A stretch of 64,000 nucleotides of DNA from Actinomycetota bacterium (GTDB lineage Bacteria > Actinomycetota > Acidimicrobiia > Acidimicrobiales > SZUA-35). The notes beneath the pieces are model-generated. The model saw only the letters and a list, made by a program, of their open reading frames with translations, searched no databases and had not been told where the DNA came from. How positions within the stretch are numbered: the stretch's first letter is position 1; each line of letters starts with the position of its first letter. Positions 1 to 64,000 of this stretch are shown piece by piece. The stretch spans positions 196,521-260,520 of the forward strand of contig JBCCFL010000002.1 in NCBI GenBank assembly GCA_039029735.1, written 5' to 3'. Position numbers and translations under genes: made by a program.

Positions 1-243
1 GAACCCACCGATCTGTTCCTTGGCCTCGGCGTAGGGCCCATCGGTCATCGACACCTGGTTGCCGTCGGCCCGCACCACGGTGGCGGAATCGGGCGGAGTG
101 AGCGACCCGAAGAACACCCAGACTCCCGCCTCCTTCAGCTCCTGCTGATGACGGCCCACCCGGGCCATCACGTCCTGGATCTCCTCGGGGGGAGGAGGCG
201 GGGCGTCGGGGTCGGCATACACCGACAGCAGATACTGCGGCAT
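1..243 (-). CDS. YCII-related (YciI-like) domain protein, C-terminal end cut by the window edge
   Basis: There is a reverse-strand ATG at 241-243, just after the stop of the upstream gene. 81 codons stay open to position 1. The translation MPQYLLSVYADPDAPPPPPEEIQDVMARVGRHQQELKEAGVWVFFGSL..TDGPYAEAKEQIGGF carries the DGP(F/Y)xExKExxGGF hallmark. It is not in the ORF track because there is no stop in the window. Confidence 0.6.
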   Translation of the reverse strand, partial: MPQYLLSVYADPDAPPPPPEEIQDVMARVGRHQQELKEAGVWVFFGSLTPPDSATVVRADGNQVSMTDGPYAEAKEQIGGF

Positions 244-246
244 TGC

Positions 247-549
247 TCAGCCAGCTACGTAGACCGCAACCGGGGAGTTCATCCCGGCGCTCGGCGGCCC
301 GTCGAGGAGCGACATGAACTGCTGGTGGGCGGCCTCCATCGCCTCTCCCTGGCCGTGGCCCTGCACGGCGTCCATCGTGGTGAACAGGGCGAAGAACGAG
401 TACTCGTTCCCCTCACCCTTGGAGTAGGAGTAGAACTCGACACCCTCGGCCTTGCCCACCTCGGCCACCATCGCCTGCAGCGCAGCGTCCATCTCGTCGT
501 TCTTGCCGTCCTGGCACTTGAAGGTGCCGGCCATCGTGACCTTCGACAT
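247..549 (-). CDS. small alpha+beta barrel protein, ABM (antibiotic biosynthesis monooxygenase)-like
   Basis: 100 codons run from ATG 549 (MSKVTMAGTF..) with AAGGAGA upstream. The longer track ORF to 639 lacks an RBS. The family call rests on size and pattern only. Confidence 0.45.
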   Translation of the reverse strand: MSKVTMAGTFKCQDGKNDEMDAALQAMVAEVGKAEGVEFYSYSKGEGNEYSFFALFTTMDAVQGHGQGEAMEAAHQQFMSLLDGPPSAGMNSPVAVYVAG

Positions 550-826
550 CGTCGTCTCCTTGGTTGGTTGATGTGGTGTGGATGCCTCGGTCGAGGCCTC
601 CCTCGTCATGTCCACGAACATCGATGCAGGAATCGACACCAGAGGGGAAGAAATCTCGTCGAGGCCGCGCCGCCACCCTACTCGGGGGTCGATGTGCCCT
701 CGTCGCTCCCCGCACCGGGACGCGCCTGATCGCCAGGGGCTCGCTGTTCCAGTACTTCAACTACAAGCTCGATCTCTGGGAGACGATCACGTCGTCGCCG
801 GGTGAGACCGTCGAACGGTCGCGGCG

Positions 827-2782
827 TCAGTGGCAGTGGTCGCCCTTCGATGGGGCGATGTCGAGTGCAGGATTGCGGTCGAAGAAGCCCCACGGCTTGA
901 GCATGAACCCGAGCGACTCCACCGGCATGATCGGCCAGTCCTCAGGCCGGGGCACGTGGGTGGCGCCAAAGGTGTGCCACACCACAACGTCGGTGTCGTC
1001 GATCGACCGGTCGGCCGCGGTCCAGCGGGGGAGACCGTCGCCTCCGGGATGGAGCGCCGGGTAGTTGCCTCCCGGGTGTCGCTCATCGGCCTCGTAGGGC
1101 GTGACCCATAGGTGCTTGTTGGCGAACGCCGCCCGCTTCGACACCGCGGCATTGGCCCCGGCCAGCATCGTCGGTGAGTAGCCCGGCATGAGCTTGAAGC
1201 CGACGGGGTTGCCGGCGGCGTTGGTGCGCGAGGTGTTCTCAACCACCCAGGACCGGCTGGCGGCGGGGTCGGCGAGCCGCTGGGCCTCGAGCTCTGAGCG
1301 GAAGGTGGTCTTCACCGTGTCGAAGGCGTTGGAGTACGGATTCTCCGGACCCTCGGGCAGGGCGACCACGTCCACCTCGCTCACGGTGTTGGGCCCGTCG
1401 TCGAGGTCGAAGTCGAGCCGGAAGCAGAAGAGGTGCTGATGGTGGGGCGCCGCCAGCTCCGGCGAGATCATCGTGGCCTGGTCGGCCACCTCGCCCGGGT
1501 TCATCGCTTGGGTCTGCAGGATCCCAGTCATCTTGACCAGCAGCTCGATCGTGCCGTCGAGATAGAAGTGCCAATAGAAGGCGTACTCGTAGTTGCCGAC
1601 CGTTGCGATCGAGCTCACCACGAAACGCCGAGAGCGGCGCACCTCCACGCTGCCGGTGCCGAAGTCGGTGTGCTTCCAGAGCATCCCGAAGTCCTCTTCG
1701 TGGATGCACACGGCGTTGGGTTTGGCGGCCACGTTCCCGTCGGGGTCGGTGTACACGCAGTCGAGGTACCGAATCTCGCCAAGGCAATCGCAGCCCAGTT
1801 CGAGGCTGTTGAGCAGGGCGGCCAGGCCGATCTCACCGGAGTCGAAGGCGTTCTTGAACCAGTGGTTCGTCATGGTGGTGCCGTACGGAACCACCATGTC
1901 GCCGAGTGCCGCCCGGTACAGGATCGGCCGATCCTCGTCGTCATCGTGCCAGGTGATCTGGTGGAGCACGAGACCTTCCACCGGGTGCACCGACACCCGC
2001 ATCGACCACCGCTCCCAGGTGAGCAGGTGACCGTCGACAGTGAAGCCGGGGCCGTCGGGCTGGGTGATGTCGAGCGCCGCCGGGGTGCGCAGCTCCGTGC
2101 CCCCCTCGGTCGCCGCCTCCACGTCGTAGCGGCCGTGGGCCTTGGGGATCGGCACCACGTCGCCGTCGATCAGCTCCACGAGTTCCTGAGCATCGAAGTC
2201 GACGATGGCAACCAGGTTCTCGATCGGGTGGGCATAGCCGTTGTCGTCGGGGCGTTCCCGCACGTAGCTCACGGCGCGGCAGATGCGCCGGCCCTGGCGG
2301 TCAACCTCGGTGTCGAAGTTTCCGGCCGGCCATGGGTCGATCTGGATCAGTTCGGTGTCGGTGATTCCTCGACGGGCCAATGCTGCCAGGTACCGCTCGT
2401 CAGCCTTCATCACCTGCTCGACGATGAACACCTCTTCGAGGATGAGGTGGGGGAACACGTCGGGGACGTCGGTCCAGGAGGTGATGGCGCCGGCCGTCAG
2501 CGACACGATCACCTCGGAGGTCTGACGGGTGTCACGGTCGTACACCACGAAGCGGGCCTCGCGGTCCCAAGGGTCGCCAGGAGTGAAGGCCTTCACGATC
2601 GCCTTCGGCGGTTCGTTGACCACGGCCGACACGATGCGGAGCCTCGGGGCGAGGCCGCCGTCGCGGGCGCGCAGGATGGCGACGGCTGCCTCGGTCTCGG
2701 CCACTGTGAGGGGTTCGAGCGGGTGGCTCGGGGTACCGCCGACTTCGGTCGACGACGTAGGGGGCGCAGCGGTCTCGGTCAC
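827..2782 (-). CDS. copper-containing primary amine oxidase (topaquinone enzyme)
   Basis: It has the TPQ consensus TVGNYEYAFYW, the HHQH motif and WHTFGATHVPRPEDWP. I chose GTG 2782 (VTETAAPP..) with GGAGA upstream. The in-frame extension to 3256 is Arg/Pro-rich and implausible. Confidence 0.9.
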   Translation of the reverse strand: MTETAAPPTSSTEVGGTPSHPLEPLTVAETEAAVAILRARDGGLAPRLRIVSAVVNEPPKAIVKAFTPGDPWDREARFVVYDRDTRQTSEVIVSLTAGAITSWTDVPDVFPHLILEEVFIVEQVMKADERYLAALARRGITDTELIQIDPWPAGNFDTEVDRQGRRICRAVSYVRERPDDNGYAHPIENLVAIVDFDAQELVELIDGDVVPIPKAHGRYDVEAATEGGTELRTPAALDITQPDGPGFTVDGHLLTWERWSMRVSVHPVEGLVLHQITWHDDDEDRPILYRAALGDMVVPYGTTMTNHWFKNAFDSGEIGLAALLNSLELGCDCLGEIRYLDCVYTDPDGNVAAKPNAVCIHEEDFGMLWKHTDFGTGSVEVRRSRRFVVSSIATVGNYEYAFYWHFYLDGTIELLVKMTGILQTQAMNPGEVADQATMISPELAAPHHQHLFCFRLDFDLDDGPNTVSEVDVVALPEGPENPYSNAFDTVKTTFRSELEAQRLADPAASRSWVVENTSRTNAAGNPVGFKLMPGYSPTMLAGANAAVSKRAAFANKHLWVTPYEADERHPGGNYPALHPGGDGLPRWTAADRSIDDTDVVVWHTFGATHVPRPEDWPIMPVESLGFMLKPWGFFDRNPALDIAPSKGDHCH

Positions 2783-2912
2783 GGTCGGTCTCCAGGGTCG
2801 GCACGGGGTGGGCGATACCGGCCGACGGACGCTCGACGACCGGGCCCCAATGCTGTCACAGCACGGTGATGGCCGCCCCTCCGGGACCGAGGGGATCGGG
2901 CGGGGTCTGCGC

Positions 2913-3146
2913 TGTTGGTTGTCACACCGTGTTTCGATCCACCACGTGTGGCCCTGGTCCCGCGGCGGCACAACTGATCTGTCCAATCTCGTACCGTTGT
3001 GTCGCCAGCACCACCACCGGGTGCACGAAGGCGGCTGGCGGATGGAACTCAGCCCGGATCGTCGGTTGTGCATTCGGCGGCCTGACGGTGCGTGCCACGA
3101 CCCACCAGTCGGCGCCCGAGCCGGCACCGCCAGGGAACCGCCGTAG
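2913..3146 (+). pseudogene. 3-prime remnant of a DUF222/13E12-type HNH endonuclease gene
   Basis: The frame reads RCWLSHRVSIHHVWPWSRGGTTDLSNLVPLCRQHHHRVHEGGWRMELSPDRRLCIRRPDG then stop. This is the HNH core only. There is no N-terminal DUF222 part, no start and no RBS. Confidence 0.55.
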
Positions 3147-3170
3147 GGCCTTCGGGGCGGGCTGCGGGGG

Positions 3171-3305
3171 CTAGCCGGAGAAGGCCGAGGCGAGGGCCTC
3201 GCCGACGCCGGTACCAATCCAGAACGAGAGCGCACCGGTGAGCACGGTGATCGCAATCAACGTGGCTTTGGACCGTTCATCGAGGTACTGGATCAACTGC
3301 CCCAT
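3171..3305 (-). CDS. 44-aa hypothetical small membrane protein
   Basis: ATG 3305 is preceded by GGAGG. The product is MGQLIQYLDERSKATLIAITVLTGALSFWIGTGVGEALASAFSG, with one hydrophobic helix. It is below the ORF-track size cutoff. Confidence 0.4.
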   Translation of the reverse strand: MGQLIQYLDERSKATLIAITVLTGALSFWIGTGVGEALASAFSG

Positions 3306-3376
3306 TTGACTGCCTCCGAGAGATATCGAGCGTGGTCGACCGAACATAGGAGGAGTCAGCGTTCAGTACAGGTGAT

Positions 3377-3799
3377 GTGAGGCGCGCTACCCACCGCGAT
3401 ACTGGGGCGATGGCGTCAGCGCACCACCCTCATGTGGCCCACATCGATCACGTGCAGCTTGCGATGCCGTCCGGGCGAGAGGACGACGCGCGGGCCTTCT
3501 ACCAGGGGTTGCTCGATATCCCAGAGCACCCGAAGCCTCCTCACCTGGCAGTGCGCGGCGGGTGCTGGTTCGAACGGGGTGCGCTCAAGATCCATCTGGG
3601 GGTCGACGCCGACTTCGTGCCGGCTCGCAAGGCCCACCCCGCCTTGATCGTGGTGGGGCTTCCCATGCTCCTCGCCCGCCTTCAGGCTGCGGGCGTCACC
3701 GTGCGCGACGACGAACCTCTCGACGGCTACCACCGGGCCTACGTTGACGACCCGTTCGGCAATCGCATCGAACTCATGGAGCCACACCCAGCCCCGTGA
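3377..3799 (+). CDS. VOC (glyoxalase/bleomycin resistance/dioxygenase) family protein
   Basis: IDHVQLAMPSGREDDARAFYQGLLD...DDPFGNRIELME is typical of the VOC fold. The start is uncertain: GTG 3377 or ATG 3410. Confidence 0.7.
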   Translation: MRRATHRDTGAMASAHHPHVAHIDHVQLAMPSGREDDARAFYQGLLDIPEHPKPPHLAVRGGCWFERGALKIHLGVDADFVPARKAHPALIVVGLPMLLARLQAAGVTVRDDEPLDGYHRAYVDDPFGNRIELMEPHPAP

Positions 3800-3821
3800 G
3801 TGGCCGAGTGCGGGCGACGGT

Positions 3822-4727
3822 TCAGGAGTACGTCAGCTCGGCCCAGGCCTGTTCGAGATCGCCAGCATGGAGGTGGGCCTCCTCGATCACCACGATGATC
3901 ACGCCGAGCGATGGCATCCAGTCGGGGCCGAGGCGCTGATCCGGCGCCAGTTGGAGCAGGGATCGGCGCCGCGATCCGCCAGCCCGACCGTGGACGCGCA
4001 ACGGGTCGTAGCCCTGCGGGTTCGGCGTCCCCAAGAGCTGATGTGGTGGCGGCGGGCTGAGTATGTGGGTGTAGGCGATCCACTCGTCATCGGTGATGCC
4101 CGGAGGGCACTCCCACCCGTCGGCGTGGGAATACGTCGACCGCACCGCCATCGCCATCGGCGCCGATGGGGACGAGCGAACCGGCGCCGCAGTGTTGGAA
4201 GGGTCGTGGGCGGCCGGGTCGGGATCGGCGAACCAGACGGCGAGCGTCCAGTGATCCCCGCTGGTCAGGATGGCGTCGCCTCCCTCCTCGTCTCGGAGCG
4301 CCCACACCTGCAGCAGGCCGTGCTGTGGTAGTTCGTCGAGCCCGCCGGGCCACGGGCTGATCTCGGCGTAGACCTCAGCAAGGTTCACCTGAGCCAGGAA
4401 CGTGTAGATCACCGGCGAGTCGGCCGGCGGATGCGGAGGAAGCCGGAACCCCGCAGGAACGTACGGCTGCCCTCCGAATCGCGACGCCGTCGGATCTTGC
4501 GCCGACACGGGACCAGCCGGTGCCAGCTCGATCGCAGGAGACGATCGATCGAGGCATGCCTCCCTCACCCGTGCGGCCAGCGCAGGTGTGGCCAGTGCCT
4601 CGAACCGTTGGCGGTCGGCGTCGAACTCGGCCCGCCGGCGGCGGAGCTCCGCGGTCGCCGCCCGCTGCTCGGCCTGATGAGCCGCCACCTCAGCTCGCGC
4701 CCGTCGCAGCCATCCCCACGGCGCCAT
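3822..4727 (-). CDS. DUF1963 (YwqG-like) domain protein with a charged, possibly coiled N-terminal segment
   Basis: SRFGGQPYVP, FLAQVNLAEV, LPQHGLLQVWA and a C-terminal HQLLGTPNPQGYDP match the DUF1963 pattern. The ATG overlaps the hrpB stop (TGATG at 4725-4729). Confidence 0.65.
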   Translation of the reverse strand: MAPWGWLRRARAEVAAHQAEQRAATAELRRRRAEFDADRQRFEALATPALAARVREACLDRSSPAIELAPAGPVSAQDPTASRFGGQPYVPAGFRLPPHPPADSPVIYTFLAQVNLAEVYAEISPWPGGLDELPQHGLLQVWALRDEEGGDAILTSGDHWTLAVWFADPDPAAHDPSNTAAPVRSSPSAPMAMAVRSTYSHADGWECPPGITDDEWIAYTHILSPPPPHQLLGTPNPQGYDPLRVHGRAGGSRRRSLLQLAPDQRLGPDWMPSLGVIIVVIEEAHLHAGDLEQAWAELTYS

Positions 4728-7210
4728 CAGCCGTCGCCTTCTTCCCACGGTCGTTCGGGCCAGCGGTGTTTCGGGTACCGGCCTCGCAGATCGGCTCGCA
4801 CCGCAGCGTAGGAGCCACGCCAGAAACCTGGCAGGTCGGTGGTGGTCTGCGTGGGCCGGTCGGCCGGCGAGAGGAGCTCGATCGTGATCGGAGTGCGATG
4901 GGGCCCCACCGTCGGATGTTCGTCGAGGCCCATCAGGTGCTGGAGCCGCACCGCCCACACCGGGCGCCCCGACCCGTAGCGCACCGGCTTGGGCCGGCCC
5001 CCGGGAGGTGTGAGTGTCGAGGGCGCGAGCGCATCCACCTCGGCGCTGCGCGGCCAGCCGAGCAGGGTTCGCAACCCGGCGAGCACATCGAGACGTGCGA
5101 GATCCTCCACCCGGCGACAGGTCGAGAGGTCGAGCCACTCGCTCATCCGCTCGGTGAGTGACTCGTCGTCGACGGCGGGCCACGTGTCTGGCGCTTCGGC
5201 GTGAAGCCAGCCGAGACGGGCTCTGAGGTCGCGGGCCGCCCCGTTCCACGGCAGCACATCGAGGCCCCGTCGCTGCAGCCCGACCTGAACCGCCGCCGCC
5301 ACCGCATGCCCGGGCGGGTCGGGCCATGGCTCGCGGTGGAGCACGATCGCCCCGAGCCGTCGTTGTCGTTCGGCCACCACCGCCCCTCGCCGATCGTCCC
5401 AAGTCACCTCGGGATGATCGACGACGTGGTGGCTGAGCTCATGCACGACTGTGGCCCGATCGATCGTGACCGCCCGACGCACTCGGGCCGACCGGGCGGA
5501 GCCGTCAGCGTCGACCACCACGAGGAACCCACCCTCTGTCGAGAGCCCGGCTCCCGCCGGCACGGTGACCTCGCGTCCGTTGGCCACGAGGAAGCGGCGG
5601 TCGCCGTCGCCGGGCCGCGCCTGGGCCACCCGGTCGGGCCAGGCGGCGGCCAGGAGCGCGCCAAGCGGGTCGTTCCGCGCACCGGCTGCTGCTCGACCGC
5701 GGGACCGCTCGGATCCTGCATCTGCATCGAGGGCACGACGCCAGCGGCGCACGCGGTCGGCCGGGGGCGTCGCGCCGTCGAGTTCGGCGGCGAGATCGAT
5801 CGACGACGGGCGGCGGTCGTCATCGAGCACGGCGGCCACCCGGGCGCCGAGGTCGAAGGTTCCACGTCGATGAGCCGTCACGAGCAGGGCACCCACCCGC
5901 GGATGCACACCGAGCGATCGGGCCAGACGACCGGCGTCGGTCATGGCTCCGCGCTCGTCGAGCAGGCCGAGCGTGGTGAGCAGTCGACGGCCGGCCCGAA
6001 GCCGTTCGAGCCCTGGATGGGTCAGGAGCGGTAGCGATGTGCCATCCGCATCGCCCCACGCGGCCAGTTCGAAGGCCACCGGCAGTGGGTCGCCGTCGCG
6101 GATCTCGGGTTCGGTCGCCTCGCGCAGATGCCGATGCTCCTCATTCGACCACAGGCGATAGCAACGCCCCGGGCCGAGGCGCCCGGCGCGACCGCGCCGC
6201 TGGTCGGCCGAGAACCGGGTGACGTGATCCGTCTCCAGCCGCCCGAAGCCGGTCTCCGGGTGGAACACGGCCCGGCGGGCCAGACCACCATCGACCACGG
6301 CCGTCACCCCCGGGAGGGTCACCGACGTCTCGGCCACGGCCGAGGCCACGGTGACCCGTCTCCGCCCCGGCGCCGGATCCGTCAGCGCCTCGGCCCGAAG
6401 CTCCGGCGACGAGGAGCCGTGTAGGCTGAGCACGTCGACGGCACCGGCGAGGCGACCCTGGAGGGCACGCACCGCGTCGTCGATCTCCCTTCGCCCCGGG
6501 GCGAAGGCCACCACGTTGCCATCGGTTTCGGCCACGGCCCGCATCACGGCCGCGGCCATGCCGTCGACCCATTGGCGGCGATCGGGTCGAGCGAGGTGCT
6601 CGGTTGAAACGGGGAACGTGCGACCGGGCACGGCGATCGTCGGTACCGGCCTGGCGTTGGCCTCCGCGGTCGCCTCGATCAGCGCCACGACGGGGTCGGC
6701 GTCGAGGGTGGCCGACATCACGACGACGGCCAGGTCCGGCCGCAGCGCCGCCCGGCTCTCGAGGGTCATGGCCAACCCGAGATCGCTGTGGAGGTTCCGC
6801 TCATGGAACTCGTCGAAGATCACCACGCCGACGCCGCTGAGCTCCGGGTCGCGTTGGAGCCGAGCCGTGAGAATCGCCTCGGTCACCACCTCGATCCGGG
6901 TTGCGGCCGAAACCCGCCGCTCGCCTCGCATCGTGAGGCCGACGGCGTCGCCCAGGTTCGACTGGCCGACCCACAGAGACATGAGGCGCTGGGCGGCGGC
7001 CCGGGCGGCGAGACGTCGTGGCTGCAGAAGCACCACCCGTTGGCCCTCGGCGGCCGCACGGTCGAGCGCCTCCACCGCGAGCAGGGGCACGAGGCTCGTC
7101 TTGCCAGCGCCGGGCTCGGCGGTGAGCACGAGCGAACCGGCGCCGATGGCGTCCACGATCTCGGAGGCGTGTGCCTCCACCGGAAGATCGGTGGTGCTGC
7201 GGAAACTCAT
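4727..7210 (-). CDS. hrpB: ATP-dependent RNA helicase HrpB (DEAH/RHA family)
   Basis: It has Walker A EPGAGKTS, DEFHER, helicase C, HA2 and the HrpB C-terminal tail ..RGRYPKHRWPERPW. The start is ATG 7210 (MSFRSTTDLPV). Confidence 0.9.
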   Translation of the reverse strand: MSFRSTTDLPVEAHASEIVDAIGAGSLVLTAEPGAGKTSLVPLLAVEALDRAAAEGQRVVLLQPRRLAARAAAQRLMSLWVGQSNLGDAVGLTMRGERRVSAATRIEVVTEAILTARLQRDPELSGVGVVIFDEFHERNLHSDLGLAMTLESRAALRPDLAVVVMSATLDADPVVALIEATAEANARPVPTIAVPGRTFPVSTEHLARPDRRQWVDGMAAAVMRAVAETDGNVVAFAPGRREIDDAVRALQGRLAGAVDVLSLHGSSSPELRAEALTDPAPGRRRVTVASAVAETSVTLPGVTAVVDGGLARRAVFHPETGFGRLETDHVTRFSADQRRGRAGRLGPGRCYRLWSNEEHRHLREATEPEIRDGDPLPVAFELAAWGDADGTSLPLLTHPGLERLRAGRRLLTTLGLLDERGAMTDAGRLARSLGVHPRVGALLVTAHRRGTFDLGARVAAVLDDDRRPSSIDLAAELDGATPPADRVRRWRRALDADAGSERSRGRAAAGARNDPLGALLAAAWPDRVAQARPGDGDRRFLVANGREVTVPAGAGLSTEGGFLVVVDADGSARSARVRRAVTIDRATVVHELSHHVVDHPEVTWDDRRGAVVAERQRRLGAIVLHREPWPDPPGHAVAAAVQVGLQRRGLDVLPWNGAARDLRARLGWLHAEAPDTWPAVDDESLTERMSEWLDLSTCRRVEDLARLDVLAGLRTLLGWPRSAEVDALAPSTLTPPGGRPKPVRYGSGRPVWAVRLQHLMGLDEHPTVGPHRTPITIELLSPADRPTQTTTDLPGFWRGSYAAVRADLRGRYPKHRWPERPWEEGDG

Positions 7211-7288
7211 GACCGCACGGATCCTACTCCTACGATTGTGACCGCTCTGCGGGCCGCGGGCGGCCACGTGCCCGAGCAGACTGGTCGC

Positions 7289-8017
7289 ATGGCTGACGCG
7301 ACGCCGACACCTGATCAGTACGACCTGTTCGCCGACGAGTTCGCCGCCCACGCCGAGGTCGCGCCCTACAACGCCTTGTACGACCGGCCCGTCATGCTGG
7401 ATCTGATTGGCGACATCGATGGGCGCGAGGTGCTCGACGCTGGATGTGGCCCTGGGATCTATGCCGCCGAGTTGCTCGGCCGCGGTGCTGCGGTGCAGGC
7501 CTGCGACGCCTCACCTCGCATGGTGGAGTTGGCAACCGAGCGCACCGCTGGTGCGGCCGCCGTACGAGTCCATGCCCTCGACGAGCCGTTCACCTGGCTC
7601 GCCGATCAGTCGGTCGACGTGGCCGTCTGCGCCCTGGTGCTCCACTACCTCAACGACCGTCCGGCGTTCCTGGCCGAGATGCGGCGGGTGTTGCGGCCCG
7701 ACGGGCGGCTCGTGATCAGCACCCATCACCCGACTGGCGACTGGTATCGCCTCGGCGGCTCGTACTTCACCCGCGAGGTGCTCACCGAGACGTGGTCCAA
7801 GGGGTGGCAGGTCACCACCTGGCGGCTGCCGCTGACGGATCTGTGCGAGGAGTTCGCCACCGCCGGCTTTGTGATCGAACGCCTCGTCGAGGCTGAGCCG
7901 GATCCGAGGATGGTCGACACCCACCCCAAGGACCACGCCCGGCTCTCGACGGTTCCTGGGTTTGTGTTCTTCCGGCTCGTACCGGCGCCGCAGACGGGGC
8001 CGCGAACGGGGCCATGA
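7289..8017 (+). CDS. class I SAM-dependent methyltransferase
   Basis: It has the VLDAGCGPG motif I and LRPDGRLVIS. The start is ATG 7289. The upstream part of the track ORF is antisense to hrpB. Confidence 0.8.
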   Translation: MADATPTPDQYDLFADEFAAHAEVAPYNALYDRPVMLDLIGDIDGREVLDAGCGPGIYAAELLGRGAAVQACDASPRMVELATERTAGAAAVRVHALDEPFTWLADQSVDVAVCALVLHYLNDRPAFLAEMRRVLRPDGRLVISTHHPTGDWYRLGGSYFTREVLTETWSKGWQVTTWRLPLTDLCEEFATAGFVIERLVEAEPDPRMVDTHPKDHARLSTVPGFVFFRLVPAPQTGPRTGP

Positions 8018-8025
8018 ACGCGGGG

Positions 8026-8066
8026 CGACCCCGCCACCAGCAGGAGCCGAGCTGGTGGCGGGGTCG
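8026..8066. terminator. perfect 16-bp stem hairpin between convergent genes
   Basis: cgaccccgccaccagc (8026-8041) pairs with gctggtggcggggtcg (8051-8066) around a 9-nt loop. There is no clear U tract. Confidence 0.5.
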
Positions 8067-8100
8067 TGATCGGAGCGAACGCTGACCGAGGTGGCAGCGC

Positions 8101-10623
8101 CTACTCGGCCCGGAGCACGTCGAGGATGTCGGCCCGGGAGGCCGAGCGGGCTGGCCACCAACTGGCCAGCACGCCGCCGGCGAGCCCGGCCACCACGATG
8201 AGCAGTCCGGACACGATGCTCGTCTCCGGGTAGTCCACCTGGCCGTCGGAGAGGGCCTGGAAGAAGCCGGTGGCCGAGACCCAAGCCAGGCCGAGGCCGG
8301 ACACCACACCAACGAGGGCGAGCAGGCCGAACTCCGACACGAGCGACCAGAAGATCTGGCGGCTGCTGCCACCGGCGGCCCGGATGGCGGCGATCTCACC
8401 GACCCGCTCCGAGATGGCGAGCGACACCGTGTTGGCGATGCCCACCAGGGCGATGACGACTGCCACGGCGAGCAGGGCGTAGACCAGCGCCAGGATCGTG
8501 TCGAGGCCCGAGCTGAGGCTGTCGATGTACTCGTCGATCGTGAGCACGTCGATCGTCGGGATCCCGACGGCCTCGCTCAGCGCCCGCTCGTCGGCGTCGC
8601 CGAGGATGTAGAGCGTGGTGGCCGGCTCGTCGTAGCCGACCACGGAGGCCAGGTCGGCGTCACCGATGATCGCTGGCTGGGGCGTACCCGGCAGCGACGT
8701 TTCGATGACGGCAGCCACCTCGAGTTGGGTCGGACCGGCCACCGAGGTCACCGTGAAGGTGTCGCCGGCCGTCACTGCGAGACCATCAGCAGTGATCTGG
8801 TCGATCACCACGCTGGTGCCGCTCACATCGTCGAGCGAACCGGCATTGACCTCGAAGTCGTAGGCGGCGGTCATCTCGTCGAAGTCGGTGATGGCCGTGG
8901 AGAGCGCACCCCCGCCGGGCCCCGCCCGCTCGATCTCGACGTCGCCGGCCACTGCCGTTGAGTAGATCGGGATCACCGAGTCCACGCCATCGACGGCCTC
9001 CAGGTCGGTGATCACGTCGTCGCCGATCACGGCTTCAGGGAAGGCCCCGATTCCCTGCACCACGTTGTCGGCTCGCAGGGCCGTGGCCGAGTCGCCGGCC
9101 AGGAGCTGGCCGACCGTGGCCGCCATCAGCGTGAAGAAGGCGATGAGGCTGATGCCGATCATCAGGGCACTGGCGGCGGCCGAGGTACGGCTGGCGTTGC
9201 GCTCCAGGTTGCGGCTCGCAACCGTGCCGGCGGGGCCGGTTGTGCCGAGCACGGGCCGGGCCACACGGGCGGCGATCCGGATCAGGTACTCGGCGCCGAG
9301 GTAGAGGGCGGCGAAGGCGCCACCGATACCGGCACCGGCCCACCAGATCGAACCCTGGGTCATGCCGTAGCCGAGACCGACGACGGCGACCACCAGCATG
9401 AGCACTGCTGCGATGCCCCGGTTGCGGCCGGCCGACGGCGGTTCGAGCTCCGCCGACCGGAGCGCCTCGATCGGCGCCACGGCGGTGGCCTTGCGTGCCG
9501 GCCAGACGGCGGCGGCGATGGTCACGCCCATGCCGACGAACACACCGATGGCGATCGCCGAGGGGGCGATGGCGCTGGAGCGTTCGATCGTGAGGCCGAG
9601 CCAGTCGAGGAACACACCGAGCAGGTTCACCCCGCCCAGGCCGGCGAACACACCGACGATCGTTCCGACGGCGCCGAGCAGCGCCGCTTCGAGCACCACC
9701 TGCACCATCAGCTGCGAGCGGGTGGTGCCGACGAGGCGGAGCAGGGCCAGTTCCTCGGTGCGCTGGGCGAGCGACACGGTGAACGTGTTGGTCACGATCA
9801 CCATGCCGACCACCACGGCGATCACGGCGAACACCGTGAGGAAGGTGCTGAAGAAGCCGAGGGTGGAGTTGATCAGATCGATCTGCTCCTCGATCCAGTC
9901 GGTGCCGCTCTGTACCTCGGAGCCGGCAGCCAAGGTGGCAACGTCGTCCACGCTGGCGCCCGGGGCGTCGGCGAAGTCGACCAGCACGAGGTCGTAGCCC
10001 TGGACTGGGGCCAGCGTCGGGTCGCTCGGGTCGAGCAGCATCGTGGACACGTACGGATCGTTGTCGTTACCACCGAAGGTGGCGGTGCCGACCAGTTCGG
10101 CTTCGGCGATACCGGCGTCGGTCACGTAGGTGAAGGTGTCACCAACGGCCAGGCCGGCCCGATTGGCGGTCGTCACGTCGAGTGCCGCCTCGCCCACCGC
10201 TGCGGGGGCAGCGCCCTCGGCGATCTCGAAGGCATTGAGGGATGACGATCCCAGCCAGGGTTCGGCGATGTTGTTCGACGACTGATCCTGCCCGGAGGCG
10301 TTGCCGTCGGCGTCGATCACCTGGGCGTAGGCGTTGGTGAACCCGACGGCCTCGTAGCCGGCGGCGTTGAGGGAGTCGACGGTCGAGGTCGGCACCGATG
10401 CGGCGATGGCGGCCGTTGGGCCGTCGGCCTCGGACACCTCAGCCCCGGTGACGACGGCGTCGACCTCGCTGTGGGCGTCTCGCATGGGTTCGCCGACATC
10501 GGCGATCGAGGTGGTCAGGAGCAGGGTCGACACGATGAAGGCGACCGAGAGGGCGATGGCGATGACCGTGAGCACATAGCGGTTCCGCTTGAACCAGGCC
10601 ATCTTGAGGGTGCGGTTGATCAT
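8101..10623 (-). CDS. ABC transporter permease with two FtsX/MacB-type domains
   Basis: The product is 840 aa. It has two repeats, each a large extracytoplasmic domain followed by an FtsX-like 3-TM bundle. Its start lies 1 nt after the ATPase stop. Confidence 0.85.
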   Translation of the reverse strand: MINRTLKMAWFKRNRYVLTVIAIALSVAFIVSTLLLTTSIADVGEPMRDAHSEVDAVVTGAEVSEADGPTAAIAASVPTSTVDSLNAAGYEAVGFTNAYAQVIDADGNASGQDQSSNNIAEPWLGSSSLNAFEIAEGAAPAAVGEAALDVTTANRAGLAVGDTFTYVTDAGIAEAELVGTATFGGNDNDPYVSTMLLDPSDPTLAPVQGYDLVLVDFADAPGASVDDVATLAAGSEVQSGTDWIEEQIDLINSTLGFFSTFLTVFAVIAVVVGMVIVTNTFTVSLAQRTEELALLRLVGTTRSQLMVQVVLEAALLGAVGTIVGVFAGLGGVNLLGVFLDWLGLTIERSSAIAPSAIAIGVFVGMGVTIAAAVWPARKATAVAPIEALRSAELEPPSAGRNRGIAAVLMLVVAVVGLGYGMTQGSIWWAGAGIGGAFAALYLGAEYLIRIAARVARPVLGTTGPAGTVASRNLERNASRTSAAASALMIGISLIAFFTLMAATVGQLLAGDSATALRADNVVQGIGAFPEAVIGDDVITDLEAVDGVDSVIPIYSTAVAGDVEIERAGPGGGALSTAITDFDEMTAAYDFEVNAGSLDDVSGTSVVIDQITADGLAVTAGDTFTVTSVAGPTQLEVAAVIETSLPGTPQPAIIGDADLASVVGYDEPATTLYILGDADERALSEAVGIPTIDVLTIDEYIDSLSSGLDTILALVYALLAVAVVIALVGIANTVSLAISERVGEIAAIRAAGGSSRQIFWSLVSEFGLLALVGVVSGLGLAWVSATGFFQALSDGQVDYPETSIVSGLLIVVAGLAGGVLASWWPARSASRADILDVLRAE

Positions 10624-10624
10624 G

Positions 10625-11422
10625 TCAGCTCAGCTCCCGGATCTTGCCCAGCACGTCGTCGACGGTGGGGTTGAGGGCTTCGCCGACGAGGCGGCCGTCC
10701 TGGACGTACACCACCCGATCGCAGTAGCTGGCCGCCACCGCGTCGTGGGTCACCATCACGATGGTCTGGCCGAGTTCGTCGACGGCCTTGCGGAGGTAGG
10801 CGAGGAGCTCGCCCGAAGTCTTGGAGTCGAGAGCGCCCGTCGGCTCGTCGGCGAAGATCACGTCGGGGCGCGGGATCATCGCCCGGGCAACGGCCACGCG
10901 CTGGCGCTGGCCGCCCGACAGTTCGCTCGGCCGGTTGTTGAGGCGGTGGTCGATGCCGAGCACTCCGGCCAACTCGGCCAGGAAGTCCTCGTCGACGGCG
11001 GCCTTGGAATCGAGGTCGACCGGGAGGGTGATGTTCTCCCGGGCGCTGAGGGCCGGTACGAGGTGGAACGACTGGAAGATGAAGCCGAGCTTCGAGCGGC
11101 GCAGGACCGACAGTTCCTGGTCTGACAGCGTGGACACGTCGACATCGCCGACGAAAGCCTGACCCTCGGTGAGGCGGTCGAGGCCGGACTGGCAGTACAT
11201 CAGCGTGGACTTGCCCGAACCGGACGGCCCCATGACGGCGGTGAACTCACCGCGGCGGAAGCCGAGGGTGACCGAGTCGAGGGCGGTCACAGCGGCATCT
11301 CCGGTGCCGAAGACCTTGGTGGCACCCACGAGGCGGGCCACGTTGTCGTTGCCGTTCTGGAGGGGGTCGGTGGATCCAGCGGTCGATCCGCTGGTGTTGA
11401 GCGTTGTGGATGCGGTGTTCAT
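10625..11422 (-). CDS. ABC transporter ATP-binding protein (MacB/LolD-like)
   Basis: It has Walker A GPSGSGKST, the LSGGQRQR signature and Walker B VIFADEPT. The start is ATG 11422, or alternatively GTG 11488. Confidence 0.9.
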   Translation of the reverse strand: MNTASTTLNTSGSTAGSTDPLQNGNDNVARLVGATKVFGTGDAAVTALDSVTLGFRRGEFTAVMGPSGSGKSTLMYCQSGLDRLTEGQAFVGDVDVSTLSDQELSVLRRSKLGFIFQSFHLVPALSARENITLPVDLDSKAAVDEDFLAELAGVLGIDHRLNNRPSELSGGQRQRVAVARAMIPRPDVIFADEPTGALDSKTSGELLAYLRKAVDELGQTIVMVTHDAVAASYCDRVVYVQDGRLVGEALNPTVDDVLGKIRELS

Positions 11423-11533
11423 GTCGACGACCGTAGAAATCGAACATGAGCCCGCCCTGGGCCGAACCTGAGGAGAAGCTGAAGTCACCTCGAATGCTGG
11501 CGATGGCCCCTCGGAGCCACCACCCTGGGGGTC

Positions 11534-12295
11534 ATGAACACCGAAGGCGCTGCCTCATCGATCCGGACCGTGCTCCTGGTCGAGGACGACCGGGGCCTCC
11601 GCGAGTCGCTGGCCACGGTGCTCTCATACGAGGGGCACACGATTCTCCAGGCGGAGAGCGCCGAGGATGCAGCAGGGCTCGTGGCTGCGCACCAGCCGGA
11701 TCTGATCGTGCTCGACGTGAACCTCCCCGGTCAGGACGGCCTCGGGTTCCTCCGCGATCTGCGGAGCACTGGCGACGGGCGGCAGGTGCTGCTGCTCACC
11801 GCTCGCCACGAGGTGGCCGACCGGGTAGCCGGTCTGGACGCAGGAGCCGACGACTATTTGCCGAAGCCCTTCGCCCTCGACGAGTTGCTGGCCCGAGTGC
11901 GGGCCATGCTGCGCCGGGTGCCCGCCATTGATTCTGCACCGCCGACACCTGCAGCGCCCGGGGGCGGCTCAGCCGAGAGCCGAACGGTCGGCTCCGTGGT
12001 GGTGGAACCCGGCGCACGGCGGGTGACCGTGGAGGGTGTTGAGGTGGATCTCACCAAACTGGAGTACGACCTCCTCGATCTGCTGGTGACGCACCTCGAT
12101 CAGGTGCTCACGCGATCGGTGATCCACGAGCGGGTGTGGGGCTACGACGACGACTACAGCTCGAACACCCTCGAAGTCGCCGTGTCGAGCCTCCGACGCA
12201 AGATCGAACGCGGTGCCGGGCCTCGGGTGATCCACACGGTGCGGGGGGTCGGGTACGTGGCCCGGGTGCCATCAGGTGGGGGAGCGAGCGCATGA
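11534..12295 (+). CDS. OmpR/PhoB-type response regulator
   Basis: The receiver domain has VLLVEDD, DLIVLDVNLPGQDG and KPF. The winged-helix C-terminus has TVRGVGY. The interdomain linker is long and Pro/Ala-rich. Confidence 0.9.
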   Translation: MNTEGAASSIRTVLLVEDDRGLRESLATVLSYEGHTILQAESAEDAAGLVAAHQPDLIVLDVNLPGQDGLGFLRDLRSTGDGRQVLLLTARHEVADRVAGLDAGADDYLPKPFALDELLARVRAMLRRVPAIDSAPPTPAAPGGGSAESRTVGSVVVEPGARRVTVEGVEVDLTKLEYDLLDLLVTHLDQVLTRSVIHERVWGYDDDYSSNTLEVAVSSLRRKIERGAGPRVIHTVRGVGYVARVPSGGGASA

Positions 12296-13695
12296 CCGAG
12301 ACCTTCGGGGGCCGGCTGCGGGCCGCGCTCTTGAGCCGGCGTAACCTGCGACGCCGCCTGGCGCTGGCGGCCGGTGCACTCACCATTGTGATGGTGCTCG
12401 TGTTCAGCGTGGCCACCTGGTTGCTCGTGGCGCGGAGCCTCCAGGCCGCCACCGACGACGACCTCCGCACCACCGTGGCGGCCATCGAACGCCTGGGCCC
12501 GGATCGCCTGGTCGATTTCGACTCCTCCCCGGAATTCGACGACGTGTTCGAGGGCGACGAGCGACCGCCTGTCCCCTACACCCAGGTGCTGGCGCCCAAC
12601 GGAATCGTGCTCGTGGGAGAGGGGCTCCCGGTGAGTGAGGGTGCGATGGCGGTCGCTCGGGGAGAGCAGGACGAGCACACAGAGACGGTCGAGGTGAACG
12701 ACCGCACCATCCGCGTTCTCACCGCACCTGCCGAGGTGGCGCCGGTGTCGGTCACCGTCCAGATCGGCTCCGATGTCACCAACACCGTTGACGGCCTGCG
12801 CCAGGCGCGGCTCGCCACCCTCGTGACCGGGGTGATGGCCGGTCTGATCACCGCTGGATTGGCCTGGCTGCTCGGTGGGCGGCTGGTGGAACCAGTGTCG
12901 GCCGTGGCTGCTGCCGCCGATCAGCTTCGACGCAACGACGAGCTTCCCGATCGATTGGAAGGAGAGGGAGAGGATGAGCTCGGGCGGCTGGTGGTCAGCT
13001 TCAACCACCTGCTCGACGATCTGCAGCAGAGTCGCGAGCGGCAGCGTCGACTGGTGGCCGACGCCAGCCACGAACTCCGGACGCCGCTCACGAGCCTTCG
13101 GGTGAAAACCGAGTTCATCCATGCGAACCCGGATCTCGCCTCGGAGCAGCGTCAGCAGATGCTTGACGGAGCCGTGGCTGATCTTGGATCGTTGACCGAC
13201 CTGGTGTCGGAGCTGGTGGAGCTGGCGGCCGAGGGCGCATCGCCCGAGCGGTCGCGCCTGATCGACCTCGGCGAGCTGGTGGAGACCGAGGTGGCCCGCT
13301 TCCGGGCGACATCGGGCCGCACCGTCGAGGTGTCGACCACACCGGGAGTGGTGGAGACGAGGCCGAAGCAGGCCACTCGGGCGCTCACGAACCTGCTCGT
13401 CAACGCGGACAAGTATTCGCCCGATGGTGAACCGATCGTGGTCACCCAGGTGGGCCCTCGGATCGAGGTGCGCGACCGCGGCCCGGGCATTCCGCTCGAG
13501 GATCGCGACCGGGTGTTCGACAGATTCTTCCGAGGCAAGGGGCATCAGTCGATCGAGGGCAGTGGGCTCGGCTTGGCGATCGTCGAGTCGATGGCCAGGG
13601 CAAACGGTGGAACCGTGTGGGTCGACGACCCTGGCGATGGCGGACCGGGGGCCGTGGTCGGGTTCTCGGCCGGACCGACCCCGATGCACGCGTGA
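12292..13695 (+). CDS. sensor histidine kinase (2 TM, HAMP, HisKA, HATPase)
   Basis: It has the H-box SHELRTPLTSL, an N-box NLLVNADKYS and a G-box GSGLGLAIV. There is an ATGA overlap with the response regulator stop at 12292-12295. Confidence 0.9.
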   Translation: MTETFGGRLRAALLSRRNLRRRLALAAGALTIVMVLVFSVATWLLVARSLQAATDDDLRTTVAAIERLGPDRLVDFDSSPEFDDVFEGDERPPVPYTQVLAPNGIVLVGEGLPVSEGAMAVARGEQDEHTETVEVNDRTIRVLTAPAEVAPVSVTVQIGSDVTNTVDGLRQARLATLVTGVMAGLITAGLAWLLGGRLVEPVSAVAAAADQLRRNDELPDRLEGEGEDELGRLVVSFNHLLDDLQQSRERQRRLVADASHELRTPLTSLRVKTEFIHANPDLASEQRQQMLDGAVADLGSLTDLVSELVELAAEGASPERSRLIDLGELVETEVARFRATSGRTVEVSTTPGVVETRPKQATRALTNLLVNADKYSPDGEPIVVTQVGPRIEVRDRGPGIPLEDRDRVFDRFFRGKGHQSIEGSGLGLAIVESMARANGGTVWVDDPGDGGPGAVVGFSAGPTPMHA

Positions 13696-13783
13696 CGACA
13701 GTCACCGATATTGTCGCCTCCGATTGCATCCAATCACCCATCGACGGGCGGAAGTCGGGGGAAGCATGTCAAAGGAGACCCCC

Positions 13784-14461
13784 ATGCCCAAGAAACTGAT
13801 GACCCTGTTCGCACTGTTGTTCGGGTTCGCTCTCGTGGCCGCCGCCTGCAGCGATTCCGCCGACGAGGTCACTGACGCCGTCGAGGACGTTGCCGACGAC
13901 GCCGCCGAGACCGTCGAAGAGGTTGCCGACGACGCCGAAGACGCCATGGAAGACGAAGACGCCATGGAAGACGACGAGGCGATGGAAGACGAAGACGCCA
14001 TGGAAGACGAGGCGATGGAAGACGACGCCATGGAAGACATGGGCACCGTCGTCGACGTTGCGGTCGAGTCGGGTGACTTCCCCACCCTCGTGGCTGCCCT
14101 CCAGGCCGCCGAGCTCGACGGTGTGCTGGCCGGCGAAGGCCCCTTCACCGTGTTCGCCCCCACCGAGGATGCGTTCGCCGCTGCCCTCGAGGCCCTTGGC
14201 CTCACCGCTGAGGAGCTCCTCGCCTCTGAGGATCTCGCCGGCATCCTCACCTACCACGTGCTGCCCACCAACGCCCCGGCCGAGACCGTGCTCACCCTCG
14301 ACGGCCAGTCCGTCGCCACGGTGAACGGCGCCGAGGTGACCGTGAGCATCGACGGCGACACCGTGATGGTGAACGACGCCACCGTGGTGACCACCGACAT
14401 CAAGGGCTCGAACGGCGTGATCCACGTGATCGACACCGTGCTGCTGCCGCCGGCTGGCTGA
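13784..14461 (+). CDS. fasciclin (FAS1) domain lipoprotein with an acidic repeat linker
   Basis: AAGGAG lies 6 nt before ATG 13784. The lipobox is LVAAAC. The FAS1 motifs are FTVFAPTEDAF and NGVIHVIDTVLLP. Confidence 0.85.
   Translation: MPKKLMTLFALLFGFALVAAACSDSADEVTDAVEDVADDAAETVEEVADDAEDAMEDEDAMEDDEAMEDEDAMEDEAMEDDAMEDMGTVVDVAVESGDFPTLVAALQAAELDGVLAGEGPFTVFAPTEDAFAAALEALGLTAEELLASEDLAGILTYHVLPTNAPAETVLTLDGQSVATVNGAEVTVSIDGDTVMVNDATVVTTDIKGSNGVIHVIDTVLLPPAG
13937..14040 (+). repeat. imperfect tandem repeat gccatggaagacga(a/c)ga(c/g) encoding (E/D)DAMED units
   Basis: The repeat was read directly. It lies inside the fasciclin lipoprotein linker. Confidence 0.8.
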
Positions 14462-14531
14462 TCTTCGGATCCCCTCAATCCAGCGAACGCACGTCCCCCA
14501 CAACTCCGAGCGTTCGGCGGATACTCCAACG

Positions 14532-14581
14532 AGGCCGCACATCCCGGGCATCGCCCGAGGTGTGCGGCCTTGGGGGTTTTT
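14532..14581 (+). terminator. rho-independent terminator
   Basis: aggccgcaca (14532-14541) pairs with tgtgcggcct (14561-14570). It is followed by tgggggttttt. Confidence 0.75.
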
Positions 14582-14633
14582 GCCGCCCTGAGCTGACCTC
14601 GGGCTCTGGTGCCGCCGATCTAGGGTCGGTCCG

Positions 14634-15173
14634 ATGCGAAGCTTCGACCTGCGTCCACCCCAGATCTGCGTGCTCGGGAGTGCCGAGCCGGGATCGTCGG
14701 CGTACGAGCGTGCGGGCGACGCCGGGGCCTACCTGGCCGACATCGGCTTCACCGTCGTGAGTGGATGTGGGAGCGCTGCCACCCGCTACGCGGCGGAGCG
14801 GGCCATGGCGCAGGGCGGCCAGGTGGTGAGCATCATCCCGAGCGACGACATCAACATGGCCGACTGGCCGTGCACTGTGCTCATTCCGTGCGGCATGGGC
14901 GACGCCCGGAATCTGATGATGGCCCTCGCCGGCGACGCCTGTCTCGTGATCGGTGGTCGGGCGGGGACGAAGTCGGAGGTCTGCCTGGCGTGGCTTCACC
15001 ACCGCCCGCTGCTGCCGCTCACCGGCACCGGCGGATGGTCCGACACCCTCGCGGCCGACCCGCCGGACGAGCGAGAGAATGCCCCGATTCTGGAGTGGGC
15101 CACGGTCGACGCACTCGCTCGGAATCTCTGGGAGCTCGGTTTCCCGGTGCCGGCGGAAGCGCCGCCGGCCTAG
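14634..15173 (+). CDS. TIGR00725/LOG-like (SLOG superfamily) Rossmann-fold protein
   Basis: ICVLGSAEPGSSAYERAGDAGAYLADIGFTVVSG...VIGGRAGTKSEVCLAW follows the TIGR00725 layout. Confidence 0.55.
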   Translation: MRSFDLRPPQICVLGSAEPGSSAYERAGDAGAYLADIGFTVVSGCGSAATRYAAERAMAQGGQVVSIIPSDDINMADWPCTVLIPCGMGDARNLMMALAGDACLVIGGRAGTKSEVCLAWLHHRPLLPLTGTGGWSDTLAADPPDERENAPILEWATVDALARNLWELGFPVPAEAPPA

Positions 15174-16162
15174 CGGGCGAAGTTGGCGGCGATGCGCTGC
15201 GACAGGAAGTTGGCAGCGGTGATCGGAGCGAACCGATCAGTAGGGCTCGTGATTAGCGCGGGCTTGTTGGCCTGGGCGAAGAACGCCACGCTGTAGCGCG
15301 AGTCGGCGGCTTCGCCGGGCTGGGGCCCCCGCACCCGATGGAGCGTGGACCGCAACTGATCGTCGCTCCAGCGCATCAACATGTCGCCGATGTTGCACGT
15401 GATGAGGTGCTCGGCGGTATCGACGCTGGTCCACCGACCGCTGTGGGCATCCTCACCGGGGCAGACCTGGAGGCCCGACTGGCCATCGCGTTGGAAGAGC
15501 AGGGTCAGGCAGTCGTAATCGGTGTGGGCGCCGGCCCGCCACTGGCCGGCGGTGAAGTCGGTACCGGTCATCGGGAAGTAGTGCAGGAGCCGCAGCGTGC
15601 TCTGGTAGCCCTCGCCGGCCGGATCGTGGGCCCGGGTGAAGAACGCCCGGTCGAACCCGAGCCGGTCGGCGAAGCACGACAGCACGTCCATGGCGACCTT
15701 CCATGCCGCGGCCTCCATCGTTTCGAGCGCAGCGCGGAACCCCGGCAGCGACGCCTCCTCGGGCCACAGCCCGTCCATGTGCGGCGCGGTGAACTGGTAC
15801 GACTCCTTCTGGTCGACCACCTGCGTCGACGGACGCACCTGCCCCTTGGACTCCCACCCGGCGTTGAGTTCTCGGCGCCAGGGCACGGTTGCCTTCTCGT
15901 CGTCGGGGAGGGCGAAGAAGTGTTCGGCCGCAGTGAACGCATCGTCGATCACCGGGGCCGGGATGCCGTGGTCGGCGAGCTGAAAGAAGCCGACATCGGT
16001 CGACGCGGCCCACAGCGCGTCGGTGATCTCAGCTCGGCGTTCCTCGAAGCGTTCGACGCTGATCACAGGGATCGTGCGGTGATCGGTGTCGGTGCCGATC
16101 CCGCCGATCGTCGCCTCGAGCTCGAGTTCCCGCAGCGTGGGCTGGTCAGCGTCGAATCCCAT
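15170..16162 (-). CDS. 2OG-Fe(II) oxygenase (isopenicillin N synthase-like family)
   Basis: There is an N-terminal DIOX_N-like VGFFQLADHGIP. The HxD..H triad candidates are AHTDYD and LHRV. Confidence 0.8.
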   Translation of the reverse strand: MGFDADQPTLRELELEATIGGIGTDTDHRTIPVISVERFEERRAEITDALWAASTDVGFFQLADHGIPAPVIDDAFTAAEHFFALPDDEKATVPWRRELNAGWESKGQVRPSTQVVDQKESYQFTAPHMDGLWPEEASLPGFRAALETMEAAAWKVAMDVLSCFADRLGFDRAFFTRAHDPAGEGYQSTLRLLHYFPMTGTDFTAGQWRAGAHTDYDCLTLLFQRDGQSGLQVCPGEDAHSGRWTSVDTAEHLITCNIGDMLMRWSDDQLRSTLHRVRGPQPGEAADSRYSVAFFAQANKPALITSPTDRFAPITAANFLSQRIAANFAR

Positions 16163-16274
16163 CCACCGATGGTAGGTGCGCCGACCGGGCCCGAAGAAGG
16201 GGCCGGCGATGACCTGTTCGTGACCGCAGCCTGGCGACCATCTGACGAATCCGCCGGATCCGCCAGGGCGGCGG

Positions 16275-16673
16275 TCAGCGTGGGTGGTTCTCGGTGCCCT
16301 CGCCGGCGGTGATGAACACCGCGGTGCACGGTCCGTTCACATCGGCAGTGTGCCAGTCGCCCGGCTCGTTGATTGCATACTCACCGGCGTTGAGTGTGGT
16401 GATCACCTCAGGCCCGTCGGGGCCGCCCTTGCGCTGGATGAGCGTGATCTCGCCTGCAGTGCAGAGCACCACCTCGGTGCCAACGGGATGCACTTCCCAC
16501 ACGTCCCAGCTCTCGCTGAAGGTGTGCATCGCCACGAGTCGGCCCTCCACCCCGTCGGCTGCGGTGCGCATGCCGTAGTCCATGTACCACTCACCGGTGC
16601 CGGTGAAGGTGGGCTGAACCACGGCCGACGCACCGAGGCCGAGGTGGATGGGGTTGCTGTTCAGGTCCGGCAT
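16275..16673 (-). CDS. cupin domain protein
   Basis: The product is 132 aa. The pattern WEVHPVGTEVVLCTAGEITL...GEYAINEPGDWH is typical of a cupin. GGAGGG is upstream. Confidence 0.6.
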   Translation of the reverse strand: MPDLNSNPIHLGLGASAVVQPTFTGTGEWYMDYGMRTAADGVEGRLVAMHTFSESWDVWEVHPVGTEVVLCTAGEITLIQRKGGPDGPEVITTLNAGEYAINEPGDWHTADVNGPCTAVFITAGEGTENHPR

Positions 16674-16699
16674 GGTCGCCCTCCGGGTTGTCGAACGAG

Positions 16700-17785
16700 C
16701 TAGAGCACGACGACCGAGCGCAGTACTTCGCCACGCTCCATCTTGTGGAAGGCCTCCTCCACGCCCTCGATGCCGATCGTCTCCGATACGAATCCGTCGA
16801 GGTTGAGGCGGCCCTGCAGGTAGAGATCGATGAGCATCGGGAAGTCACGGCTCGGCAAACAGTCGCCGTACCAGCTCGACTTGAGCGCACCACCGCGACC
16901 GAAGATCTCGATGAACGGCAGCTCCACCGTCATCTCGGGGTTCGGTACCCCCACCAGCACCACGGTGCCAGCCAGGTCGCGGGCGTAGAACGCCTGCTCG
17001 TAGGTCTTGGGGAGACCGACGGCCTCGATGGCCACGTCCACCCCGTTGCCGTCGGTGAGCTCGCGGATCTTCTCCACCGGATCCTCGATGGCGGAGTTGA
17101 CCATGTGGGTGGCACCGAAGTCCTTGGCCCACTCCAGCTTCTGATCGTCGATGTCCACGGCGATGATCGTTGATGCGCCGGCGAGCCGGGCTCCTTCCAG
17201 GGCGGCGTTGCCGACGCCTCCGCATCCGAACACGGCCACGGTGTCGCCTCGGCCAACGTTGCCGGTGTTCATGGCGGCACCGAGGCCCGCCATCACGCCG
17301 CAGCCCAGCAGGCCCGCAACCTCGGGCTTGGCCGCAGGATCGACCTTGGTGCACTGGCCGGCAGCCACCAGCGTCTTGTCACAGAAGGCGCCGATGCCCA
17401 GCGCGGGGCTCAGCTCGGTGCCGTCGGCCAGGGTCATCTTCTGGGTGGCGTTGTGGGTGGCAAAGCAGTACTGCGACTTGCCCTTGAGGCACGAGCGGCA
17501 TTGGCCGCACACGGCCCGCCAGTTCAGGATCACGTAGTCGCCGGGCGCCACTTCGGTGACGTCGGAGCCGACCGACTCCACCACGCCGGCTGCCTCGTGG
17601 CCCAGCAGGAATGGGAACTCGTCGTTGATGCCACCCTCGCGGTAGTGGAGGTCGGTGTGACACACCCCGCAGGCCTTGATCTCGACCACGGCCTCACCGG
17701 GGCCCGGATCAGGCACGATGATCGTCTCGACAGAGACGGGCTCTCCCTTGGCCTTGGCGATCACGCCTCGAACTTCCTGTGGCAT
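16700..17785 (-). CDS. S-(hydroxymethyl)mycothiol dehydrogenase / class III Zn alcohol dehydrogenase
   Basis: It has [25 protein letters not shown] and GCGGVGNAA over 361 codons from ATG 17785. Confidence 0.85.
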
Positions 17786-17891
17786 GGAACTCGTCCCCCT
17801 GGGGTCAACTTGCTGGTTGTCGGGCGATGCTAGCCGGGCTCGCGCTCGCCTTCCGTGGCGAGACCGTGTGGCTCCAGCCATACTCTGCGGC

Positions 17892-19010
17892 GTGATACGC
17901 ACCGGACGACATCGACGGCGACGCCTGGCACGCGTGGGATCCGGGCTTCTCGGTGCCGCTGCCCTGGTGCTCCTCGCCGTTGGATCAAGTGCCGCTCAGC
18001 CGGCAGACGTGGTGCCGGAGGTGCCCGCCGAGCGCCTCACCGTTGTGATGACCGAGCTCGAACCGTTCGTCGTCAACGACGACGGTGACGCCGACGGGTT
18101 CTACGCCGAGATCTGGGACGAGGTCGCTGGCTCCCTGGGCGTTGAGTACGACGTGGTGTGGGTCGACTCCTTCGGCGAGCTGTTGACCACGATCGACGTC
18201 GGTGGTGCCGAGGTGGCCGTGGCGCCTCTTGCGCCGACCGCGACCCGAGAAGCGAGCTACGACTTCTCGGCCGCAGTGATCGGCTCCGGCCCGCAGCTCG
18301 GATACCACGAGCGCAGCGCCGAGAACACGTCGCTACTTCGCGCCCTGTTCTCCCGCGAGGTGGGCTCGATCCTGTTGGTGGCCATGATCGGGCTCGTGGT
18401 CTTCGCCCACGTGATCTGGCTCGTCGAACGGCGGGATCCGGCCAACGAGGACTTCGAGTCGGCCTACTGGCCGGGTGTGTGGGACGGCTTCTGGTGGGCC
18501 GTGGTGACCGTGACCACCGTCGGCTATGGGGACAAGTCGCCCAAGTCCAATCGGGGCCGCTTGGTCGCCCTGGTCGGAATGCTGCTCAGCTTGTTCCTGG
18601 TCGGCGCGTTCGTGTCGCAGATCACGAGCATCCTCGAACTGCGCCGCGAGGTGCCGCCGGCGACGAGCCTCGACGACCTCGGCGGACGAACGGTTGGCGT
18701 GGTGGAGGGCACCACCTTCGCCGCCTACGTCGAGGGCGAGGGCGTGATCACGCAGCCCTATCCATCACAGCAGGCCCTGTTCGAAGGGGTGGCCGCTGGC
18801 GAGGTGGACATCATGGTGGCCAACCCGTTTGCGATTGACGCACTGGGGTCGCGATATGGCGTGCTCCCGACCGGCTCGGTGCTCTATCAGGAGTTCGAGA
18901 CGTTCGGGCTGGCGCAGGGCTCACCGTGGCGGGAGCCGATCAACCAGGCGCTGGCCGACCTCCATGCTGACGGCGAGGTCGAGGAGATCATCGACCGCTG
19001 GCTTCGCTAG
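17892..19010 (+). CDS. GluR0-like ligand-gated K+ channel (type 3 solute-binding domain interrupted by an M1-P-M2 pore)
   Basis: It starts with a signal peptide. An SBP lobe comes next, then TM, the pore helix with TVTTVGYGD and a second TM, then the second SBP lobe. The start GTG 17892 is my choice and is uncertain. Confidence 0.75.
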
Positions 19011-19597
19011 TCGGCGTCGGAGTTCGATGTCATGAACTGAGCCACCACGTCGGCGATGAGTTCGTCGGTGATCGCGGTCAACATGAGCAGGTGCTGGTGG
19101 AACAGCGGGCCAGTGAGTCGCGCCGCTGCCTCGGCGACGTCGACCGCAGAGTGGAGGTCGCCGCGCCGGTGACCGGCCTCGAGCACGTCGATCGTCGGTT
19201 GCGTCAGGCCTTCGACGAATCGACGTTGAGCCGCAACGAACGCGTCGTCGCGGCTGGCATGGTCCACCAGGGCCGAGAACACCGGTCGGACCTGTCTCGT
19301 CTCCAACCTGGTGCGCAGCCGGGTGAGTGTCGTGGTCAGATCAGCTCTCAGATCACCGCTGTCGAGGGTCGCCGAGTGGGGCGCCACCAGCGCCTCGATG
19401 GTGGCGAGGAGCAGGCTGGGTTGGTCGGGCCAGTGGCGGTAGATGGTGGTGCGGGCCACCCCCGTTTCGTCAGCGACCCGGGTGGCAGTCACCTCGCCTG
19501 CACCGCAGTTGAGCAGGAGCTCGATGGCAGCATCGAGGACCACCTGCCTGACCCGGGTGGTTCGTGGGTTCTGCTTGGGCTCTCCGGTGGACGGCAC
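19007..19597 (-). CDS. TetR family transcriptional regulator
   Basis: The HTH is TATRVADETGVARTTIYRHWPD. GTG 19597 is preferred because the 19675 start would bury the palindrome at 19621-19633. Confidence 0.8.
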   Translation of the reverse strand: MPSTGEPKQNPRTTRVRQVVLDAAIELLLNCGAGEVTATRVADETGVARTTIYRHWPDQPSLLLATIEALVAPHSATLDSGDLRADLTTTLTRLRTRLETRQVRPVFSALVDHASRDDAFVAAQRRFVEGLTQPTIDVLEAGHRRGDLHSAVDVAEAAARLTGPLFHQHLLMLTAITDELIADVVAQFMTSNSDAD

Positions 19598-19620
19598 GTG
19601 TCGACCCTTGACCTCTTCGA

Positions 19621-19633
19621 CTACAGTCTGTAG
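19621..19633. promoter_or_regulatory. 13-bp perfect palindrome CTACAGTCTGTAG, candidate TetR operator
   Basis: It was read directly in the relatively AT-rich divergent spacer between the TetR gene and the 19708 operon. Confidence 0.45.
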
Positions 19634-19707
19634 CTTAAGCAACGCTCTGTTGTTGAACGTGCTCTGACTTCGCAACGGTAGTCGAGCCCACCCGGAAGGA
19701 CGTTCCG

Positions 19708-20346
19708 ATGAACGCGCATCTGATCCGGTTGCTGCCCCACGTGGCGGTGGTGGTGATCGCCGGCGCCTGTGTTGGCGGGGCGACTCTCGACGGCGAGACA
19801 GCTACCCCTGATCGCAGCGACACGAGTGCGTTGGCGGGCGAGGCGATCATTGTGGGAACCGACGGCCTGGAGCAGCTGCCGGCTCGCGACGGGCCACCGG
19901 AAGAAACGACCAATGCCGTGCCGCACGTGCAGACCAGCGCCGTGCTGGTGCCTGAGGTGTACGCCGACCTGCGACGGCGGGCGTATTCGATCCCCGGCAT
20001 CGAGGAACGCGAGTCGCTCCTGTCGCTCCCCGGTGCTCGAAGCCTCTGGTTGGGTGGCGATCTCGACCTCGCTCGACCAGAGGTGCTCCAGGCCGGCCGA
20101 GAGTTCGGACACATCCACCCCGACGGCAGTCTCCACCTCTGGCTGCCCGTGGATCGGGCCTTCGAAGTCGCCGAGAACGGGTGGGGCGAGTTCCACCCCT
20201 GGGTCGGTCGCGACGACTTCTGGGATGGGCTCGTGATGGTCTACACCCCTAAGTCGGCTGCTCAGGCCGACGTGACCATTCGCCTCATCGTGGATGCGTA
20301 CAACTACATCACCGGGGCCGAGATCGATCCGGGCACGATCACATGA
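19708..20346 (+). CDS. exported hypothetical protein with a luciferase-domain-like (PF17648-type) C-terminus
   Basis: It has an N-terminal signal or anchor, GGAAGGA upstream, and the motif REFGHIHPDGSLHLWLP...GLVMVYTP. The family assignment is from recall. Confidence 0.45.
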   Translation: MNAHLIRLLPHVAVVVIAGACVGGATLDGETATPDRSDTSALAGEAIIVGTDGLEQLPARDGPPEETTNAVPHVQTSAVLVPEVYADLRRRAYSIPGIEERESLLSLPGARSLWLGGDLDLARPEVLQAGREFGHIHPDGSLHLWLPVDRAFEVAENGWGEFHPWVGRDDFWDGLVMVYTPKSAAQADVTIRLIVDAYNYITGAEIDPGTIT

Positions 20347-21020
20347 GCGCCGGCTCGTCACTCGCTGCCCCACCGGTGGCCGAACTGCTCGGCCGGCTCC
20401 ATGCGGCGGCCGAGGCGCAGTGGCCCGACGTTGCACCGCACATGGCTCTGCTCGGCGAAGGCGCCGAGGGAACCGATCTGTGGCCGCACCACATGAGGGA
20501 CTTCTACCTGCCGGTGAGCCCGGCCCAGGGAGTGTTCCTCTATCAGACGGTGCGGGCGACCGGCGCCCGACGTGTGATCGAGTTCGGGTCATCGTTCGGC
20601 GTGTCGACGATCTATCTGGCGGCCGGGGTGCACGACAACGGAGGCGGCATCGTGGTTGGCTCCGAACTGGTCGCCACCAAGGCGGAGCAGGCAATGGCCA
20701 ACCTCACCGCCGCTGGACTGGCCGACGTGGCGGAGATCCGCGCCGGCGATGCCCGGGCAACACTGGCCGATCCCGGTGGCGTGGTGGACATGGTGTTGCT
20801 CGACGGAGGTCCGAGCCTCTACGTCGACGTTCTCGCCGGGCTTGTTCCGTGGCTCCGCCCGGGGGCCGTCGTCATTGCCGACAACGTGGAGGAGCCGACC
20901 GGCGACGGTCCGTCGTATGCCGGCTGGATCCGCAACGAGGCCAACGGCTTCGTCTCGTCGTCGGTGGCGTTCAAGGATGGCACCGAGTACTCGGTGTGGG
21001 TCGGGAGGAGCGACACATGA
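20343..21020 (+). CDS. class I SAM-dependent O-methyltransferase (CCoAOMT-like)
   Basis: It has VIEFGSSFGVSTIYLA, DMVLLDG and an ATGA overlap with the upstream gene. Confidence 0.7.
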   Translation: MSAGSSLAAPPVAELLGRLHAAAEAQWPDVAPHMALLGEGAEGTDLWPHHMRDFYLPVSPAQGVFLYQTVRATGARRVIEFGSSFGVSTIYLAAGVHDNGGGIVVGSELVATKAEQAMANLTAAGLADVAEIRAGDARATLADPGGVVDMVLLDGGPSLYVDVLAGLVPWLRPGAVVIADNVEEPTGDGPSYAGWIRNEANGFVSSSVAFKDGTEYSVWVGRSDT

Positions 21021-22396
21021 GATGGGTGACGATCGGCCTCGGCGTGTTGGCTGCCGCCGCAGTGGCCGGAGCAGCGGCCGTCGTGGTCGAGAACAGTCGG
21101 CTGCGCACCGGAGCATCCGTGGCCGAGTCGCGTTGGTTGGCGGCGGTGGCCATCAGCGGAGACCATTCGCCCTCCCAGAGCCGGCTGCTTGCGGTGGAGG
21201 CCGTGACCCGCAGCCCGACCGCGGAGTCCAGGGCGGCGCTCGGTCGGTTGTTGTACAGCGATCCCCGCACCCAGCCCCCAGTCACCGAACTCGGTCACGA
21301 TGGGCCGGTGTGGGCAACCGACGTGGCGACGACGGCCCCGTTCGTCGCGACCGGTTCGGACGATGGCGAGGTGCGTGTGTGGTCCAGCGCCGGGGAGCTG
21401 GGGTGGGCCGGCTCCACATCCGGCGAGATCCGCTCAGTCGACATCGCCGCCGACGACAGTCGGGTGGCAACCGGTTCCTTCGATGGCGATGTGGTGGTGT
21501 GGGGCCGCGATGGCGCGCAGCTCGCCGTGGTCGACCACGGCGCCGCGGTGAACGACGTTGCCCTCGGCGCCGACGGCACCCTCGTTCCCTCGGGAGGCGA
21601 CGATGGTCGGCTTCTTGTGATCGATGCCAGTGCCGACGTCGCCCGTATCAGGGCCGAGCTCTCACACCCCGACGCGGTGTGGACGGTTGCCCTTTCGGCC
21701 GACAGTGCCAGGGCCGCCACCGGCGGGCCCGACGGCGTGGCCCGGGTCTGGGAGCTCGGGTCCGGAACCGAGACCGCCACCTACGACATCGGGGAACCGG
21801 TGACTGTGGTGGCCTACGCCCCGTCGGGCGATTGGCTCTTCATCGGCGGGCAGCGAGGAGCGGCCGTCCTCGTCGACATCGCTGACGGTGGCGAGAGCGC
21901 ACCGTTGGAGGGAACCTTTCGCGGTGGCGTCGTCGACATCGACTGGCATCCCGACGGCAGCGAGGTGGCCGTGGTCTCGCTGGCGGGGGTGAATCGCTAC
22001 GAACTCGGCACGGCCGATCTCGTGGCCGAGCATCGTCTTGCCGGTGGAACCCGGGGCGTGGCCTACGGCCCCGCTGGCGACTGGCTCGTGTCCGGCTCGG
22101 GCGACTTCCAGTTCAGCTTCGGCGCCATCACGTTCTGGGACACCGCCGAGAACGTGGTGCTCGGAACCCTCAACCTGGGTGGCCCGGTGGAGACCATCGC
22201 CGTGGATGCGAGCGGTACGGTGCTCGCCGGGTTCCGAAGCACGGAGGATCTCGTGGAGACCGGTGGCGCGTGGTTGGTGCCTGGGCCGGGGGCCTGGCTC
22301 GATCTGGCGTGTGACGGTACCGACGGCGTGATCAGCGAGGAGACGTGGACCACGGTGACCGGCGAGACCGCCCCCCACACAACCGGCTGCGGCTAG
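21017..22396 (+). CDS. membrane-anchored WD40 beta-propeller protein
   Basis: There is an ATGA overlap at 21017-21020 and an N-terminal TM (VTIGLGVLAAAAVAGAAAVVV). The repeats are GSDDGEVRVWS, GSFDGDVVVWG, GGDDGRLLVID and GGPDGVARVWEL. Confidence 0.8.
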   Translation: MRWVTIGLGVLAAAAVAGAAAVVVENSRLRTGASVAESRWLAAVAISGDHSPSQSRLLAVEAVTRSPTAESRAALGRLLYSDPRTQPPVTELGHDGPVWATDVATTAPFVATGSDDGEVRVWSSAGELGWAGSTSGEIRSVDIAADDSRVATGSFDGDVVVWGRDGAQLAVVDHGAAVNDVALGADGTLVPSGGDDGRLLVIDASADVARIRAELSHPDAVWTVALSADSARAATGGPDGVARVWELGSGTETATYDIGEPVTVVAYAPSGDWLFIGGQRGAAVLVDIADGGESAPLEGTFRGGVVDIDWHPDGSEVAVVSLAGVNRYELGTADLVAEHRLAGGTRGVAYGPAGDWLVSGSGDFQFSFGAITFWDTAENVVLGTLNLGGPVETIAVDASGTVLAGFRSTEDLVETGGAWLVPGPGAWLDLACDGTDGVISEETWTTVTGETAPHTTGCG

Positions 22397-24324
22397 ACCA
22401 GGCTGGCGTCGGCCACGATGTCGACCAGGGCCGGACCGTCGTGGCCCAGGGCCGAGGCGAGGGCGGCGTCGAGCTGATCGGCCCGCTCCACACGGAAGCC
22501 CCGAGCGCCGCAGTTCTCGGCGAAGGCCGCGAAGTCAGGGTTCACCAGCGAGGTCTGCCACACGTCGAGATCGGCTGAGCGCTGCTCCTTCGAGATCTTG
22601 CCGAGCTCCCCGTTGTTCACGAGTACGTGGGTGACGTTCATGCCGTACTTCACGGCGGTGGTCACCTCCATCGCGTACTGCCCGAAGCCGCCGTCGCCCG
22701 ACACACCAACGACCTGGCGGCCGGTGTTCGCCGCCCACGCTCCCATCGCGGCCGGGAAGCCGAACCCGATGGAGCCGAGGTAGCCGGACATGAGCACAGT
22801 GTGGCGATCCACCTCGAAGTAACGCCCGAAGCTGTACGTGTTGTTGCCGACGTCGACGGCCATGATCGCATCAGGATCGACGGCAGTGCCGAGGGCGGCG
22901 AACACACGGGCGGAGTTGAGGCCGTGGCCCCGATCATCACCAAGGCGGGACGCCTTCTCGGCTCGCCAGATGGCCCACCGTTCAGCCACCTCGGACCGGA
23001 GGTCGGGCCGCTCGCTGTCCTCCAGCACGGCGTCGTGCAGCACGGTGGCGGTGGTGCCGACATGGCCGAGCACGGGCACCGTCACCGGATGGAATCGACC
23101 GAGCGCCATCGGATCGTGGTCGACCTGGATGATCGGTTTGTAGGGAGCGACGCCGGTGTGGTTCGAGAACGACACGCCGAACGCAAGGATCAGATCGCTC
23201 TCGTTCATGAACCAGCTGGCGATCGGCGTTCCACTGCGACCCAGCACCCCGCAGCCCAGCCGATGATGGTCACTGATCTGGCCCTTGGCCTTGAACGTCG
23301 TGGCAACGGGCGCATTGAGGTGCTCGGCGAGCGCCGTGATGGCCGCCATGTCGTGGCGGGCGCCAGCTCCAACGAGGATGAGGGGATGTGCCGAGTCGCG
23401 AATGAGGCGCACCGCGTCGTCCACGGCATCGGGCGGCGGAAGGATCGTGCGGAGCCCGGTCCGCCCGGCTGGGCTCGCCGCTTCGGCGTCGCTCGGTTGC
23501 ACCTGCACCTCGTCGGGCACCACGAGGTGGGCGACGTCGGCCTCCACCAGCGCCGTCTTGCACGCAAGCGTCATCAGCTCGGCGTGGTTGGAGCCACTGA
23601 GCACGGTCTGGCTGTACCGGGCCACGTCGGCGAAGGCGGCGGAGAGATCGAGATCCTGGAATGCGCCACGACCCATGGTGGCTGAGGGCACCTGGCCAGA
23701 GATCGCAAGCACCGGGGCGCGATCGATCTTGGCGTCGTAGAGCCCAGTGAGGAGGTTGGTCGATCCTGGGCCGGCGATACCAAAACAGGCGGCGGGCCGG
23801 CCGGTGAGCTTGCCGTAGGCCGAGGCGGCGAAGGCAGCTGCGCCCTCGTGACGAACACCGATGTAGGACAAGTGGCCGGCCGCCTCGGCTTCGCGCATCG
23901 CATCACCGAGGCCGAGGTTGGAGTGGCCGACGATTCCGAACACGGTGTTGACGCCCCACGAGGTCATGGTTCCGATCATCACGTCGGACACGGTTCGGGG
24001 CCGCGGCTCCTCGTCCGGCAGCGAGGCGTAGATCCCGTCGTCGCGTACCTCCACGTGGTAGCAGGGTGGGGCGTCGGTGAATGGCGGTGGGGGAGTGCCG
24101 GTGGTGGGGTTGTAGTCGTAGCCGTGCCAGGGGCAGCGCAGGTGGCCACCTTCGATGGAGCCCTCACCAAGCGGGCCACCCTGGTGCGGACAGTGATTGT
24201 CGAGGCAGCCGTACTGGCCGTTGTGATGGGTGACCGCCAGCGTGTGATGGCCGATCGTGACGGTGGTGACGCGGCCCTCCGGCAACTCTCCGTGATTCAG
24301 GATCTTGTGGAAGGTGTTGCGCAT
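22393..24324 (-). CDS. Rieske [2Fe-2S] domain fused to a TPP-dependent enzyme (pyruvate oxidase/acetolactate synthase-like), paralog 1
   Basis: The Rieske motif is CPHQGGPLGEGSIEGGHLRCPWH, the TPP_N motif is GIAGPGSTNL, and the TPP motif is GDGGFGQYAME..NNGELG. It spans 643 codons from ATG 24324 with GGGGGAG upstream. Confidence 0.85.
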   Translation of the reverse strand: MRNTFHKILNHGELPEGRVTTVTIGHHTLAVTHHNGQYGCLDNHCPHQGGPLGEGSIEGGHLRCPWHGYDYNPTTGTPPPPFTDAPPCYHVEVRDDGIYASLPDEEPRPRTVSDVMIGTMTSWGVNTVFGIVGHSNLGLGDAMREAEAAGHLSYIGVRHEGAAAFAASAYGKLTGRPAACFGIAGPGSTNLLTGLYDAKIDRAPVLAISGQVPSATMGRGAFQDLDLSAAFADVARYSQTVLSGSNHAELMTLACKTALVEADVAHLVVPDEVQVQPSDAEAASPAGRTGLRTILPPPDAVDDAVRLIRDSAHPLILVGAGARHDMAAITALAEHLNAPVATTFKAKGQISDHHRLGCGVLGRSGTPIASWFMNESDLILAFGVSFSNHTGVAPYKPIIQVDHDPMALGRFHPVTVPVLGHVGTTATVLHDAVLEDSERPDLRSEVAERWAIWRAEKASRLGDDRGHGLNSARVFAALGTAVDPDAIMAVDVGNNTYSFGRYFEVDRHTVLMSGYLGSIGFGFPAAMGAWAANTGRQVVGVSGDGGFGQYAMEVTTAVKYGMNVTHVLVNNGELGKISKEQRSADLDVWQTSLVNPDFAAFAENCGARGFRVERADQLDAALASALGHDGPALVDIVADASLV

Positions 24325-24524
24325 CAGGTGGCTCCCCCGTGGGTGATGCCGAGGAGGTGGTGCCCCCGTCAACGTCGATCGGCCTACCGGCTCGGTCGCG
24401 CGGCTGCCGCTTCAGCGACCAGCTTGGAATGAGCCCTGCGCCCCGTCGTGGTAGAAGCACGACGTTTCGAGGTCGAAACACGACAGATTGCGCCGGCCCC
24501 GGCTGAGGGGCCCCGACCCCGGCT

Positions 24525-25166
24525 TCAGCGGGCCTTCACGTGGGGGGTCATGAAGGCGACGGGAACCGTCGACCCGGCCGCCCTGGTCAGCGCAGCGATG
24601 CGGCGACCGGGCTGCACTGCGTCGACCGGGTCGGTGCAGCGGTCGCCGAGAAGCGCCTTGGCGCCGTCGAGGTCACGGGTGGCGTAGGCCACGCCACCGA
24701 CGCGGGCGGGTGCTGGCTGGGCCGCAGGCTCAGGTGGGCCTGCCACCTCGAGCAGCGTGTTGCCGGCCCAGGCGAAGCGCATGTCCACCCCGGCGCCGCT
24801 GGAGGTCGTGTTGCGCCCTCCTCGGGATTCGAGGCCGTGGTCTTCGAGGGCGCTCATCATCGCCGGGGTGTCGGTCACGGTGATCACGAGGTGGTCGATG
24901 CGGAACACGCCGTTCGGGTGCTCGTCGGGGCCATCGGGCGGATCCATGGTGGTGGCTCTGGTGGGGATGCCGCCGATGTCGGTCACGGCCTCGTCGACTC
25001 CGCTCACGCCCCAGGCCACCACGCCGTCCCCGTGGCCGACGCCGTCGATGGGGCCGACCAAGCGGTGCTCGACGCCGTTGACCACGCAGCGGTCACCGTC
25101 CACGATGAACCCGGCATCGGCCCACACCTCGGGCGAATCGGCGATTTCGATCCAGCGGATCTCCAC
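24525..25166 (-). CDS. glyoxalase-like (VOC superfamily) domain protein
   Basis: VFRIDHLVITVTDTPAMMSALEDHGL is the diagnostic stretch. The start GTG 25166 is tentative. The rest of the 596-aa track ORF is antisense to other genes. Confidence 0.55.
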   Translation of the reverse strand: MEIRWIEIADSPEVWADAGFIVDGDRCVVNGVEHRLVGPIDGVGHGDGVVAWGVSGVDEAVTDIGGIPTRATTMDPPDGPDEHPNGVFRIDHLVITVTDTPAMMSALEDHGLESRGGRNTTSSGAGVDMRFAWAGNTLLEVAGPPEPAAQPAPARVGGVAYATRDLDGAKALLGDRCTDPVDAVQPGRRIAALTRAAGSTVPVAFMTPHVKAR

Positions 25167-25219
25167 GGTGGCAGCCTTTCGGGCAGAGAGCGGGAGGTTC
25201 CCGCCGGAGACGCCCGACG

Positions 25220-25645
25220 TTAGCGCTCGGCCTCGAAGTAGGCCTCGGTGAGCCAGTCGTTCACCTGCTCGTCGATCTGGCCAGGATCGTCGACGTTGAG
25301 CACGTGGTAGTACCGGCTGCCGGTGCCGCCAACGCGGGTGATCTTGCGCGAGAACCGATTCGAGGCCTGCGGCACCGGGTGCATGAAGCTCAGCGCAATC
25401 CACTTCTTCTTCGGCCGCAACTCGGCGAACGTTGGCCCGTTCTTGAACAGGATCCCGACCTGTACCGGCTCGACGATGAGGGGCCCGAGATCGTCGAGGT
25501 GGCTGCGCACCCGATCGAAGACCGGCCGCTCCCAGGGCTGGGACTGAGCGAAGAACTCCTCGATCGTGAGCCCCGGCGCGCACATGTGCCCCTGGTTCGC
25601 TCGTCCGAACGTTCGGCTGCACTGCGGGCACTGCCAATCCGACAT
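25220..25645 (-). CDS. DUF5655/DUF4287-like protein with an N-terminal CxxC..C zinc-ribbon-like motif
   Basis: The sequence reads MSDWQCPQCSRTFGRANQGHMC then VGILFKNGPTFAELRPKKKWIALSF. The start is ATG 25645. Confidence 0.5.
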   Translation of the reverse strand: MSDWQCPQCSRTFGRANQGHMCAPGLTIEEFFAQSQPWERPVFDRVRSHLDDLGPLIVEPVQVGILFKNGPTFAELRPKKKWIALSFMHPVPQASNRFSRKITRVGGTGSRYYHVLNVDDPGQIDEQVNDWLTEAYFEAER

Positions 25646-25667
25646 GAGGCCCGTAGTCTCTCCGGTA

Positions 25668-26306
25668 ATGGCATCCAACACCACCGAATGGCTTGACATC
25701 GTCGACCCCTCGACCGGCGCCGTGACCGGGCGGGCCTCCCGGGCCGACGTGCATCGTGATGGGCTCTGGCACCAGGTCTTCCACTGCATGGTGCTCCGGC
25801 CCTCGGTGGGAACCGTCGTGCTGCAACGCCGGTCGTCGACCAAGGCGGCGTTCCCCGACAAGCTCGACTTGTCGGCCACCGGCCATCTCGAGAGTGGTGA
25901 GACGCCCGTGGACGGTGTACGTGAGATGCGCGAGGAGTTGGGTATCGACATCGCCCCCGACGCACTGGTGCCGATCGGGCAGCGGCTCCTCGCCGATGAC
26001 AACGGTGAAGGTCGTAACCGGGAGCTGGTGCACCTCTACTTCGTGGCCGACGACCGACCGCTCGACGACTACGCGCCCGACCCTTCTGAGGTGAGCGCAC
26101 TCGTCGAGATCCGGGCCGTCGATCTGGTCGGCCTCCTCGGTGATGAGATCGAGACGGCGTCGGTCACCGAGTGGTCGCCAGCCGCCGGACCGACGCCGGC
26201 CGAGATGACCCGGACCGACCTCGTGGTCGACACTGGCCAGTACTGGCCCATCGTCGCCGTGATGTGCGAGCGGTTCCTGGTTGGCGCGCGACCGCTGGCC
26301 ATCTGA
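25668..26306 (+). CDS. NUDIX hydrolase
   Basis: The Nudix box is GHLESGETPVDGVREMREELGI. The start is ATG 25668. Confidence 0.8.
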   Translation: MASNTTEWLDIVDPSTGAVTGRASRADVHRDGLWHQVFHCMVLRPSVGTVVLQRRSSTKAAFPDKLDLSATGHLESGETPVDGVREMREELGIDIAPDALVPIGQRLLADDNGEGRNRELVHLYFVADDRPLDDYAPDPSEVSALVEIRAVDLVGLLGDEIETASVTEWSPAAGPTPAEMTRTDLVVDTGQYWPIVAVMCERFLVGARPLAI

Positions 26307-26351
26307 CGTTGGCACACACCGCCGGGCGGCGGCGCGACGAGATCGTGTGCC

Positions 26352-26963
26352 TCAGTTGGTGACGGAGATGCAGCGCCGACCGTGCTCGGACGTCTCCAGC
26401 TGATCGGCGAGGCAGGCGGCGACATCTGCTCGGCTGATCTTCGTGATGGGGCCCGTGTTGGTCGCCACGTATGTTCCCGAACCGGACGAGTCGTTGAGCA
26501 CAGCCGGACGAACGATCGTCCAGCCGAGCGGGCTCTGTGTCACCAGGGTCTCCTGGCGCACGTGATCTGCGAACACGTTGCGCAACATGGTTCGAAAGAG
26601 GAGTTTCGAGCTGAACGGGATCTGGGCCCAACTCTCGCCAACACCAGCGGCCGACATGACGACGAGTCGCGGCACGTCGTTCGCGATCATTGCGTCGACC
26701 ACGACCTGGGTGCCGACCGACAGCGTTGTCTTGTCGCGGAGGCCAGTGCTCCCCAGGCACACGATGGCACCGTCGTGGCCATCGACAGCGTTGCCGACGG
26801 CGCCGGTGTCGAACACGTCACCCCGGTGGATTGCGAGGCCGGGCCGCTGGTCCAGGTGTTCGACCGAGCGACCGAAGGCCGTCACCTCGTGGCCGCGGTC
26901 GAGCGCGGCTTGGCACACGTGGCGCCCTGTCTTGCCTGTGGCTCCGAAGACGACGACTCGCAT
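26352..26963 (-). CDS. NAD(P)H-binding (NmrA/BVR-B-like) oxidoreductase
   Basis: MRVVVFGATGKTGRHV is a Rossmann motif. The product is 203 aa. Confidence 0.75.
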   Translation of the reverse strand: MRVVVFGATGKTGRHVCQAALDRGHEVTAFGRSVEHLDQRPGLAIHRGDVFDTGAVGNAVDGHDGAIVCLGSTGLRDKTTLSVGTQVVVDAMIANDVPRLVVMSAAGVGESWAQIPFSSKLLFRTMLRNVFADHVRQETLVTQSPLGWTIVRPAVLNDSSGSGTYVATNTGPITKISRADVAACLADQLETSEHGRRCISVTN

Positions 26964-26965
26964 GG

Positions 26966-27403
26966 CTACGCCGTCTCCACCGGTGAATCGTTGCGAAGGA
27001 ACAGCCAGGCCGTGACGCCTGATGAGATCGTCGGGAACAGCAACCCTTCGAGCAGCACGAAACCGGCAGCGGCTGGGGGGTATCCGAGCAGCGACCAGAG
27101 GAACACAGCGGCGAGGGTGCCGTAGGACGCGATGCCGACAAGGGCGCCGTTGATGAAGGCCGAGCTCACGCTTCGCTGTTCAACGGCTGGCCTGACCACC
27201 ACCCGCAACAGCACGAAGGCCATCACGAGGAAGAAGATCGGAACCGTCCAGATGTACTGGGGCTCGCTCGACATGACGTCATCGATGCCGGCCGTTTCGA
27301 ACAGCGAGGTCATCTGATTGAGACCGAATGCGGCCTGGTAGGCCACATCGATCACCAGGTAGATCACCAGGATGCTCAGATACATGAGCCCTGCCGTCTT
27401 CAT
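26966..27403 (-). CDS. DUF2177-like integral membrane protein
   Basis: It has 145 codons and four hydrophobic segments. The family call is from recall only. Confidence 0.45.
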   Translation of the reverse strand: MKTAGLMYLSILVIYLVIDVAYQAAFGLNQMTSLFETAGIDDVMSSEPQYIWTVPIFFLVMAFVLLRVVVRPAVEQRSVSSAFINGALVGIASYGTLAAVFLWSLLGYPPAAAGFVLLEGLLFPTISSGVTAWLFLRNDSPVETA

Positions 27404-27500
27404 GTCATCCTCCCCGCCTCGGTCATCCGACCGACCCGGCTCGACATCGTAGCGACTCCGCTGACCGGCGGCGGGATGCGGCGCGGCGAGACGATCGGCC

Positions 27501-28046
27501 TCAGCCGGAGGCCAGTGAGCCCCAGTACTGCGCCGTACGTGTGATCGCCCCGGGTTTGCGGATGCCCCGGATCGCCATGCACATGTGCTCGGCCTGGACC
27601 TCCACCGACACGCCCTGGGGCTTGAGTGAGCTCTCGGCAATCGCCGCAAGGATGTCGCGGGTCATGCGCTCCTGCACCTGGGGGCGCCGGGCCACGGTTT
27701 CCACCACTCTCGCGAGCTTCGACAGACCGACCACGCGGCCTTCGCTCGGGGCGTAGGTGATGTCGACAGTGCCCCGGAACGGGAGCAGATGATGCTCGCA
27801 CATCGAGTCGAACGTGATGTCGGCCACGGTCACGAGTTCACCTCCGCCTGGTTCGTTGAAGATCGCGGAGTCGATGTGCAGGCGCGGGTCCTCATCGAGG
27901 CCGCTGAACACTTCGAGGTACATGTCGGCCACTCGACGCGGAGTTTCGAGTAGGCCTTCGCGGTTGGGATCCTCGCCAACGGCGTGAAGGAGTTCGGTGA
28001 CAGCGGCCATGAGCCTGTCCCGATCGGCATGTTGAATGTTGGCCAT
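27501..28046 (-). CDS. folE: GTP cyclohydrolase I
   Basis: It has the CEHHLLPF motif, RPQVQERMT and HMCMAIRG. ATG 28046 has AAAGGA at good spacing. The alternative start is ATG 28052. Confidence 0.9.
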   Translation of the reverse strand: MANIQHADRDRLMAAVTELLHAVGEDPNREGLLETPRRVADMYLEVFSGLDEDPRLHIDSAIFNEPGGGELVTVADITFDSMCEHHLLPFRGTVDITYAPSEGRVVGLSKLARVVETVARRPQVQERMTRDILAAIAESSLKPQGVSVEVQAEHMCMAIRGIRKPGAITRTAQYWGSLASG

Positions 28047-28178
28047 GGTCATCCTTTCGGCGGGCCAAGAAAGGCTAGGCGCATCGCCCATGCCGCCAAC
28101 CAATCGGGCGCCTGACGTCTTCCTGTCAGCCGCTGTGCCCTTCGCCTCAGGCCATCGCCCTCACCTACGCTGAGGTTC

Positions 28179-29432
28179 GTGCGTACGTCGGAACAACTCC
28201 TGCTCGCGTGCCAGGGTGATGGCGAGTTCCTGCTCGCAGCCCGGCACTGGACCGGCGGCCTCCGTCTCGACTTCGAGACCAGTGTCGCCGCCATCACGAT
28301 CGACAACGGCAAGCCCGTGGCCGGTGACCCCGGCGACAGCTCGGGGGTGCTCGCATTCTCGGCCCCCGCTGAGGCGTGGGGGCAGATGCTCGCCCCCACG
28401 CCGGACCGCTTCGCCAACGACATCGCACCCGCTCGGGCGCTCGGGTTCCGCCGCACCGGGGGCGACGACCTTCTCTACTGGCAGTACGCCGCCGCCGTGC
28501 AACGGGCCATCGAAGTGCTTCGAGATCCCATGTCGGCCGCCGAGGCGCAACAGGCCGATGCGGCGCTGCGACCGACGCCAACGGCCGGCACGGTTGACGA
28601 CGTGGTGGGTCGCTACGTTCACCTCGATCTGGGGGGCACGGTGCATCGGGTGTACGTGGAGGAGGCGGGCTCGGGCATTCCTCTGCTGTGCCAACACACC
28701 GCGGGCGCCCACTCGGCGCAGTGGCGACACGTGCTCACCGAGCCGGCCATCACCGACCGTTTCCGCGTGATCGCCTACGACCTGCCCTACCACGGCAAGT
28801 CCCTGCCGCCTGTCGGGCCCGAGTGGTGGGCCGAGCCGTACCGCCTCGACGGTGACTTCTTGCGCTCGGTGCCGCGCGCCCTGTCGAGCGTGCTGGGCCT
28901 CGATCGGCCTGTGTTCATGGGATGTTCCGTTGGCGGCCTGCTCGCACTCGATCTCGCCGCCCGTCATCCGGACGAGTTCCGGGCCGTGGTCTCGCTCGAG
29001 GGGGCGTTGACGGTGGATGGCGACTGGGAGGGCCTCCTCGGGTTCTGGCACCCGCAGGTGTCGAACGAGGCGAAGGCCCGGATGATGGAAGGGCTCACCG
29101 CGCCCAACTCGCCGGCGGCGTATCGCAAGGAGACCACACAGGTCTATGCCTCAGGGTGGCCGCCGGTCTTCCACGGCGACCTCTACTACTACCTCGTCGA
29201 CTACGACCTCCGGGATCGCGCCGCAGAGATCGATACCGACAGGGTCGGTGTTCACATCCTCAATGGCCACTACGACTACAGCGCCACCGTCGAGGCGGGG
29301 CGAGCCGCACACGAGGCCATTCCGGGCTCCACGTTCGCGGCGATGGAAGGCATCGGGCACTTCCCCATGAGTGAGAATCCGACCCGCTTCTTCGAGCACC
29401 TGCTGCCCGTCCTCGACCGGATCGCGTCGTGA
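28179..29432 (+). CDS. alpha/beta hydrolase with an N-terminal SCP2-like extension
   Basis: The nucleophile elbow is GCSVGG, with HFPMSENP near the C-terminus. The N-terminal ~130 aa is a separate module. Confidence 0.65.
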   Translation: MRTSEQLLLACQGDGEFLLAARHWTGGLRLDFETSVAAITIDNGKPVAGDPGDSSGVLAFSAPAEAWGQMLAPTPDRFANDIAPARALGFRRTGGDDLLYWQYAAAVQRAIEVLRDPMSAAEAQQADAALRPTPTAGTVDDVVGRYVHLDLGGTVHRVYVEEAGSGIPLLCQHTAGAHSAQWRHVLTEPAITDRFRVIAYDLPYHGKSLPPVGPEWWAEPYRLDGDFLRSVPRALSSVLGLDRPVFMGCSVGGLLALDLAARHPDEFRAVVSLEGALTVDGDWEGLLGFWHPQVSNEAKARMMEGLTAPNSPAAYRKETTQVYASGWPPVFHGDLYYYLVDYDLRDRAAEIDTDRVGVHILNGHYDYSATVEAGRAAHEAIPGSTFAAMEGIGHFPMSENPTRFFEHLLPVLDRIAS

Positions 29433-30274
29433 CGGCGCCGGTGGAGGTGCTCACGAGCACCGATGGGCAACCGGTGGCCGTTCACGACTTCGGCGGTGAC
29501 GGGCCGCCGCTCGTGTTCGGTCACGGCAACGGCATGAACGCCGGCATGTGGGCTGCGGTGATCCACCGACTCCGGGCCAGCTTCCACTGCTACGGGATCG
29601 ACCTCCGAGGTCACGGCGCTGCTCGGGCAGTGGCAGCTGGCTACAGCGTTGCGCGCACCCAGTTCGCCGACGACGTGCTCACCGTCATCGAACACGTCGG
29701 TGGGCCGGTGGCCTACGCCGGGCACTCGCTCGGCGGAGGCGCAGGCGTCTACGCCGCGCTCGTCCGGCCCGAGCTGTTCACCGGGATGTGGCTCTTCGAG
29801 CCGATCGTGGTGCCGGACGGGTTCCGACGGCCCGGCAACGAGCCAGGCCCGCTCATCGAGATCGCGAGGCGCCGACGCATGACGTTCGACTCGGTCGACG
29901 ATGCAATCAACCGGTTCTCGGCCAAGCCTCCCTTCTCCGGGTGCGACCCGGTCTCGGTTCGGGCCTACGTCGAGATCGGGACGTACCCCATCGATGAGGG
30001 GGTACGGCTTGCGTGTGAGGGAGAGAACGAGGCCCGGGTGTTCGAGCAGGGCGACACCATCGACTTCGATCGCCTCGCTGAGGTGGAGATTCCCATCGTG
30101 GTGGCCTCGGGAGCGGCCGACGATGCGCTGAATGCCCTTCCGGCCCACTGGGCGCCAATGATCGCCAAGGCCCTCGGCAACGGCGCCTGGGTGGAGATGC
30201 CGGGTCTGACCCACTTCGGGCCGATGGAGAACCCAGACGCCATCGCAGGGGCGATCGGCACCCACCTGGCGTGA
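29429..30274 (+). CDS. alpha/beta hydrolase
   Basis: It has HGNGMN, GHSLGG and THFGPMENP. There is a GTGA overlap with the upstream gene. Confidence 0.75.
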   Translation: MTAPVEVLTSTDGQPVAVHDFGGDGPPLVFGHGNGMNAGMWAAVIHRLRASFHCYGIDLRGHGAARAVAAGYSVARTQFADDVLTVIEHVGGPVAYAGHSLGGGAGVYAALVRPELFTGMWLFEPIVVPDGFRRPGNEPGPLIEIARRRRMTFDSVDDAINRFSAKPPFSGCDPVSVRAYVEIGTYPIDEGVRLACEGENEARVFEQGDTIDFDRLAEVEIPIVVASGAADDALNALPAHWAPMIAKALGNGAWVEMPGLTHFGPMENPDAIAGAIGTHLA

Positions 30275-30313
30275 GGGCGTCGTTCGTCTGGCCTGTCCGC
30301 AGGCCAGACGGCG

Positions 30314-32215
30314 TCACCGCAGGTAGAAACCGAGGTCTCCCTCGTCGTAGCTGGCAGCCGTCTTGGACGGCGTGTTGTGCCAGCCCTTCCAGTTGCCGCT
30401 GCCGTTGTCCGACATCACATGGCCTTCGGAGAAGGTGCTGCTGCGGTGCATGCCGTAGGTCTCGGAGCCGTCCCGCACGGGGTAGATGTTGAAGTTTCCG
30501 CCGCCCTCGGCGGTGAGCATCAGGTAGTAGGTGGTGCCGGCCTTCAACTGGGCTGACGACGACAGGCGGGCCGACGCCCAGCTCTGGCGATCCGATGCGA
30601 TCTGGTTGGCCGGGATCGACGCGGAGGCCACCTCGGTGCCTCGGGAGTCGACCACACGAAGCCGCAGGCTGCCGCTGCCGCTCACGCGGCGCACGTCTAT
30701 CCCGATCTCGTTGAAGGTCACGTTGCGGCGCGGCGTCATCGACTGCCGCACCCGATTCGATCCCGAGATCGGGCGGGGGTCGCGGACCCACACTTCCATG
30801 TAGCCGTTGCCGAAGGCCGACCCATCGGCCATCTCGATCGACAGAATTGGCGACTGGATGTTGTTGGGGTAGTCGCGGAAGGGGCGGTTGACCGTTTGGT
30901 CGGACCACGAGGACCCACTGCCCCTCAGCAGGCCCCACTCGCGGGTGGAGGGGCGGGTGGCCGCTGGGCTCGACGTGTCGTCCCAGATGCCCTGGACACC
31001 GACCCAGTTGGCGGTCGGGTTGGCGTCCACGTTCGAGAACACGGCGTGGTACACGCGACCGGCCTCGACCCGCACTGGTGAGTTGAGACGCATCGCCTGG
31101 AACGTGATCTGGCGTTTGCGTTCGGTGGTGGCGTTGGGGAGGCTTCCACCGGACAGCCCATAGGTGGCAGGAGACGACTGGCCGAGCACCCGGGACATGT
31201 CGGGCTGACCCGACCCGTTGTCGGCCACGATCTGCACGACGAGCTTGCCCCCGGTGCCGCTGGCGTAGCCGCCTCTGCTCTTGTTCACCGCAATGTAGGG
31301 CCGGACCGACACCATGTCGCCCGACCGTTGGGCGGAGAAGCGGAACGAGACCTTGTCGGTCTTGATCGTGTGGTTCTGCAAGGCTCGGGCCGACCAGGGG
31401 TTGCCGTAGGGCACGCCACTGCTGGCCTGCGGGGCGGGCGCTGGAGTGGGGGCCTTCGTGGTTGTCGGGGCCGTGGTGGTCGTCGGGGCCGTGGTCGTGG
31501 TCGGCGCGTTCGTGGTGGTGGGCGCCTTGGCCGTGGTGGGTGGAGCCGTGGTGGCGGAGGTGGCCTTCGTGGTCGGTGTTCCGGCCGTGGTGGGTGGAGC
31601 CGTCCGTGTGGCGGCGGCCTCGCTGTCGGTGGTGTCGCCGCCGGTGTCGGTGCGGTCGGTGTCGTCGGTGTCGGCGGCGTTGGGGTTGGACGTCGCCTTC
31701 GCTGGTGGCGACGTGGCCTCCTGCGGCGGGGTCGGCGCTGCGGCCGCCACCTGCTGTTCTGCCTCGGCATCGGAAGCCGGCGCAGGTGCGGTGTCGTCAG
31801 GGGCGGTGGCGGTGGGAGCGTCTGGGCTCGGCGGAGCCTCGCCAGCGGACGTGTCGTCGACGGCGGCACCCGCGGCCGACGTGTCGTCGGTGCCGTTCTC
31901 CGGAACCGGGATCCGCGACGAGGCCGTTCCGCCAGCGTTCGTCAACTCGTCGACGCCGTCGGGAGAGGGGGCGGACTGTGCGGCGGGTCGCGGCAGCGCC
32001 GGTACTGCGAGGTTGGCTGCGTCGGGAAGCTGCGAGCCGGTCTCGTCATCGATCGAGGTGGTGGGGCGGGCCGCGGTGGTTGTCGTGGCGGGAGGAGCTG
32101 TGTTCTCAGTCGCCAGTTCGACACCCCCGGAGAGGTCCGAACTGGAGCAGGCCGAGGCACCCACGGCCACGACAATGAGAATTTGAAGCGACCTCGATCG
32201 CCAGGACACAGTCAT
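30314..32215 (-). CDS. lipoprotein with a ~300-aa Pro/Thr/Ala/Asp-rich linker and a ~330-aa C-terminal region of unknown function
   Basis: ATG 32215 has a purine-rich RBS. The lipobox is VGASAC. I recognise no motif in the C-terminal part. Confidence 0.7.
   Translation of the reverse strand: MTVSWRSRSLQILIVVAVGASACSSSDLSGGVELATENTAPPATTTTAARPTTSIDDETGSQLPDAANLAVPALPRPAAQSAPSPDGVDELTNAGGTASSRIPVPENGTDDTSAAGAAVDDTSAGEAPPSPDAPTATAPDDTAPAPASDAEAEQQVAAAAPTPPQEATSPPAKATSNPNAADTDDTDRTDTGGDTTDSEAAATRTAPPTTAGTPTTKATSATTAPPTTAKAPTTTNAPTTTTAPTTTTAPTTTKAPTPAPAPQASSGVPYGNPWSARALQNHTIKTDKVSFRFSAQRSGDMVSVRPYIAVNKSRGGYASGTGGKLVVQIVADNGSGQPDMSRVLGQSSPATYGLSGGSLPNATTERKRQITFQAMRLNSPVRVEAGRVYHAVFSNVDANPTANWVGVQGIWDDTSSPAATRPSTREWGLLRGSGSSWSDQTVNRPFRDYPNNIQSPILSIEMADGSAFGNGYMEVWVRDPRPISGSNRVRQSMTPRRNVTFNEIGIDVRRVSGSGSLRLRVVDSRGTEVASASIPANQIASDRQSWASARLSSSAQLKAGTTYYLMLTAEGGGNFNIYPVRDGSETYGMHRSSTFSEGHVMSDNGSGNWKGWHNTPSKTAASYDEGDLGFYLR
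31430..31610 (-). repeat. coding tandem repeats for APTTT(T/K) units
   Basis: Repeated ggccgtggtggtcgtcgg-like units were read directly inside the lipoprotein linker. Confidence 0.7.
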
Positions 32216-32311
32216 CCTCGCCTTCCTCTGCCCCAGCGCAACGCCCGAGGGTAGCAGCGCGAGGTTGTCACACAACGGTAATGGCGGCCAGAACGGCATA
32301 TATCCTCATGG

Positions 32312-32644
32312 GTGATGAGTATCGAGGTGGCGCTGGACGAGCTGGTGGCCGAGGTGACGCGTCGTGGGCCGGGGTATCTGCTCACCACGGTCGCCGATGG
32401 TCGGCCCCATGTCATGCACGTGAGTTTCGACACCGAGGGGGTGTCCCTGTCGTGCGATGTCGGGCGGTCAGCTCGGCGCAACATCGAGGCCCAACCCGCT
32501 GTAACCCTGCTGTGGCCTGCGGCTGAACCCGGCGGGTACAGCCTGATCGTCGACGGTTCGGCCACGGTTGCCTCTGCTGAGGGCACCGCAGGGGGCCGGG
32601 TCACAGTCGATCCGAGCCATGCGGTGCTCCACCGGCCCGCATGA
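32312..32644 (+). CDS. pyridoxamine 5-prime-phosphate oxidase-like (split-barrel) family protein
   Basis: It has 110 codons. GYLLTTVADGRPHVMHVSF is typical of the family. Confidence 0.5.
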   Translation: MMSIEVALDELVAEVTRRGPGYLLTTVADGRPHVMHVSFDTEGVSLSCDVGRSARRNIEAQPAVTLLWPAAEPGGYSLIVDGSATVASAEGTAGGRVTVDPSHAVLHRPA

Positions 32645-33372
32645 GCGACGACGCTGGCCATGGCGTCGAGTCGGGCCATTGGGTACACCAGCATCGCGAC
32701 GTGCAGGGTGGCACGGCTCGTGCGGCGGTGTTCGGCGTAAGTGACGGTCTCGTGTCGAACGTCGCCCTCATCCTCGGGGTGGCTGCCGCGGCGCCGGAGG
32801 CCTCCACCGTGGTGTTGGCCGGTGTGTCGGGCCTGCTGGCCGGTGCCGCGTCGATGGCTGCCGGTGAGTACGTGTCGGTCAAGGCCCAGTCGGAGCTCGT
32901 GGCACGGGAGCTGATGATCGAGCGCGAGTCGATCGCCCGGGAGCCGGCGGCCGAAACGCAGGAGCTGGCTGCGATCTACATGGAGCGTGGCCTCGACATC
33001 GATCAGGCCCGCAAGATGGCGGATGCGGTTCACCGCGACCCAGAGGTTGCGCTCGAGGTCCATGCCCGGGAGGAGCTGGGCATCGATCCCGATGGCGTTG
33101 GCGGGGCGGTCGAGGCGGCGGTCAGCTCGTTCTTCGCGTTTGCGGTGGGTGCGATCATTCCGTTGATCCCGTGGTTCTTCGCAGCCGGCACCGGTGCCAC
33201 GGTGGCGTCGGTCGTGCTCGGTCTGCTCGCTGCCGCCACCGTCGGCTTCGTGCTTGCCGTCTTCACGGAACGATCCAAACTGGTCACAATTGCCCGCCAG
33301 GTCGGCCTCGCCGCTGCGGCATGTGGCCTCACTTACGCCGTCGGGAGCGCGCTCGGCGCCACCGTGGTGTGA
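32641..33372 (+). CDS. VIT1/CCC1 family iron/manganese transporter
   Basis: It has DGLVSN, AAGEYVSV and a C-terminal TM bundle. There is an ATGA overlap with the upstream gene. Confidence 0.8.
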   Translation: MSDDAGHGVESGHWVHQHRDVQGGTARAAVFGVSDGLVSNVALILGVAAAAPEASTVVLAGVSGLLAGAASMAAGEYVSVKAQSELVARELMIERESIAREPAAETQELAAIYMERGLDIDQARKMADAVHRDPEVALEVHAREELGIDPDGVGGAVEAAVSSFFAFAVGAIIPLIPWFFAAGTGATVASVVLGLLAAATVGFVLAVFTERSKLVTIARQVGLAAAACGLTYAVGSALGATVV

Positions 33373-33423
33373 CGCCCGGTTTCGCGTGGCCCAGACGTCA
33401 CCAGGCCGCGGAGATCTGCTGGA

Positions 33424-33609
33424 TCAGGGGTCCATCAGCGAGACGACCTCGCTGTAGGGATTGCTCGTCTCACTCCCGAAGATCGCGAGCGCCCCGACCG
33501 TGACGAGCACCATCAACGAGATCAAGAGCGCGTACTCCACCAGTGACGCCCCCCGCTCGTCGCCACCGTGCCGGTGTGCGTCGTGCTCGGCATCGTGGTC
33601 GTGGAGCAT
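33424..33609 (-). CDS. flp: Flp/Fap family type IVb prepilin
   Basis: GGAGG lies 5 nt before ATG 33609. The product is MLHDHDAEHDAHRHGGDERG|ASLVEYALLISLMVLVTVGALAIFG.., with the G|xxxxEY Flp motif over 61 aa. Confidence 0.8.
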   Translation of the reverse strand: MLHDHDAEHDAHRHGGDERGASLVEYALLISLMVLVTVGALAIFGSETSNPYSEVVSLMDP

Positions 33610-33747
33610 GTGGCCTCCAGGGCGGTGGAACGGGCGCGGTCTTGAGCGACCCACGCACTCTTCGTTGATGCATCGGCACGCCGAGCGCAGATCCTGAGCG
33701 AGGCCTCGCTTTTGGGCCGAGCGACCCCCAACTGGGAGACTCGAGCC

Positions 33748-35439
33748 ATGGCACGTCCTGATCTGGTCATCCGCAATGGCACCGTGGTCGACGGAACCGG
33801 TGCTCCCGCTCGCCGAGCCGATGTCGCCGTCTCCGGCGACACGATCGTGGCCGTCGACGATCACTACGACGGCACCGGTACTCGTGAGATCGATGCGGAG
33901 GGTCGCATCGTCACTCCGGGTTTCGTCGACATCCACACCCACCTCGACGCTCAGGTGGCCTGGGACCCGCTGCCGACGTCGAGCTGCTGGCATGGCGTGA
34001 CCAGTGCGGTGCTCGGCAACTGCGGCGTGACCTTCGCCCCTGTGGCCGAAGGTGGCGCCGACTTCCTGGCCGAGATGATGGAAAGCGTCGAGGACATTCC
34101 TCGTCGGGCGATCCTCGAAGGCCTGCCGTGGGACTGGCGGACCTACGGCGAGTACCTCCAGTGGATCGACCGGCTCGACAAGGGCATCAACATCGGCGGG
34201 ATGGTTGGACATTGCGCCGTGCGGCTCGCCGCGATGGGCGAGCGGGGGATGGACGAGACGCCGTCGTCGGCGGAGGACATCGCCGCGATGTGCGAGCTGG
34301 TCGACGAGGCCATGGCGGCCGGTGCGCTTGGATTCTCCACGTCCAGAACGCTGCTCCACGTGGTGCCGGACGGTCGCCAGGTGCCGGGCACCTTCGCCGA
34401 CGAGGCTGAGCTCCTGGCCTTCGGCGACGTGCTCGGCCGTCACGGCAAGGGCGTGTTCGAAGCAGCCGCTCGCCTGGGTGAGCGCGACCGCGACGAGGCA
34501 CTGCCGAAGACGAGAGCCGAGGTGGCCTGGATGGGGGAGGTGTCGCGCCGCTCGGGGCGCCCGGTGAGTTTCGGGCTGGTCCATTCGAACCGACGGCCCG
34601 AGCTCTACCAGCGGGTTATCGAGTTCGCCAAGGAGGAGAACGCAACGGGCGCCACCGTGCGCCCCCAGACCACCTCGCGAGGCATCGGCGTGATCTACAC
34701 CCTCGCCAACCGACACCCGTGGTCGGGGTCAGAGGTGTGGCGCGAACTTCGCCCCATGACCCAGCCGGAGCGGCTCGCCGCCATGGCCGACCCCGACCGT
34801 CGATCCCGCCTCGTGGCCGAGGCCGCCGACATGCCCATGGACCCCAACCAGGTGTTCGTGCTCCCCGACGGGGACGCCAACTACGACTGCGATCCCGAGC
34901 ACTCGCTTGCCGCGGTGGCGGCAGCCCGTGGCGTGAGCCCCGTTGAGGCGTTCATCGATCTCAACCTCGAAACGGGCGGCACGGTCAACCTCAACCATCC
35001 GATCCTCAACCAGAGCAGCGATGCCGTGCAGGAGATGCTCGATGATCCCGTGGTCACGCTCGGCCTCGCCGATGCCGGTGCCCACGTGGGCCAGATCATG
35101 GACACGAGCCAGCCCACCTATTTCCTCTCCACCTGGGTGCGCGATCGCCAGCGGTGGCCGCTGGAGGAGGCAATCCGCAGGCTCACCTCCGACACGGCCG
35201 ACCTCTTCGGCGTGCAGAACCGGGGCCGCCTCGAATCCGGTCGGGTGGCCGACATCAACGTGATCGACCTCGACAACATGCGCCTTCCCCAGCCCGAGTT
35301 CGTGCACGACTTCCCGAACGGTGCCGGTCGCTACATCCAGCGCTCTGAGGGCTACGACTACACGATCGTGAACGGCGAGGTGTTCATGGATCATGGGGAG
35401 CACACCGGAGCCTTGGCCGGCCGTACGTTGCGAAGCTGA
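33748..35439 (+). CDS. N-acyl-D-amino-acid deacylase family amidohydrolase
   Basis: It has DLVIRNGTVVDGTG and PGFVDIHTHLD over ~560 aa. The start is ATG 33748. Confidence 0.8.
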   Translation: MARPDLVIRNGTVVDGTGAPARRADVAVSGDTIVAVDDHYDGTGTREIDAEGRIVTPGFVDIHTHLDAQVAWDPLPTSSCWHGVTSAVLGNCGVTFAPVAEGGADFLAEMMESVEDIPRRAILEGLPWDWRTYGEYLQWIDRLDKGINIGGMVGHCAVRLAAMGERGMDETPSSAEDIAAMCELVDEAMAAGALGFSTSRTLLHVVPDGRQVPGTFADEAELLAFGDVLGRHGKGVFEAAARLGERDRDEALPKTRAEVAWMGEVSRRSGRPVSFGLVHSNRRPELYQRVIEFAKEENATGATVRPQTTSRGIGVIYTLANRHPWSGSEVWRELRPMTQPERLAAMADPDRRSRLVAEAADMPMDPNQVFVLPDGDANYDCDPEHSLAAVAAARGVSPVEAFIDLNLETGGTVNLNHPILNQSSDAVQEMLDDPVVTLGLADAGAHVGQIMDTSQPTYFLSTWVRDRQRWPLEEAIRRLTSDTADLFGVQNRGRLESGRVADINVIDLDNMRLPQPEFVHDFPNGAGRYIQRSEGYDYTIVNGEVFMDHGEHTGALAGRTLRS

Positions 35440-35521
35440 CGCAACCGCCACCAGCGCTTTCGCCCTGCGTGCGCAAGGCCTATGCTTCGCGCCCTGCGCA
35501 CCAGGGAATACGGGGAGCGAC

Positions 35522-35947
35522 ATGAGCCGAAGTACCGAAGACAAGCAGACACGACTGGCCGCCGTGCCCCTCTTCGCTGGGGCCGATCGCAAGGCGATGC
35601 GGAACCTCGTCGAGGCCGTCGAGGAAGTCACCGTGAGCGGCGGTACCACCCTGATCAACCAAGGCGGGTTCCCGGCGGAATTCTCCGTGATCGTCACCGG
35701 ATCGGCCCGCGTTGAGGTCAATGGCACCGATGTGGCGACCCTCGGCCCCGACGACGTGATCGGCGAGCTCGCCTTCCTGGCCCGTACGGCTGCCTCGGCC
35801 ACCGTCACGGCCACCAGCGACTGCGAGCTGTTGGTGATTCGCTACGGCCGCCTCGAGAAGATCCTGGACGGCGACCCGGGCTTCGTCCGTCAGCTCACTG
35901 AGGCGCTCGCCCGCCGGCTCCTCGCGACCAACGAGATGCTCAGCTGA
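35522..35947 (+). CDS. stand-alone cyclic nucleotide-binding domain protein
   Basis: It has VPLFAGADRKAMRNL and GELAFLARTAASATVTA. It spans 141 codons with no output domain. GGGGAG is upstream. Confidence 0.75.
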   Translation: MSRSTEDKQTRLAAVPLFAGADRKAMRNLVEAVEEVTVSGGTTLINQGGFPAEFSVIVTGSARVEVNGTDVATLGPDDVIGELAFLARTAASATVTATSDCELLVIRYGRLEKILDGDPGFVRQLTEALARRLLATNEMLS

Positions 35948-36021
35948 CGATCAGTTCAGGGCACACCCATCGGCGGATGTCAGGGGCTCAACAGCCGGAG
36001 GCACCCGGCCGATAGAGCCAT

Positions 36022-37608
36022 ATGCGGGCCAACGATGATCAGCGCGCCGGCGGCTACGTGCTGCCGGCCACGGCGCTGCTCGTCGTGCCGCTCCTGGTGT
36101 TCGCGGCGCTTGCCGTGGACGTCGGCGGCTGGACCGTGGAGGCGAACCGCACGCAGGCGGCGGCCGATGCGGCGGCGCTCGCCGGTGCCCCCCTGCTGCC
36201 TGATCAGACCAAGGCCACCCAGGCGGCCCAGTACGTGGCGGCCCAGAACGGCTTCGTCGACGGGGCCGACGGCACCACCGTGGCGGTCGAGTTCCCCGGC
36301 AATCAGTCGATCCGGGTGGTGATCACCGTCGAGTCGGATCTGTACTACTCCGGGATCGTGATGGAGAACCCGGTCACGATCGGTCGCTTCGCCGAGGCCG
36401 AGGCCCTGTCGCCCATCGGGCTGAGCTCACCGACGAACGTGCTCGGCTTCGGCCCCTACTCGCTCGACGGCTCGCCGGTTGCCAACTACTGGATCCTGGA
36501 GAACAACGAATGCCAGGTCGGCCACTACGGCGACATCAAGGCCGCCCGCTACCTGTCGTCGCCCTGGTGTGGGGTTGGTCTCGGGCTGCCCGAGAATCCC
36601 GAGTTCAAAGGGCGCACCGATGGCCGCGACGGTGGCTACATGTATGTGGTCAAGATCCCGGCCGGTTTGACCGTCGGATCGAGGCTCTACATCTTCGATC
36701 CCGGCAAGTGCCCGGGCTATGGCTCGAAGCCCTCCGACGGGAGCTGGAACCGTCCCGACGGCCAGGGAACCAACCTCGAGTTCCGCCAGTGGAGCACCAA
36801 CGACTCGCCGCTGGTGCCAACCGACGACTTCCCGGTCACGGGCTGGATCCGCTACGACGACTGCGCCGAGGACCTGCCATACCCCGCCGCGTCGTGGACC
36901 GACCAGACCGACGGGTGGACCTCCACCGCCTTCACGTTCCCACCCAATACGTCAGGCGAGACCGAGTACCACCTCATCCAGACCCGAACCCTGCCGGCCA
37001 CCCGGTCGGGCTGGAACCACTACGCCTTTTGGGTGCGCCCCGACGATGGCACCACGTCATGCCTCACGATCGGGTCGACCACGTGTCCGTCCGTTGGAGC
37101 GGAGACCTGGGCCCCCACCCAGGCGCGGGGCGAGGTGGCCGGGGTGCCGATGGAGCTGTTCCTGGCCGAGGTCGGTCCTGAGCACGCCGGCCGGGTGATG
37201 ACGGTGCGGCTGTGGGATCCGGGTGAGGGCATGAACAACATCCAGGTGATCGACCCGCTCGACCGCTCGCTCGACTTCACCTGGACCTCCGACGACACCC
37301 TCAACTACGCCGGCACCAACCCGTCGGACACGTGCTCGGGCAACCCCTGCCTGTACCTGGATCCCACGTTCAGCGGATATCCGGCCAAGCTCAGCAATCC
37401 CGGGTGGGGAAACCACTGGCGGTTCAACGGCCGGGTGGTCAACCTGAACGTGCCCCTCGACAGTCAGGTCGACTTTCCCGCCTACGCCACCAGTCCCAAC
37501 GGATTCTGGTTCCGTATCCGCTTCGAGCCCACGCCCACCAACGCCGCGCGCGAGTGGGCGTCGTTCGGCGTCAGCATCGGCGGCGACCCGATCCGGCTCA
37601 CGGACTGA
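36022..37608 (+). CDS. TadG-like (Tad/PF13400-type N-terminus) pseudopilin with a large Cys-containing C-terminal domain
   Basis: GGYVLPATALLVVPLLVFAALAVDVGGWTVEANRTQAAADAAALAGA is the TadG-type N-terminal module. I recognise no vWA motif. Confidence 0.65.
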   Translation: MRANDDQRAGGYVLPATALLVVPLLVFAALAVDVGGWTVEANRTQAAADAAALAGAPLLPDQTKATQAAQYVAAQNGFVDGADGTTVAVEFPGNQSIRVVITVESDLYYSGIVMENPVTIGRFAEAEALSPIGLSSPTNVLGFGPYSLDGSPVANYWILENNECQVGHYGDIKAARYLSSPWCGVGLGLPENPEFKGRTDGRDGGYMYVVKIPAGLTVGSRLYIFDPGKCPGYGSKPSDGSWNRPDGQGTNLEFRQWSTNDSPLVPTDDFPVTGWIRYDDCAEDLPYPAASWTDQTDGWTSTAFTFPPNTSGETEYHLIQTRTLPATRSGWNHYAFWVRPDDGTTSCLTIGSTTCPSVGAETWAPTQARGEVAGVPMELFLAEVGPEHAGRVMTVRLWDPGEGMNNIQVIDPLDRSLDFTWTSDDTLNYAGTNPSDTCSGNPCLYLDPTFSGYPAKLSNPGWGNHWRFNGRVVNLNVPLDSQVDFPAYATSPNGFWFRIRFEPTPTNAAREWASFGVSIGGDPIRLTD

Positions 37609-37615
37609 CGTCGCC

Positions 37616-38281
37616 GTGTTCTTCGCGTTCCTCGTTCTCCGGCACCGCCGACTCGTTGCCTCCGAACGCGGCACGTCGTTGGTGACCTACTCCCTGGTGT
37701 TGGCCTTGGTCACCGTGTCGTCGCTGGGAGCTGTCGACGCGCTCCTTGCCTCGTCGAGCTCGCTGCTCGAGGACAGCGGCGACGACATAGGCACGCCCCG
37801 CTCGTACCGCAACGACGCGGTCCTCGAGGCGAACGCGCCACCGGCATGGGCGTCCACCACGTTGCCGCCGACGCTCGTGACGTTCGTCGAGAAGCCGATC
37901 CAAACGGCGGGAGGTTGCCTGGCGGTGAGTGGCACCACGATCGGTCAGGTGCCCTGTGGTGACCCGGCCGAGACGCTCTTCTCCGGGCTCAGCGAGGACG
38001 CCACCCTCATCACACTCAGCACGGCCGATGCCACCGTGTGCGTGCACGGCGACCCGGCTGGGGTACCCGACACGGTCACGATGATCCCGTGCACTGGCTT
38101 GCTTCCCGAATGGGAGCAGATCGCCGCTGAAGGCGTGGCCGTGATGTATCGCCACCAGGCGTCGGGCCTCTGCCTCACCGGCGTGGCCACCGGCGCACCG
38201 GTACCGCCACCAGCAGCCCTCGTACTCGCCACCTGCGACGAATCCCCGCAACAGGTCATGACCCTGGTGTACGGCGGATGA
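37616..38281 (+). CDS. Flp-type pilin N-terminus fused to a putative ricin-B-like beta-trefoil domain
   Basis: ..RLVASERG|TSLVTYSLVLALVTVSSLGAV aligns to the Flp at 33424-33609. The C-terminal ~130 aa has three Cys-pair subrepeats. Confidence 0.6.
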   Translation: MFFAFLVLRHRRLVASERGTSLVTYSLVLALVTVSSLGAVDALLASSSSLLEDSGDDIGTPRSYRNDAVLEANAPPAWASTTLPPTLVTFVEKPIQTAGGCLAVSGTTIGQVPCGDPAETLFSGLSEDATLITLSTADATVCVHGDPAGVPDTVTMIPCTGLLPEWEQIAAEGVAVMYRHQASGLCLTGVATGAPVPPPAALVLATCDESPQQVMTLVYGG

Positions 38282-38886
38282 GCCGGGCGAGGGGGCACCG
38301 CCGGAGTGAACGTGGTGCGAGCATGATCGAGACGGCTCTCGTCACCCCGATCTTCCTCGCCTTGGTGTTGATGATCATGGAGGTGGGATTCCGACTCCGC
38401 AACGACATCATCGCCGCCAACGCGTCGGCCGCTGCGATGCGGGCCCTCACCGTTGCCGGCAGTAGCCCCGAAGCCGACTACCTCGCGCTGCGAAGCCTGG
38501 AGCACGGCCTCTCGACGATCTCGCTCGAGGACGTGGAGCGGGTGGTGGTGTATCGGGCGTCCGGGCCCGGCGATCAGGTGCCGGCTGCCTGCCTGTCGGT
38601 GCCGATTCCAACCGGGCTCGACTGCAACGGGTACACCGCTCCCGACTTCTACCTCGCATACGCCAACGCCGTCGGCACGCCAACTGGTCACTGGGGTTGT
38701 GGCGTGACCGCCCGTGACGACCGTTGGTGCCCGACCACGCGCCAGTCGTCACTCTCCGACCCGGGTGGCCCCGATCACATCGGGATCTATGTGCGGCTGA
38801 GCCGAGGCACGCTCACCGGCGCCATCGGCGGGGCGCAGATCATCGAGGTCGACCGCATCGCCCGCATCGAACCGCAGAGCAACTGA
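38278..38886 (+). CDS. TadE-like pseudopilin
   Basis: The N-terminus is HRRSERG|ASMIETALVTPIFLALVLMIMEVG. There is an ATGA overlap with the upstream gene. Confidence 0.75.
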   Translation: MSRARGHRRSERGASMIETALVTPIFLALVLMIMEVGFRLRNDIIAANASAAAMRALTVAGSSPEADYLALRSLEHGLSTISLEDVERVVVYRASGPGDQVPAACLSVPIPTGLDCNGYTAPDFYLAYANAVGTPTGHWGCGVTARDDRWCPTTRQSSLSDPGGPDHIGIYVRLSRGTLTGAIGGAQIIEVDRIARIEPQSN

Positions 38887-39482
38887 TGGCGCCACCGCCG
38901 ACCATCGGAGCGCCGCGGGGTGCATGTACCGCCACGCGTCACGAGCGAGGGGCCGCGATCCTCGAACTCGCCTTCGTGTTCGTGCCGTTGATCCTGATCG
39001 CCGTGATCACAGTGGAGCTCGGGCTGATGTGGAAACAGCAGCTCGACGTCGACCAGTCGGCTCGGGCCGGCGCTCGGGCGGCGGCGGCGTTGACCAACGA
39101 CCCCGAGGCCGACCGTGAAGCACTGCGGTCCCTCGTGGGGTCGTTGTCGCCGGAGGCGCTGGCCAATGTCGATGCCGTGGTGATCTACCAGGCCCCGGCC
39201 TCGGGGGACATGCCCGGAATCTGCGCCATCTCCAGCACCTCGATGTGCAATCGGTACCCGGCATCAGTGCTGGCTGACCTCGACGACGACAGTCGTTGGG
39301 GGTGCGGGGGCGCGGCGCATGACCGGTTCTGGTGCCCCACCGCCCGTGACCCGCAGCTCCACGCGCCGGTCGAGGCCGGAGTTCGCATCGAGTTCCGGCA
39401 CGACTGGCGCCTCGGCATGTTCCCTGACGGCGTCGACCTGTCGGCGACGACAGTCATGCGCCTCGATCCGCTGATCCGCTGA
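38886..39482 (+). CDS. TadE-like pseudopilin (paralog)
   Basis: The N-terminus is TRHERG|AAILELAFVFVPLILIAVITVELG. There is a TGATG overlap with the upstream gene. Confidence 0.75.
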   Translation: MAPPPTIGAPRGACTATRHERGAAILELAFVFVPLILIAVITVELGLMWKQQLDVDQSARAGARAAAALTNDPEADREALRSLVGSLSPEALANVDAVVIYQAPASGDMPGICAISSTSMCNRYPASVLADLDDDSRWGCGGAAHDRFWCPTARDPQLHAPVEAGVRIEFRHDWRLGMFPDGVDLSATTVMRLDPLIR

Positions 39483-39504
39483 TCCGCTAGTCCGCCGATC
39501 CGCC
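39465..39504 (+). repeat. five tandem 8-bp units (gatccgct x3, agtccgcc, gatccgcc)
   Basis: It was read directly. It spans the TadE-like stop codon (39480-39482) and the spacer before the next gene. Confidence 0.8.
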
Positions 39505-39549
39505 GACGGCGATCGTCGCTGGCGCAGCCCGGTTGGCTAGGTTGCACCC

Positions 39550-41481
39550 ATGACCTCCTGGCACAAGGTGCTCACCCCCGACGAGCTGCCCGAGGGCCGC
39601 GTCACCACGGTCACGATCGGCCGTCGCTCACTGGCTCTCACCCACTACGACGGCCGTTACGGCGCGCTCGACAACCGTTGCCCCCACCAGGGTGGTCCGC
39701 TCGGGGAGGGCTCCATCGAGAAGGGCTGGCTCCGGTGCCCCTGGCACGGGTACGACTACTCGCCCCACGACGGCCAGCCGCCGGCCGGCTTCTCCGATGC
39801 GCCGCCATGTTTCGCAGTCGAGGTTCGCGACGACGGTGTGTACGTGGAGCTGCCACCCGAGCCCGCGCAACCACGAACCGTCTCGGACGTGATGGTGGAG
39901 ACCATGATCAACTGGGGGGTCGACACCGTGTTCGGCATGGTGGGCCATTCCAACCTCGGTTTCGCCGACGCCATGCGCAAAGCCGAGGGTCGCGGTGACC
40001 TCCGCTACATCGGGATCCGCCACGAGGGTGCCGCTGCGTTCGCCGCCAGCGCCTACGGCAAGCTCACCGGCCGTCTTGCCGGCTGCTTCGGCATCGCGGG
40101 CCCGGGTTCGACCAATCTGCTCACGGGGCTCTACGACGCCAAGGTGGACCGCGCCCCCGTGCTCGCTCTGTCGGGCCAGGTGCCGTCGAAGGTCATCGGC
40201 CGGGGTGCCTTCCAGGACCTCGACCTCACCGGTGCGTTCGCCGACGTGGCCCGCTACTCCGAGACCATCCATTCCGGTTCCAACCACGCCGAACTGATGA
40301 CGCTCGCCTGCAAGACGGCGATCATCGAGCGCGATGTTGCCCACCTCGTGTTCCCCGACGAGGTGCAGGAGATCGCCTCCGACGCTGCTGCTGGTGGTCC
40401 GGTCGGCCGCACCGGCAACCGGGGGATCGCGCCGCCGGCCGAGGTGCTGGCCGCAGCCGCTGATCGCCTCGCCGCCGCCGAACGGCCACTGGTGATCGTG
40501 GGGGCCGGAGCCCGCCACGAGATGCCGGCCGTGCTGGCCCTGGCCGAGCAGATCGGAGCGCCGATCGCCACCACGTTCAAGGGCAAGGGGCTCGTGTCGG
40601 ATCGTCACCCGCTCGGCTGCGGTGTGCTCGGGCGTAGTGGCACCCCGATCGCCAGCTGGTTCATGAACGAGAGCGATCTGATCGTCACCTTCGGGGCGTC
40701 GTTCGCCAACCACACCGGCATTGCCGAGTACAAGCCGATCATTCAGATCGACGACGATCCGATGGCGCTCGGCCGCTTCCATTCGGTCGAGATCCCCGTT
40801 CAGGCGAACATCGCGGTGGCCGCCGCTGCGTTGGCCGACGCGGTGGCCGGACGTGCCACATGCATCGATCACCGGCCCGAAGTGGCCGAGCGGTGGGAGA
40901 TCTGGCGGGCGGAGAAGGCGTCTCGTCTGGCCGATGATCACGGCAAGGGCCTTGGTGCCGCCGCCCTGTTCGACTCGCTCACCCGGGTGTGTCCCGAGGA
41001 TGCCGTGCTGTGTGTGGACGTCGGCAACAACACCTACAGCTTCGGTCGATACTTCGAGGCCACCAATCAAGACGTGCTCATGTCGGGCTACCTCGGCTCG
41101 ATCGGCTTCGGCTTCCCTGCTGCGATGGGGGCGTGGGCCGCTGTTGGTGGCAGTCGCCCAGTGGTCAGTGTGTCGGGCGACGGTGGGTTCGGTCAGTACG
41201 CCATGGAGATCACCACTGCGGTGAAGTACGGGATGAACATCACCCACGTACTTATGAACAACGGCGAGTTGGGCAAGATCTCCAAGGAGCAGCGGAGCGC
41301 CGAGTTCGATGTGTGGCAGACGAGCCTGCACAACCCGTCGTTCGCGGCGTTCGCCGAGTTGAGCGGCGCACTCGGGATCCGAGTCACCGATGCATCGGAA
41401 CTCGACGAGGCGCTTGCCCGCGCCCTCGCCCATGACGGCCCTGCGCTCGTCGAGGTGATGACCGACGCCGCTCTCGTCTGA
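39550..41481 (+). CDS. Rieske [2Fe-2S] domain fused to a TPP-dependent enzyme, paralog 2
   Basis: It has CPHQGGPLGEGSIEKGWLRCPWH and GDGGFGQYAME..NNGELG. It has 643 codons and is colinear with paralog 1. Confidence 0.85.
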   Translation: MTSWHKVLTPDELPEGRVTTVTIGRRSLALTHYDGRYGALDNRCPHQGGPLGEGSIEKGWLRCPWHGYDYSPHDGQPPAGFSDAPPCFAVEVRDDGVYVELPPEPAQPRTVSDVMVETMINWGVDTVFGMVGHSNLGFADAMRKAEGRGDLRYIGIRHEGAAAFAASAYGKLTGRLAGCFGIAGPGSTNLLTGLYDAKVDRAPVLALSGQVPSKVIGRGAFQDLDLTGAFADVARYSETIHSGSNHAELMTLACKTAIIERDVAHLVFPDEVQEIASDAAAGGPVGRTGNRGIAPPAEVLAAAADRLAAAERPLVIVGAGARHEMPAVLALAEQIGAPIATTFKGKGLVSDRHPLGCGVLGRSGTPIASWFMNESDLIVTFGASFANHTGIAEYKPIIQIDDDPMALGRFHSVEIPVQANIAVAAAALADAVAGRATCIDHRPEVAERWEIWRAEKASRLADDHGKGLGAAALFDSLTRVCPEDAVLCVDVGNNTYSFGRYFEATNQDVLMSGYLGSIGFGFPAAMGAWAAVGGSRPVVSVSGDGGFGQYAMEITTAVKYGMNITHVLMNNGELGKISKEQRSAEFDVWQTSLHNPSFAAFAELSGALGIRVTDASELDEALARALAHDGPALVEVMTDAALV

Positions 41482-41503
41482 GGGCCTCCCTTCGGTGCGG
41501 TGA

Positions 41504-42505
41504 TCAGGGCTCGATCACGATGCGGCCGGTCGCCTGGCCGGACGCCAACAAGTCGATGGCAGCGCCGACCTCATCGAGCCCGAATCGGTGGGCGACGCTC
41601 GGTGTGAGCTGACCTGTCTCGATCAGGCCCGAGAGCACCTGGAGGGGGCGTTTGGTGCGTTTCGTGGACATCGGCACCGACTCGCCGACGAAGAGCCCGG
41701 CGAGGATCTGGCCAAAGAAGCCCGGGAGGTTGCCGAGCCAGGGGCGCCACGTCGGGTCGTAGCCGTAGTGGCCGACCACCACGTAGCGACCGTCGTCGTT
41801 CAGCGCGCCGCGATAGGCCTTGATCGGACGCATGGTCGCCACATCGATGATGCGGTCCCACGTTTGGCCGAGGGTGGTGAAGTCGTGCTCGGTGTGGTCG
41901 ATCGTGTGGGTGGCACCGAGCGATCGGAGCCGGTCGAAGGTCTCGGCCCGGTCGACGGCAGTCACCACTGCGCCACGGGCGGCTGCGAGCTGCACGGCGA
42001 AGGCGCCGACGCCGCCAGCCGCGCCGTTGACCAGCACCTCGTGCCCCTCGGCCACCTGCCCTTCGTCGTAGGTGACGTTCACGGCGATGCCGCCCGTTGA
42101 TGGGACGGTGGCCGCCTCGGCGAATCCGATCGCCGCCGGCTTGGCCTCCAGCCGGTGGGCGTCCACCACGGCGTACTCGGCGTAGGTGCCGCCGTTCTTC
42201 CACTGGAGCGTCACCGTCTCGGCGTACACCTCGTCGCCGATGGCCCACCCGTCCACCTCGGCCCCCACCTCGTGGATCGTGCCGGCGAAGTCGATGCCGG
42301 GCGTGGGGTGCGTGGGGCGGCGAATCCCGCCACCCATCAGGCGAAGGACCCGCGGTCGCCCGTGCACCATGTGCCACACGTCGGCGTTGACCGACGCCGC
42401 GGCGACGCGGACCACCACTTGATCGGGCCCGGCGTCGGGCATGGGGAGATCAGCAACCGCCAGGGCGTCGGCGCCCCAGTAGCGCTGTTGCACGACGGCC
42501 TTCAT
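41504..42505 (-). CDS. NAD(P)H-dependent quinone oxidoreductase / MDR family
   Basis: It has a GroES-like N-terminus and the Rossmann motif VNGAAGGVGAFAVQLA. Confidence 0.75.
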   Translation of the reverse strand: MKAVVQQRYWGADALAVADLPMPDAGPDQVVVRVAAASVNADVWHMVHGRPRVLRLMGGGIRRPTHPTPGIDFAGTIHEVGAEVDGWAIGDEVYAETVTLQWKNGGTYAEYAVVDAHRLEAKPAAIGFAEAATVPSTGGIAVNVTYDEGQVAEGHEVLVNGAAGGVGAFAVQLAAARGAVVTAVDRAETFDRLRSLGATHTIDHTEHDFTTLGQTWDRIIDVATMRPIKAYRGALNDDGRYVVVGHYGYDPTWRPWLGNLPGFFGQILAGLFVGESVPMSTKRTKRPLQVLSGLIETGQLTPSVAHRFGLDEVGAAIDLLASGQATGRIVIEP

Positions 42506-42583
42506 GGGCCTCGTCTTATCACGCCCCAGGCCCTCGCCGCTCGCGAGTTCCAGCTGACCTGATCTCCGCCGTGCGCCGGTGAG

Positions 42584-43450
42584 TCACCCGAGGAGGCGGA
42601 GCTGGGCGGCGGCCGTGGTCGGCTCGGGGAGGGGTTCGAGGTCAGCGACGAGTTCGGCCACGTTGGCGTGGAACTGGCGGGCCAGCGCCGGGGCCCAGGC
42701 GTTGTCCGGCGTGTGGAGGAACACCGTGGGCTCACGCCCTTCCTCGATCCACTGCGCCACCTTCGGCACCCACTTCGCCCACCACTCGGGGTTGGCCTGG
42801 GGGTCGGTTGGGCCGATGAAGCGCACGATCGGGTTGGGCCCGATGGCCACGGGCCGCACCGGCAACCGAGGCTTGCGCTCGAACGCCTCGATCTCGGCCG
42901 GCGTGACGCACGGCCCGGCGAACACCCCACGGGTGTCGATGATCACCCGCTCGGCGCCGTGATGGGCGAGCAGATCGTTGAGCCGGCGCTCGATGTCGCC
43001 ACCCTCGCAAAAGCGAGGATCGCGCACCTCGACGGCGAAGGAGAAGGTGGTCGGGAGTCCGTCGAGGAAGCGGGCCAGTACCCCGAGGTCGTCGGGGCCG
43101 AACGACGCAGGAAGCTGAACGAGTACCGGCGCAGCGCGGGGCCCGAGGGGCTCGAACCGATCGAGCGCCTCAGTCACCAGCGGTTCTGCGCTGCGGAGGC
43201 GGCGATCATGGGTGATCGTGCGCGGCAGCTTGCACACGAACCGGAACGACTCGGGCGTGTCGGCCGCCCAGCGGGCGACGGTGGCCGGCGCCGGCAGCCC
43301 ATAGAAGGTGGTGTTGCCCTCGACGGCCGTGCACCATGTGCAGTAGGCCAGCAGCTCGCGGCCGGCCGGTGTGTCCTGGGGGAAGTACCGACCTACCCAT
43401 TGGCGGTCGGCCCACTGCGCACATCCCACCCGCAGTCGAGGCTGCTCCAT
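42584..43450 (-). CDS. DUF72 (UPF0759) family protein
   Basis: It has VGCAQWADRQWVGRYFP, EGNTTFYGLP and VQLPASF. Confidence 0.75.
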   Translation of the reverse strand: MEQPRLRVGCAQWADRQWVGRYFPQDTPAGRELLAYCTWCTAVEGNTTFYGLPAPATVARWAADTPESFRFVCKLPRTITHDRRLRSAEPLVTEALDRFEPLGPRAAPVLVQLPASFGPDDLGVLARFLDGLPTTFSFAVEVRDPRFCEGGDIERRLNDLLAHHGAERVIIDTRGVFAGPCVTPAEIEAFERKPRLPVRPVAIGPNPIVRFIGPTDPQANPEWWAKWVPKVAQWIEEGREPTVFLHTPDNAWAPALARQFHANVAELVADLEPLPEPTTAAAQLRLLG

Positions 43451-43522
43451 GTCGTCACTCTAGGGCCAGGAAATTCTGTGGTCCGATGGGAACCAGGAGC
43501 CGCTGCGCATCGTCATAGGGGC

Positions 43523-44359
43523 ATGAACAACACGCGACTGCTCGTGGCGATCCTTGCTGCCGGCGCCCTGACGCTCGCTGCCTGCGGTGGAGACGACGCC
43601 ACCGTTGCCGGTGGGCCGGGCGATGCCAGCACCACAGACAGCACGACGAACGCCGGCACCGACGGCTCGAACACTGACGATGCCACCACCGACAGCACCA
43701 TCAACGATGGCAACGACGATGCCTCGGGGAGCGACATGACCGATGACGACGCAGCCGATGGTGCCTCGGGTGATGCCTCCGATGGCCTGTCCGGATCGGT
43801 GATTGGAGACGCCAACATCGGCGGCGAGGTGGTCGATCCCATGCCCCACGCCATCGACGAGATCTTCATCCTCGAGTCATATCCCGAGCAGCTCTCGTTG
43901 CAGTTCACGGCGGGTGACATCAACTGCCTCGCGGCGGACGCCACGGCCGCAGTCGTCGGCGACGAGATCGTCGTCGAACTGCTGGTCGGCATCACCACCG
44001 ACGCACTCGCGAAGTCGTGCGTCGCCGGCGAGTTCGAGCACTCGATCACGATCCCGCTCACCGAGGGGCTCGACGGTCGCGAGCTGGTCTACGACGTCGG
44101 TACGTCGAGCTCCGGGGGTGTGACCGAGGAAGCGGACGATGAGGAGCAGGCCGAACTCGAACCCGATCCCCGGCCGTTCGAGGTGGCGCTGGTCGGACTG
44201 AGCGAGGCTGCCGCCCGGGAAGCGGCCGAGGCGGCCGGCTACCAGTGGCGAGTGGTTCACCGTGATGGGCAGGACTTCGCCGTGACCCTCGACTACAACG
44301 AGAACCGAGTCAACGTGACGATCGTCGATTCAGTGGTGGTCGAGGCCACCCGGGGCTGA
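43523..44359 (+). CDS. acidic lipoprotein with a C-terminal peptidase-inhibitor-I78-like module
   Basis: The lipobox is LTLAAC. The C-terminus LVGLSEAAAREAAEAAGYQWRVVHRDGQDFAVTLDYNENRVNVTIVDSVVVEATRG resembles the I78 pattern. Confidence 0.55.
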   Translation: MNNTRLLVAILAAGALTLAACGGDDATVAGGPGDASTTDSTTNAGTDGSNTDDATTDSTINDGNDDASGSDMTDDDAADGASGDASDGLSGSVIGDANIGGEVVDPMPHAIDEIFILESYPEQLSLQFTAGDINCLAADATAAVVGDEIVVELLVGITTDALAKSCVAGEFEHSITIPLTEGLDGRELVYDVGTSSSGGVTEEADDEEQAELEPDPRPFEVALVGLSEAAAREAAEAAGYQWRVVHRDGQDFAVTLDYNENRVNVTIVDSVVVEATRG

Positions 44360-44475
44360 TCGCTTCCGGCACGCCGGGCTGCGCAGCCCGTGCTGTCGCA
44401 CTAGCTTGAGGGCTCGATCAGTGGGTGTTGCGCCTGCTGGTCGTGTGCTCGTGTTGTCGGACCGGAGGTGGGCTC

Positions 44476-45777
44476 GTGGCAGCCACCGCAGCCCTCTTCG
44501 CCTTGGCCATCGTCGGCTTCGCCCTGATCTCCGGACGGGTTGGCCGGTGGAACATCACCATGCCGATGGTGTTCGTCGCCCTCGGCGCGGTCACCGACGC
44601 CACGGGCCTGGTCGACCTCGACGTCGAGATCGAGGGCGTGGCGGTGATCGGTGAGATCACGCTGGCGGTGATCTTGTTCGGCGACGCAGTCCGCATCGAT
44701 CTCCGGGCGTTGCGTCGCGACCTGGGGCTCCCGCTGCGGCTGCTCGCCATCGGTCTGCCGCTCGCCGTGGTGCTGGGTGCCGGTGTGGTGTCGGTCTTGT
44801 TGCCGTCGCTGTCGATCTGGGAGGCGGCGCTGGTCGCGGCCATCCTGGCCCCAACCGACGCCGCCCTCGGCCAGGCCGTCGTCGAAGAGGAGTCGGTGCC
44901 AATTCGGGTGCGGCAGGGGCTCAATGTCGAGTCGGGCCTGAACGACGGCCTGGCGGTACCGGCGGTGTTGCTGTTCATGGCCCTCGCCTCGGGTGAGGCC
45001 GAGACCGACCCCGGCTTCTGGGGTGAGTTCGTGCTCCGTCAGGTCGGACTCGGAGCGATCATCGGGCTCGCCGTGGGGGGCATCGGCGGCTGGGCCATCT
45101 CCCGCGCTGGCTCCCGGGGCTGGATCGAAGGGATCTACGGGCAGCTCGCCACCGTGAGCCTGGCCGGGCTGGCGCTCGCCACCGCCTTGACCGCAGGCGC
45201 GAACGGGTTCATCGCCGCCTTCGTTGCCGGTGCCACCTTTGGTGGCGTTGTCGGCTCCGAGAAGGCCGAGTCGCTCGACGAGTACACCGAGGACACCGGC
45301 CGGGCGCTGGCGATGTTCGCCTTCTTCCTGTTCGGCAATCTGTTCGTGCTCGATGCGCTCAGCGCGACCTCTGTGGTGATCATCGCCTGCGCCCTGGCGT
45401 CGCTCACGGTCGGCCGGATCGTGCCCGTGGCCCTCTCGCTGCTCGGCATGGGCGCGGCGTGGCCGACAACGCTCTTCCTCGGCTGGTTCGGGCCCCGAGG
45501 TCTGGCGTCGATCCTGTTCGGCCTGCAGCTCCTCGAGGAGGATCTGGCCGGAGCAGACGAGCTGTTCTCGATCATTGCCTGGACAGTGGTGGCGAGCGTG
45601 TTCCTCCACGGTGCGACCGCCGGTTGGGGAGCCCGGCGCTATGGCCGGTGGTGGGCCGAGATGTCCACCCACGAAGACATGGATGACATGCCCGAGTCGA
45701 TGCCCGTCGCACCCCAGCGCATCCGGTGGCGACGCGGCCCGCTCGGTCCGGCAGTGTCGGCCATCATCGATCGCTGA
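44476..45777 (+). CDS. cation:proton antiporter (CPA1, Na+/H+ exchanger family)
   Basis: It is multi-TM and has LAPTDAALG and ESGLNDG. GTG 44476 is preferred (GGAGGTG 6 nt upstream). The alternative start is 44425. Confidence 0.8.
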   Translation: MAATAALFALAIVGFALISGRVGRWNITMPMVFVALGAVTDATGLVDLDVEIEGVAVIGEITLAVILFGDAVRIDLRALRRDLGLPLRLLAIGLPLAVVLGAGVVSVLLPSLSIWEAALVAAILAPTDAALGQAVVEEESVPIRVRQGLNVESGLNDGLAVPAVLLFMALASGEAETDPGFWGEFVLRQVGLGAIIGLAVGGIGGWAISRAGSRGWIEGIYGQLATVSLAGLALATALTAGANGFIAAFVAGATFGGVVGSEKAESLDEYTEDTGRALAMFAFFLFGNLFVLDALSATSVVIIACALASLTVGRIVPVALSLLGMGAAWPTTLFLGWFGPRGLASILFGLQLLEEDLAGADELFSIIAWTVVASVFLHGATAGWGARRYGRWWAEMSTHEDMDDMPESMPVAPQRIRWRRGPLGPAVSAIIDR

Positions 45778-46688
45778 TGGCCCGCATCGCTGTCATCGGA
45801 CTTGGATCGATCGGCGGAGCGGTGGCCGGGGCGGTGGCCGACGCCATCGAGGCCGGCCACGAGCACGAACTGGTTGGCTGCGCCCGCACGCCACTGAACC
45901 GAGTGGTCGTCACTCGTCCCGACGGGGACCGCGAGCTACCCATGCGGATCATCACCGAACCGCGGGAGTGGATCGGGCCTCCCGCCGACTGGGTGCTGTT
46001 GGCGACCAAGACCTACGACACCGAGGCGGCCGCGCCGTGGCTGAACGTCACGTGTGGCGCCGGCACCACCGTGGCCGTGCTCCAGAATGGCATCACCCAC
46101 CGGGAGCGAGTGGAGCCACTCGTCGGCGGGGCCACCGTGCTGCCCGTGGTGGTGATACTTGCGGCCGAGCGGAGTGCGCCCGGCCGGATCGTGCACAACC
46201 GCCCCGGCATGCTGCTCGTACCCGACGACGACCCCGGCCAGCGCTTCGAGGAGCTGCTCGCACCGTCGGTCGTGGATGTTCGTGTGGTGGAAGACTTCAC
46301 CACGGCGCTGTGGACCAAGCTCGTGATGAACTCGACGATGGGGTCGGTCGCCCTCACCCGGGCCCGCAACACGGTCACCAGTATCGAACCAATGGCCGAT
46401 GCGATCGGGGCCCTGCTGGCCGAGGCAGTGGCCGTGGCCCGGGCCGAAGGTGCGGCCATCGACGACGATCTCGTCACCTCGCTCCGCAGCCAGCTCACCA
46501 GAGGCGCCGATCATCTGTCCTCGTTGGCCGCCGACGTCATCGCTGGTCGGCCCCTCGAATGGCGGGAACGCAACGAGATCATCGGTCGGCTCGGGCGAGA
46601 GCACGGGATCGCCACCCCCCGCCACGACCTGCTCACATCACTGCTCGCGGCGATCGACGAGCACCGAGCTGCGGGAAACGAGTTGTGA
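45777..46688 (+). CDS. 2-dehydropantoate 2-reductase (ketopantoate reductase, ApbA/PanE family)
   Basis: It has MARIAVIGLGSIGG, ALWTKLVMN and SSLAADVIAGRPLE. There is a TGATG overlap with the antiporter stop. Confidence 0.7.
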   Translation: MARIAVIGLGSIGGAVAGAVADAIEAGHEHELVGCARTPLNRVVVTRPDGDRELPMRIITEPREWIGPPADWVLLATKTYDTEAAAPWLNVTCGAGTTVAVLQNGITHRERVEPLVGGATVLPVVVILAAERSAPGRIVHNRPGMLLVPDDDPGQRFEELLAPSVVDVRVVEDFTTALWTKLVMNSTMGSVALTRARNTVTSIEPMADAIGALLAEAVAVARAEGAAIDDDLVTSLRSQLTRGADHLSSLAADVIAGRPLEWRERNEIIGRLGREHGIATPRHDLLTSLLAAIDEHRAAGNEL

Positions 46689-46719
46689 CCCCTGGCGAAC
46701 GCTGGTTGACTACCAGGTG

Positions 46720-46764
46720 ATGAACACGCGTCTCGCCATCATTCTCGTAGAGGTACTTGCGTAG
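46720..46764 (+). CDS. ilvB leader peptide candidate (MNTRLAIILVEVLA)
   Basis: It has 14 codons, 7 of them Ile/Leu/Val (IILVEVL). It lies 165 nt upstream of ilvB and immediately before two hairpins. Its translation start signal is weak or unclear. Confidence 0.55.
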   Translation: MNTRLAIILVEVLA

Positions 46765-46830
46765 CGCACGCTGCTGTTCCTCACCGCGTGCGCTAAGCCT
46801 CCCTCACTGGGAGGCTTTCGTGATTTTCGC
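46763..46830 (+). promoter_or_regulatory. attenuator: hairpin agcgcacg/cgtgcgct (46763-46794), then terminator aagcctccc/gggaggctt (46795-46817) plus tcgtgattttcgc
   Basis: Both stems were read directly. A T-rich tail follows the second stem. Confidence 0.6.
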
Positions 46831-46928
46831 ACCCGTTGCTGATCACGCCAATGCCTTGTCGCCGCACCAACCCGCCCGTCACCAACCGCGATCCCTACCA
46901 CCGATCACCCCACCAGGAGCAACACGCC

Positions 46929-48674
46929 ATGCCGCTCGAACCAGGCACCCGACTCAACGGAGGCCAGGCCCTCATGCAGAGCCTGGAGATGGAAGGCGTG
47001 GAGGTGATCTTCGGCTACCCGGGTGGGGCGATTCTCCCCGTGTACGACCCGCTCATCGACTCGCAGATCCGCCATGTGCTCGTGCGCCACGAGCAGGGCG
47101 CCGGCCACGCCGCCGAGGGCTACGCCCACGCCACGGGCAAGCCCGGCGTGTGCATGGTGACCAGCGGGCCGGCCGCCACCAACGTGGTGACGCCCTTGGC
47201 CGATGCGTACCTCGACTCTGTTCCCATGGTCTGCATCACTGGTCAGGTGGCGATGGCCGCAATCGGCACCGACGCCTTCCAGGAGTGTGACACCACCGGG
47301 ATCACCCGGTCGGTCACGAAGCACAACATGCTCGTGACCGACGCCGCCGACATTCCCCAGGCCATCAAGGAGGCGTTCCACATCGCCACCACCGGTCGGC
47401 CCGGGCCCGTGCTGGTGGACATCCCCAAGAACATCGTCGACGCCAACAATCCCGACGCCTACTTCGACTGGTCGTACCCCGAGACGGTGGACCTCCCCGG
47501 CTACAAACCGGCTCCTGGCCCCGACCCGGCCGCGATCGCCGAGGCGGTGGCCATGATGCGGGCAGCCGAACGCCCCGTGCTCTATGTGGGCGGCGGCGTG
47601 CTCAAGGCTCGTGGCGCCGAGGCGCTGCGCCGGCTCGCGGAGATCGGGAACATCCCGGTCGTCACCACGCTCATGGCCCGGGGCGCCTTCCCCGACAGCC
47701 ACGAGCTCTGCCTCGGCATGCCTGGCATGCACGGCAACTACACCGCAGTCACAGCCATGCAGCAGAGCGATCTGCTGATCGCCATGGGCAGCCGCTTCGA
47801 CGATCGCGTGACCGGCAAGGTTGGCGCCTTCGCCCCCGACGCCAAGATCGTCCACGTTGACATCGACCCTGCTGAGCACGGCAAGGTCCGCCGGCCCGAC
47901 GTGTCGGTGGTGGGCGACTGTCGTCTCGCCATGGAGGCGATGCTGGCCGAGCTCGAGAGCGCTGGCGGCAGCTCGGCGTTCGCGTCACACAGTGCCTGGC
48001 GTCAGCAGCTGTCCGGCTGGCAGGAGAAGTATCCCCTCACCTACGAACAGTCGGCTCCCGGTGAGTACGTCAAGCCGCAGTATGTGCTGGAGCGCCTGCG
48101 CGACCTGTCGCCGAGCGACACGATCGTGGCCTCGGGTGTTGGCCAGCACCAGATGTGGACCAGCCAGTACTGGCAGTTCGATCACCCCTACACCTGGATC
48201 AACTCCGGGGGGCTGGGCACGATGGGCTTCTCCATTCCGGCCGCCATCGGGGCCAAGGCCGGCATGCCCGACCGGATGGTGTGGGCCGTGGACGGCGACG
48301 GCTGTTTCCAGATGACGGCCCAGGAATTGATCACCGCAACGGTGGAGCGCATCCCAATCAAGGTTGCGCTGCTGAACAACGCCTACCTCGGCATGGTGCG
48401 ACAGTGGCAGGAGCTGTTCTACGAGGAGCGCTACTCCGAGGTGTACCTCAGCCACGACATGCCCAACTACGTGCAGTGGGCGCAGTCGATGGGATGCGAG
48501 GCCTTCCGGGTGGAGGAGCCAGAAGAGGTCGACGCCACGATCGCGAAGGCCAACGAGATAAACGACCGACCCGTGGTTGTGGAGTTCCGCTGCATCAGCT
48601 CGGAGAAGGTCTACCCGATGGTCCCCGCCGGCGGCTCCAACGACGACATCCTCGTCGACCCGTCACAGCGCTGA
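46929..48674 (+). CDS. ilvB: acetolactate synthase large subunit
   Basis: It has GYPGGAILPVYD, TSGPAATN and GLGTMGFSIPAAIGAK. It is followed by ilvN and ilvC. AGGAG is upstream of ATG 46929. Confidence 0.92.
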   Translation: MPLEPGTRLNGGQALMQSLEMEGVEVIFGYPGGAILPVYDPLIDSQIRHVLVRHEQGAGHAAEGYAHATGKPGVCMVTSGPAATNVVTPLADAYLDSVPMVCITGQVAMAAIGTDAFQECDTTGITRSVTKHNMLVTDAADIPQAIKEAFHIATTGRPGPVLVDIPKNIVDANNPDAYFDWSYPETVDLPGYKPAPGPDPAAIAEAVAMMRAAERPVLYVGGGVLKARGAEALRRLAEIGNIPVVTTLMARGAFPDSHELCLGMPGMHGNYTAVTAMQQSDLLIAMGSRFDDRVTGKVGAFAPDAKIVHVDIDPAEHGKVRRPDVSVVGDCRLAMEAMLAELESAGGSSAFASHSAWRQQLSGWQEKYPLTYEQSAPGEYVKPQYVLERLRDLSPSDTIVASGVGQHQMWTSQYWQFDHPYTWINSGGLGTMGFSIPAAIGAKAGMPDRMVWAVDGDGCFQMTAQELITATVERIPIKVALLNNAYLGMVRQWQELFYEERYSEVYLSHDMPNYVQWAQSMGCEAFRVEEPEEVDATIAKANEINDRPVVVEFRCISSEKVYPMVPAGGSNDDILVDPSQR

Positions 48675-48687
48675 ACAGGAGAACGCC

Positions 48688-49242
48688 ATGTCTGTCACCC
48701 CCCTTCCCGTTCCCGACGCCGAGCCCGCACGGGCTGACCGCAAACAGACCATCGTGGTGCTCGTCGAGAACCGCTTCGGTCTCCTCGCCCGCGTGGCCGA
48801 TCTCTTCGCCCGCCGCGGGTACAACATCGTGTCGCTCGCGGTCGCCCCCACTGACGACGAGGCGTTCAGCCGCATCACGATCGTGGTCGACGTCGAGCCG
48901 AACCTGCTCGAGCAGGTGGTGCAGCAGCTCTTCAAGCTGATCCATGTGGTGGAGATCGCCGTGCTCGAACGCGACGAAGCCGTCGAGCGTGAGGTGCTGC
49001 TCGCCACCGTGGAGGCGCCTCGCGACATCCGGGGTCAGATCGTGGAGCTGGTCGACATCTTCGAGGGAAAGATCGTGGCCGTCACCAGCGGCGAACTCAC
49101 GGTGAGCCTCGCCGGCACGCCGACCAAGATCGACGACTTCGAGAAGCTGCTCGGCGATTACACGATCGTGGAATTGCAGCGCTCGGGCCGGATCGCCCTC
49201 CCCAAGATCGGGCGAGACGTGCGGCGCCTCCGTGCTGAATGA
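48688..49242 (+). CDS. ilvN: acetolactate synthase small (regulatory) subunit
   Basis: The ACT domain is IVVLVENRFGLLARVADLFARRGYNIVSLAV. AGGAGA is upstream. Confidence 0.9.
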   Translation: MSVTPLPVPDAEPARADRKQTIVVLVENRFGLLARVADLFARRGYNIVSLAVAPTDDEAFSRITIVVDVEPNLLEQVVQQLFKLIHVVEIAVLERDEAVEREVLLATVEAPRDIRGQIVELVDIFEGKIVAVTSGELTVSLAGTPTKIDDFEKLLGDYTIVELQRSGRIALPKIGRDVRRLRAE

Positions 49243-49255
49243 ACCAACGGAATAA

Positions 49256-50326
<1,071 letters not shown>

Positions 50327-50376
50327 CCGCTTGCGCCACCCTGTTGCCGGCCTCGGTTCGGTGCCAAAACGATGAG

Positions 50377-50409
50377 CGGCCCGGCTCGGTGTGTCACCGA
50401 GCCGGGCCG
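50377..50409. terminator. 15-bp perfect hairpin between convergent ilvC and the lectin gene
   Basis: cggcccggctcggtg (50377-50391) pairs with caccgagccgggccg (50395-50409). A T run (cgttttgg) follows on the minus strand. Confidence 0.6.
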
Positions 50410-50480
50410 TACCGCGTCTACGGGCACCGAGGATTGCCCCTACACGCAGATCTGTGTGTCAGTGCGAGTCTCGCGCCGGA

Positions 50481-50948
50481 TCAGTGCATCGCCAAGGGGC
50501 GAAGCTCCTCGGTCTCATAGGCCGGGGCGCCTGCCCGGGTGATCTGCACCGATGCCGAGAACGCTCCCGAGTTGGCGTCGGAGGTTCGGCCCGGCCAGTC
50601 GTTGCAGGCGAAGTACACCACGCCGCTCTGCTGCACGGTGTGCGTCGATCCGTAGCCGACCACGAAGCTCTCGAGGCTCGGCTCGAATGCCCCGGTGTCG
50701 CCGATCCAGCAGACCAGCGAGAACGGGATGTGCTTCTTGAAGATGCAGGCCGACTGAAGGCGGCGGCTCGGATGCGGGCGACCGTCGAGATCGAGCCCGT
50801 CGGGGCCCCAACTCGTGAGGCCGTTCTGGTGCACACGCCCGCTGGCGCTCACGGTCAGCACGTCGCCCTTGCCGACCAGAAGGCTTGAGGTCACCGCGAT
50901 CCGAGCCGCAGGAATCGTGATGGAGGTGGTGATCTGTGAGTCGTGCAT
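50481..50948 (-). CDS. PA-IL/LecA-like lectin family protein
   Basis: GDVLTVSASGRV..WGPDG, LVCWIGDTG and VYFACNDWPGRTSDANSGAFSASVQI parallel P. aeruginosa LecA blocks ([46 protein letters not shown], from memory). There is no signal peptide. The start is ATG 50948. Confidence 0.6.
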   Translation of the reverse strand: MHDSQITTSITIPAARIAVTSSLLVGKGDVLTVSASGRVHQNGLTSWGPDGLDLDGRPHPSRRLQSACIFKKHIPFSLVCWIGDTGAFEPSLESFVVGYGSTHTVQQSGVVYFACNDWPGRTSDANSGAFSASVQITRAGAPAYETEELRPLAMH

Positions 50949-51102
50949 GTCCGCTTCCTGACGTTGGCCGCTTCGGCTGGTGCCGCTGCGTGTTCCCCTT
51001 ACCTGAGGTGAACCTACGCCCGCCCGATACATGGGTCTGCCGATGATTCCGCAGGACTGACGTGACGGATGACTGATCGGTCGGTGGGACGTGAAAACGA
51101 AT

Positions 51103-51131
51103 CGGGCCCCAGCCGCGGTGGCTGGGGCCCG
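51103..51131 (-). terminator. rho-independent terminator for the small ORF
   Basis: A 12-bp stem (cgggccccagcc/ggctggggcccg) has a 5-nt loop. It is followed on the minus strand by attcgttttcac. Confidence 0.65.
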
Positions 51132-51173
51132 ACCTGTGATTGATTGCGGACCGATGAGATCCGGAGGTGCCTC

Positions 51174-51362
51174 TCAGGCGACGAGAACCACGCCGTCGGG
51201 GTCGACGGTTCCCGTCGTTGCGTGCTGGGGGAAGACCCAGGCGGCGGCCAGTCGGCCCGAACCGTCGTGGGCGGTGCGCCACACGAGCGTGCCCCCACGC
51301 TGTGAACGGTCGATGGGGCGGGTGGAGGTCTCGATGGTCTGCGTGCTGGTGGTGTGTTCCAC
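51174..51362 (-). CDS. 62-aa hypothetical protein
   Basis: GTG 51362 is preceded by AAAGGA at 7 nt. The gene has its own terminator. I recognise no family. Confidence 0.35.
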   Translation of the reverse strand: MEHTTSTQTIETSTRPIDRSQRGGTLVWRTAHDGSGRLAAAWVFPQHATTGTVDPDGVVLVA

Positions 51363-51429
51363 GGGTCTGTCCTTTCGTGTGTGGCCGACGGATGGCTCGG
51401 CAGTTAACACGGTATGAACGATCTCCAGA

Positions 51430-51457
51430 CAGTTCTGCCCGAAATTCCGCAGAACTG
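51430..51457. promoter_or_regulatory. 9-bp inverted repeat cagttctgc-N10-gcagaactg upstream of the small ORF
   Basis: It was read directly. It shares a 14-mer with the lectin upstream region. Confidence 0.4.
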
Positions 51458-51613
51458 GCGTGACCGTTGACGCTTTGGTTACCTGTCGTTCATCTTCGCG
51501 CAAGATGAGGGCCGTGTCAGCTCATCGTGTCGACGTTCGACCGGGCGTCGTCGGATCGACGGTGTTGGGGCCCTGAAACTCTTGCCCCGCGCGTGATCTC
51601 GCCGAGGACAGGA

Positions 51614-53197
51614 TCAGGCGGGTTCAGGCGCGAGATCGAGCATCTTGCGGGCCTCGGCCAGCCCGTCGGAGGCACCGAGGGTGTCGGCGTTGTGCACCAT
51701 GGCCAGCTTCGTGCGTCGCCGCAGGAAGTCGTCGAAGCGAACGATCATCTCGTTGCGGGCGTAGAGGGGGAGCTCGGCCTTCAACAGGTCGCTCTCCGCC
51801 AGCACTGGCTCGGCCAGAGACGGATCTTCGTTGACGGCGGCGAGCACCTCGAATGCGTCACGGCCGTGGCGGCGCCACAGCACCGCGGCAAGGCTCGGCT
51901 CGCGCTCGATGTCCGGCGCAGCCGCCAACGGCCCGGCAGCTGCCGCGCTCATGAAGGCCTCCCGCTCGTCACGGGGCGGCTCGCCGTACCAGCCGTCGAC
52001 CGCGCGGCCCACGGTGATGCCGAGGTCGGCCACCGCATCGGCGATCTCCTCGCCGACGTTCAGGCAGTCGGTGAGCTTGCCGCCGAAGATGGTCACCAGC
52101 GAACGGGCCTCGTCCACCTCCACCTCGTGTTTGCGCGAGAGCGTGGTCCAGTCGATATCGGTGCGATCGTCGCCGTCGTTCGTGACGACCAGCGGGCGGA
52201 CGCCGTTGCGCTCCGAGATGATGTCACCCGTGGTGAGAGGTTGATCGAGGTCGAGTCGGGCGTTGATCTGCTCCAGCAGGAACTCGCGGTCCTCGTCGGT
52301 CACCGGCTCGCGGGGATCGTCGGTGCGGGTGTCGGTGGTGCCGATCACGGAGCGGTGCGCCATCGGGATCACGTAGAACAGGCGCTGGGTGTCGTCGAAG
52401 AACGCGAGGATCTTCTCCGACGCGTTGATGCGGGGCACCACGAGGTGGATGCCCTTCGAGAACACGATCCGGTGTTCGGTGGCGGCCCCCCACGAGGCAT
52501 TGAGCCCGTCGACGAACGGGCCGGCCGCGTTCACCACCACCTTGGCCCGCATCGAGAGCGAGCGGCCGCTGGTGGTATCGGTGAGGTCGAGCTCCCAGTG
52601 GTCGGTCTCGCGGCGAGCCTGATCGAGATTCACGTAGTTGACGGCGGTGCCGCCGAGGTCGAGGGCGGAGCGCACGAACCCCCACACGAAACGGGAGTCG
52701 TTGTCCTTCAGGTAGGCATCGGCGTACTCGATCCCGCCCCGGGCGGTCTCAACGTTGACGAGGGGCTCCATCGCCTTGATCCGCTTGGGCCGCAAGAACG
52801 ACGGCGGCTTCGTGGCGAACCGGCCGATACCCCAGTAGGCCAGGCTCCCCAAAGCCGCGAGCCACGGTGGGAACGGCGACGACTTGTCGAGCGTGGCGAG
52901 GAACCGCACCTCGGTGATCCGGCTCGGGTACGCCTTCATCATCCGGTTGCGCGAACCACACAGCCCGAAGACCAGCGGGATCTCATAGTTCTCCAGGTAC
53001 TTGAAGCCGCCCCACACGAGGTTCGACGATTCCTGGCTCGTGGCGCTGGCGAAGTCGCTGCGCTCGACGAGCGCCACCTTCACGCCCCGGCTGGCGAGCG
53101 CCGCTGCCACCACTGCTCCGTTGATGCCGCCACCGACGATGGCCACGTCGAATTCACCGCCGTCGAGGCGGTCCAGGTTCTCGGATCGCAGGCTCAC
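51614..53197 (-). CDS. FAD-dependent glycerol-3-phosphate dehydrogenase-like oxidoreductase
   Basis: It has DVAIVGGGINGAVVAAALASRG over ~527 aa with GlpD-like blocks and a C-terminal alpha-helical domain. Confidence 0.7.
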   Translation of the reverse strand: MSLRSENLDRLDGGEFDVAIVGGGINGAVVAAALASRGVKVALVERSDFASATSQESSNLVWGGFKYLENYEIPLVFGLCGSRNRMMKAYPSRITEVRFLATLDKSSPFPPWLAALGSLAYWGIGRFATKPPSFLRPKRIKAMEPLVNVETARGGIEYADAYLKDNDSRFVWGFVRSALDLGGTAVNYVNLDQARRETDHWELDLTDTTSGRSLSMRAKVVVNAAGPFVDGLNASWGAATEHRIVFSKGIHLVVPRINASEKILAFFDDTQRLFYVIPMAHRSVIGTTDTRTDDPREPVTDEDREFLLEQINARLDLDQPLTTGDIISERNGVRPLVVTNDGDDRTDIDWTTLSRKHEVEVDEARSLVTIFGGKLTDCLNVGEEIADAVADLGITVGRAVDGWYGEPPRDEREAFMSAAAAGPLAAAPDIEREPSLAAVLWRRHGRDAFEVLAAVNEDPSLAEPVLAESDLLKAELPLYARNEMIVRFDDFLRRRTKLAMVHNADTLGASDGLAEARKMLDLAPEPA

Positions 53198-53277
53198 GCG
53201 GTCACGTTACCGGTTCGGGCGGAGCCGTTGGCTGGTCGTGTGTCATCCGCCCAGCTGCGGCCACGGGCCCGCCAGCG

Positions 53278-54183
53278 TCAGTCGCTGGCCCGGTTCTCCA
53301 GCGACTCGGCGAGGGCCAGTGTGCGACGGGCCTGGGTGAAGTGCGGCACGTCGACCATCTGACCCTCGAAGCGGAACGCCATGCGCCCGTTGGCCTGCTG
53401 GAGTTCCAGCTCGGCCAGCAGCGCCCGAGCCCGGTCGATGTCGTCTTCGGAGGGGGTGAACACCTCGTTGATCACGTCGATCTGGCTCGGGTGGATGCTG
53501 ATCTTGCCGGTGAAGCCGATCCAGGCGGCGTCGAGACAGTCCTGGCGGAGGCCATCGGGATCGGTCACGTCCACGAACACGGTGTCGAGCGGCTGCACGC
53601 CGGCGGCGGCCGCCGAGATCATGCAGGCAGTGCGGGCCTGCTCGAACAGTGGGAGGTACGCCCCGTCGGGGCCACGGTTGCGGCGGGCCCCGATCGCGGC
53701 CGACAGGTCCTCGGCCCCCCAGGTCAGGGCATCGATCCGGTCCACGCAGGGGATGGCGTCGATGTTCTGGAATCCCCTCGGCGTCTCGGTGCCGAGCACC
53801 ACCAGCTTCACCGAACCGGGTTCGTGGCCGTGCAGGCCCTCCAGCTCGGTAACCACCCGATCGACGAGGCGCACATCATCGGGCCCGTGCACCTTGGGGA
53901 TCATGTAGGAGTCAGGGGGATCGACCATGGTCGCTTCGAGATCGGCCCGGAACCACGGGGTGTCGATCGGGTTGATGCGCACCATCCGCTCCTTGGCCCC
54001 GAACGGCACGACCTTCAGCCACTCGGAGATCACGGCGCGGGCCGAGTCCTTCTGCTCGGGGGTGACGGCGTCCTCGAGATCGAGGATCAGGGCGTCGGCC
54101 TCGGTGCCGAGGGCCTTGGTGAACATCTTCTCGTTGGCGCCGGGCACGAAGTGTGCGGCCCGTCGTACCGTCATCCCGCTCAT
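53278..54183 (-). CDS. HpcH/HpaI aldolase / citrate lyase beta (CitE)-like acyl-CoA lyase
   Basis: It has FVPGANEKMF, ALILDLEDAV and LTWGAEDLSA. Confidence 0.8.
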   Translation of the reverse strand: MSGMTVRRAAHFVPGANEKMFTKALGTEADALILDLEDAVTPEQKDSARAVISEWLKVVPFGAKERMVRINPIDTPWFRADLEATMVDPPDSYMIPKVHGPDDVRLVDRVVTELEGLHGHEPGSVKLVVLGTETPRGFQNIDAIPCVDRIDALTWGAEDLSAAIGARRNRGPDGAYLPLFEQARTACMISAAAAGVQPLDTVFVDVTDPDGLRQDCLDAAWIGFTGKISIHPSQIDVINEVFTPSEDDIDRARALLAELELQQANGRMAFRFEGQMVDVPHFTQARRTLALAESLENRASD

Positions 54184-54198
54184 TGGGTCTCCTCGGTC

Positions 54199-54672
54199 TC
54201 AGGCCCCGGCATCGTCGTCGAGCGACGACCGCTTGATCATCATCCCTTTTCGCACGCACGTGCACACCAGCTCGCCCCGCTGGTTGTGCCCCTCGTGCTG
54301 GAAGGTGACGATGCCCCACTGGGGCCGGCTCTTCGACTCGCGCTTGTCGACCACCACCGTCGACGAGCGGATCGTGTCGCCGAGGAACACCGGGTTGGGG
54401 AAACGGGTCTCGTCGAAGCCGAGGTTGCCGACGGTGGTGCCGAGCGTGGTGTCGCCGACCGACAGGCCGATCACCGTCGCCAGGGTGAACAGCGAGTTCA
54501 CGAGGATCTTCCCGAACTGCGACTCGGCCGCGAACTCGGCGTCGAGGTGCAGCGGCTGCGGATTCATCGACAGCGTGGTGAACAACAGATTGTCGGTCTC
54601 GGTCACGGTGCGGCCGGGCTCATGCTCGTAGCGCTTCCCGATCTCGAACTCTTCGAAGTACATGCCACTCAC
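54199..54672 (-). CDS. MaoC-like (R)-hydratase/dehydratase
   Basis: It has a hot-dog fold size, with FTTLSMNPQPLHLD and VNSLFTLA. Confidence 0.75.
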   Translation of the reverse strand: MSGMYFEEFEIGKRYEHEPGRTVTETDNLLFTTLSMNPQPLHLDAEFAAESQFGKILVNSLFTLATVIGLSVGDTTLGTTVGNLGFDETRFPNPVFLGDTIRSSTVVVDKRESKSRPQWGIVTFQHEGHNQRGELVCTCVRKGMMIKRSSLDDDAGA

Positions 54673-54783
54673 GCCACAGGGTCTAGCAGATCCGACGTTC
54701 GAGCAGTGCGGCCCCAGCGGCTAGCGTTCGGGGCGATCTCGACCCCGCACCGCCGGGTGCGCCGACCAGAGGAGACAACAGAC

Positions 54784-55569
54784 ATGGGTGAGTTCGTTCG
54801 GCTCGACGAGTCCCGGGTGCCGGAAATCGGCATCATCCGCCTCGAGCGGCCCAAGGTCAACGCGTTGAACCCGCAGGTCAGCGCCGAGTTGCTCGAGGTG
54901 GCCACCGAGGTCGAGGCACGCGACGACATCCGCGCCGTGGTGCTGTGGGGCGGGCCCAAGATCTTCGCCGCCGGCGCCGACATCGGCGACTTCCCTCGCA
55001 ACGAAGGCCACCGTGATCCCTCCGCGATGCTGGACAACCTGCTGGCGGCGCTGTTCAAGATCGAGAACCTGCCGCAGATCACCTGCTCGGCGGTGAACGG
55101 CTTCGCCCTCGGCGGCGGCTGCGAGGTGTCGATGGCCACCGACTTCCGGGTGTGCGGTGAGAGCGCCCAGTTCGGTCAGCCCGAGATCCTGCTCGGGATC
55201 ATCCCGGGCGGAGGTGGCACCCAGCGCCTGACCCGCCTGGTCGGCGTGACCAAGTCCAAGGAGATCAGCTACTCGGGTCGGATGGTGCCAGCCGCCGAGG
55301 CGCTGGAGATCGGCCTCGTCTCGTCGGTGCACCCCGACGACCAGGTGCTCGACGCCGCCATCGACATGCTGACGCCCTACACCAAGGCGGCAGCGGCGAT
55401 CGCCAACGTCAAGAAGGCGATCATGGACGGCCTCCACCTCGATCTCGACGCAGCCATTGCGGTGGAGACCCGCGAGTTCACCAAGGCCATCAACACCGAC
55501 GACGCCATCATCGGCCTCAACAGCTTCCTCGAGAACGGCCCGGGCAAGGCCACGTTCACCGGGAAGTAG
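54784..55569 (+). CDS. enoyl-CoA hydratase/isomerase (crotonase) family
   Basis: It has FAAGADI, GFALGGGCEVSMATDFR and GIIPGGGGTQRL. GGAGA is upstream of ATG 54784. Confidence 0.85.
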   Translation: MGEFVRLDESRVPEIGIIRLERPKVNALNPQVSAELLEVATEVEARDDIRAVVLWGGPKIFAAGADIGDFPRNEGHRDPSAMLDNLLAALFKIENLPQITCSAVNGFALGGGCEVSMATDFRVCGESAQFGQPEILLGIIPGGGGTQRLTRLVGVTKSKEISYSGRMVPAAEALEIGLVSSVHPDDQVLDAAIDMLTPYTKAAAAIANVKKAIMDGLHLDLDAAIAVETREFTKAINTDDAIIGLNSFLENGPGKATFTGK

Positions 55570-55656
55570 CCCACACCCGACCTGGCCCCGACGGGCACCC
55601 GGCCGCCATGCCGCGTGCCCGTCGCGGCATCGCCGGTGGCGATTACGCTTGCCGTG

Positions 55657-56685
55657 ATGGAGCTCGGTCTGTTCAGCCTCGTGGTCGACGACTACGACGA
55701 GGCGATTCGCTTCTACGTCGAAGCCGTGGGGTTCGATCTCGTCGAGGACGAGCCCGCCATCTCGTCCCACGACGGCACGCCGAAGCGGTGGGTGGTGGTT
55801 CGACCCCCAGGGGCGAAGACGGGAATCTTGTTGGCCAAGGCGTCGAGCGCCGCCCAACGCAAGGTGGTCGGCAACCAGGTGGGCGATCGGGTTGGCTACT
55901 TCTTGCACACCGACGACTTCGACACCGATCACAAGCGGATGGTGGCCGCGGGCGTGCGGTTCCTGGAGGACCCACGCCACGAGACCTACGGAAAGGTCGC
56001 CGTCTGGGAGGACCTCTACGGCAACCGCTGGGATCTGGTTCAGCCCGCGCTCGACAGCCCGCTCGATGTGAACGGGTCAACCGGCACCGCCGCCGATTTC
56101 GTGCCGACGGCTGAGGTCCAACCTTCTTCGACGGTCGAGCCAGGCGGTGCGTTCCCGCCGACCGAGGACGTGGCCGACATCCTGATCACCACCGAGCAGC
56201 TCCAGGCTCGAATCGCTGAGCTAGGGGCCACCATCACCGCCGACTACGCCGGGCGCAATCCGTTGCTGATCGCCGTGCTCAAGGGGTCGATGCTCTTCAT
56301 GGCCGATCTCATGCGCGCGATCGACGGGCCGCTCGAGATCGACTTTCTCGCCGTGTCGTCCTACGGCGCCGCCACGAAGAGCAGCGGCGTGGTCCGCATC
56401 GTCAAGGATCTCGACCAGGACGTGAAGGGCCGTGATGTAATCGTGGTCGAGGACATCGTCGACACCGGCCTCACACTTCGGTACCTCCTCGATCGGCTGT
56501 CGTCGCAAGGGCCGGCGTCGCTCAAAACGTGCTCGCTGCTCGTACGCGAGGCCGACCAACCGAGCGACGTCCCGGTCGACTACGTGGGGTTCCAACTGCC
56601 ACCGGAGTACGTGATCGGATATGGGCTCGATGTCGACCAGCAGTACCGGCACCTGCCCTACGTGGCCCGCTACGCGAAGGCCTGA
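55657..56685 (+). CDS. hpt: VOC (glyoxalase-like) domain fused to hypoxanthine phosphoribosyltransferase
   Basis: The N-terminal VOC part has GLFSLVVDDYDEAIRFYVEAVGF..LYGNRWDLVQ. A ~45-aa linker follows. The C-terminal HPRT part has VIVVEDIVDTGLTL (PRPP motif) and YVIGYGLDVDQQYRHLPY. It is a single frame with no internal stop. Confidence 0.75.
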   Translation: MELGLFSLVVDDYDEAIRFYVEAVGFDLVEDEPAISSHDGTPKRWVVVRPPGAKTGILLAKASSAAQRKVVGNQVGDRVGYFLHTDDFDTDHKRMVAAGVRFLEDPRHETYGKVAVWEDLYGNRWDLVQPALDSPLDVNGSTGTAADFVPTAEVQPSSTVEPGGAFPPTEDVADILITTEQLQARIAELGATITADYAGRNPLLIAVLKGSMLFMADLMRAIDGPLEIDFLAVSSYGAATKSSGVVRIVKDLDQDVKGRDVIVVEDIVDTGLTLRYLLDRLSSQGPASLKTCSLLVREADQPSDVPVDYVGFQLPPEYVIGYGLDVDQQYRHLPYVARYAKA

Positions 56686-56758
56686 ACACGCAGCCCACCA
56701 GCCTCTGCGCCGGCGTGACACTTGCCATGGTTCATATCCGCAATAGCTGATAGGTTTA

Positions 56759-56771
56759 CTCAACAATTGAG
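56759..56771. promoter_or_regulatory. 13-bp palindrome CTCAACAATTGAG in the AT-rich metY leader
   Basis: It was read directly. Its function is unknown. Confidence 0.3.
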
Positions 56772-56838
56772 CCCGATGTGCCGCGCCGATCGGCGTGGCT
56801 CGAGCCCGATCAACCAACACGAGCAACAGGAGACAGCG

Positions 56839-58164
56839 ATGGCCGGAGACGCCTGGGGTTTCGAGACCCGCCAGATCCATGCCGGGCAGGAGCCCGACGC
56901 AGCCACCGGGGCCCGCGCGGTGCCGATCTACCAGACCACCGCCTACCAGTTCCGCGACGCCGACCACGCGGCGAACCTGTTCGCCCTGGCCGAGCCGGGC
57001 AACATCTACACCCGCATCATGAACCCCACCCAGGGGGTGGCAGAGGTCCGCCTCGCCGCGCTGGAGAACGGGCTCAGTGAGACCGCAGCCGGGGTACCCG
57101 GCGCACTCGTGGTGGCGTCGGGCCAGGCGGCCGAGACGATGGCCATCCTCAACCTCGCCGAGGCCGGCTCCCACATCGTGGCCGGTGCTGCCCTCTACGG
57201 CGGTACCTACAACCTGCTGCACTACACCCTGCCCAAGCTCGGGATCGAGACCACGTTCGTCGACGACGTCGATGATCTCGATGCGTGGCGAGCCGCGGTG
57301 CGCCCCAACACCAAGGCCTTCTACGGCGAGACCATCGGCAACCCGATGAACAACGTGCTCGACATCGAGGGCGTGGCGTCGGTTGCCCACGACTCCGGCG
57401 TACCCCTGATCGTCGACAACACCGTGGCCACCCCGTATCTCATTCGCCCCCTCGACTGGGGTGCCGACATCGTGGTGCACTCCGCCACCAAGTTCCTCGG
57501 CGGCCACGGCACATCCATCGCCGGTGTGATCGTGGACGGCGGATCGTTCGAGTTCTCCGATGCCGAGCGCTTCCCGAACTTCAACGAGCCCGACCCCAGC
57601 TACCACGGCCTCACCTACTGGCCCATGCTCGGCGCCGGCTCCTACATCGCCAAGGCCCGCATCCAGCTCCTGCGGGACATCGGCGCCGCCATCAGCCCGT
57701 TCAACGCATTCCTCGTACTCCAGGGCATGGAGACGCTGTCGCTGCGGATGGAGCGCCACGTGGCGAACGCCCAGGCCGTTGCTGAGTGGCTCGCCGCCCG
57801 CGACGAGGTGGAAGAGGTGTTCTACGCCGGCCTTCCCGGGTCGAAGTGGAACGCAGCGGCCGACAAGTACGCCCAGGGTCGTGGCGCCGGTTCGGTGCCG
57901 GCCTTCATCATCAAGGGTGGCCTCGAGGCCGGTAAGCGCTTCGTGAACGCACTCGAGCTGCACAGCCACGTGGCCAACATCGGCGACGTGCGCTCGCTCG
58001 TGATCCACCCAGCGTCGACCACCCACAGCCAGCTCACCCCCGAAGAGCAGGTGAGCACCGGCGTGCACCCGGGCCTCGTGCGGCTGTCGGTCGGCATCGA
58101 GTCGCTCGACGACATCCTCGCCGATCTGGAGACCGGCTTCCGCGCCGCGAAGTCGGCGCAGTAG
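56839..58164 (+). CDS. metY: O-acetylhomoserine sulfhydrylase (aminocarboxypropyltransferase)
   Basis: It has [10 protein letters not shown], the PLP-Lys block [10 protein letters not shown] and RLSVGIE. CAGGAGA is upstream of ATG 56839. Confidence 0.9.
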
Positions 58165-58244
58165 CGCCGGGGCTGCCATCCGAGGAGGGCCGCGGGCACG
58201 GGGTGCCGACCATCGGTCGGTGCTCCGTGCCTAGGCTCTGCCGT

Positions 58245-59720
58245 GTGAGGGGATCACGGCAACACCAGGTTCTGTGGAGGCTCGCCATCCTGGCCGTGAT
58301 GCTCGTGGCCGCGTCATGCGGTCGGACCACCGACGACGCAAGCAACACCATCGAGGCGGGCCCCGTCGTTGCCGATGGTGAGGGGCTCGCTGTGCGGATC
58401 GCCGGCGTGGTCGAGGGGGAACTCCTGTGCCCCGGCGGCCGGCGGCCGTGTGTGCCCTTCGACGGTGCCATCGAGCCCGATGCCGACGGCGCCGCCTGGG
58501 TGTCGGGCCGCATCGTCGACGGCGTGCTGACGATCGACGACCAGCAGCCGTTGCCGTCAGACGTCCCGGTGCGCGACTACGCCAACCGCTGCGCCGACGA
58601 CGACATCGGTGAGCCGCCCCCCGGCGAGATGCTGGAAGAGCTGTACGAGGGGCTCGCCGAGCGCCCACCTGGCTTCGTCGACCTCTGGGACAGCGAAGAC
58701 GGCGTGCTCCACCTCGGCATCTCGGGCGATCCCGCGGAGGCCGAGCTGTTCCTCGACGGTCTCGGTATCGCCGATCAGGTGTGCATCGTGACCGGCTTCC
58801 CCCATCCCGACGCCGACCTGGAGTCGGTGCAACGCGAGGTGGGCGAACTCGCGATCAACGCGGGCTACGAGAACTTCGGATCCAGCAGGGATGGCTGGGA
58901 GGGCACCGTGAGCATCGACCTCCCTCGCTTCGATGCCGCGTTCCGTTCCCAGCTCGACAACCTCTCCGAGGTGTCCGGCGTCCCGATCGAGGCCAGAGCC
59001 AGCGTCGAGGTGCTGGATGGCACGCTCGATGACTACGAGGCGGCGCTTGCGGCGGTGGCTGTCAGCCCCGACGCGGGCGGCGGCCTCACGGCCACGTGTG
59101 GCCCCGTGGTGTTCAGCTCAGCCGTGCGCCCCGACCTCGACGAGTTCCCGCCCCTCGACGACGATGCCCGGTCGGCGCTGGACGAGTTGGTGAACGGCGA
59201 GACCGGGGTGGAGGCCGGTGGCTTCGACGAGAACTACCGCTGGTCGATCGCCTCCCGCACGGATTCTGAGCTGGTGCTGTTCGGTCAAGGGCTACAGGAC
59301 TCCCAGGACCTGGTCGATGCTCGGTTCGACCGGCGCGACGGCGCCTGGCGGCCCACCGGATGGGGTGGATGCCGGGTGGAGATATCAGCCGTGGGCCTCG
59401 GGCCGGCCGAGGTGGCCTTCGACCCCGAGAACCCACCGCAGCCCGACGACACCGAGCTCGCGCTGTTGATCAACGAGCAGGCCTGCGCCAGCGGCGAGGC
59501 CCCGATCGATCGGGAGATCGTGCCGGTGATCACCGAGGCGGCCGAGTCGGTGACCATCGTGGTGCTCGTCGCTCCAGTGGAGGGTGGAGCCGATTGCCCG
59601 AGCAATCCGTGGCATCCGATCACCGTCGAACTCAGCGAACCGCTCGGGTCGCGCCAGCTGGTCGACGGCCATCAGTTCCCCACCGAGCCCGTCGGTCCGA
59701 TCGAGACGCTCGACGGGTGA
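58245..59720 (+). CDS. acidic Cys-containing lipoprotein, unknown function
   Basis: The lipobox is MLVAASC. The start GTG 58245 is tentative (the track ORF starts at 58203). I recognise no domain. Confidence 0.55.
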   Translation: MRGSRQHQVLWRLAILAVMLVAASCGRTTDDASNTIEAGPVVADGEGLAVRIAGVVEGELLCPGGRRPCVPFDGAIEPDADGAAWVSGRIVDGVLTIDDQQPLPSDVPVRDYANRCADDDIGEPPPGEMLEELYEGLAERPPGFVDLWDSEDGVLHLGISGDPAEAELFLDGLGIADQVCIVTGFPHPDADLESVQREVGELAINAGYENFGSSRDGWEGTVSIDLPRFDAAFRSQLDNLSEVSGVPIEARASVEVLDGTLDDYEAALAAVAVSPDAGGGLTATCGPVVFSSAVRPDLDEFPPLDDDARSALDELVNGETGVEAGGFDENYRWSIASRTDSELVLFGQGLQDSQDLVDARFDRRDGAWRPTGWGGCRVEISAVGLGPAEVAFDPENPPQPDDTELALLINEQACASGEAPIDREIVPVITEAAESVTIVVLVAPVEGGADCPSNPWHPITVELSEPLGSRQLVDGHQFPTEPVGPIETLDG

Positions 59721-59887
59721 GTGAATCCGCCCGATACCGTTCGAGGCATACCGAGTTGCATGCATGCACCACCTCCCCGTGGGCATGTGGCATCCTCCGG
59801 TGCGGGCGAACCGAGACAACTGTGTTCTTCCTGCTCACAGAGCCGGCGGATGGCCCGTGAGCGTATTGACATCCGAGGAGTCACCCC

Positions 59888-60448
59888 GTGCCTGAATGCC
59901 CCGCTGCAGACGGATCGAGCCCCCGCCAAACGACGTTCGACGCGCCGTTCGACATGTGCATCGATCCCTCCAAGGCCTACTCGGCAGAGATGGTCACCAA
60001 CTACGGCACCATGATCATCTCGCTCGACCCGATCGCGGCGCCGAAGACGGTCAACAACTTCGTGAGCCTGGCCCGGTACCACTACTACGACGGGCTCACC
60101 TTCCACCGCGTGATCCAGGGCTTCGTGCTCCAGGGCGGCTGCCCTGAGGGCTCCGGTCGCGGCGGCCCCGGGTACCGCTTCGAGGACGAGCTGCCCAAGC
60201 CCGGCCGCTACGAGCTCGGCTCGCTGGCCATGGCCAACGCCGGGCCCAACACCAACGGCAGCCAGTTCTTCATCATCAGCGGCCCGAGCGGCGTTGGCCT
60301 GCCTCCGCAGTACTCGCTCTTCGGCCGGGTGGTGAAGGGCCTCGAGCACGTCGACGAGATGGAGAAGGTCAAGACCGGCCCTGGCGACAAGCCCGTCGAG
60401 CCGATGATCATCGAGTCGGTCACGATCACCGAGTCCGACCGGGACTGA
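59888..60448 (+). CDS. cyclophilin-type peptidyl-prolyl cis-trans isomerase
   Basis: It has FHRVIQGFVLQGG and MANAGPNTNGSQFFI. GAGGAG lies 7 nt before GTG 59888. Confidence 0.9.
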   Translation: MPECPAADGSSPRQTTFDAPFDMCIDPSKAYSAEMVTNYGTMIISLDPIAAPKTVNNFVSLARYHYYDGLTFHRVIQGFVLQGGCPEGSGRGGPGYRFEDELPKPGRYELGSLAMANAGPNTNGSQFFIISGPSGVGLPPQYSLFGRVVKGLEHVDEMEKVKTGPGDKPVEPMIIESVTITESDRD

Positions 60449-60492
60449 CGGCCCACCCCAGCGGTACTCCTCCGATCGAGACCTGGGTTGCT

Positions 60493-61821
60493 TCAGGTCT
60501 CCTGGCGGAGGTGTGATCGCTGGGTGGACCCCTCATAGGCGGTGCGGTACCGGCCCCGGCGCTGGAGTTCGGGGATCACCTGATCCACGAACTCCTCGAT
60601 CGCGCCCGGGAAGTGGATGGCCGAGATCATGAAGCCATCGCCGCCAACCTCGTCGATGTACGCCTCCAGTTGATCGGCCACCGACTGGGCCGTGCCCACG
60701 AACTGGGGGAGGCCAACACTCTCGCCGTGGCGTCGGCCCACCTCGTCGACCGTCATCGCAGATCCGTCGGGCCGCCGGAACCGGGTGGCCATGCGAGCCA
60801 GCTCCGGCTCCGGTCGCTCGGCCAGTAGGGCGTCCGGCGGCACCTGCGAGAGATCGAAGTCGAGGTGCCCCGACAGCAGTGCCAGCCCCGCCTCCAGCGG
60901 AACCAGCTCGTTGTGTTCAGCCTTGGCCTCGGCTGCCGCCTCCTCGGTCGGCCCAAGAATCGGCTGGGCCCCGAACAGGATCCGGCAGTGGCTGGGATCG
61001 CGGCCGTGATCACTGGCCCGGCTCTTGACGTCGTCGAAGTAGGCCTTGGCGTCGCTCGGGTTCGGCTGGATGGCGAAGATCGCGTCGGCATGACGGGCCG
61101 CGAAGTCGCGGCCCTTGGGTGAGGTTCCGGCCTGGAGGATCGCGGGGCCTCCGTGCGGCGGGCGTACCACATTGAGCGGCCCCCTCGACCGGTAGAAGCG
61201 GCCGCCGTGTTCGATGCGATGCACCTTGGATGCGTCCACGAACCGTGCTCCATCCACATCGCGCACCTCGGCCCCTGGCTCCCAGGAGTCCCACAGCTTC
61301 AGGCACACCTCCATGAACTCGTGCGCACGGTCGTAGCGAACGTCGGCCGGCTCGCGCTCGTCCTCGCCGTAGTTGGCGGCCTGGTTGTGGTTCAGCGACG
61401 TGACCACGTTCCAGCCGGCCCGGCCGCGGGTGAGGTGATCGAGGGTGGCCCAGAGCCGGGCGGCGTAGAAGGGATGATGATGGCTCGTGCTCAGGGTCGA
61501 CGAGACGCCGATGCGTTCGGTCGCGGCCGCCATGAACGACAGCAGCGGTATCGGGTCGTGCTCGGGTGCCTGGGCCGCACCAGCCAGTGCCGGCTCCAAC
61601 GAACCTCGGTAGGTGTCGGAGATGTAGTTCAGGTCGGCGAAGAACACCATGTCGAACAGCCCTCGTTCACACACCTGGGCGATGTGCTGGTAGAGCTCGG
61701 GCGTGCGCCAGGCGTCGGGCCGAGCGTCGGTGCGAGGGTGTCGCCACATCGCCAGGCTGTGGTGGCTCGGGCCGTGCACGAGGAACTGGGCGAGATGCAT
61801 TTTCGGAGGCCGGGGCGCCAT
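60493..61821 (-). CDS. LLM-class FMN-dependent monooxygenase (NtaA/SnaA/DszA-like)
   Basis: It has AGWNVVTS, DRAHEFMEVCLKLWDSWE and ILQAGTSPKGRDFAARHAD. The start is 61821 or 61800. Confidence 0.8.
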   Translation of the reverse strand: MAPRPPKMHLAQFLVHGPSHHSLAMWRHPRTDARPDAWRTPELYQHIAQVCERGLFDMVFFADLNYISDTYRGSLEPALAGAAQAPEHDPIPLLSFMAAATERIGVSSTLSTSHHHPFYAARLWATLDHLTRGRAGWNVVTSLNHNQAANYGEDEREPADVRYDRAHEFMEVCLKLWDSWEPGAEVRDVDGARFVDASKVHRIEHGGRFYRSRGPLNVVRPPHGGPAILQAGTSPKGRDFAARHADAIFAIQPNPSDAKAYFDDVKSRASDHGRDPSHCRILFGAQPILGPTEEAAAEAKAEHNELVPLEAGLALLSGHLDFDLSQVPPDALLAERPEPELARMATRFRRPDGSAMTVDEVGRRHGESVGLPQFVGTAQSVADQLEAYIDEVGGDGFMISAIHFPGAIEEFVDQVIPELQRRGRYRTAYEGSTQRSHLRQET

Positions 61822-61876
61822 CGGCCAACTCTAGGAAGCGAGCCTCGGGCCTGGCGAGATCTCGATCGGCATCCCC

Positions 61877-62908
61877 TTGACGGGTGGGGGTACTCTGTTC
61901 ACGGTGAACGCAATTCTCGACGTCGATCTGCTGGCGTTCGAGTCGGGTACCCAAGCTGAGCGGACGGCCGTCGTCGACGGCGTGATGCGAAGCCTGACCA
62001 CAGGCTTCGTCTACACGAGCCACGACCTCAGCGCGGACCTGCTCGACACGGCCTACGGGATGCTGGAGGAGTTCTTCTCCCTTCCAGCCGAGGTGAAGGA
62101 GTCGGCCCGCGTACCCGGGTCGAACGGTCAGGTGGGCTACACCGGCCTCCTGGTGGAGACGGCGGCCTCCAGCGAGACGCCGGACTGGAAAGAGATGCTG
62201 AACTGGGGCCGGTTCCTGCCCGACGGGCACCCCCTTCATCAGCGCTTCCCCGGCCGCTACCTCGGCCCCCTGCTCCCCGACAGCCTCGTGCCGGGCATCA
62301 CCGACGTGTTGGTCGAGTTCTACGACAAGCTCTTCGAGCTTCAGCGCCGGTTCCTGCGCATCATCGCCATCGGCATCGGCTGCCACGAGTCGTTCTTCGA
62401 CGCAATGATCACCGACGGAACCACCCTGGCCCGAGCCATCCACTATCCGGCGATGGACCTCGCCCCCGGCGACGAGCACGTGTGGGCCGCCGAGCACGGC
62501 GACATCAACCTGATCACCGCCCTGCCCCGCGCCACCGCCCGCGGGCTGCAGGTGAAGGTGGACGATGCGTGGGTGGATGCCGTCCCGCCCGACGATCGGG
62601 TGATCATCAACACCGGCATCATGCTCGAGCATGTGACCAACGGCGTGATCCCCCAGGGCATCCACCGTGTGGTGGCCGACCCAACCCAGCCCGGCGACCG
62701 CTACTCGGTGGTGCAGTTCTGTCACCCAACGCCGTGGACCATCCTCACCCCGGTCGCCTCCTGTATTTCTGCTGAACACCCTCAGCGATTCGGAGCAATC
62801 GAGGCGGGTGACCTGTTGAGTCAGGTGTTGTACGAGATCAATCTGGTGGAGGAGGCCCGCCGCGTGGGAGACGCCGCGCCGACTCCCGAAAAGGAGCACG
62901 TGTCATGA
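61877..62908 (+). CDS. 2OG-Fe(II) oxygenase (isopenicillin N synthase-like family)
   Basis: It has [12 protein letters not shown] (HxD) and GIHRV. The start codon is uncertain: TTG 61877 or a downstream GTG. Confidence 0.7.
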
Positions 62909-63303
62909 CCAAGAAGACCTTCACCGAGGAGGAGCTGCGCGACCGGCTCACTCCCGAGCAGTACGAGGTAACACAGAACGCCGGCACCGAGCGTGCGTTC
63001 ACCGGGATCTACAACGACGCCAAGGACGAGGGCGTCTACCGCTGCGTCGTGTGTGGCGAGGAGTTGTTCACCTCGGATACCAAGTACGACTCACGGAGCG
63101 GTTGGCCGAGCTTCTACCAGCCCATCGCGTCGGACAAGGTCGAGCTCCACGAAGACAGGAGCTACGGCATGGTGCGAACCGAGGTGAGCTGCGCAAGCTG
63201 CGGCGCCCACCTCGGACACGTCTTCCCCGACGGGCCAATGCCGACCGGTGATCGCTATTGCATGAATTCGGCGTCGCTCGACCTCGACAAGGCCGACGCC
63301 TAG
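62905..63303 (+). CDS. msrB: peptide-methionine (R)-S-oxide reductase
   Basis: It has [21 protein letters not shown] and RYCMNS. There is an ATGA overlap with the upstream gene. Confidence 0.92.
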
Positions 63304-63324
63304 AGACCCACACGAATCAACAAC

Positions 63325-64000
63325 ATGGTGTTCCAACCGACCACGGAAACGGGGTCGGGGTCCGAGCACGGAAAGACCAAGTCGGAGTGGAGGGCCGGCC
63401 AACGGATCGTTCTGTCGCTGTTCCTCCTGTCCCTCATCGCGATCTGCCTCTACTACGCCTACGAGAGCCGTGAGCTCTCCGAAGGTGATCAGGTCGCGAC
63501 CGAGAACCCGACAACGACAGCTGCCGCCACGGCGGAGCAGAACGGCGCAACGGGCGAAGCCGAGGGAGAGGATGACGAGGTCGCCGGCGCCAGCGCCACC
63601 ACGACATCGGTGCTGGTGGCGACCTCCTCCCCTCTGCGTGAGGGGCCGTCGTCGACCGACGCCACGCCCGCATCGACCGAAGCGCCGGCGAGGGTCGCCC
63701 CGGAGGTGACCGCGGCCGAGACCACGCTCACTGTGGCCGACCAGCACAGCGAGGCCGGGCCAACGACGTCGATCGGTCTTCCGGCCCGGAGCGAGGACGT
63801 TGTCACCCTCCATACTGATCGCGAGTTCGCAGGCCGGAGCTGGGCCCTGCGTCCGGGGCGCTACACCGACGAGATCTACGCCTCGCCGCTCGGCGGAAAA
63901 CCGGTGCTGTCGGTGGAGCTGGTCGACGGCCTCAGCGTGCGGCTGTGCGACAAGGCCGCCGGCGACGGCGTGTGCATCACCATCGATGCCACCACCCGTT
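63325..64000 (+). CDS. membrane-anchored protein with a low-complexity linker and the start of a beta/gamma-crystallin-like domain, 3-prime truncated by the window
   Basis: From ATG 63325 the frame stays open to the window end. The TM is IVLSLFLLSLIAICLYYAY. TLHTDREFAGRSWALRPGRYTDEIY..VLSVELV resembles a Greek-key motif. It is not in the ORF track because there is no stop. Confidence 0.5.
   Translation, partial: MVFQPTTETGSGSEHGKTKSEWRAGQRIVLSLFLLSLIAICLYYAYESRELSEGDQVATENPTTTAAATAEQNGATGEAEGEDDEVAGASATTTSVLVATSSPLREGPSSTDATPASTEAPARVAPEVTAAETTLTVADQHSEAGPTTSIGLPARSEDVVTLHTDREFAGRSWALRPGRYTDEIYASPLGGKPVLSVELVDGLSVRLCDKAAGDGVCITIDATTR

Follow-up and report, generated by a model that had tools for sequence, protein, structure and literature searches.

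Electrons from the ThDP/FAD-dependent pyruvate oxidases, which are textbook enzymes, are known to leave either to O2 (POX) or to membrane quinone (PoxB/PQO); PoxB and PQO possess a C-terminal amphipathic tail for membrane binding and quinone reduction. PFOR/OFOR resemble the protein described here in outline, as they oxidise 2-oxo acids in a ThDP-dependent manner and pass the electrons out via protein-bound Fe-S; however, PFOR has an unrelated domain organisation, contains [4Fe-4S] clusters, uses CoA, lacks a flavin and is usually oxygen-sensitive, and its homology to our protein is limited to the ThDP-binding folds. The Rieske ferredoxins of oxygenase systems receive electrons from an FAD reductase and deliver them to a terminal enzyme. 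In the 64-kb window (the whole stretch of DNA that was analysed, 64,000 nucleotides), a Rieske module and a POX-like ThDP enzyme are found on one and the same polypeptide.

The coding sequence of this fusion (copy 1) is located at 22393..24324 on the minus strand and encodes 643 aa followed by a stop. The surrounding ORF (22393..24372, minus strand) is continuous, with no internal stop or frameshift in the ORF listing, in agreement with the sequence-only reading that the two parts are joined without a break. A Shine-Dalgarno-like GGGGGAG (24332..24338, minus strand) precedes the ATG at 24324 with a 7-nt spacer, and the homologs retrieved by protein cluster and species-genome searches begin to align at residue 1-5, which together indicate that 24324 is the correct start. 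Copy 1 is 100% identical to a protein in the database, P0001, which bears the name 'thiamine pyrophosphate-dependent enzyme [Actinomycetota bacterium]'. Pfam placed four domains in this single ORF, i.e. Rieske (PF00355, residues 7-76, E 4e-16), TPP_enzyme_N (PF02776, residues 111-228, E 3e-34), TPP_enzyme_M (PF00205, residues 301-427, E 4e-30) and TPP_enzyme_C (PF02775, residues 491-636, E 2e-35), and thereby confirmed that a Rieske domain is carried by a TPP enzyme. The last three follow the PYR-TH3-PP order of the ThDP-dependent POX/ALS superfamily (DC family), to many members of which Foldseek related copy 1 with a probability of 1.00.

The Rieske-type ferredoxin module comprises residues 1-103 (24016..24324, minus strand), as delimited by the Pfam match, alignment with CarAc and T4moC, and the AF2 model, in which it is beta-rich with pLDDT values of 78-96 per 10-residue block. 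Its [2Fe-2S] ligand boxes (24124..24192, minus strand) hold the previously quoted motif, C45-P-H47 and C64-P-W-H67 separated by 16 residues. The ligands are conserved across the family loci (C45 in 83/83, H47 in 82/83, C64 in 81/83 and H67 in 82/83), and in a comparison of 30 clusters they were invariant together with Glu160 and GDG..NN of the enzyme body. The module thus displays the C-x-H ... C-x-x-H pattern and the beta-sandwich of ~100-110 aa typical of Rieske-type [2Fe-2S] ferredoxins. It aligned over its full length with CarAc (4.7e-9) and T4moC (3e-8) as well as with BphF and TodB, so that its nearest solved relatives are the Rieske-type ferredoxins of oxygenase systems and not NirD, to which it had been likened in size. 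These four ferredoxins match the module in size, ligand pattern and absence of disulfide cysteines, but they are free-standing and served by NAD(P)H-dependent reductases, whereas the module shares its polypeptide with a ThDP enzyme; no Rieske oxygenase adjoins the fusion gene. The extra disulfide cysteines of high-potential (bc1-type) Rieske proteins are absent by direct reading, which suggests a cluster of the low-potential ferredoxin/oxygenase type. A short Pro/Glu-rich linker (residues 104-112; 23989..24015, minus strand) follows, variable in sequence apart from its terminal R110-T111-V112, which column counts show to be conserved.

As for the enzyme body, the PYR (TPP_enzyme_N) domain (23641..23994, minus strand) contains the catalytic Glu160, conserved in 83/83 sequences, and the family-specific V132-G-H134-S-N136. 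The middle domain, of the FAD/nucleotide type (23044..23424, minus strand; Pfam), carries the conserved motifs G319-x-G321, T342-T-F-K, G359-V-L-G-R363-S-G and G383-x-S-F-x-N-H-T-G391, and the PP (TPP_enzyme_C) domain (22417..22854, minus strand) has the ThDP/Mg motif GDGG...NN, conserved as G543-D544-G545 ... N570-N571 in the GDG-X(24-27)-NN arrangement and followed by K576, K579, E580 and Q581. The TPP motifs named in the sequence-only reading were recovered at residues 182-191 (GIAGPGSTNL), 543-553 (GDGGFGQYAME) and 570-575 (NNGELG). Among PDB sequences, copy 1 matched LpPOX (2e-66, ~28% identity), EcPoxB (3e-64) and CgPQO (3e-56), and POX was ahead of AHAS and catabolic ALS by some 10 orders of magnitude. 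The closest folds were 1Y9D, 3EYA and 9EV6 (TM-score on target at most 0.85), the best scores being obtained for forms of PoxB and PQO truncated at the C-terminus (activated). POX, PoxB and PQO are therefore the closest characterised enzymes by both sequence and fold, which bears out the description of the body as POX/ALS-like. No curated NCBIfam model reached its cut-off on copy 1; the best match was pyruvate oxidase (NF006377, 387 vs 742 bits; TIGR02720, 320 vs 638 bits), and the models for ubiquinone-dependent pyruvate dehydrogenase PoxB (305 bits vs a cut-off of 792) and ALS (TIGR00118, 287 vs 538 bits; AlsS, 264 vs 510-551 bits) also stayed below theirs.

Compared to POX/SpxB (EC 1.2.3.3; L. 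plantarum 1POX/1Y9D), the fusion retains the three-domain ThDP fold, the catalytic Glu and GDG..NN, and its F222-Q223, R363 and E580 align with F121-Q122, R264 and E483 of LpPOX. POX, on the other hand, lacks an Fe-S domain and uses O2 as its electron acceptor, while the fusion has a Rieske domain; POX also has a C-terminal extension of ~55-60 residues (59 aa), whereas copy 1 ends 3 residues past the core. PoxB (E. coli 3EY9/3EYA) and PQO (C. glutamicum 9EV3-6) likewise resemble the fusion body in their ThDP/FAD oxidative decarboxylase fold but differ in the tail (43 residues vs 0-3 in the Rieske-TPP clade), in a middle-domain motif ('FPYR' vs 'SFSNHTG' in the fusion) and in lacking the N-terminal Rieske; the 32-59-aa C-terminal tail of POX/PoxB is absent from all clade members. 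Lys576, found in 81/83 family sequences, occupies the position of LpPOX Phe479 and EcPoxB Phe465, the residue situated between ThDP and FAD in those structures, so that the path through the flavin could be a different one or be missing altogether. When the middle domain alone was compared with the PDB, plant AHAS ranked best (1e-11), followed by LpPOX (3e-9), CDH and PQO (~1e-7) and the ADP-binding OXC (1e-7), and the flavin binders scored far above PDC and the non-flavin AlsS (6e-4), a ranking that is an indirect proxy for FAD binding. The AF2 model of the fusion protein had a pTM of 0.85, which hints at a defined docking of the Rieske module.

The sequence-only reading had regarded the fusion as unusual; the architecture is instead common in marine and sediment bacteria, and what sets it apart is that it is uncharacterised. 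More than 120 protein clusters with 68-100% identity have the identical four-domain layout, and full-length matches including the Rieske part were obtained in at least 594 species-representative genomes from more than 8 phyla. In all full-length members the Rieske module is covalently fused and not a free-standing shuttle. Some database entries do contain separate short Rieske ORFs, which could be taken to mean that a Rieske gene had been joined by sequencing or assembly error, or that the fusion is a functionless lineage-specific accident. On long contigs (L085, L086), however, these 'Rieske-only' genes adjoin TPP genes that are themselves in pieces; since the TPP parts are also broken, the entries represent frameshift errors in long-read assemblies and not natural splits, and we rejected them as 'Rosetta stone' evidence for natural Rieske and TPP gene pairs. 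With the fusion present in all these species genomes and twice in the window, in a continuous ORF with a conserved junction (R110-T-V-S113), the artefact reading is refuted and its probability is practically nil. The sequence-only reading had known of no characterised enzyme with this architecture; correspondingly, a full-text literature search gave nothing relevant on Rieske- or rubredoxin-ThDP fusions, and a PDB search gave no entry spanning both the Rieske part and the TPP body. Judged from these searches, the Rieske-TPP fusion represents a real, widespread and uncharacterised enzyme family.

A second copy, which the earlier note did not mention, is located at 39550..41481 on the plus strand. 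It was found by tblastn, with ORF, translation and motifs in agreement, and it encodes 643 aa with 71% identity to copy 1. As 79 of the 82 related loci are closer to copy 2 than to copy 1, copy 2 is the mainstream ortholog of the family. The window also contains a canonical ilvB (46836..48674, plus strand), which lacks a Rieske module as previously stated. Genes of the ilvN/ilvC type adjoin only this separate ilvB, and an ilvBNC gene cluster is found near copy 2 and in one further locus (L001). A functional tie to ilvBNC was considered and rejected, since ilvB lies within 10 kb of the fusion in only 3/82 loci and the proximity thus reflects lineage synteny.

The nearest relatives of the body, with about 50% identity, carry an N-terminal rubredoxin in the position of the Rieske module (P0247 with 48%, P0251, P0258 and P0264). 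A search with the rubredoxin form returned ~70 rubredoxin-fused clusters, after which came Rieske-fused clusters that aligned across the body alone with 49-53% identity, and in an NJ tree, which carries no support values, the two kinds of bodies were sisters. These uncharacterised POX-like proteins (P0247, P0258, P0264 and P0457 clades; 40-53% identity) share the short C-terminus and the N-terminal carrier position with the Rieske fusion, their carrier differing in having one Fe and four Cys. H134, N136, Q549, Y550, K576 and W589 are common to the two clades, as seen in P0247/P0251, and absent from POX, PoxB and AHAS. The source genomes named for the rubredoxin-fused proteins belong to Dehalococcoidia, Methanomicrobiales, Desulfobacteraceae and Opitutales, and a free rubredoxin gene lies upstream of one such relative. 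In addition, P0242 combines Fer4_19, two CDGSH domains and Rieske on a related body, albeit as one sequence on one contig. The exchange of carriers at one position of the body is the strongest new evidence for a relay.

The gene neighbourhood provides a candidate partner. Directly upstream of the fusion gene, 21 of ~65 loci have a glutamate-synthase-like gene of the Rieske-[3Fe-4S]-FMN type (19 co-directional, 2 divergent). These loci belong to Actinomycetota, Acidobacteriota and Myxococcota, and the upstream Rieske + Glu_synthase gene keeps its [3Fe-4S] Cys motif; the literature search found nothing on a Rieske-GltS fusion either. In two thirds of the loci, among them both copies in the window, no conserved gene for a redox partner lies close by. 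Two other neighbours were discarded: a Glyoxalase/VOC gene, considered for the ORF upstream in the window and for locus L087, did not recur in the batch Pfam scans of the -1/+1 neighbours, and the window ORF had no Pfam match; a downstream gene of 17 loci ('cluster 6') lacked a Pfam match, was not supported by GC3-based gene calls and probably consists of shadow ORFs.

We consider it somewhat probable, from sequence and predicted structure, that the fusion belongs to the POX lineage as a soluble enzyme that depends on ThDP, probably contains FAD and decarboxylates 2-oxo acids oxidatively, with the fused Rieske module as its electron outlet. In the first step ThDP would take up a small 2-oxo acid, for which pyruvate is the likeliest candidate, and the acid would be decarboxylated; the hydroxyalkyl-ThDP enamine would then give two electrons to the middle-domain flavin, which the N-terminal Rieske cluster would re-oxidise in two one-electron steps before sending the electrons on to another protein. 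In about one third of the genomes, a plausible acceptor is the glutamate-synthase-like reductase of the Rieske-[3Fe-4S]-FMN type that is co-transcribed with the fusion. The division of labour would recall a multicomponent oxygenase system, the body standing in for its 'FAD reductase' and the module for its 'Rieske ferredoxin', with a 2-oxo acid in place of NADH. We infer that FAD is bound, which way and along which path the electrons flow, what takes them up, and the identities of substrate and product (acetate or acetyl-phosphate). The earlier idea of a built-in one-electron relay, or different electron outlet, gains strong though indirect support from the module swap, the missing tail and the Rieske-fused flavoenzyme neighbour.

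The same protein could instead be a non-redox carboligase or lyase (ALS/AHAS-, glyoxylate-carboligase- or Xsc-like) in which the flavin, if there is one, is structural; its Rieske domain would then sense redox state or oxygen, regulate the enzyme or help it to oligomerise, and would not conduct electrons. We regard this as unlikely. AHAS and catabolic ALS are admittedly only those 10 orders of magnitude below POX, plant AHAS heads the middle-domain matches, N190 is AHAS-like ('GPGSTN'), position 576 departs from the Phe of POX/PoxB, and most loci lack a redox partner. However, AHAS hallmarks are missing (GVSFSNHTG replaces G-x-RFDDR, and KEQ replaces QWQ), the ALS model falls far under its cut-off and no ilvN-type regulatory subunit lies beside the fusion gene. 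Sensing would also poorly explain why one-electron carriers of three or four unrelated kinds, namely Rieske, rubredoxin, CDGSH and Fer4_19, were independently fused to one and the same body. The cluster ligands, moreover, are conserved (at least 81/83) over more than 8 phyla. A direct, PFOR-like route, which we find quite improbable, would do without a redox-active flavin: the middle domain would be empty or bind ADP as in oxalyl-CoA decarboxylase, and the Rieske cluster would itself oxidise hydroxyalkyl-ThDP, one electron at a time, via a ThDP radical, tuned by Lys576 and His134. PFOR is an established precedent for transfer from ThDP to Fe-S, and the replacement of Phe by Lys, the clade-specific H134, Q549 and Y550 next to catalytic motifs in the sequence and the match of the OXC middle domain all fit such a route; yet G-x-G and the other middle-domain motifs are strictly conserved, this domain is nearest to FAD binders, and the ~10-residue linker at the PYR N-terminus may keep the cluster away from the buried ThDP C2.

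If the flavin-to-Rieske reading is true, a protein-bound one-electron relay would constitute a third outlet for POX-type enzymes beside O2 and quinone. Going further, and as a speculation of rather low probability, the Rieske/rubredoxin-fused POX-like clade may form a third, hitherto unrecognised pyruvate-oxidising class, a pyruvate (2-oxo-acid):iron-sulfur-protein oxidoreductase on a POX scaffold and a functional analogue of PFOR, which in loci with the GltS-like partner would make up an NAD(P)-independent couple driving GltS-type reduction, e.g. glutamate formation, via Rieske-to-Rieske transfer. The partner hypothesis is directly testable in Acidobacteria bacterium Mor1, whose complete genome (CP011806.1) has the Rieske-TPP and Rieske-GltS-like genes side by side. 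The analysis also flags this second uncharacterised fusion as a probable partner, and for biocatalysis the Rieske-TPP fusion is a compact scaffold with which partner enzymes of the Rieske or rubredoxin kind could be reduced at the expense of pyruvate. The preferred reading, if true, would connect the oxidation of 2-oxo acids with electron economies of the ferredoxin type in bacteria that are abundant in marine and sediment habitats, among them Acidimicrobiia, Acidobacteriota and sponge symbionts.

The Rieske-TPP fusion gene at window positions 22393..24324 on the minus strand (copy 1, to which all residue numbers refer) lies in a single unbroken ORF (22393..24372, minus strand, in the ORF listing). 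The motif GGGGGAG is found upstream of the ATG at 24324 with a spacer of 7 nt, and since the alignments of homologs begin at residues 1–5, this start codon, which the sequence-only reading had also chosen, and the resulting 643-aa product are correct. That reading had further described a Rieske domain followed without a break by a three-domain TPP enzyme. A Pfam check bore this out, with four domains in one continuous ORF: Rieske (residues 7–76, E 4e-16), TPP_enzyme_N (111–228), TPP_enzyme_M (301–427) and TPP_enzyme_C (491–636). The motifs C45-P-H47 and C64-P-W-H67, separated by 16 residues, as well as GIAGPGSTNL, GDGGFGQYAME and NNGELG, were all located where they had been placed. The stop codon overlaps by 4 nt with that of a convergent gene encoding a WD40 beta-propeller protein (21050..22396, plus strand), and the fusion gene is therefore the end of its transcription unit.

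To assess how real the fusion is, we searched 5.8 billion proteins and obtained more than 120 clusters of 68–100% identity, each showing this set of four Pfam domains and several located on contigs of 3–6 Mb. When one genome was scanned for each species, at least 594 genomes gave full-length relatives that include the Rieske part. Acidimicrobiia formed the majority among the matches listed, the other labels among these being Acidobacteriota, Gemmatimonadota, Planctomycetota, Trueperaceae, Myxococcales, Poribacteria and Gammaproteobacteria; one carrier is the cultured cyanobacterium Leptothoe kymatousa TAU-MAC 1615. Further members came from Marinimicrobia, Alphaproteobacteria and Polyangiales. 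A query with the N-terminal part also returned short "Rieske-only" proteins, which we rejected as fragments rather than natural separate genes. On two long contigs (L085 and L086) such ORFs adjoin TPP genes that are themselves cut into two to three pieces, and the splits are therefore frameshift errors; here the fusion gene is broken into three ORFs (L085:3595-5945 and L086:4001-5947), as happens in some long-read metagenome assemblies, which in this way feed spurious "stand-alone Rieske" proteins into the databases. The concern that the Rieske part might prove to be a separate gene, obscured by a frameshift or assembly error, thus does not hold, as the separate ORFs are the frameshifted ones and the fusion recurs in at least 594 genomes; we regard an artefact as practically inconceivable. 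A 132-aa database fragment with 60% identity to the Rieske module (P0185), named "pyruvate oxidase, partial [Halorubrum distributum]", could stem from contamination or represent an archaeal member.

Besides copy 1, the window carries another Rieske-TPP gene of full length, which went unmentioned in the sequence-only reading (copy 2, 39550..41481, plus strand; 643 aa, 71% identical to copy 1). Because 79 of the 82 related loci are closer to copy 2 than to copy 1, and because the copy 2 region is syntenic with the related locus L001 (Amidohydro_3, Na/H exchanger and ilvBNC in order), copy 2 represents the mainstream ortholog, with copy 1 as a more diverged paralog.

The Rieske module is complete, as had been proposed, with its four cluster ligands essentially invariant in 83 family sequences and in 30 clusters. 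The likeness to NirD suggested by its size did not stand: a PDB search with the module on its own gave end-to-end alignments to Rieske ferredoxins that are free-standing proteins in multicomponent oxygenase systems (CarAc 4.7e-9, T4moC 3e-8), followed by naphthalene-dioxygenase ferredoxin, BphF and TodB. Direct reading of the Rieske boxes showed none of the extra cysteines from which Rieske proteins of the high-potential bc1/b6f kind build a disulfide. The flagged protein thus carries the features of a bona fide Rieske-type ferredoxin module and, judged by its sequence relatives, this is a shuttle-type ferredoxin and not a NirD-like subunit.

Conservation in the enzyme body (PYR, middle and PP domains) was equally strict, as the catalytic Glu160, F222-Q223, the middle-domain motifs G319-x-G321, T342-T-F-K, G-V-L-G-R363-S-G and G383-x-S-F-x-N-H-T-G391, and GDGG..NN and K576-I-S-K579-E580-Q581 are essentially invariant in the same 83 sequences and 30 clusters. 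The AlphaFold2 model was confident overall (mean pLDDT 85, pTM 0.85), with low confidence only at residues 213–224, 387–392 and 576–592, all of which coincide with conserved motifs. The closest sequences to the body were pyruvate oxidase of L. plantarum (LpPOX, 2e-66) and E. coli PoxB (3e-64), followed by A. viridans POX and C. glutamicum PQO. POX, PoxB and PQO again came out on top in Foldseek against the PDB, where C-terminally truncated PoxB (3EYA) and PQO (9EV6) had the highest target-normalised TM-scores (0.81–0.85); with about 540 of 643 columns aligning, the PDB holds no solved structure with the Rieske and TPP combination.

A joint alignment of the family with LpPOX, E. coli PoxB and the window ilvB as references nevertheless revealed clear differences. 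The Rieske-TPP proteins stop 0–3 residues past the PP-domain core, whereas PoxB-like proteins continue for 32–48 residues and LpPOX for 59; it is in this C-terminal tail that PoxB carries its membrane anchor. The position of LpPOX Phe479 (E. coli PoxB Phe465) is an invariant Lys (K576) in the family and Met in AHAS. Among the 188 invariant positions of the body, 64 match none of the three references; these include V132-G-H134-S-N136, H389, Q549-Y550 (directly behind GDGGFG), K576, K579 and W589. No NCBIfam equivalog model passed, the top match being pyruvate oxidase, which scored 387 bits where 742 are required. Hence the flagged protein is a member of the three-domain ThDP superfamily, and it falls outside POX, PoxB/PQO and AHAS/ALS as judged by curated cut-offs, tail, Phe or RFDDR features. 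The middle domain alone matched best the members that bind FAD, namely AHAS (1e-11), LpPOX (3e-9) and cyclohexanedione hydrolase, PQO and A. viridans POX (about 1e-7), with the non-flavin members PDC (1e-5) and catabolic ALS (6e-4) ranking far lower, which suggests that the flavin site is retained.

An exhaustive HMMER scan of 1.84 billion representatives at 50% identity collapsed the Rieske-fused family to about three full-length representatives (67, 55 and 53% identity), and the next-nearest full-length relatives were mostly not bare enzymes. P0257 (41%) is bare, while P0247 (48%), P0251 (41%), P0258 (40%) and P0264 (39%) have an N-terminal rubredoxin (PF00301) in the position of the Rieske domain, about 20 residues ahead of TPP_enzyme_N. 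A query with the rubredoxin form yielded about 70 rubredoxin-fused clusters, a few of which may comprise hundreds of sequences each, and Rieske-fused proteins at no more than about 53% identity with alignment confined to the body. The named sources of this populous sister clade (the four proteins above and P0457; loci L088-L093) are Opitutales, Desulfobacteraceae, Dehalococcoidia and Methanomicrobiales. An NJ tree without support values grouped the Rieske clade with the rubredoxin-fused pair P0247/P0251 as its sister and away from the POX and PoxB branches, and H134, N136, Q549, Y550, K576 and W589 are common to both clades. One of the Rieske-fused representatives, the 873-aa P0242 (L087:7001-9622; one sequence on one contig), has Fer4_19, two CDGSH [2Fe-2S] domains and Rieske before the TPP body, a set that would amount to a multi-cluster wire; cytochrome oxidase genes lie 5 kb away. 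Distant relatives in the HMMER scan included tandem double ThDP enzymes of about 1000–1190 aa with two matched TPP stretches (P0271, P0293, P0294, P0300, P0304, P0356, P0383 and P0385), in many of which the catalytic Glu is absent from the aligned unit.

Genomic context was examined by all-against-all clustering of ORFs from the 82 related loci and the window, and GC3-called genes at -1/+1 were scanned in batches against Pfam. Only one recurrent neighbour was found, a protein of about 540 aa combining an N-terminal Rieske domain with a glutamate synthase FMN domain (PF01645, E 4e-91) and keeping C-x5-C-x4-C, the [3Fe-4S]-binding motif of GltS (alignment to 7MFM). Of about 65 loci whose flanks were long enough, 21 have its gene directly upstream, 19 of them in the same direction, often with the stop codon of one gene overlapping the start of the next, and 2 divergently (these are L003:8394-10004, L002:8394-10004 and L094:4340-5974, alongside 18 other loci). 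These pairs span three phyla, including an Acidobacteriota and a Myxococcales genome; Acidobacteria bacterium Mor1 likewise has the pair in its complete genome (CP011806.1), and L085 has it in fragments. The partner gene is absent from all 64 kb and hence beside neither window copy. Copy 1 is flanked by the WD40 gene, one ORF without assignment and DUF5655 or NUDIX (overlapping ORFs), and copy 2 by Tad pilus genes, a zinc-type dehydrogenase and DUF72; just 3 of the 82 loci have ilvB within 10 kb of the Rieske-TPP gene. A few kb away from copy 1 are genes for a 2OG-Fe(II) oxygenase, a small luciferase-domain protein and an O-methyltransferase (15170..16162, minus strand; 19708..21020, plus strand), with no association with the fusion gene in other loci. 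Also present are a GluR0-like prokaryotic ligand-gated channel (17676..19010, plus strand; a periplasmic solute-binding domain, SBP_bac_3, with an Ion_trans_2/Lig_chan ion-channel pore) and a run of genes for TadE/TadG-like Flp-pilus assembly proteins (36022..39482, plus strand) that immediately precedes copy 2. Among the rubredoxin-fused loci, a free rubredoxin gene (45 aa) lies 113 nt upstream in L093 and an AhpC/TSA peroxiredoxin gene behind the fused gene in L088 and L089.

That non-homologous one-electron carriers sit at the same site in one enzyme lineage argues strongly that the N-terminal appendage serves electron transfer. A carboligase without redox chemistry, in which the Rieske domain would act as a sensor and for which the AHAS match of the middle domain might be cited, appears unlikely beside these swapped carriers. 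The change from Phe to Lys at K576 prompted us to consider a flavin-independent, PFOR-like route from ThDP directly to the cluster; with the middle domain suggesting a retained flavin site, we judge this route somewhat less probable still. The reading with the best support is that of a soluble oxidative 2-oxo-acid decarboxylase with ThDP and FAD and a fused Rieske electron acceptor, which would work like POX/PQO joined to a Rieske ferredoxin and, in outline, also like PFOR, an enzyme unrelated to it beyond the ThDP-binding folds.

In this proposed oxidative decarboxylase, we infer that the flavin is bound and that electrons flow outwards: the fused, presumably low-potential Rieske ferredoxin would re-oxidise the flavin and pass electrons to a separate acceptor, plausibly the Rieske-[3Fe-4S]-FMN GltS-like reductase in a third of genomes. 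Pyruvate is suggested as the substrate solely because LpPOX R264, F121-Q122 and E483 are matched by the conserved R363, F222-Q223 and E580; the product would presumably be acetate or acetyl-phosphate. A Rieske ferredoxin near -150 mV is a thermodynamically easy acceptor for the pyruvate couple.

The sequence-only reading knew of no characterised enzyme with this architecture, and our searches of the literature, curated models and structures likewise gave none; database names are generic ("thiamine pyrophosphate-binding protein", "Rieske 2Fe-2S domain-containing protein", "pyruvate oxidase"). The fusion of Rieske with the glutamate-synthase FMN domain is another uncharacterised fusion. The Rieske-TPP fusion itself is uncharacterised and common in nature, and the mechanistic hypothesis for it is specific and testable.

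Follow-up and report, generated by a model that had tools for sequence, protein, structure and literature searches.

A TadG/TadE/TadE cassette with a trefoil-bearing Flp-type protein, distant from tad assembly genes, as a probable minor-pilin set in an uncultured actinobacterium

A question raised by the locus described here is what four pilin-class genes do at a site that offers no machinery for assembling a pilus. The genes, g1 to g4, are co-directional and almost abutting, and occupy positions 36022-39482 on the forward strand of the 64-kb stretch of actinobacterial DNA that was analysed (henceforth the window). Together with a short gene of the same class nearby, they are:

36022..37608, + strand: g1, TadG-related putative large minor pilin, 528 aa
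37616..38281, + strand: g2, Flp-type putative modular pilin, 221 aa, GTG start
38278..38886, + strand: g3, TadE-family pseudopilin, 202 aa
38886..39482, + strand: g4, TadE-family pseudopilin, 198 aa
33424..33609, - strand: stand-alone Flp prepilin, 61 aa, predicted to be ~41 aa when mature

We give a probability of about 0.7 to the reading that the products of this operon are the minor pilins of a Tad/Flp (type IVc) pilus and make up its priming and tip complex, the cassette being self-contained and remote from the genes for assembly. A second, independent gene call of this DNA returned the identical four genes, and the tight coupling described in the first-pass annotation was verified for all open reading frames and junctions: g1 and g2 are separated by 7 nt, g2 and g3 overlap in an ATGA (38278-38281), and g3 and g4 overlap in a TGATG (38884-38888), the ATG of g4 being at 38886. 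The N-termini read at that stage likewise match the sequence. The products contain 8 (g1), 6 (g2), 4 (g3) and 5 (g4) Cys residues.

Pfam models assign g1, g3 and g4 to the pilin class, each above the cut-off. g1 matches Tad (PF13400) over residues 11-56 with E=5.6e-11 (43 bits versus a cut-off of 22.3), and g3 and g4 match TadE (PF07811) with E=3.4e-8 and E=1.4e-8 (33.9 and 35.2 bits versus 22.9); all four proteins fall under the NCBIfam cut-offs, including those of the Rv3654c and Rv3655c models. g3 and g4 are paralogues (30% identity, E=1e-20), and each bears a G/XXXXE motif followed by a hydrophobic helix, with the leaders ...SERG/ASMIE and ...HERG/AAILE, respectively (the slash marks the predicted processing junction). 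Residues G13, A14 and E18 and four Cys are invariant in an alignment of 12 g3/g4 orthologues and paralogues. For g1, 51 homologues were found, which NCBI calls 'pilus assembly protein TadG-related'. Its AF2 model (pLDDT 85, pTM 0.82) comprises helices at residues 9-58 and 62-75 and a sheet at 86-128 followed by beta-rich structure, that is, a hydrophobic N-terminal helix with a pilin-like domain (aa ~9-128) and then an all-beta distal region of ~400 aa with the 8 Cys. Neither Foldseek (E<1e-3) nor a PDB sequence search revealed a relative of g1 among solved structures, and no vWA/MIDAS domain was detected by Pfam, Foldseek or PDB sequence. The modelled combination of a pilin-like N-domain with a large distal domain agrees with the KilN/TadG tip pilins (PMC12075869).

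The remaining protein, g2, is annotated by NCBI as a hypothetical protein, and by itself it matches no Pfam or NCBIfam model. It is composed of a leader (...SERG/TSLVTY), a hydrophobic alpha1 helix, a linker and a C-terminal beta-trefoil of the ricin-B type (aa ~95-215, nt ~37898-38260), in which six Cys are invariant in the orthologue alignments (A4 and A6); with 221 aa it lies beyond the range of Flp prepilins (~50-80 aa). Among the 28 members of its family, nine match PF04964 (E<0.05) and 17 match PF00652, the best with 1.2e-17. The family profile retrieves CEL-III (2.4e-17), CBM13 (4.5e-12) and ricin B (7e-11) from the PDB sequences, while its N-terminal part matches the solved Tad pilins 8u1k and 8u2b at ~1e-3, and nine of the ten long proteins matched by its C-terminal part are Ricin_B_lectin proteins. 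The AF2 model of g2 is of moderate confidence (mean pLDDT 64, ~75-82 in the trefoil domain), and its top Foldseek matches are all beta-trefoils (probability 1.0, target-normalised TM-score, TMt, <=0.75). By sequence comparison at the family level, then, the relation of g2 to ricin B is established, as is its Flp-like nature.

The protein had been called a lectin-like pilin, and as to fold this name is borne out by the family profile and by the PF00652, PDB sequence and Foldseek matches. As to function it is not: the Asp that follows the first Cys-Leu, which by ricin B sites 1-alpha and 2-gamma we take to be the sugar-binding residue, is missing from all three subdomains (CLA, CVH and CLT in the window, instead of the canonical CLD) and, taking the subdomains in turn, occurs in only 2, 1 and 4 of the 28 family members. 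Across the family, QxW survives chiefly in the beta subdomain; in the window protein the beta subdomain has a QxW-like PEW with Glu for Gln, the gamma subdomain a Qx-hydrophobic sequence and the alpha subdomain neither. Since the trefoil lacks the canonical Asp, glycan binding by g2 is without sequence support, and the fold alone is established.

An ERG/ junction shared by these leaders had been put forward as a sign of a single common prepilin peptidase. The junction is real and kept in orthologues, but it is not uniform: g2 has Thr in place of Glu at +5, as does a 71%-identical relative (T-Y), and the RAG/GY proposed for g1 has no Glu at +5, with nothing to support processing there. Five more distant g2 orthologues have E-Y, the canonical G/ASLVEY motif is found in orthologues, and G/xxxxEY is present in every g2 orthologue outside the window's own sublineage. 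ER-G occurs in 70 of 123 Flp-like matches and [EQD]R-G in 86%, in a sample that is biased because the profile used to collect it contains ERG. ERG/ is the commonest junction of this pilin class, a family hallmark and hence no distinctive clue, which removes the argument for one peptidase. Loss of the +5 Glu is commoner in long Flp-type proteins (27/84) than in short ones (3/39). GspK-type minor pilins provide an analogy for a first, tip-most subunit without this Glu, and by this analogy its loss from the long proteins fits such a position.

The stand-alone Flp, 2.4 kb upstream of the cassette, has the leader ...DERG/ASLVEY with a canonical G/XXXXEY motif. With its 61 aa it has the size of a Flp prepilin. 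In a weak alignment (E=1.7), its A21 falls opposite residue 1 of the mature Tad pilins 8u1k and 8u2b. Its match to PF04964 (E=7.5e-4, 19.7 bits) is below the threshold of 32.2; by this model, neither g2 alone nor the stand-alone Flp is assigned to the Flp pilins, the support for g2 coming from its family. In the orthologous loci, no short Flp gene came to light within ~10 kb of the cassette. We regard the stand-alone Flp as a candidate major pilin with a putative tie to the cassette.

Where, then, are the assembly genes? The first-pass annotation had seen no tad core in the window, and three approaches agree with it: no candidate for tadA, tadB, tadC, tadZ, cpaB or a prepilin peptidase emerged from the 64 kb, since a bulk Pfam scan of the 49 other window ORFs revealed no assembly gene, local phmmer searches with verified TadA/TadB/TadC/TadZ/CpaB seeds matched a response-regulator receiver domain only, and a scan of multi-TM ORFs gave no candidate of prepilin-peptidase size. 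The gene order g1-g2-g3-g4 is kept in five independent genomes (49-66% g1 identity), and these five orthologous loci have no tad core within ~10 kb, the readable flank. By contrast with this detachment, local HMMs located full-length homologues of g1 (HMM positions ~8-519) and of g3/g4 beside tad cores in Chloroflexi and other Actinomycetes. The Chloroflexi locus L024 has the order flp-cpaB-tadZ-tadA-tadB-tadC-tadE-tadE-tadG, and the order is similar in the Actinomycetes loci L028 and L031. Because these full-length homologues of g1, g3 and g4 adjoin complete tad cores, the cassette is a genuine Tad module. Chloroflexia loci contain two or three tandem TadE-TadE-TadG cassettes, which recall interchangeable tips.

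Could the orphan status of the cassette be an artefact, with the window splitting a normal tad locus, or with such a locus usually beside the cassette in close relatives? Distant homologues do adjoin tad cores (L024, L028, L031, L048 and L050). However, the window contains 36 kb upstream and 24.5 kb downstream of the cassette without a tad gene, and housekeeping genes (ilvBNC, ddl, Mur ligase, Na+/H+ exchanger) flank the cassette on either side in the five orthologous loci, whose contigs measure from 24 kb to 3.6 Mb. This reading is hardly credible, and it is refuted for the window and the readable flanks. It might instead be supposed that the cassette serves a PilB/PilT-type (T4a-like) motor and not a CpaF/TadA core, with a retraction ATPase as its partner in Acidimicrobiia. 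Indeed, a PilT/PilU-family ATPase (TIGR01420, 456 bits versus a cut-off of 319) is encoded directly upstream of TadE-TadE-TadG in the Acidimicrobiia MAG locus L009, a PilT-like gene lies ~6 kb upstream in the Actinospongicola locus L013, and no CpaF-type ATPase was seen near any Acidimicrobiia locus examined. Yet these are two loci only, neither from the window's own clade, whereas the window and the five orthologous loci have no T2SSE-family gene whatsoever and the motors adjoining full-length homologues are always tadZ-tadA-tadB-tadC sets. The leaders, moreover, are of the Flp/TadE type (G/xxxxE[YF]), substrates of TadV-type peptidases (PMC4322843), and we consider a PilB/PilT-type partner quite improbable.

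The proteins might also never leave the membrane, remaining anchored there by their N-terminal helices as a surface or cell-wall-spanning complex (an anchor or guide, as formerly suggested for TadG and for Micrococcus luteus TadE/F, or a stand-alone adhesin), perhaps as a relic after loss of the tad core. The absence of assembly genes from the 64 kb and from every orthologous flank would suit this, as would the lack of the +5 Glu in the window's g2, and sheared pili of M. luteus yielded no TadE/F, so that a role in an accessory basal structure was proposed for these proteins (PMC4322843); a tip location is therefore not generally established for monoderms. Against it, the G, A and +5 Glu of g3/g4 are invariant over ~50% divergence and all ORFs of the cassette are intact in six genomes, which argues for selection on prepilin-type maturation and against a relic. 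The nearby short Flp gene is intact too, and homologous trios reside inside tad loci of the working type. We therefore judge a permanently membrane-anchored complex unlikely.

If the cassette is a minor-pilin set, all four proteins would enter the membrane via their N-terminal hydrophobic helix, and a TadV-type prepilin peptidase encoded elsewhere may cleave g2, g3, g4 and the short Flp past the conserved Gly. The paralogues g3 and g4 would bundle, through their alpha1 helices, with the pilin-like domain of g1 and with the Flp-type helix of g2 on a TadB/TadC platform, and this bundle would nucleate Flp polymerisation with TadA as the driver, the tad core presumably being located elsewhere in the genome. 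At the exposed tip, a contact surface for adhesion, possibly to glycans, may be provided jointly by the beta-rich, disulfide-stabilised domain of g1 and the trefoil of g2.

A wider and more tentative reading, which we put at somewhat short of an even chance, joins two proposals: that g2 represents an unrecognised modular class of Flp-type (type IVc) pilins, built from a minimal Flp helix, a linker and an exposed binding module, and that together with a portable TadG/TadE/TadE cassette such proteins would equip the Tad pili of actinobacteria and Chloroflexi with exchangeable tips that are ligand-specific and genetically uncoupled from the motor. The binding modules of this putative class would be a ricin-type trefoil, a PKD module, pentapeptide repeats, or DUF642 together with ricin, and Gly, Ser or Thr often replaces the +5 Glu. 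Tad pili are widespread organelles of adhesion, predation and DNA uptake, and their tips have only lately been seen as the site that specifies function, in the Myxococcus Kil tips and Caulobacter CpaL. The same tip logic may operate at this locus in an uncultured lineage of Actinomycetota (its nearest named relatives belong to the Acidimicrobiia), where a conserved TadG/TadE/TadE module is split from the motor and joined with a Flp-type pilin bearing a ricin-like trefoil. Should modular Flp-type pilins be true tip subunits, the concept of the modular pilin would widen from type IVa to type IVc, and a sequence handle (a Flp motif combined with a module at the C-terminus, the +5 Glu often being absent) would predict the targets of environmental Tad pili. 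A related cassette is carried by the more distant Actinospongicola halichondriae Hal317, a cultured relative in which the hypothesis is testable.

The same component classes are known from the tad loci of M. luteus, Bifidobacterium breve and Mycobacterium tuberculosis, namely Flp, two TadE/F-type proteins with G/XXXXE and a TadG-like protein of PF13400, with tadV encoded elsewhere (PMC4322843, PMC6916266). There the genes for the minor pilins come after tadA-tadB-tadC within one locus, unlike here. A minor-pilin or tip cassette detached from its machinery had been thought undescribed, a claim that does not survive comparison with the Kil Tip clusters of Myxococcus (PMC12075869) and the orphan cpaL of Caulobacter. 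Myxococcus xanthus has, at a distance from the kil core, three kilLMN (TadE/F/G-like) 'Tip' clusters, and one of these includes an additional minor pilin of the Flp type (PMC12075869); the cassette falls under the same definition of a detached 'Tip', with TadE- and TadG-like genes clustered away from the core in the window and the five orthologous loci. Common to the Kil Tip clusters (kilL/kilM/kilN, Tip1-4; Herrou et al. 2025, PMC12075869) and the cassette are TadE-, TadF- and TadG-like minor pilins away from the core, a large pilin of the TadG type with a distal domain unmatched in the PDB, and the occurrence of several cassettes per genome, here in Chloroflexia; the likeness to KilLMN is one of description. 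The two differ in that TadG comes first here, in that the Kil host is a diderm predator whereas the window's host is presumably a monoderm actinobacterium, and in that the Flp-type minor pilin of the tip3 cluster, KilO, is all-helical with 59 aa (PMC12075869), as opposed to 221 aa with a ricin-type beta-trefoil in g2.

Like g1, Caulobacter crescentus CpaL is a large TadG-like minor pilin, and its gene is an orphan that lies apart from the pilus cluster; a tip complex of CpaL with two small minor pilins, CpaJ and CpaK, is predicted to sit atop the Flp-type PilA filament (PMC12607857). CpaL carries a vWA/MIDAS domain, which g1 does not, and cpaL alone is detached in Caulobacter, whereas here it is the whole minor-pilin set. 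Streptococcus sanguinis PilB (vWA) and PilC (a lectin module), cited in PMC12075869 and PMC6916266, resemble g2 in joining an N-terminal pilin module to one of adhesive or lectin type, which a monoderm displays on its pilus. PilB and PilC, however, are type IVa pilins: their globular pilin domain is complete, their class III signal is N-methylated and the lectin module is concanavalin-like, whereas g2 passes from a minimal Flp-type helix through a linker straight to a ricin-B beta-trefoil. A lectin-bearing pilin of the Flp type itself seems to be undescribed so far, and it is this protein that sets the cassette apart from the detached tip genes already on record.

An independent gene caller returned the same four co-directional genes that the first-pass annotation had drawn. 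These cassette genes (g1-g4) and the stand-alone Flp gene, a short prepilin gene, lie at the following window positions:

36022-37608, plus strand: g1, TadG-related protein, 528 aa
37616-38281, plus strand: g2, Flp-type pilin with a trefoil domain, 221 aa, GTG start
38278-38886, plus strand: g3, TadE protein, 202 aa
38886-39482, plus strand: g4, TadE protein, 198 aa
33424-33609, minus strand: stand-alone Flp, 61 aa, sub-threshold Flp_Fap match, textbook G|ASLVEY motif

The junctions also stood as described (a 7-nt gap between g1 and g2, an ATGA overlap between g2 and g3, a TGATG overlap between g3 and g4), except that the start of g4 had been misplaced: its ATG lies at 38886. The promoter scan gave 0 promoter-like sites and the terminator scan two terminator-like sites, both on the wrong strand; GC content is 65-72% throughout the window. 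The DNA is matched by a metagenome contig, Logan SRR22824298, and by an NCBI MAG that carries the annotation Actinomycetota bacterium. A gene 1.1 kb away from the stand-alone Flp (30314-32299, minus strand) encodes a predicted secreted protein of 661 aa, with a very long low-complexity stretch rich in Ala, Pro and Thr and, at its C-terminus, a DUF4082 match at threshold.

The assignment of the cassette to the pilin classes of Tad systems was borne out: in Pfam, g1 matches PF13400 (Tad, E=5.6e-11), g3 and g4 match PF07811 (TadE, E about 1e-8), and the g2 family carries the Flp motif. The g3 and g4 proteins are paralogues (30% identity, E=1e-20), and across 12 sequences of their type the junction Gly, the next Ala, the Glu at the fifth residue after the junction Gly (+5) and four Cys are invariant. 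The model of g1, which has eight Cys, is confident (pLDDT 85, pTM 0.82) and shows a long N-terminal helix on a small sheet, as in pilins, and then some 400 residues in beta structure. We found no vWA domain in g1 and no relative of it in the PDB by fold (Foldseek) or sequence; the same two kinds of search gave no relative for the TadE family. The processing junction that had been drawn in g1 has no +5 Glu, and cleavage there is unsupported.

The g2 protein alone matched nothing in single-sequence scans against Pfam and NCBIfam. A word-seeded search gave two homologues and a profile search seven, and the relationship surfaced only through an exhaustive HMMER search, which yielded about 30 full-length family clusters (37 matches, E<1e-10), and through the family profile. 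The orthologues have ERG|ASLVEY, the canonical Flp motif, then a hydrophobic helix and, beyond a linker, a domain whose six Cys are invariant, with three disulfides predicted; in the window g2 and a 71%-identical relative, +5 is Thr, not Glu. From residue 1 of the mature chain, the N-terminus of the profile matches the Tad pilins 8u1k and 8u2b solved by cryo-EM. PF00652 is found in 17 of 28 family members and PF04964 in 9, and the C-terminal half reaches Pfam Ricin_B_lectin proteins in 9 of 10 cases tested. Against the PDB, the family profile finds CEL-III (2e-17), CBM13 xylanase modules and ricin B, and the AF2 model of g2, itself of moderate quality, has a domain that matches beta-trefoils only. 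The lectin-like fold suspected at first pass holds. The canonical sugar-binding Asp ('CLD') is missing in all three g2 subdomains and also in most relatives.

The shared ERG junction had been taken to argue for a common prepilin peptidase. Among 123 Flp-like matches, a sample biased toward ERG because the search profile itself carries it, ER-G occurs in 70 and [EQD]R-G in 86%. ERG is conserved, yet it is the commonest junction in this pilin class, so its sharing is compatible with one peptidase and evidence of nothing unusual. The +5 Glu is lost in 27 of 84 long Flp-type proteins versus 3 of 39 short ones, and many of the long ones bear ricin, PKD, pentapeptide or DUF642 modules. Such modules follow a Flp-type leader and helix in proteins P0092, P0098, P0122, P0124, P0137, P0156 and P0159 and in comparison locus L014 (5532-6650). 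In metagenomes, proteins of this build (200-500 aa; ricin-B, PKD, pentapeptide-repeat or DUF642) are numerous, and the leader of a large subgroup reads QRG|ATLTGY, which puts Gly at +5. In the cultured Actinospongicola halichondriae Hal317 (L013), a long Flp-type pilin (about 8080-8650; RDRG|VALVEY, about 190 aa mature, with a Thr/Pro linker and no Pfam domain) directly precedes three genes:

8611-9273: TadE
8982-9890: TadE
9863-11548: TadG

Like that of the window, this is a four-gene cassette, but its C-terminal module and gene order differ.

Absence of the tad core (the tadZ/tadA/tadB/tadC assembly genes) from the 64 kb was confirmed, since Pfam, phmmer and multi-TM searches gave no candidate. 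Bulk Pfam scans of the 49 other window ORFs found no T2SSE domain, only metabolic, regulatory and transport families. The Pfam-verified TadA, TadB, TadC, TadZ and CpaB proteins of a related Chloroflexi locus served as phmmer queries against all ORFs in the window and in 57 comparison loci; in the window they matched only one response-regulator receiver domain. No multi-TM ORF of the window is prepilin-peptidase-sized; those present are FtsX, a kinase, DUF2177, VIT1 and a Na+/H+ exchanger. At 39550-41481 (plus strand), a 643-aa protein joins an N-terminal Rieske [2Fe-2S] domain to a thiamine-pyrophosphate enzyme complete with its three domains, a fusion kept in a relative (L002:329-2263); an ordinary ilvB-type gene is also in the window.

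Could the window merely split a complete tad locus? We found 51 g1 homologues, under the NCBI name 'pilus assembly protein TadG-related protein', and the order TadG-X-TadE-TadE is kept in five orthologous loci (g1 identity 49-66%), one of them on a 3.6-Mb contig. All five have housekeeping genes on either side of the cassette and no tad core within the readable flanks, up to about 10 kb, which refutes a split locus. A mobile-island origin was likewise rejected, given the loosely syntenic housekeeping surroundings and uniform GC. Because each orthologous locus has a different gene directly upstream, the cNMP-binding gene and the amidohydrolase are incidental neighbours and were dismissed as parts of the system.

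By association in other lineages, the cassette is genuine Tad. HMMs from our own alignments of the cassette proteins traced a recurring module of full-length g1 homologues, entire C-terminal region included, with g3/g4 homologues, usually in the order TadE-TadE-TadG. A genome scan placed g1 relatives in 48 loci of Acidimicrobiia, other Actinomycetes and Chloroflexota; the key protein has its closest named relatives in Acidimicrobiia. In L024 the module closes a canonical locus, flp-cpaB-tadZ-tadA-tadB-tadC-tadE-tadE-tadG, and in L028 and L031 it stands head-to-head with tadZ-tadA-tadB-tadC and a flp gene. All Acidimicrobiia loci carry it detached.

Chloroflexia loci have two or three cassettes in tandem; in the MAG loci L042 (three copies), L039 (two copies) and L025, each TadE-TadE-TadG unit has a full-length g1-type TadG. 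A variant in two loci of the same JGI metagenome (L054:8736-10811 and L055:10001-11752) has a shorter TadG-type protein (470 aa, HMM positions 10-396), followed by a single TadE gene and preceded by two small unannotated genes; degeneration or rearrangement may account for it. In four loci from Nocardioides-type Actinomycetes, a ComM/YifB-type Mg-chelatase-like gene (L017:12338-13930, L030:11996-13921, L044:7119-9119, L049:11856-13853) is no more than about 2.5 kb away from the TadE-TadG module, and in L044 it directly precedes that module. ComM has been connected with natural transformation, and this neighbour could hint at a role in competence or simply reflect conserved synteny.

We favour, with a probability of about 0.7, a putative priming or tip complex for Flp pili whose tad core would be encoded elsewhere. 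Two loci suggest instead a PilT/PilB-type machine as partner: in an Acidimicrobiia MAG, a PilT/PilU-family ATPase (L009:811-2373; TIGR01420, 456 bits, above cut-off) is directly upstream of TadE-TadE-TadG, and in Actinospongicola halichondriae a PilT-like gene (L013:3141-4304) lies about 6 kb upstream. Tad systems are usually said to be without PilT. Under a further rival reading, the cassette is a relic or forms a surface complex outside any filament.

Since flp genes are almost always within tad loci (Angelov et al.), the detached layout is atypical for characterised Actinobacteria. Its novelty had been overstated. Myxococcus xanthus has four kilLMN (TadE/F/G-like) 'Tip' clusters, three of them outside the kil clusters and one with an extra Flp minor pilin, and TadEFG proteins have been proposed as general tip formers (Herrou et al. 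2025, PMC12075869); Caulobacter cpaL is an orphan gene for a TadG-like minor pilin (PMC12607857). The main point of interest, moderate overall, is the modular Flp-type trefoil pilin, together with the wider class to which it points. In the limited literature searched, we found no description of a fusion between a Flp-type pilin and a ricin-type trefoil; modular pilins bearing lectin and vWA domains occur in the type IVa pili of S. sanguinis (PMC6916266). The tandem cassettes of Chloroflexia, for their part, recall the multiple interchangeable tips of Myxococcus.

Follow-up and report, generated by a model that had tools for sequence, protein, structure and literature searches.

The 64-kb window analysed here (the whole stretch of 64,000 nucleotides) was found to encode a protein in which an Flp-type prepilin is joined to a ricin-type beta-trefoil and whose gene lies within a minor-pilin operon, an architecture that is well supported by the data described below. 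Flp pilins are viewed as minimal single-helix subunits of 40 to 60 aa, and the specificity of Tad pili is at present credited to TadG-type tip proteins. The protein that we describe suggests that the usually tiny Flp pilins can also carry binding domains.

The gene starts with a GTG codon at position 37616 and ends with a TGA stop at 38281, and its 221-aa product is identical to the NCBI entry MEM7337462.1, a 'hypothetical protein' on a 261-kb contig of an Actinomycetota MAG. Because the GC content of the window is 68%, long chance ORFs are common in it. The possibility that this ORF had arisen by chance was, however, ruled out by GC3, homologues, and synteny, and the ORF that an earlier, sequence-only reading of this DNA had picked out thus proved to be a real gene with the same boundaries. 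GC3 was 0.83 over the full length of the gene, equal to that of the neighbouring genes, and a frame plot moved into this frame at about 37600 and out of it at about 38260. We found a 71%-identical homologue (P0002) on the metagenomic contig L001, where its neighbours are the same, and in this single genome pair the mature part of the protein displayed a dN/dS of 0.17 (Nei-Gojobori, window versus L001). With the whole protein as query, a word-indexed protein search returned the protein itself and one 71%-identical homologue and no others. HMMER, run exhaustively over 1.84 billion representatives, brought up 70 proteins (E ≤ 1e-3), some 20 of them full-length relatives of 190 to 260 aa. When GTDB genomes were searched with a five-sequence alignment, two MAG loci only were recovered. 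As a single sequence, the target matched nothing in Pfam and NCBIfam at E ≤ 1, and nothing in the PDB with phmmer at E ≤ 10.

We observed that the gene occupies the second position of a tightly packed cassette with the order TadG-like, X, TadE, TadE, where X denotes the gene under study. This confirmed its location among Tad minor-pilin genes. The relevant genes of the window are as follows (a slash within a motif marks the prepilin cleavage site).

33424 to 33609, minus strand: Flp pilin of 61 aa, ERG/ASLVEY, presumed major subunit (Flp_Fap E = 7.5e-4, below the curated cut-off)
36022 to 37608, plus strand: TadG-like minor pilin of 528 aa (Pfam Tad PF13400, E = 5.6e-11)
37616 to 38281, plus strand: modular Flp-type prepilin gene, 221 aa (ORF, GC3, exact database match)
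38278 to 38886, plus strand: TadE-like pseudopilin 1 (TadE1) of 202 aa, ERG/ASMIE (Pfam TadE PF07811, E = 3.4e-8)
38886 to 39482, plus strand: TadE-like pseudopilin 2 (TadE2) of 198 aa from the ATG at 38886, ERG/AAILE (PF07811, E = 2.1e-8 for the longer ORF)

A gap of 7 nt separates the TadG-like stop from the start of the target gene, the stop of which overlaps the start of TadE1 (ATGA), and the TadE1 stop in turn overlaps the start of TadE2 (TGATG). The TadG-like product is named 'pilus assembly protein TadG-related' at NCBI, and a phmmer search with it against the PDB gave no meaningful match. The Flp gene (NCBI name 'Flp family type IVb pilin') is located 4 kb upstream of the target on the opposite strand, and an amidohydrolase-like ORF and a cNMP-binding protein lie between it and the cassette. 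The arrangement recurred at other loci: L001 and L004 carry the full order TadG-like, X, TadE (with or without a second TadE) as judged by Pfam; the shorter contigs L006 and L007 carry X followed by TadE genes; on L009, the X homologue follows immediately on an ORF of 528 aa, which takes the slot of the TadG-like gene; and L005 displays the gene sizes of the cassette, with neighbours that lack domain calls. Pfam scans covering most of the long coding-like ORFs detected none of tadA, tadB, tadC, tadZ, or tadV in the 64-kb window, and the long ORFs scanned for Tad machinery were metabolic, transport, and regulatory genes only.

The protein itself can be divided into four parts, all encoded on the plus strand.

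37616 to 37672, plus strand: basic leader peptide, aa 1 to 19, ending in ERG with Gly at −1 (sequence, dN/dS)
37673 to 37777, plus strand: mature alpha-1 helix, aa 20 to 54, beginning TSLVTYSLVLALV (AlphaFold2, dN/dS, profile, BLASTP)
37778 to 37879, plus strand: conserved extension or 'linker', aa 55 to 88, SGDDIGTPR...PPAWASTTLPP (dN/dS, shared motifs)
37880 to 38272, plus strand: ricin-type beta-trefoil, aa 89 to 219 (profile, AlphaFold2, Foldseek)

The N-terminal sequence reads MFFAFLVLRHRRLVASERG/TSLVTYSLVLALVTVSSLGAV, so that the leader ends in VASERG immediately before TSLVTYSLVLALVTVSSLGAV and the cleavage motif is ERG/TSLVTY. The Gly at −1 and the hydrophobic helix after it are the features of a class III signal peptide. 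While residues 2 to 16 of the leader were unconstrained (dN/dS of about 1.2 versus L001), the R-G before the cleavage site was invariant in 27 of 27 family N termini, and ERG at −3 to −1 is common to all four prepilin-like genes of the window (the Flp gene, the target, and the two TadE genes), which suggests that a single peptidase processes them. Residues 17 to 54 displayed a dN/dS of 0.075 versus L001, and hence the hydrophobic N-terminal segment is translated and strongly constrained. This ruled out a start codon downstream of that segment, the scenario that the sequence-only reading had itself raised against a pilin-type N terminus.

The Flp-like character of this N terminus, first noticed by eye, was borne out by three approaches. 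In a pairwise BLASTP comparison, the target aligned with the 61-aa Flp pilin of the window at 38% identity over 39 aa (E = 3e-7), an alignment that spans the cleavage site and the hydrophobic helix and in which the Flp pilin reads GDERG/ASLVEYALLISLMVLVTVGAL. AlphaFold2, run with the family alignment, predicted alpha-1 as one helix of 34 residues (residues 21 to 54). Family profiles matched the Tad/Flp pilin structures 8u1k (Caulobacter PilA) and 8u2b over the helix, weakly, at E values of 0.003 to 0.05. The Pfam family Flp_Fap (PF04964), which the target alone did not match at E ≤ 1, was matched by 5 of 24 relatives (E ≤ 0.01) and TadE by none of the 24; short relatives of the N-terminal module carry the JGI name Flp pilin. 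Counting from Gly19 as −1, we confirmed that the conserved Glu at +5 is replaced by Thr and found Tyr at +6. The resulting motif G/xxxxTY is Flp-type. At about 202 aa with a globular domain, the mature protein exceeds the 40 to 60 aa of single-helix Flp pilins, and it pairs an Flp-type module with a domain that has no particular tie to pili, as modular type IV pilins do (PMC8179133).

The extension that follows the helix was modelled with low to moderate confidence (pLDDT of 62 to 74 for aa 55 to 88), yet its dN/dS was 0.08; it is constrained like the helix and is therefore more than a spacer. Its IGxPR and PPxW motifs recur in Flp-like proteins of 60 to 100 aa that stand alone, and R62 was nearly invariant in the 24-sequence family alignment.

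For the C-terminal part, we obtained concordant evidence of a ricin-type beta-trefoil from a family profile, a structure model, and a fold search. A profile built from the 14 closest sequences, none of them an obviously canonical lectin, matched the CBM13 structure 1knl (E = 2e-7), CEL-III (3e-6), and the ricin B chain (3e-5) in the PDB. AlphaFold2 with the 24-sequence alignment returned a model with a mean pLDDT of 83, with values above 90 across residues 90 to 218 and 12 strands, whereas the single sequence gave an uninformative model (pLDDT 41). When this model was compared with the PDB by Foldseek, the top matches were all beta-trefoils, including Symfoil, Mitsuba, ThreeFoil, ricin-B-like lectins, and CBM13-bearing enzymes, with E values down to 3.8e-5 and target TM-scores of 0.75 to 0.79. 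Structure prediction and Foldseek were the checks that the sequence-only reading had itself proposed for its trefoil, and both came out in its favor; a search with the Ricin_B_lectin family (PF00652), which it had also proposed, gave a divided answer, in that the target alone had no match and 13 of 24 relatives matched individually. On the strength of these models and profiles, the predicted ricin-type fold is a sound assignment.

Several sequence details that had originally pointed to a trefoil could be examined in the light of the family. The three Cys pairs (C101/C114, C142/C159, and C186/C207) were confirmed, and these six Cys were the sole invariant columns of the 24-sequence alignment. 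As for the degenerate QxW-like positions, the 'EWEQ' stretch includes W166 of the beta QxW, 'QQV' lies at the gamma QxW (Q213), and the three positions read TLF in alpha, PEW in beta, and Q-V-M in gamma, with W166 invariant in the close clade and Q213 nearly so. The three subrepeats of ~40 aa fared differently. Within the target, local alignments of the subrepeats with each other reached z ≤ 1.4 against shuffles, i.e., their similarity was indistinguishable from chance, and we therefore did not count it as evidence; it was the profile of the family, the AlphaFold2 model, and the Foldseek comparison that established the threefold organization. Outside the structural core, the clade carries its own invariant residues, namely S126 and D128 in an 'LSEDG' turn and Y178.

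A ricin-type fold can be probed further for its sugar sites. In a functional lobe of ricin B or CBM13, the second residue after the first Cys is an Asp (C-L-D), the second residue before the second Cys is aromatic, and the QxW motif carries Asn-Gln. This rule agreed with the alignment of the close-clade profile to 1knl. Reading the alignment by eye, we obtained the following for the target and for P0026, a remote stand-alone homologue.

Target, lobes alpha, beta, and gamma: CLA, CVH, and CLT after the first Cys; VPC, IPC, and ATC before the second Cys; no Asn at NQ
P0026, lobes beta and gamma: CVD and CID after the first Cys; QWTC and QWSC before the second Cys; NQ present

Across the three lobes of the target, the Asp is thus replaced by Ala, His, or Thr, the aromatic residue by Val, Ile, or Ala, and the Asn by Glu, Leu, or Gln. 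No subdomain of the target retained the canonical Asp, aromatic, or Asn residue, and the same was true of almost all close relatives. The label 'lectin', which the domain had been given on first inspection, is not supported in its classical sense, since the classical sugar-site residues that remote P0026 keeps are missing here from every subdomain; judged from these residues, carbohydrate binding by the classical sites seems unlikely. The loss of the sugar sites is a warning against annotating a lectin from its fold alone.

Comparison of the window with L001 also revealed how differently the parts of the cassette evolve. The TadG-like protein (88% identity) had a dN/dS of 0.10, TadE1 (85% identity) of 0.07, and the pilin module of the target of 0.08. 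The trefoil (69% identity; residues 89 to 219) had a dN/dS of 0.24 and was, in this one genome pair, the fastest-changing part of the cassette, at about 2.5 to 3 times the value of the pilin module, the TadG-like protein, or TadE1. Such a rate would fit an exposed, ligand-facing module.

On balance, we consider it probable that the target is a modular Flp-type (type IVc, Tad) minor pilin that is loaded with the TadG/TadE/TadF priming complex and that holds its trefoil at or near the tip of the pilus. Sequence features underlie the proposed membrane entry, cleavage, and passage from extension to trefoil, whereas helix packing, tip loading, and binding are the more conjectural steps. The prepilin would enter the membrane by way of its class III signal peptide and would be cut after Gly19 by a TadV-type prepilin peptidase; the scheme presupposes that this genome encodes a functional Tad machine. 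The 34-residue alpha-1 helix with its Tyr6 could then pack into the helical core of the 61-aa Flp filament, whereupon the IGxPR/PPxW extension would lead to a disulfide-stabilised beta-trefoil outside the filament. From the tight gene packing we infer that the protein is made in low amounts, likely by co-translation with the tadG-like, tadE, and tadE/F-like genes, and that it is loaded with the priming complex and so would come to reside at the tip, where its likeliest position would be just beneath or beside the TadG/TadE/TadF cap. The trefoil may act as a binding module. With the canonical sugar residues missing, it may bind by a non-canonical surface or dock onto another tip protein. There is precedent for both halves of this scheme, as modular pilins present adhesive modules at the tip (PMC8179133, PMC9934059) and Tad tips are built from TadE/F/G plus an Flp-type adapter pilin whose gene belongs to the tip cluster (PMC12075869).

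The sequence-only reading had gone further and taken the Thr at +5 as the sign of a tip-located subunit. Under this alternative, the target would be the capping subunit, the first to be assembled and marked by its loss of Glu5, as well as a carbohydrate-binding tip adhesin. Type IV filaments generally have a tip complex capped by a subunit without Glu5 (PMC10191384), and Thr at +5 is common to both close homologues. Its adhesin side draws on the ricin-type fold, on the lectin-module pilin PilC of S. sanguinis, for which experimental proof exists (PMC9934059), and on the intact sugar sites of remote members such as P0026. Against it stand the canonical sugar sites, degenerate in each of the three lobes of the target as well as in its clade, and the distribution of Glu5 itself. 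Among 63 family N termini, the +5 residue was Glu in 41, Gly in 17, Ser in 3, and Thr in 2; within the cassette slot itself, Glu is retained by P0005 and P0008, Gly is found in P0017, and Thr occurs in the target as in P0002. In the structure of the Caulobacter Tad pilus, moreover, Glu5 is reported to face the pilus surface, Tyr6 keeps the helical register, and among the conserved N-terminal polar residues only Thr2 makes subunit contacts, with no inter-subunit salt bridge of Glu5 reported (PMC10710030). With Glu5 retained in P0005 and P0008 and facing the surface in that structure, its loss therefore does not identify a cap. In addition, we recognised no Glu5 motif in the N terminus of the TadG-like neighbour, and published models of Tad tips place TadG at the extremity, with a small Flp-type adapter pilin (KilK/KilO) linking tip and shaft (PMC12075869); the TadG-like neighbour is thus the likelier cap. 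What survives of the original proposal is the tip association of the target, which is probable and with which the loss of Glu5 is compatible as far as a tip-proximal position is concerned, while the step from that loss to a capping role is not supported. We regard the capping sugar-binding adhesin as unlikely.

Still less probable, in our view, is a second alternative in which the target belongs to the non-core minor pilins and is distributed over the shaft, so that trefoils would decorate the whole Tad pilus. The target has retained Tyr6 and the Flp-like helix, its extension of ~35 aa could place a bulky domain beside the thin Tad filament, and a shaft location has been noted to be not excludable for modular pilins with a flexible linker (PMC8179133). 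The linkage with tadG, tadE, and tadE, however, is tight and conserved across loci, which is the pattern of priming or tip subunits rather than of accessory pilins. Finally, the target could be located at the surface or in the membrane and use its class III signal for export and anchoring outside any filament, as sugar-binding proteins do in the archaeal bindosome of Sulfolobus, or it could be a secreted trefoil. Such a reading would accord with the missing Tad machinery in the 64-kb window, with P0026 and P0019 (remote homologues with more canonical trefoils) standing alone beside folC or ndk on short contigs devoid of pilus genes, and with the many different C-terminal modules found on the common N-terminal module, but we deem it very improbable, as the clade of the target always occurs among pseudopilin genes and its alpha-1 helix and extension are constrained as strongly as the TadE- and TadG-like proteins, beyond what a simple anchor needs.

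The preferred reading of a tip-associated modular minor pilin also gains a wider setting from the relatives of its N-terminal part. This module of ~70 aa comprises the helix and an (S/T)GxxIGxPR motif, often followed by PPxW, and a word-indexed profile search with it retrieved only 17 proteins, mostly short; it occurs both as stand-alone Flp-like proteins of 60 to 100 aa and joined to other domains. We observed it together with a ricin trefoil (P0026 and P0048 by Pfam, others by sequence pattern), with pentapeptide repeats (P0054, E = 3e-17), with weak matches to DUF642 (P0024) and Big_1 (P0059), and with several domains that lack a Pfam match. We tentatively propose, as a possibility just short of an even chance, that uncultured Actinomycetota possess an Flp-type module of ~70 aa (RG/xxxx followed by E, G, S, or T and then Y in the helix, plus the IGxPR/PPxW extension) that has repeatedly been fused to interchangeable C-terminal modules, i.e., trefoils, pentapeptide repeats, possibly DUF642-like or Ig-like domains, and several domains of other, unassigned kinds, and that the trefoil of the cassette clade has lost its sugar sites and gained S126, D128, and Y178 as invariant residues, which would point to a new ligand or to a structural role within the Tad tip. 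If true, Tad pili would gain specificity via Flp-type subunits as well as via TadG. The target and its sister proteins with other modules form a defined candidate set for the targeting of Tad pili to surfaces or partners in environmental actinobacteria.

The published survey of modular pilins was collected by means of IPR012902, the N-methylation signature of T4a and T4b pilins, and its text mentions neither Flp nor Tad (PMC8179133); the present type IVc combination therefore probably escaped it. The individual ingredients have precedents in modular pilins (PilB, PilC), in Tad tip complexes, and in ricin trefoils, and searches of the open-access literature for ricin or beta-trefoil domains joined to Flp/Tad pilins yielded nothing relevant. 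The presence of a folded trefoil on an Flp-type subunit that is conserved and under selection indicates that domain grafting reaches type IVc pili.

A close parallel for a grafted pilin is offered by PilC and PilB of Streptococcus sanguinis (type IVa; PMC9934059, PMC8179133), which likewise combine a pilin module with a grafted domain that is foreign to the pilus, a lectin module in PilC and a vWA domain in PilB; they come from a monoderm host, are encoded with minor pilins, and have been modelled in the tip complex. In contrast to the Flp-type helix and short extension of the target, which belong to the Tad (T4c) class, the pilin module of PilC and PilB is globular, of the T4a type, and marked by the IPR012902 N-methylation motif, and the lectin module of PilC is concanavalin-A-like with experimentally established glycan binding, whereas the target carries a beta-trefoil without canonical sites. 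The large minor pilins CofB of ETEC and TcpB of V. cholerae (type IVb), which initiate assembly and sit at the tip, resemble the target in their beta-rich C-terminal domains and flexible linker (PMC8179133, PMC10710030); they differ in being T4b pilins with a full globular pilin domain, other C-terminal folds, and no TadE/F/G set.

Taken by its parts, the target resembles two further families. With Flp/Fap pilins (PF04964; Caulobacter PilA, 8u1k, PMC10710030), it shares the Gly at the end of the leader, Tyr at +6, the hydrophobic helix, and the link to tadE and tadG, and departs from them in its mature length (~202 versus 40 to 60 aa), its Thr at +5, its IGxPR/PPxW extension, and its globular domain. 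With ricin B and CBM13 domains (PF00652; Streptomyces lividans Xyn10A CBM13, 1knl), it shares three lobes, a Cys pair in each of them, and QxW remnants, but there the trefoil sits on an enzyme or a toxin, and here on a pilin. In genetic setting, the nearest counterparts are KilK and KilO of Myxococcus xanthus, Flp-type adapter minor pilins, the second of which is encoded, like the target, in a tadE/tadF/tadG-type 'tip' cluster apart from the major Flp (PMC12075869). KilO is an all-helical protein of 59 aa from a diderm predator and has no extra domain, whereas the target carries an added trefoil. The Myxococcus tip complexes KilL/M/N (TadE/F/G) include a large TadG-like subunit with a C-terminal domain of its own (PMC12075869), so that the variable exposed module of the Kil system is borne by TadG/KilN, while in the protein described here it is borne by the Flp-type pilin.

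The segment that follows the Flp-like helix of the target prepilin is itself a conserved element. This extension, with the pattern (S/T)GxxIGxPR...PPxW, is common to the relatives P0027-P0071, and it is absent from the window's own 61-aa Flp. Between the window and the metagenomic locus L001, it displayed a dN/dS of 0.08, i.e., purifying selection equal in strength to that on the helix, though model confidence for the segment is low. The gene directly 5' of the target encodes a TadG-like protein that shares 88% identity with its L001 orthologue and whose C-terminal part yielded neither a Pfam match nor a PDB sequence match. We consider this part the likelier distal tip domain.

Target extension and TadG-like neighbour
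37778-37879, + strand: (S/T)GxxIGxPR...PPxW extension, target aa 55-88
36022-37608, + strand: TadG-like protein, C-terminal ~470 aa rich in Trp and Cys

At the N-terminus, 17 of the 63 family members (P0016, P0017, P0020, P0030, P0031, P0036-38, P0046, P0048, P0050, P0053-56, P0060, and P0071) share the motif (Q/E)RG(A/S)(T/S)xxGY, in which Gly replaces Glu at the fifth mature residue; the C-terminal modules of this subgroup are many and differ from one another. In four further relatives (P0003, P0009, P0010, and P0025), the predicted start falls within the hydrophobic helix (e.g., MLVALFT...), leaving neither a leader nor an RG motif, and the start codons were probably mis-called in the source annotations. 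The 531-aa P0034 consists of seven tandem ~70-aa units rich in Cys, Tyr, and Leu, and it aligned seven times to one 22-residue portion of the profile (E = 1.2e-6); it looks like a false positive driven by these repeats.

Two remote homologues are stand-alone genes, one located 3' of folC and the other 5' of ndk, and their short contigs carry no pilus genes. The ricin sugar sites are intact in P0026.

Remote homologues
L002, 2049-2768: P0026
L008, 97-798: P0019

The window contains several other genes of interest.

Other genes in the window
35393-35947, + strand: cNMP-binding protein (sole domain), directly 5' of the cassette
30314-32299, - strand: Thr/Pro/Ala-rich protein, 661 aa, weak C-terminal DUF4082 match
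22393-24411, - strand: Rieske [2Fe-2S] and thiamine-pyrophosphate enzyme, by domain matches
39550-41481, + strand: Rieske-like ORF, N-terminal CPH...CPWH, by eye

The cNMP-binding protein could be a regulator; its gene is not kept at the equivalent position in the metagenomic locus L004, where a VIT1 gene stands 5' of the cassette. The 661-aa product contains a long low-complexity region rich in Thr, Pro, and Ala and may be a surface protein; its gene and the region of the Flp gene are about 1 kb apart. The ORF directly 3' of the cassette has an N-terminus that appears Rieske-like by eye. The minus-strand ORF at 22393-24411 joins an N-terminal Rieske [2Fe-2S] domain to a full acetolactate-synthase-like thiamine-pyrophosphate enzyme. 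From sequence, this looks like an unusual Rieske/thiamine-pyrophosphate enzyme fusion, putatively present in two copies in the window.
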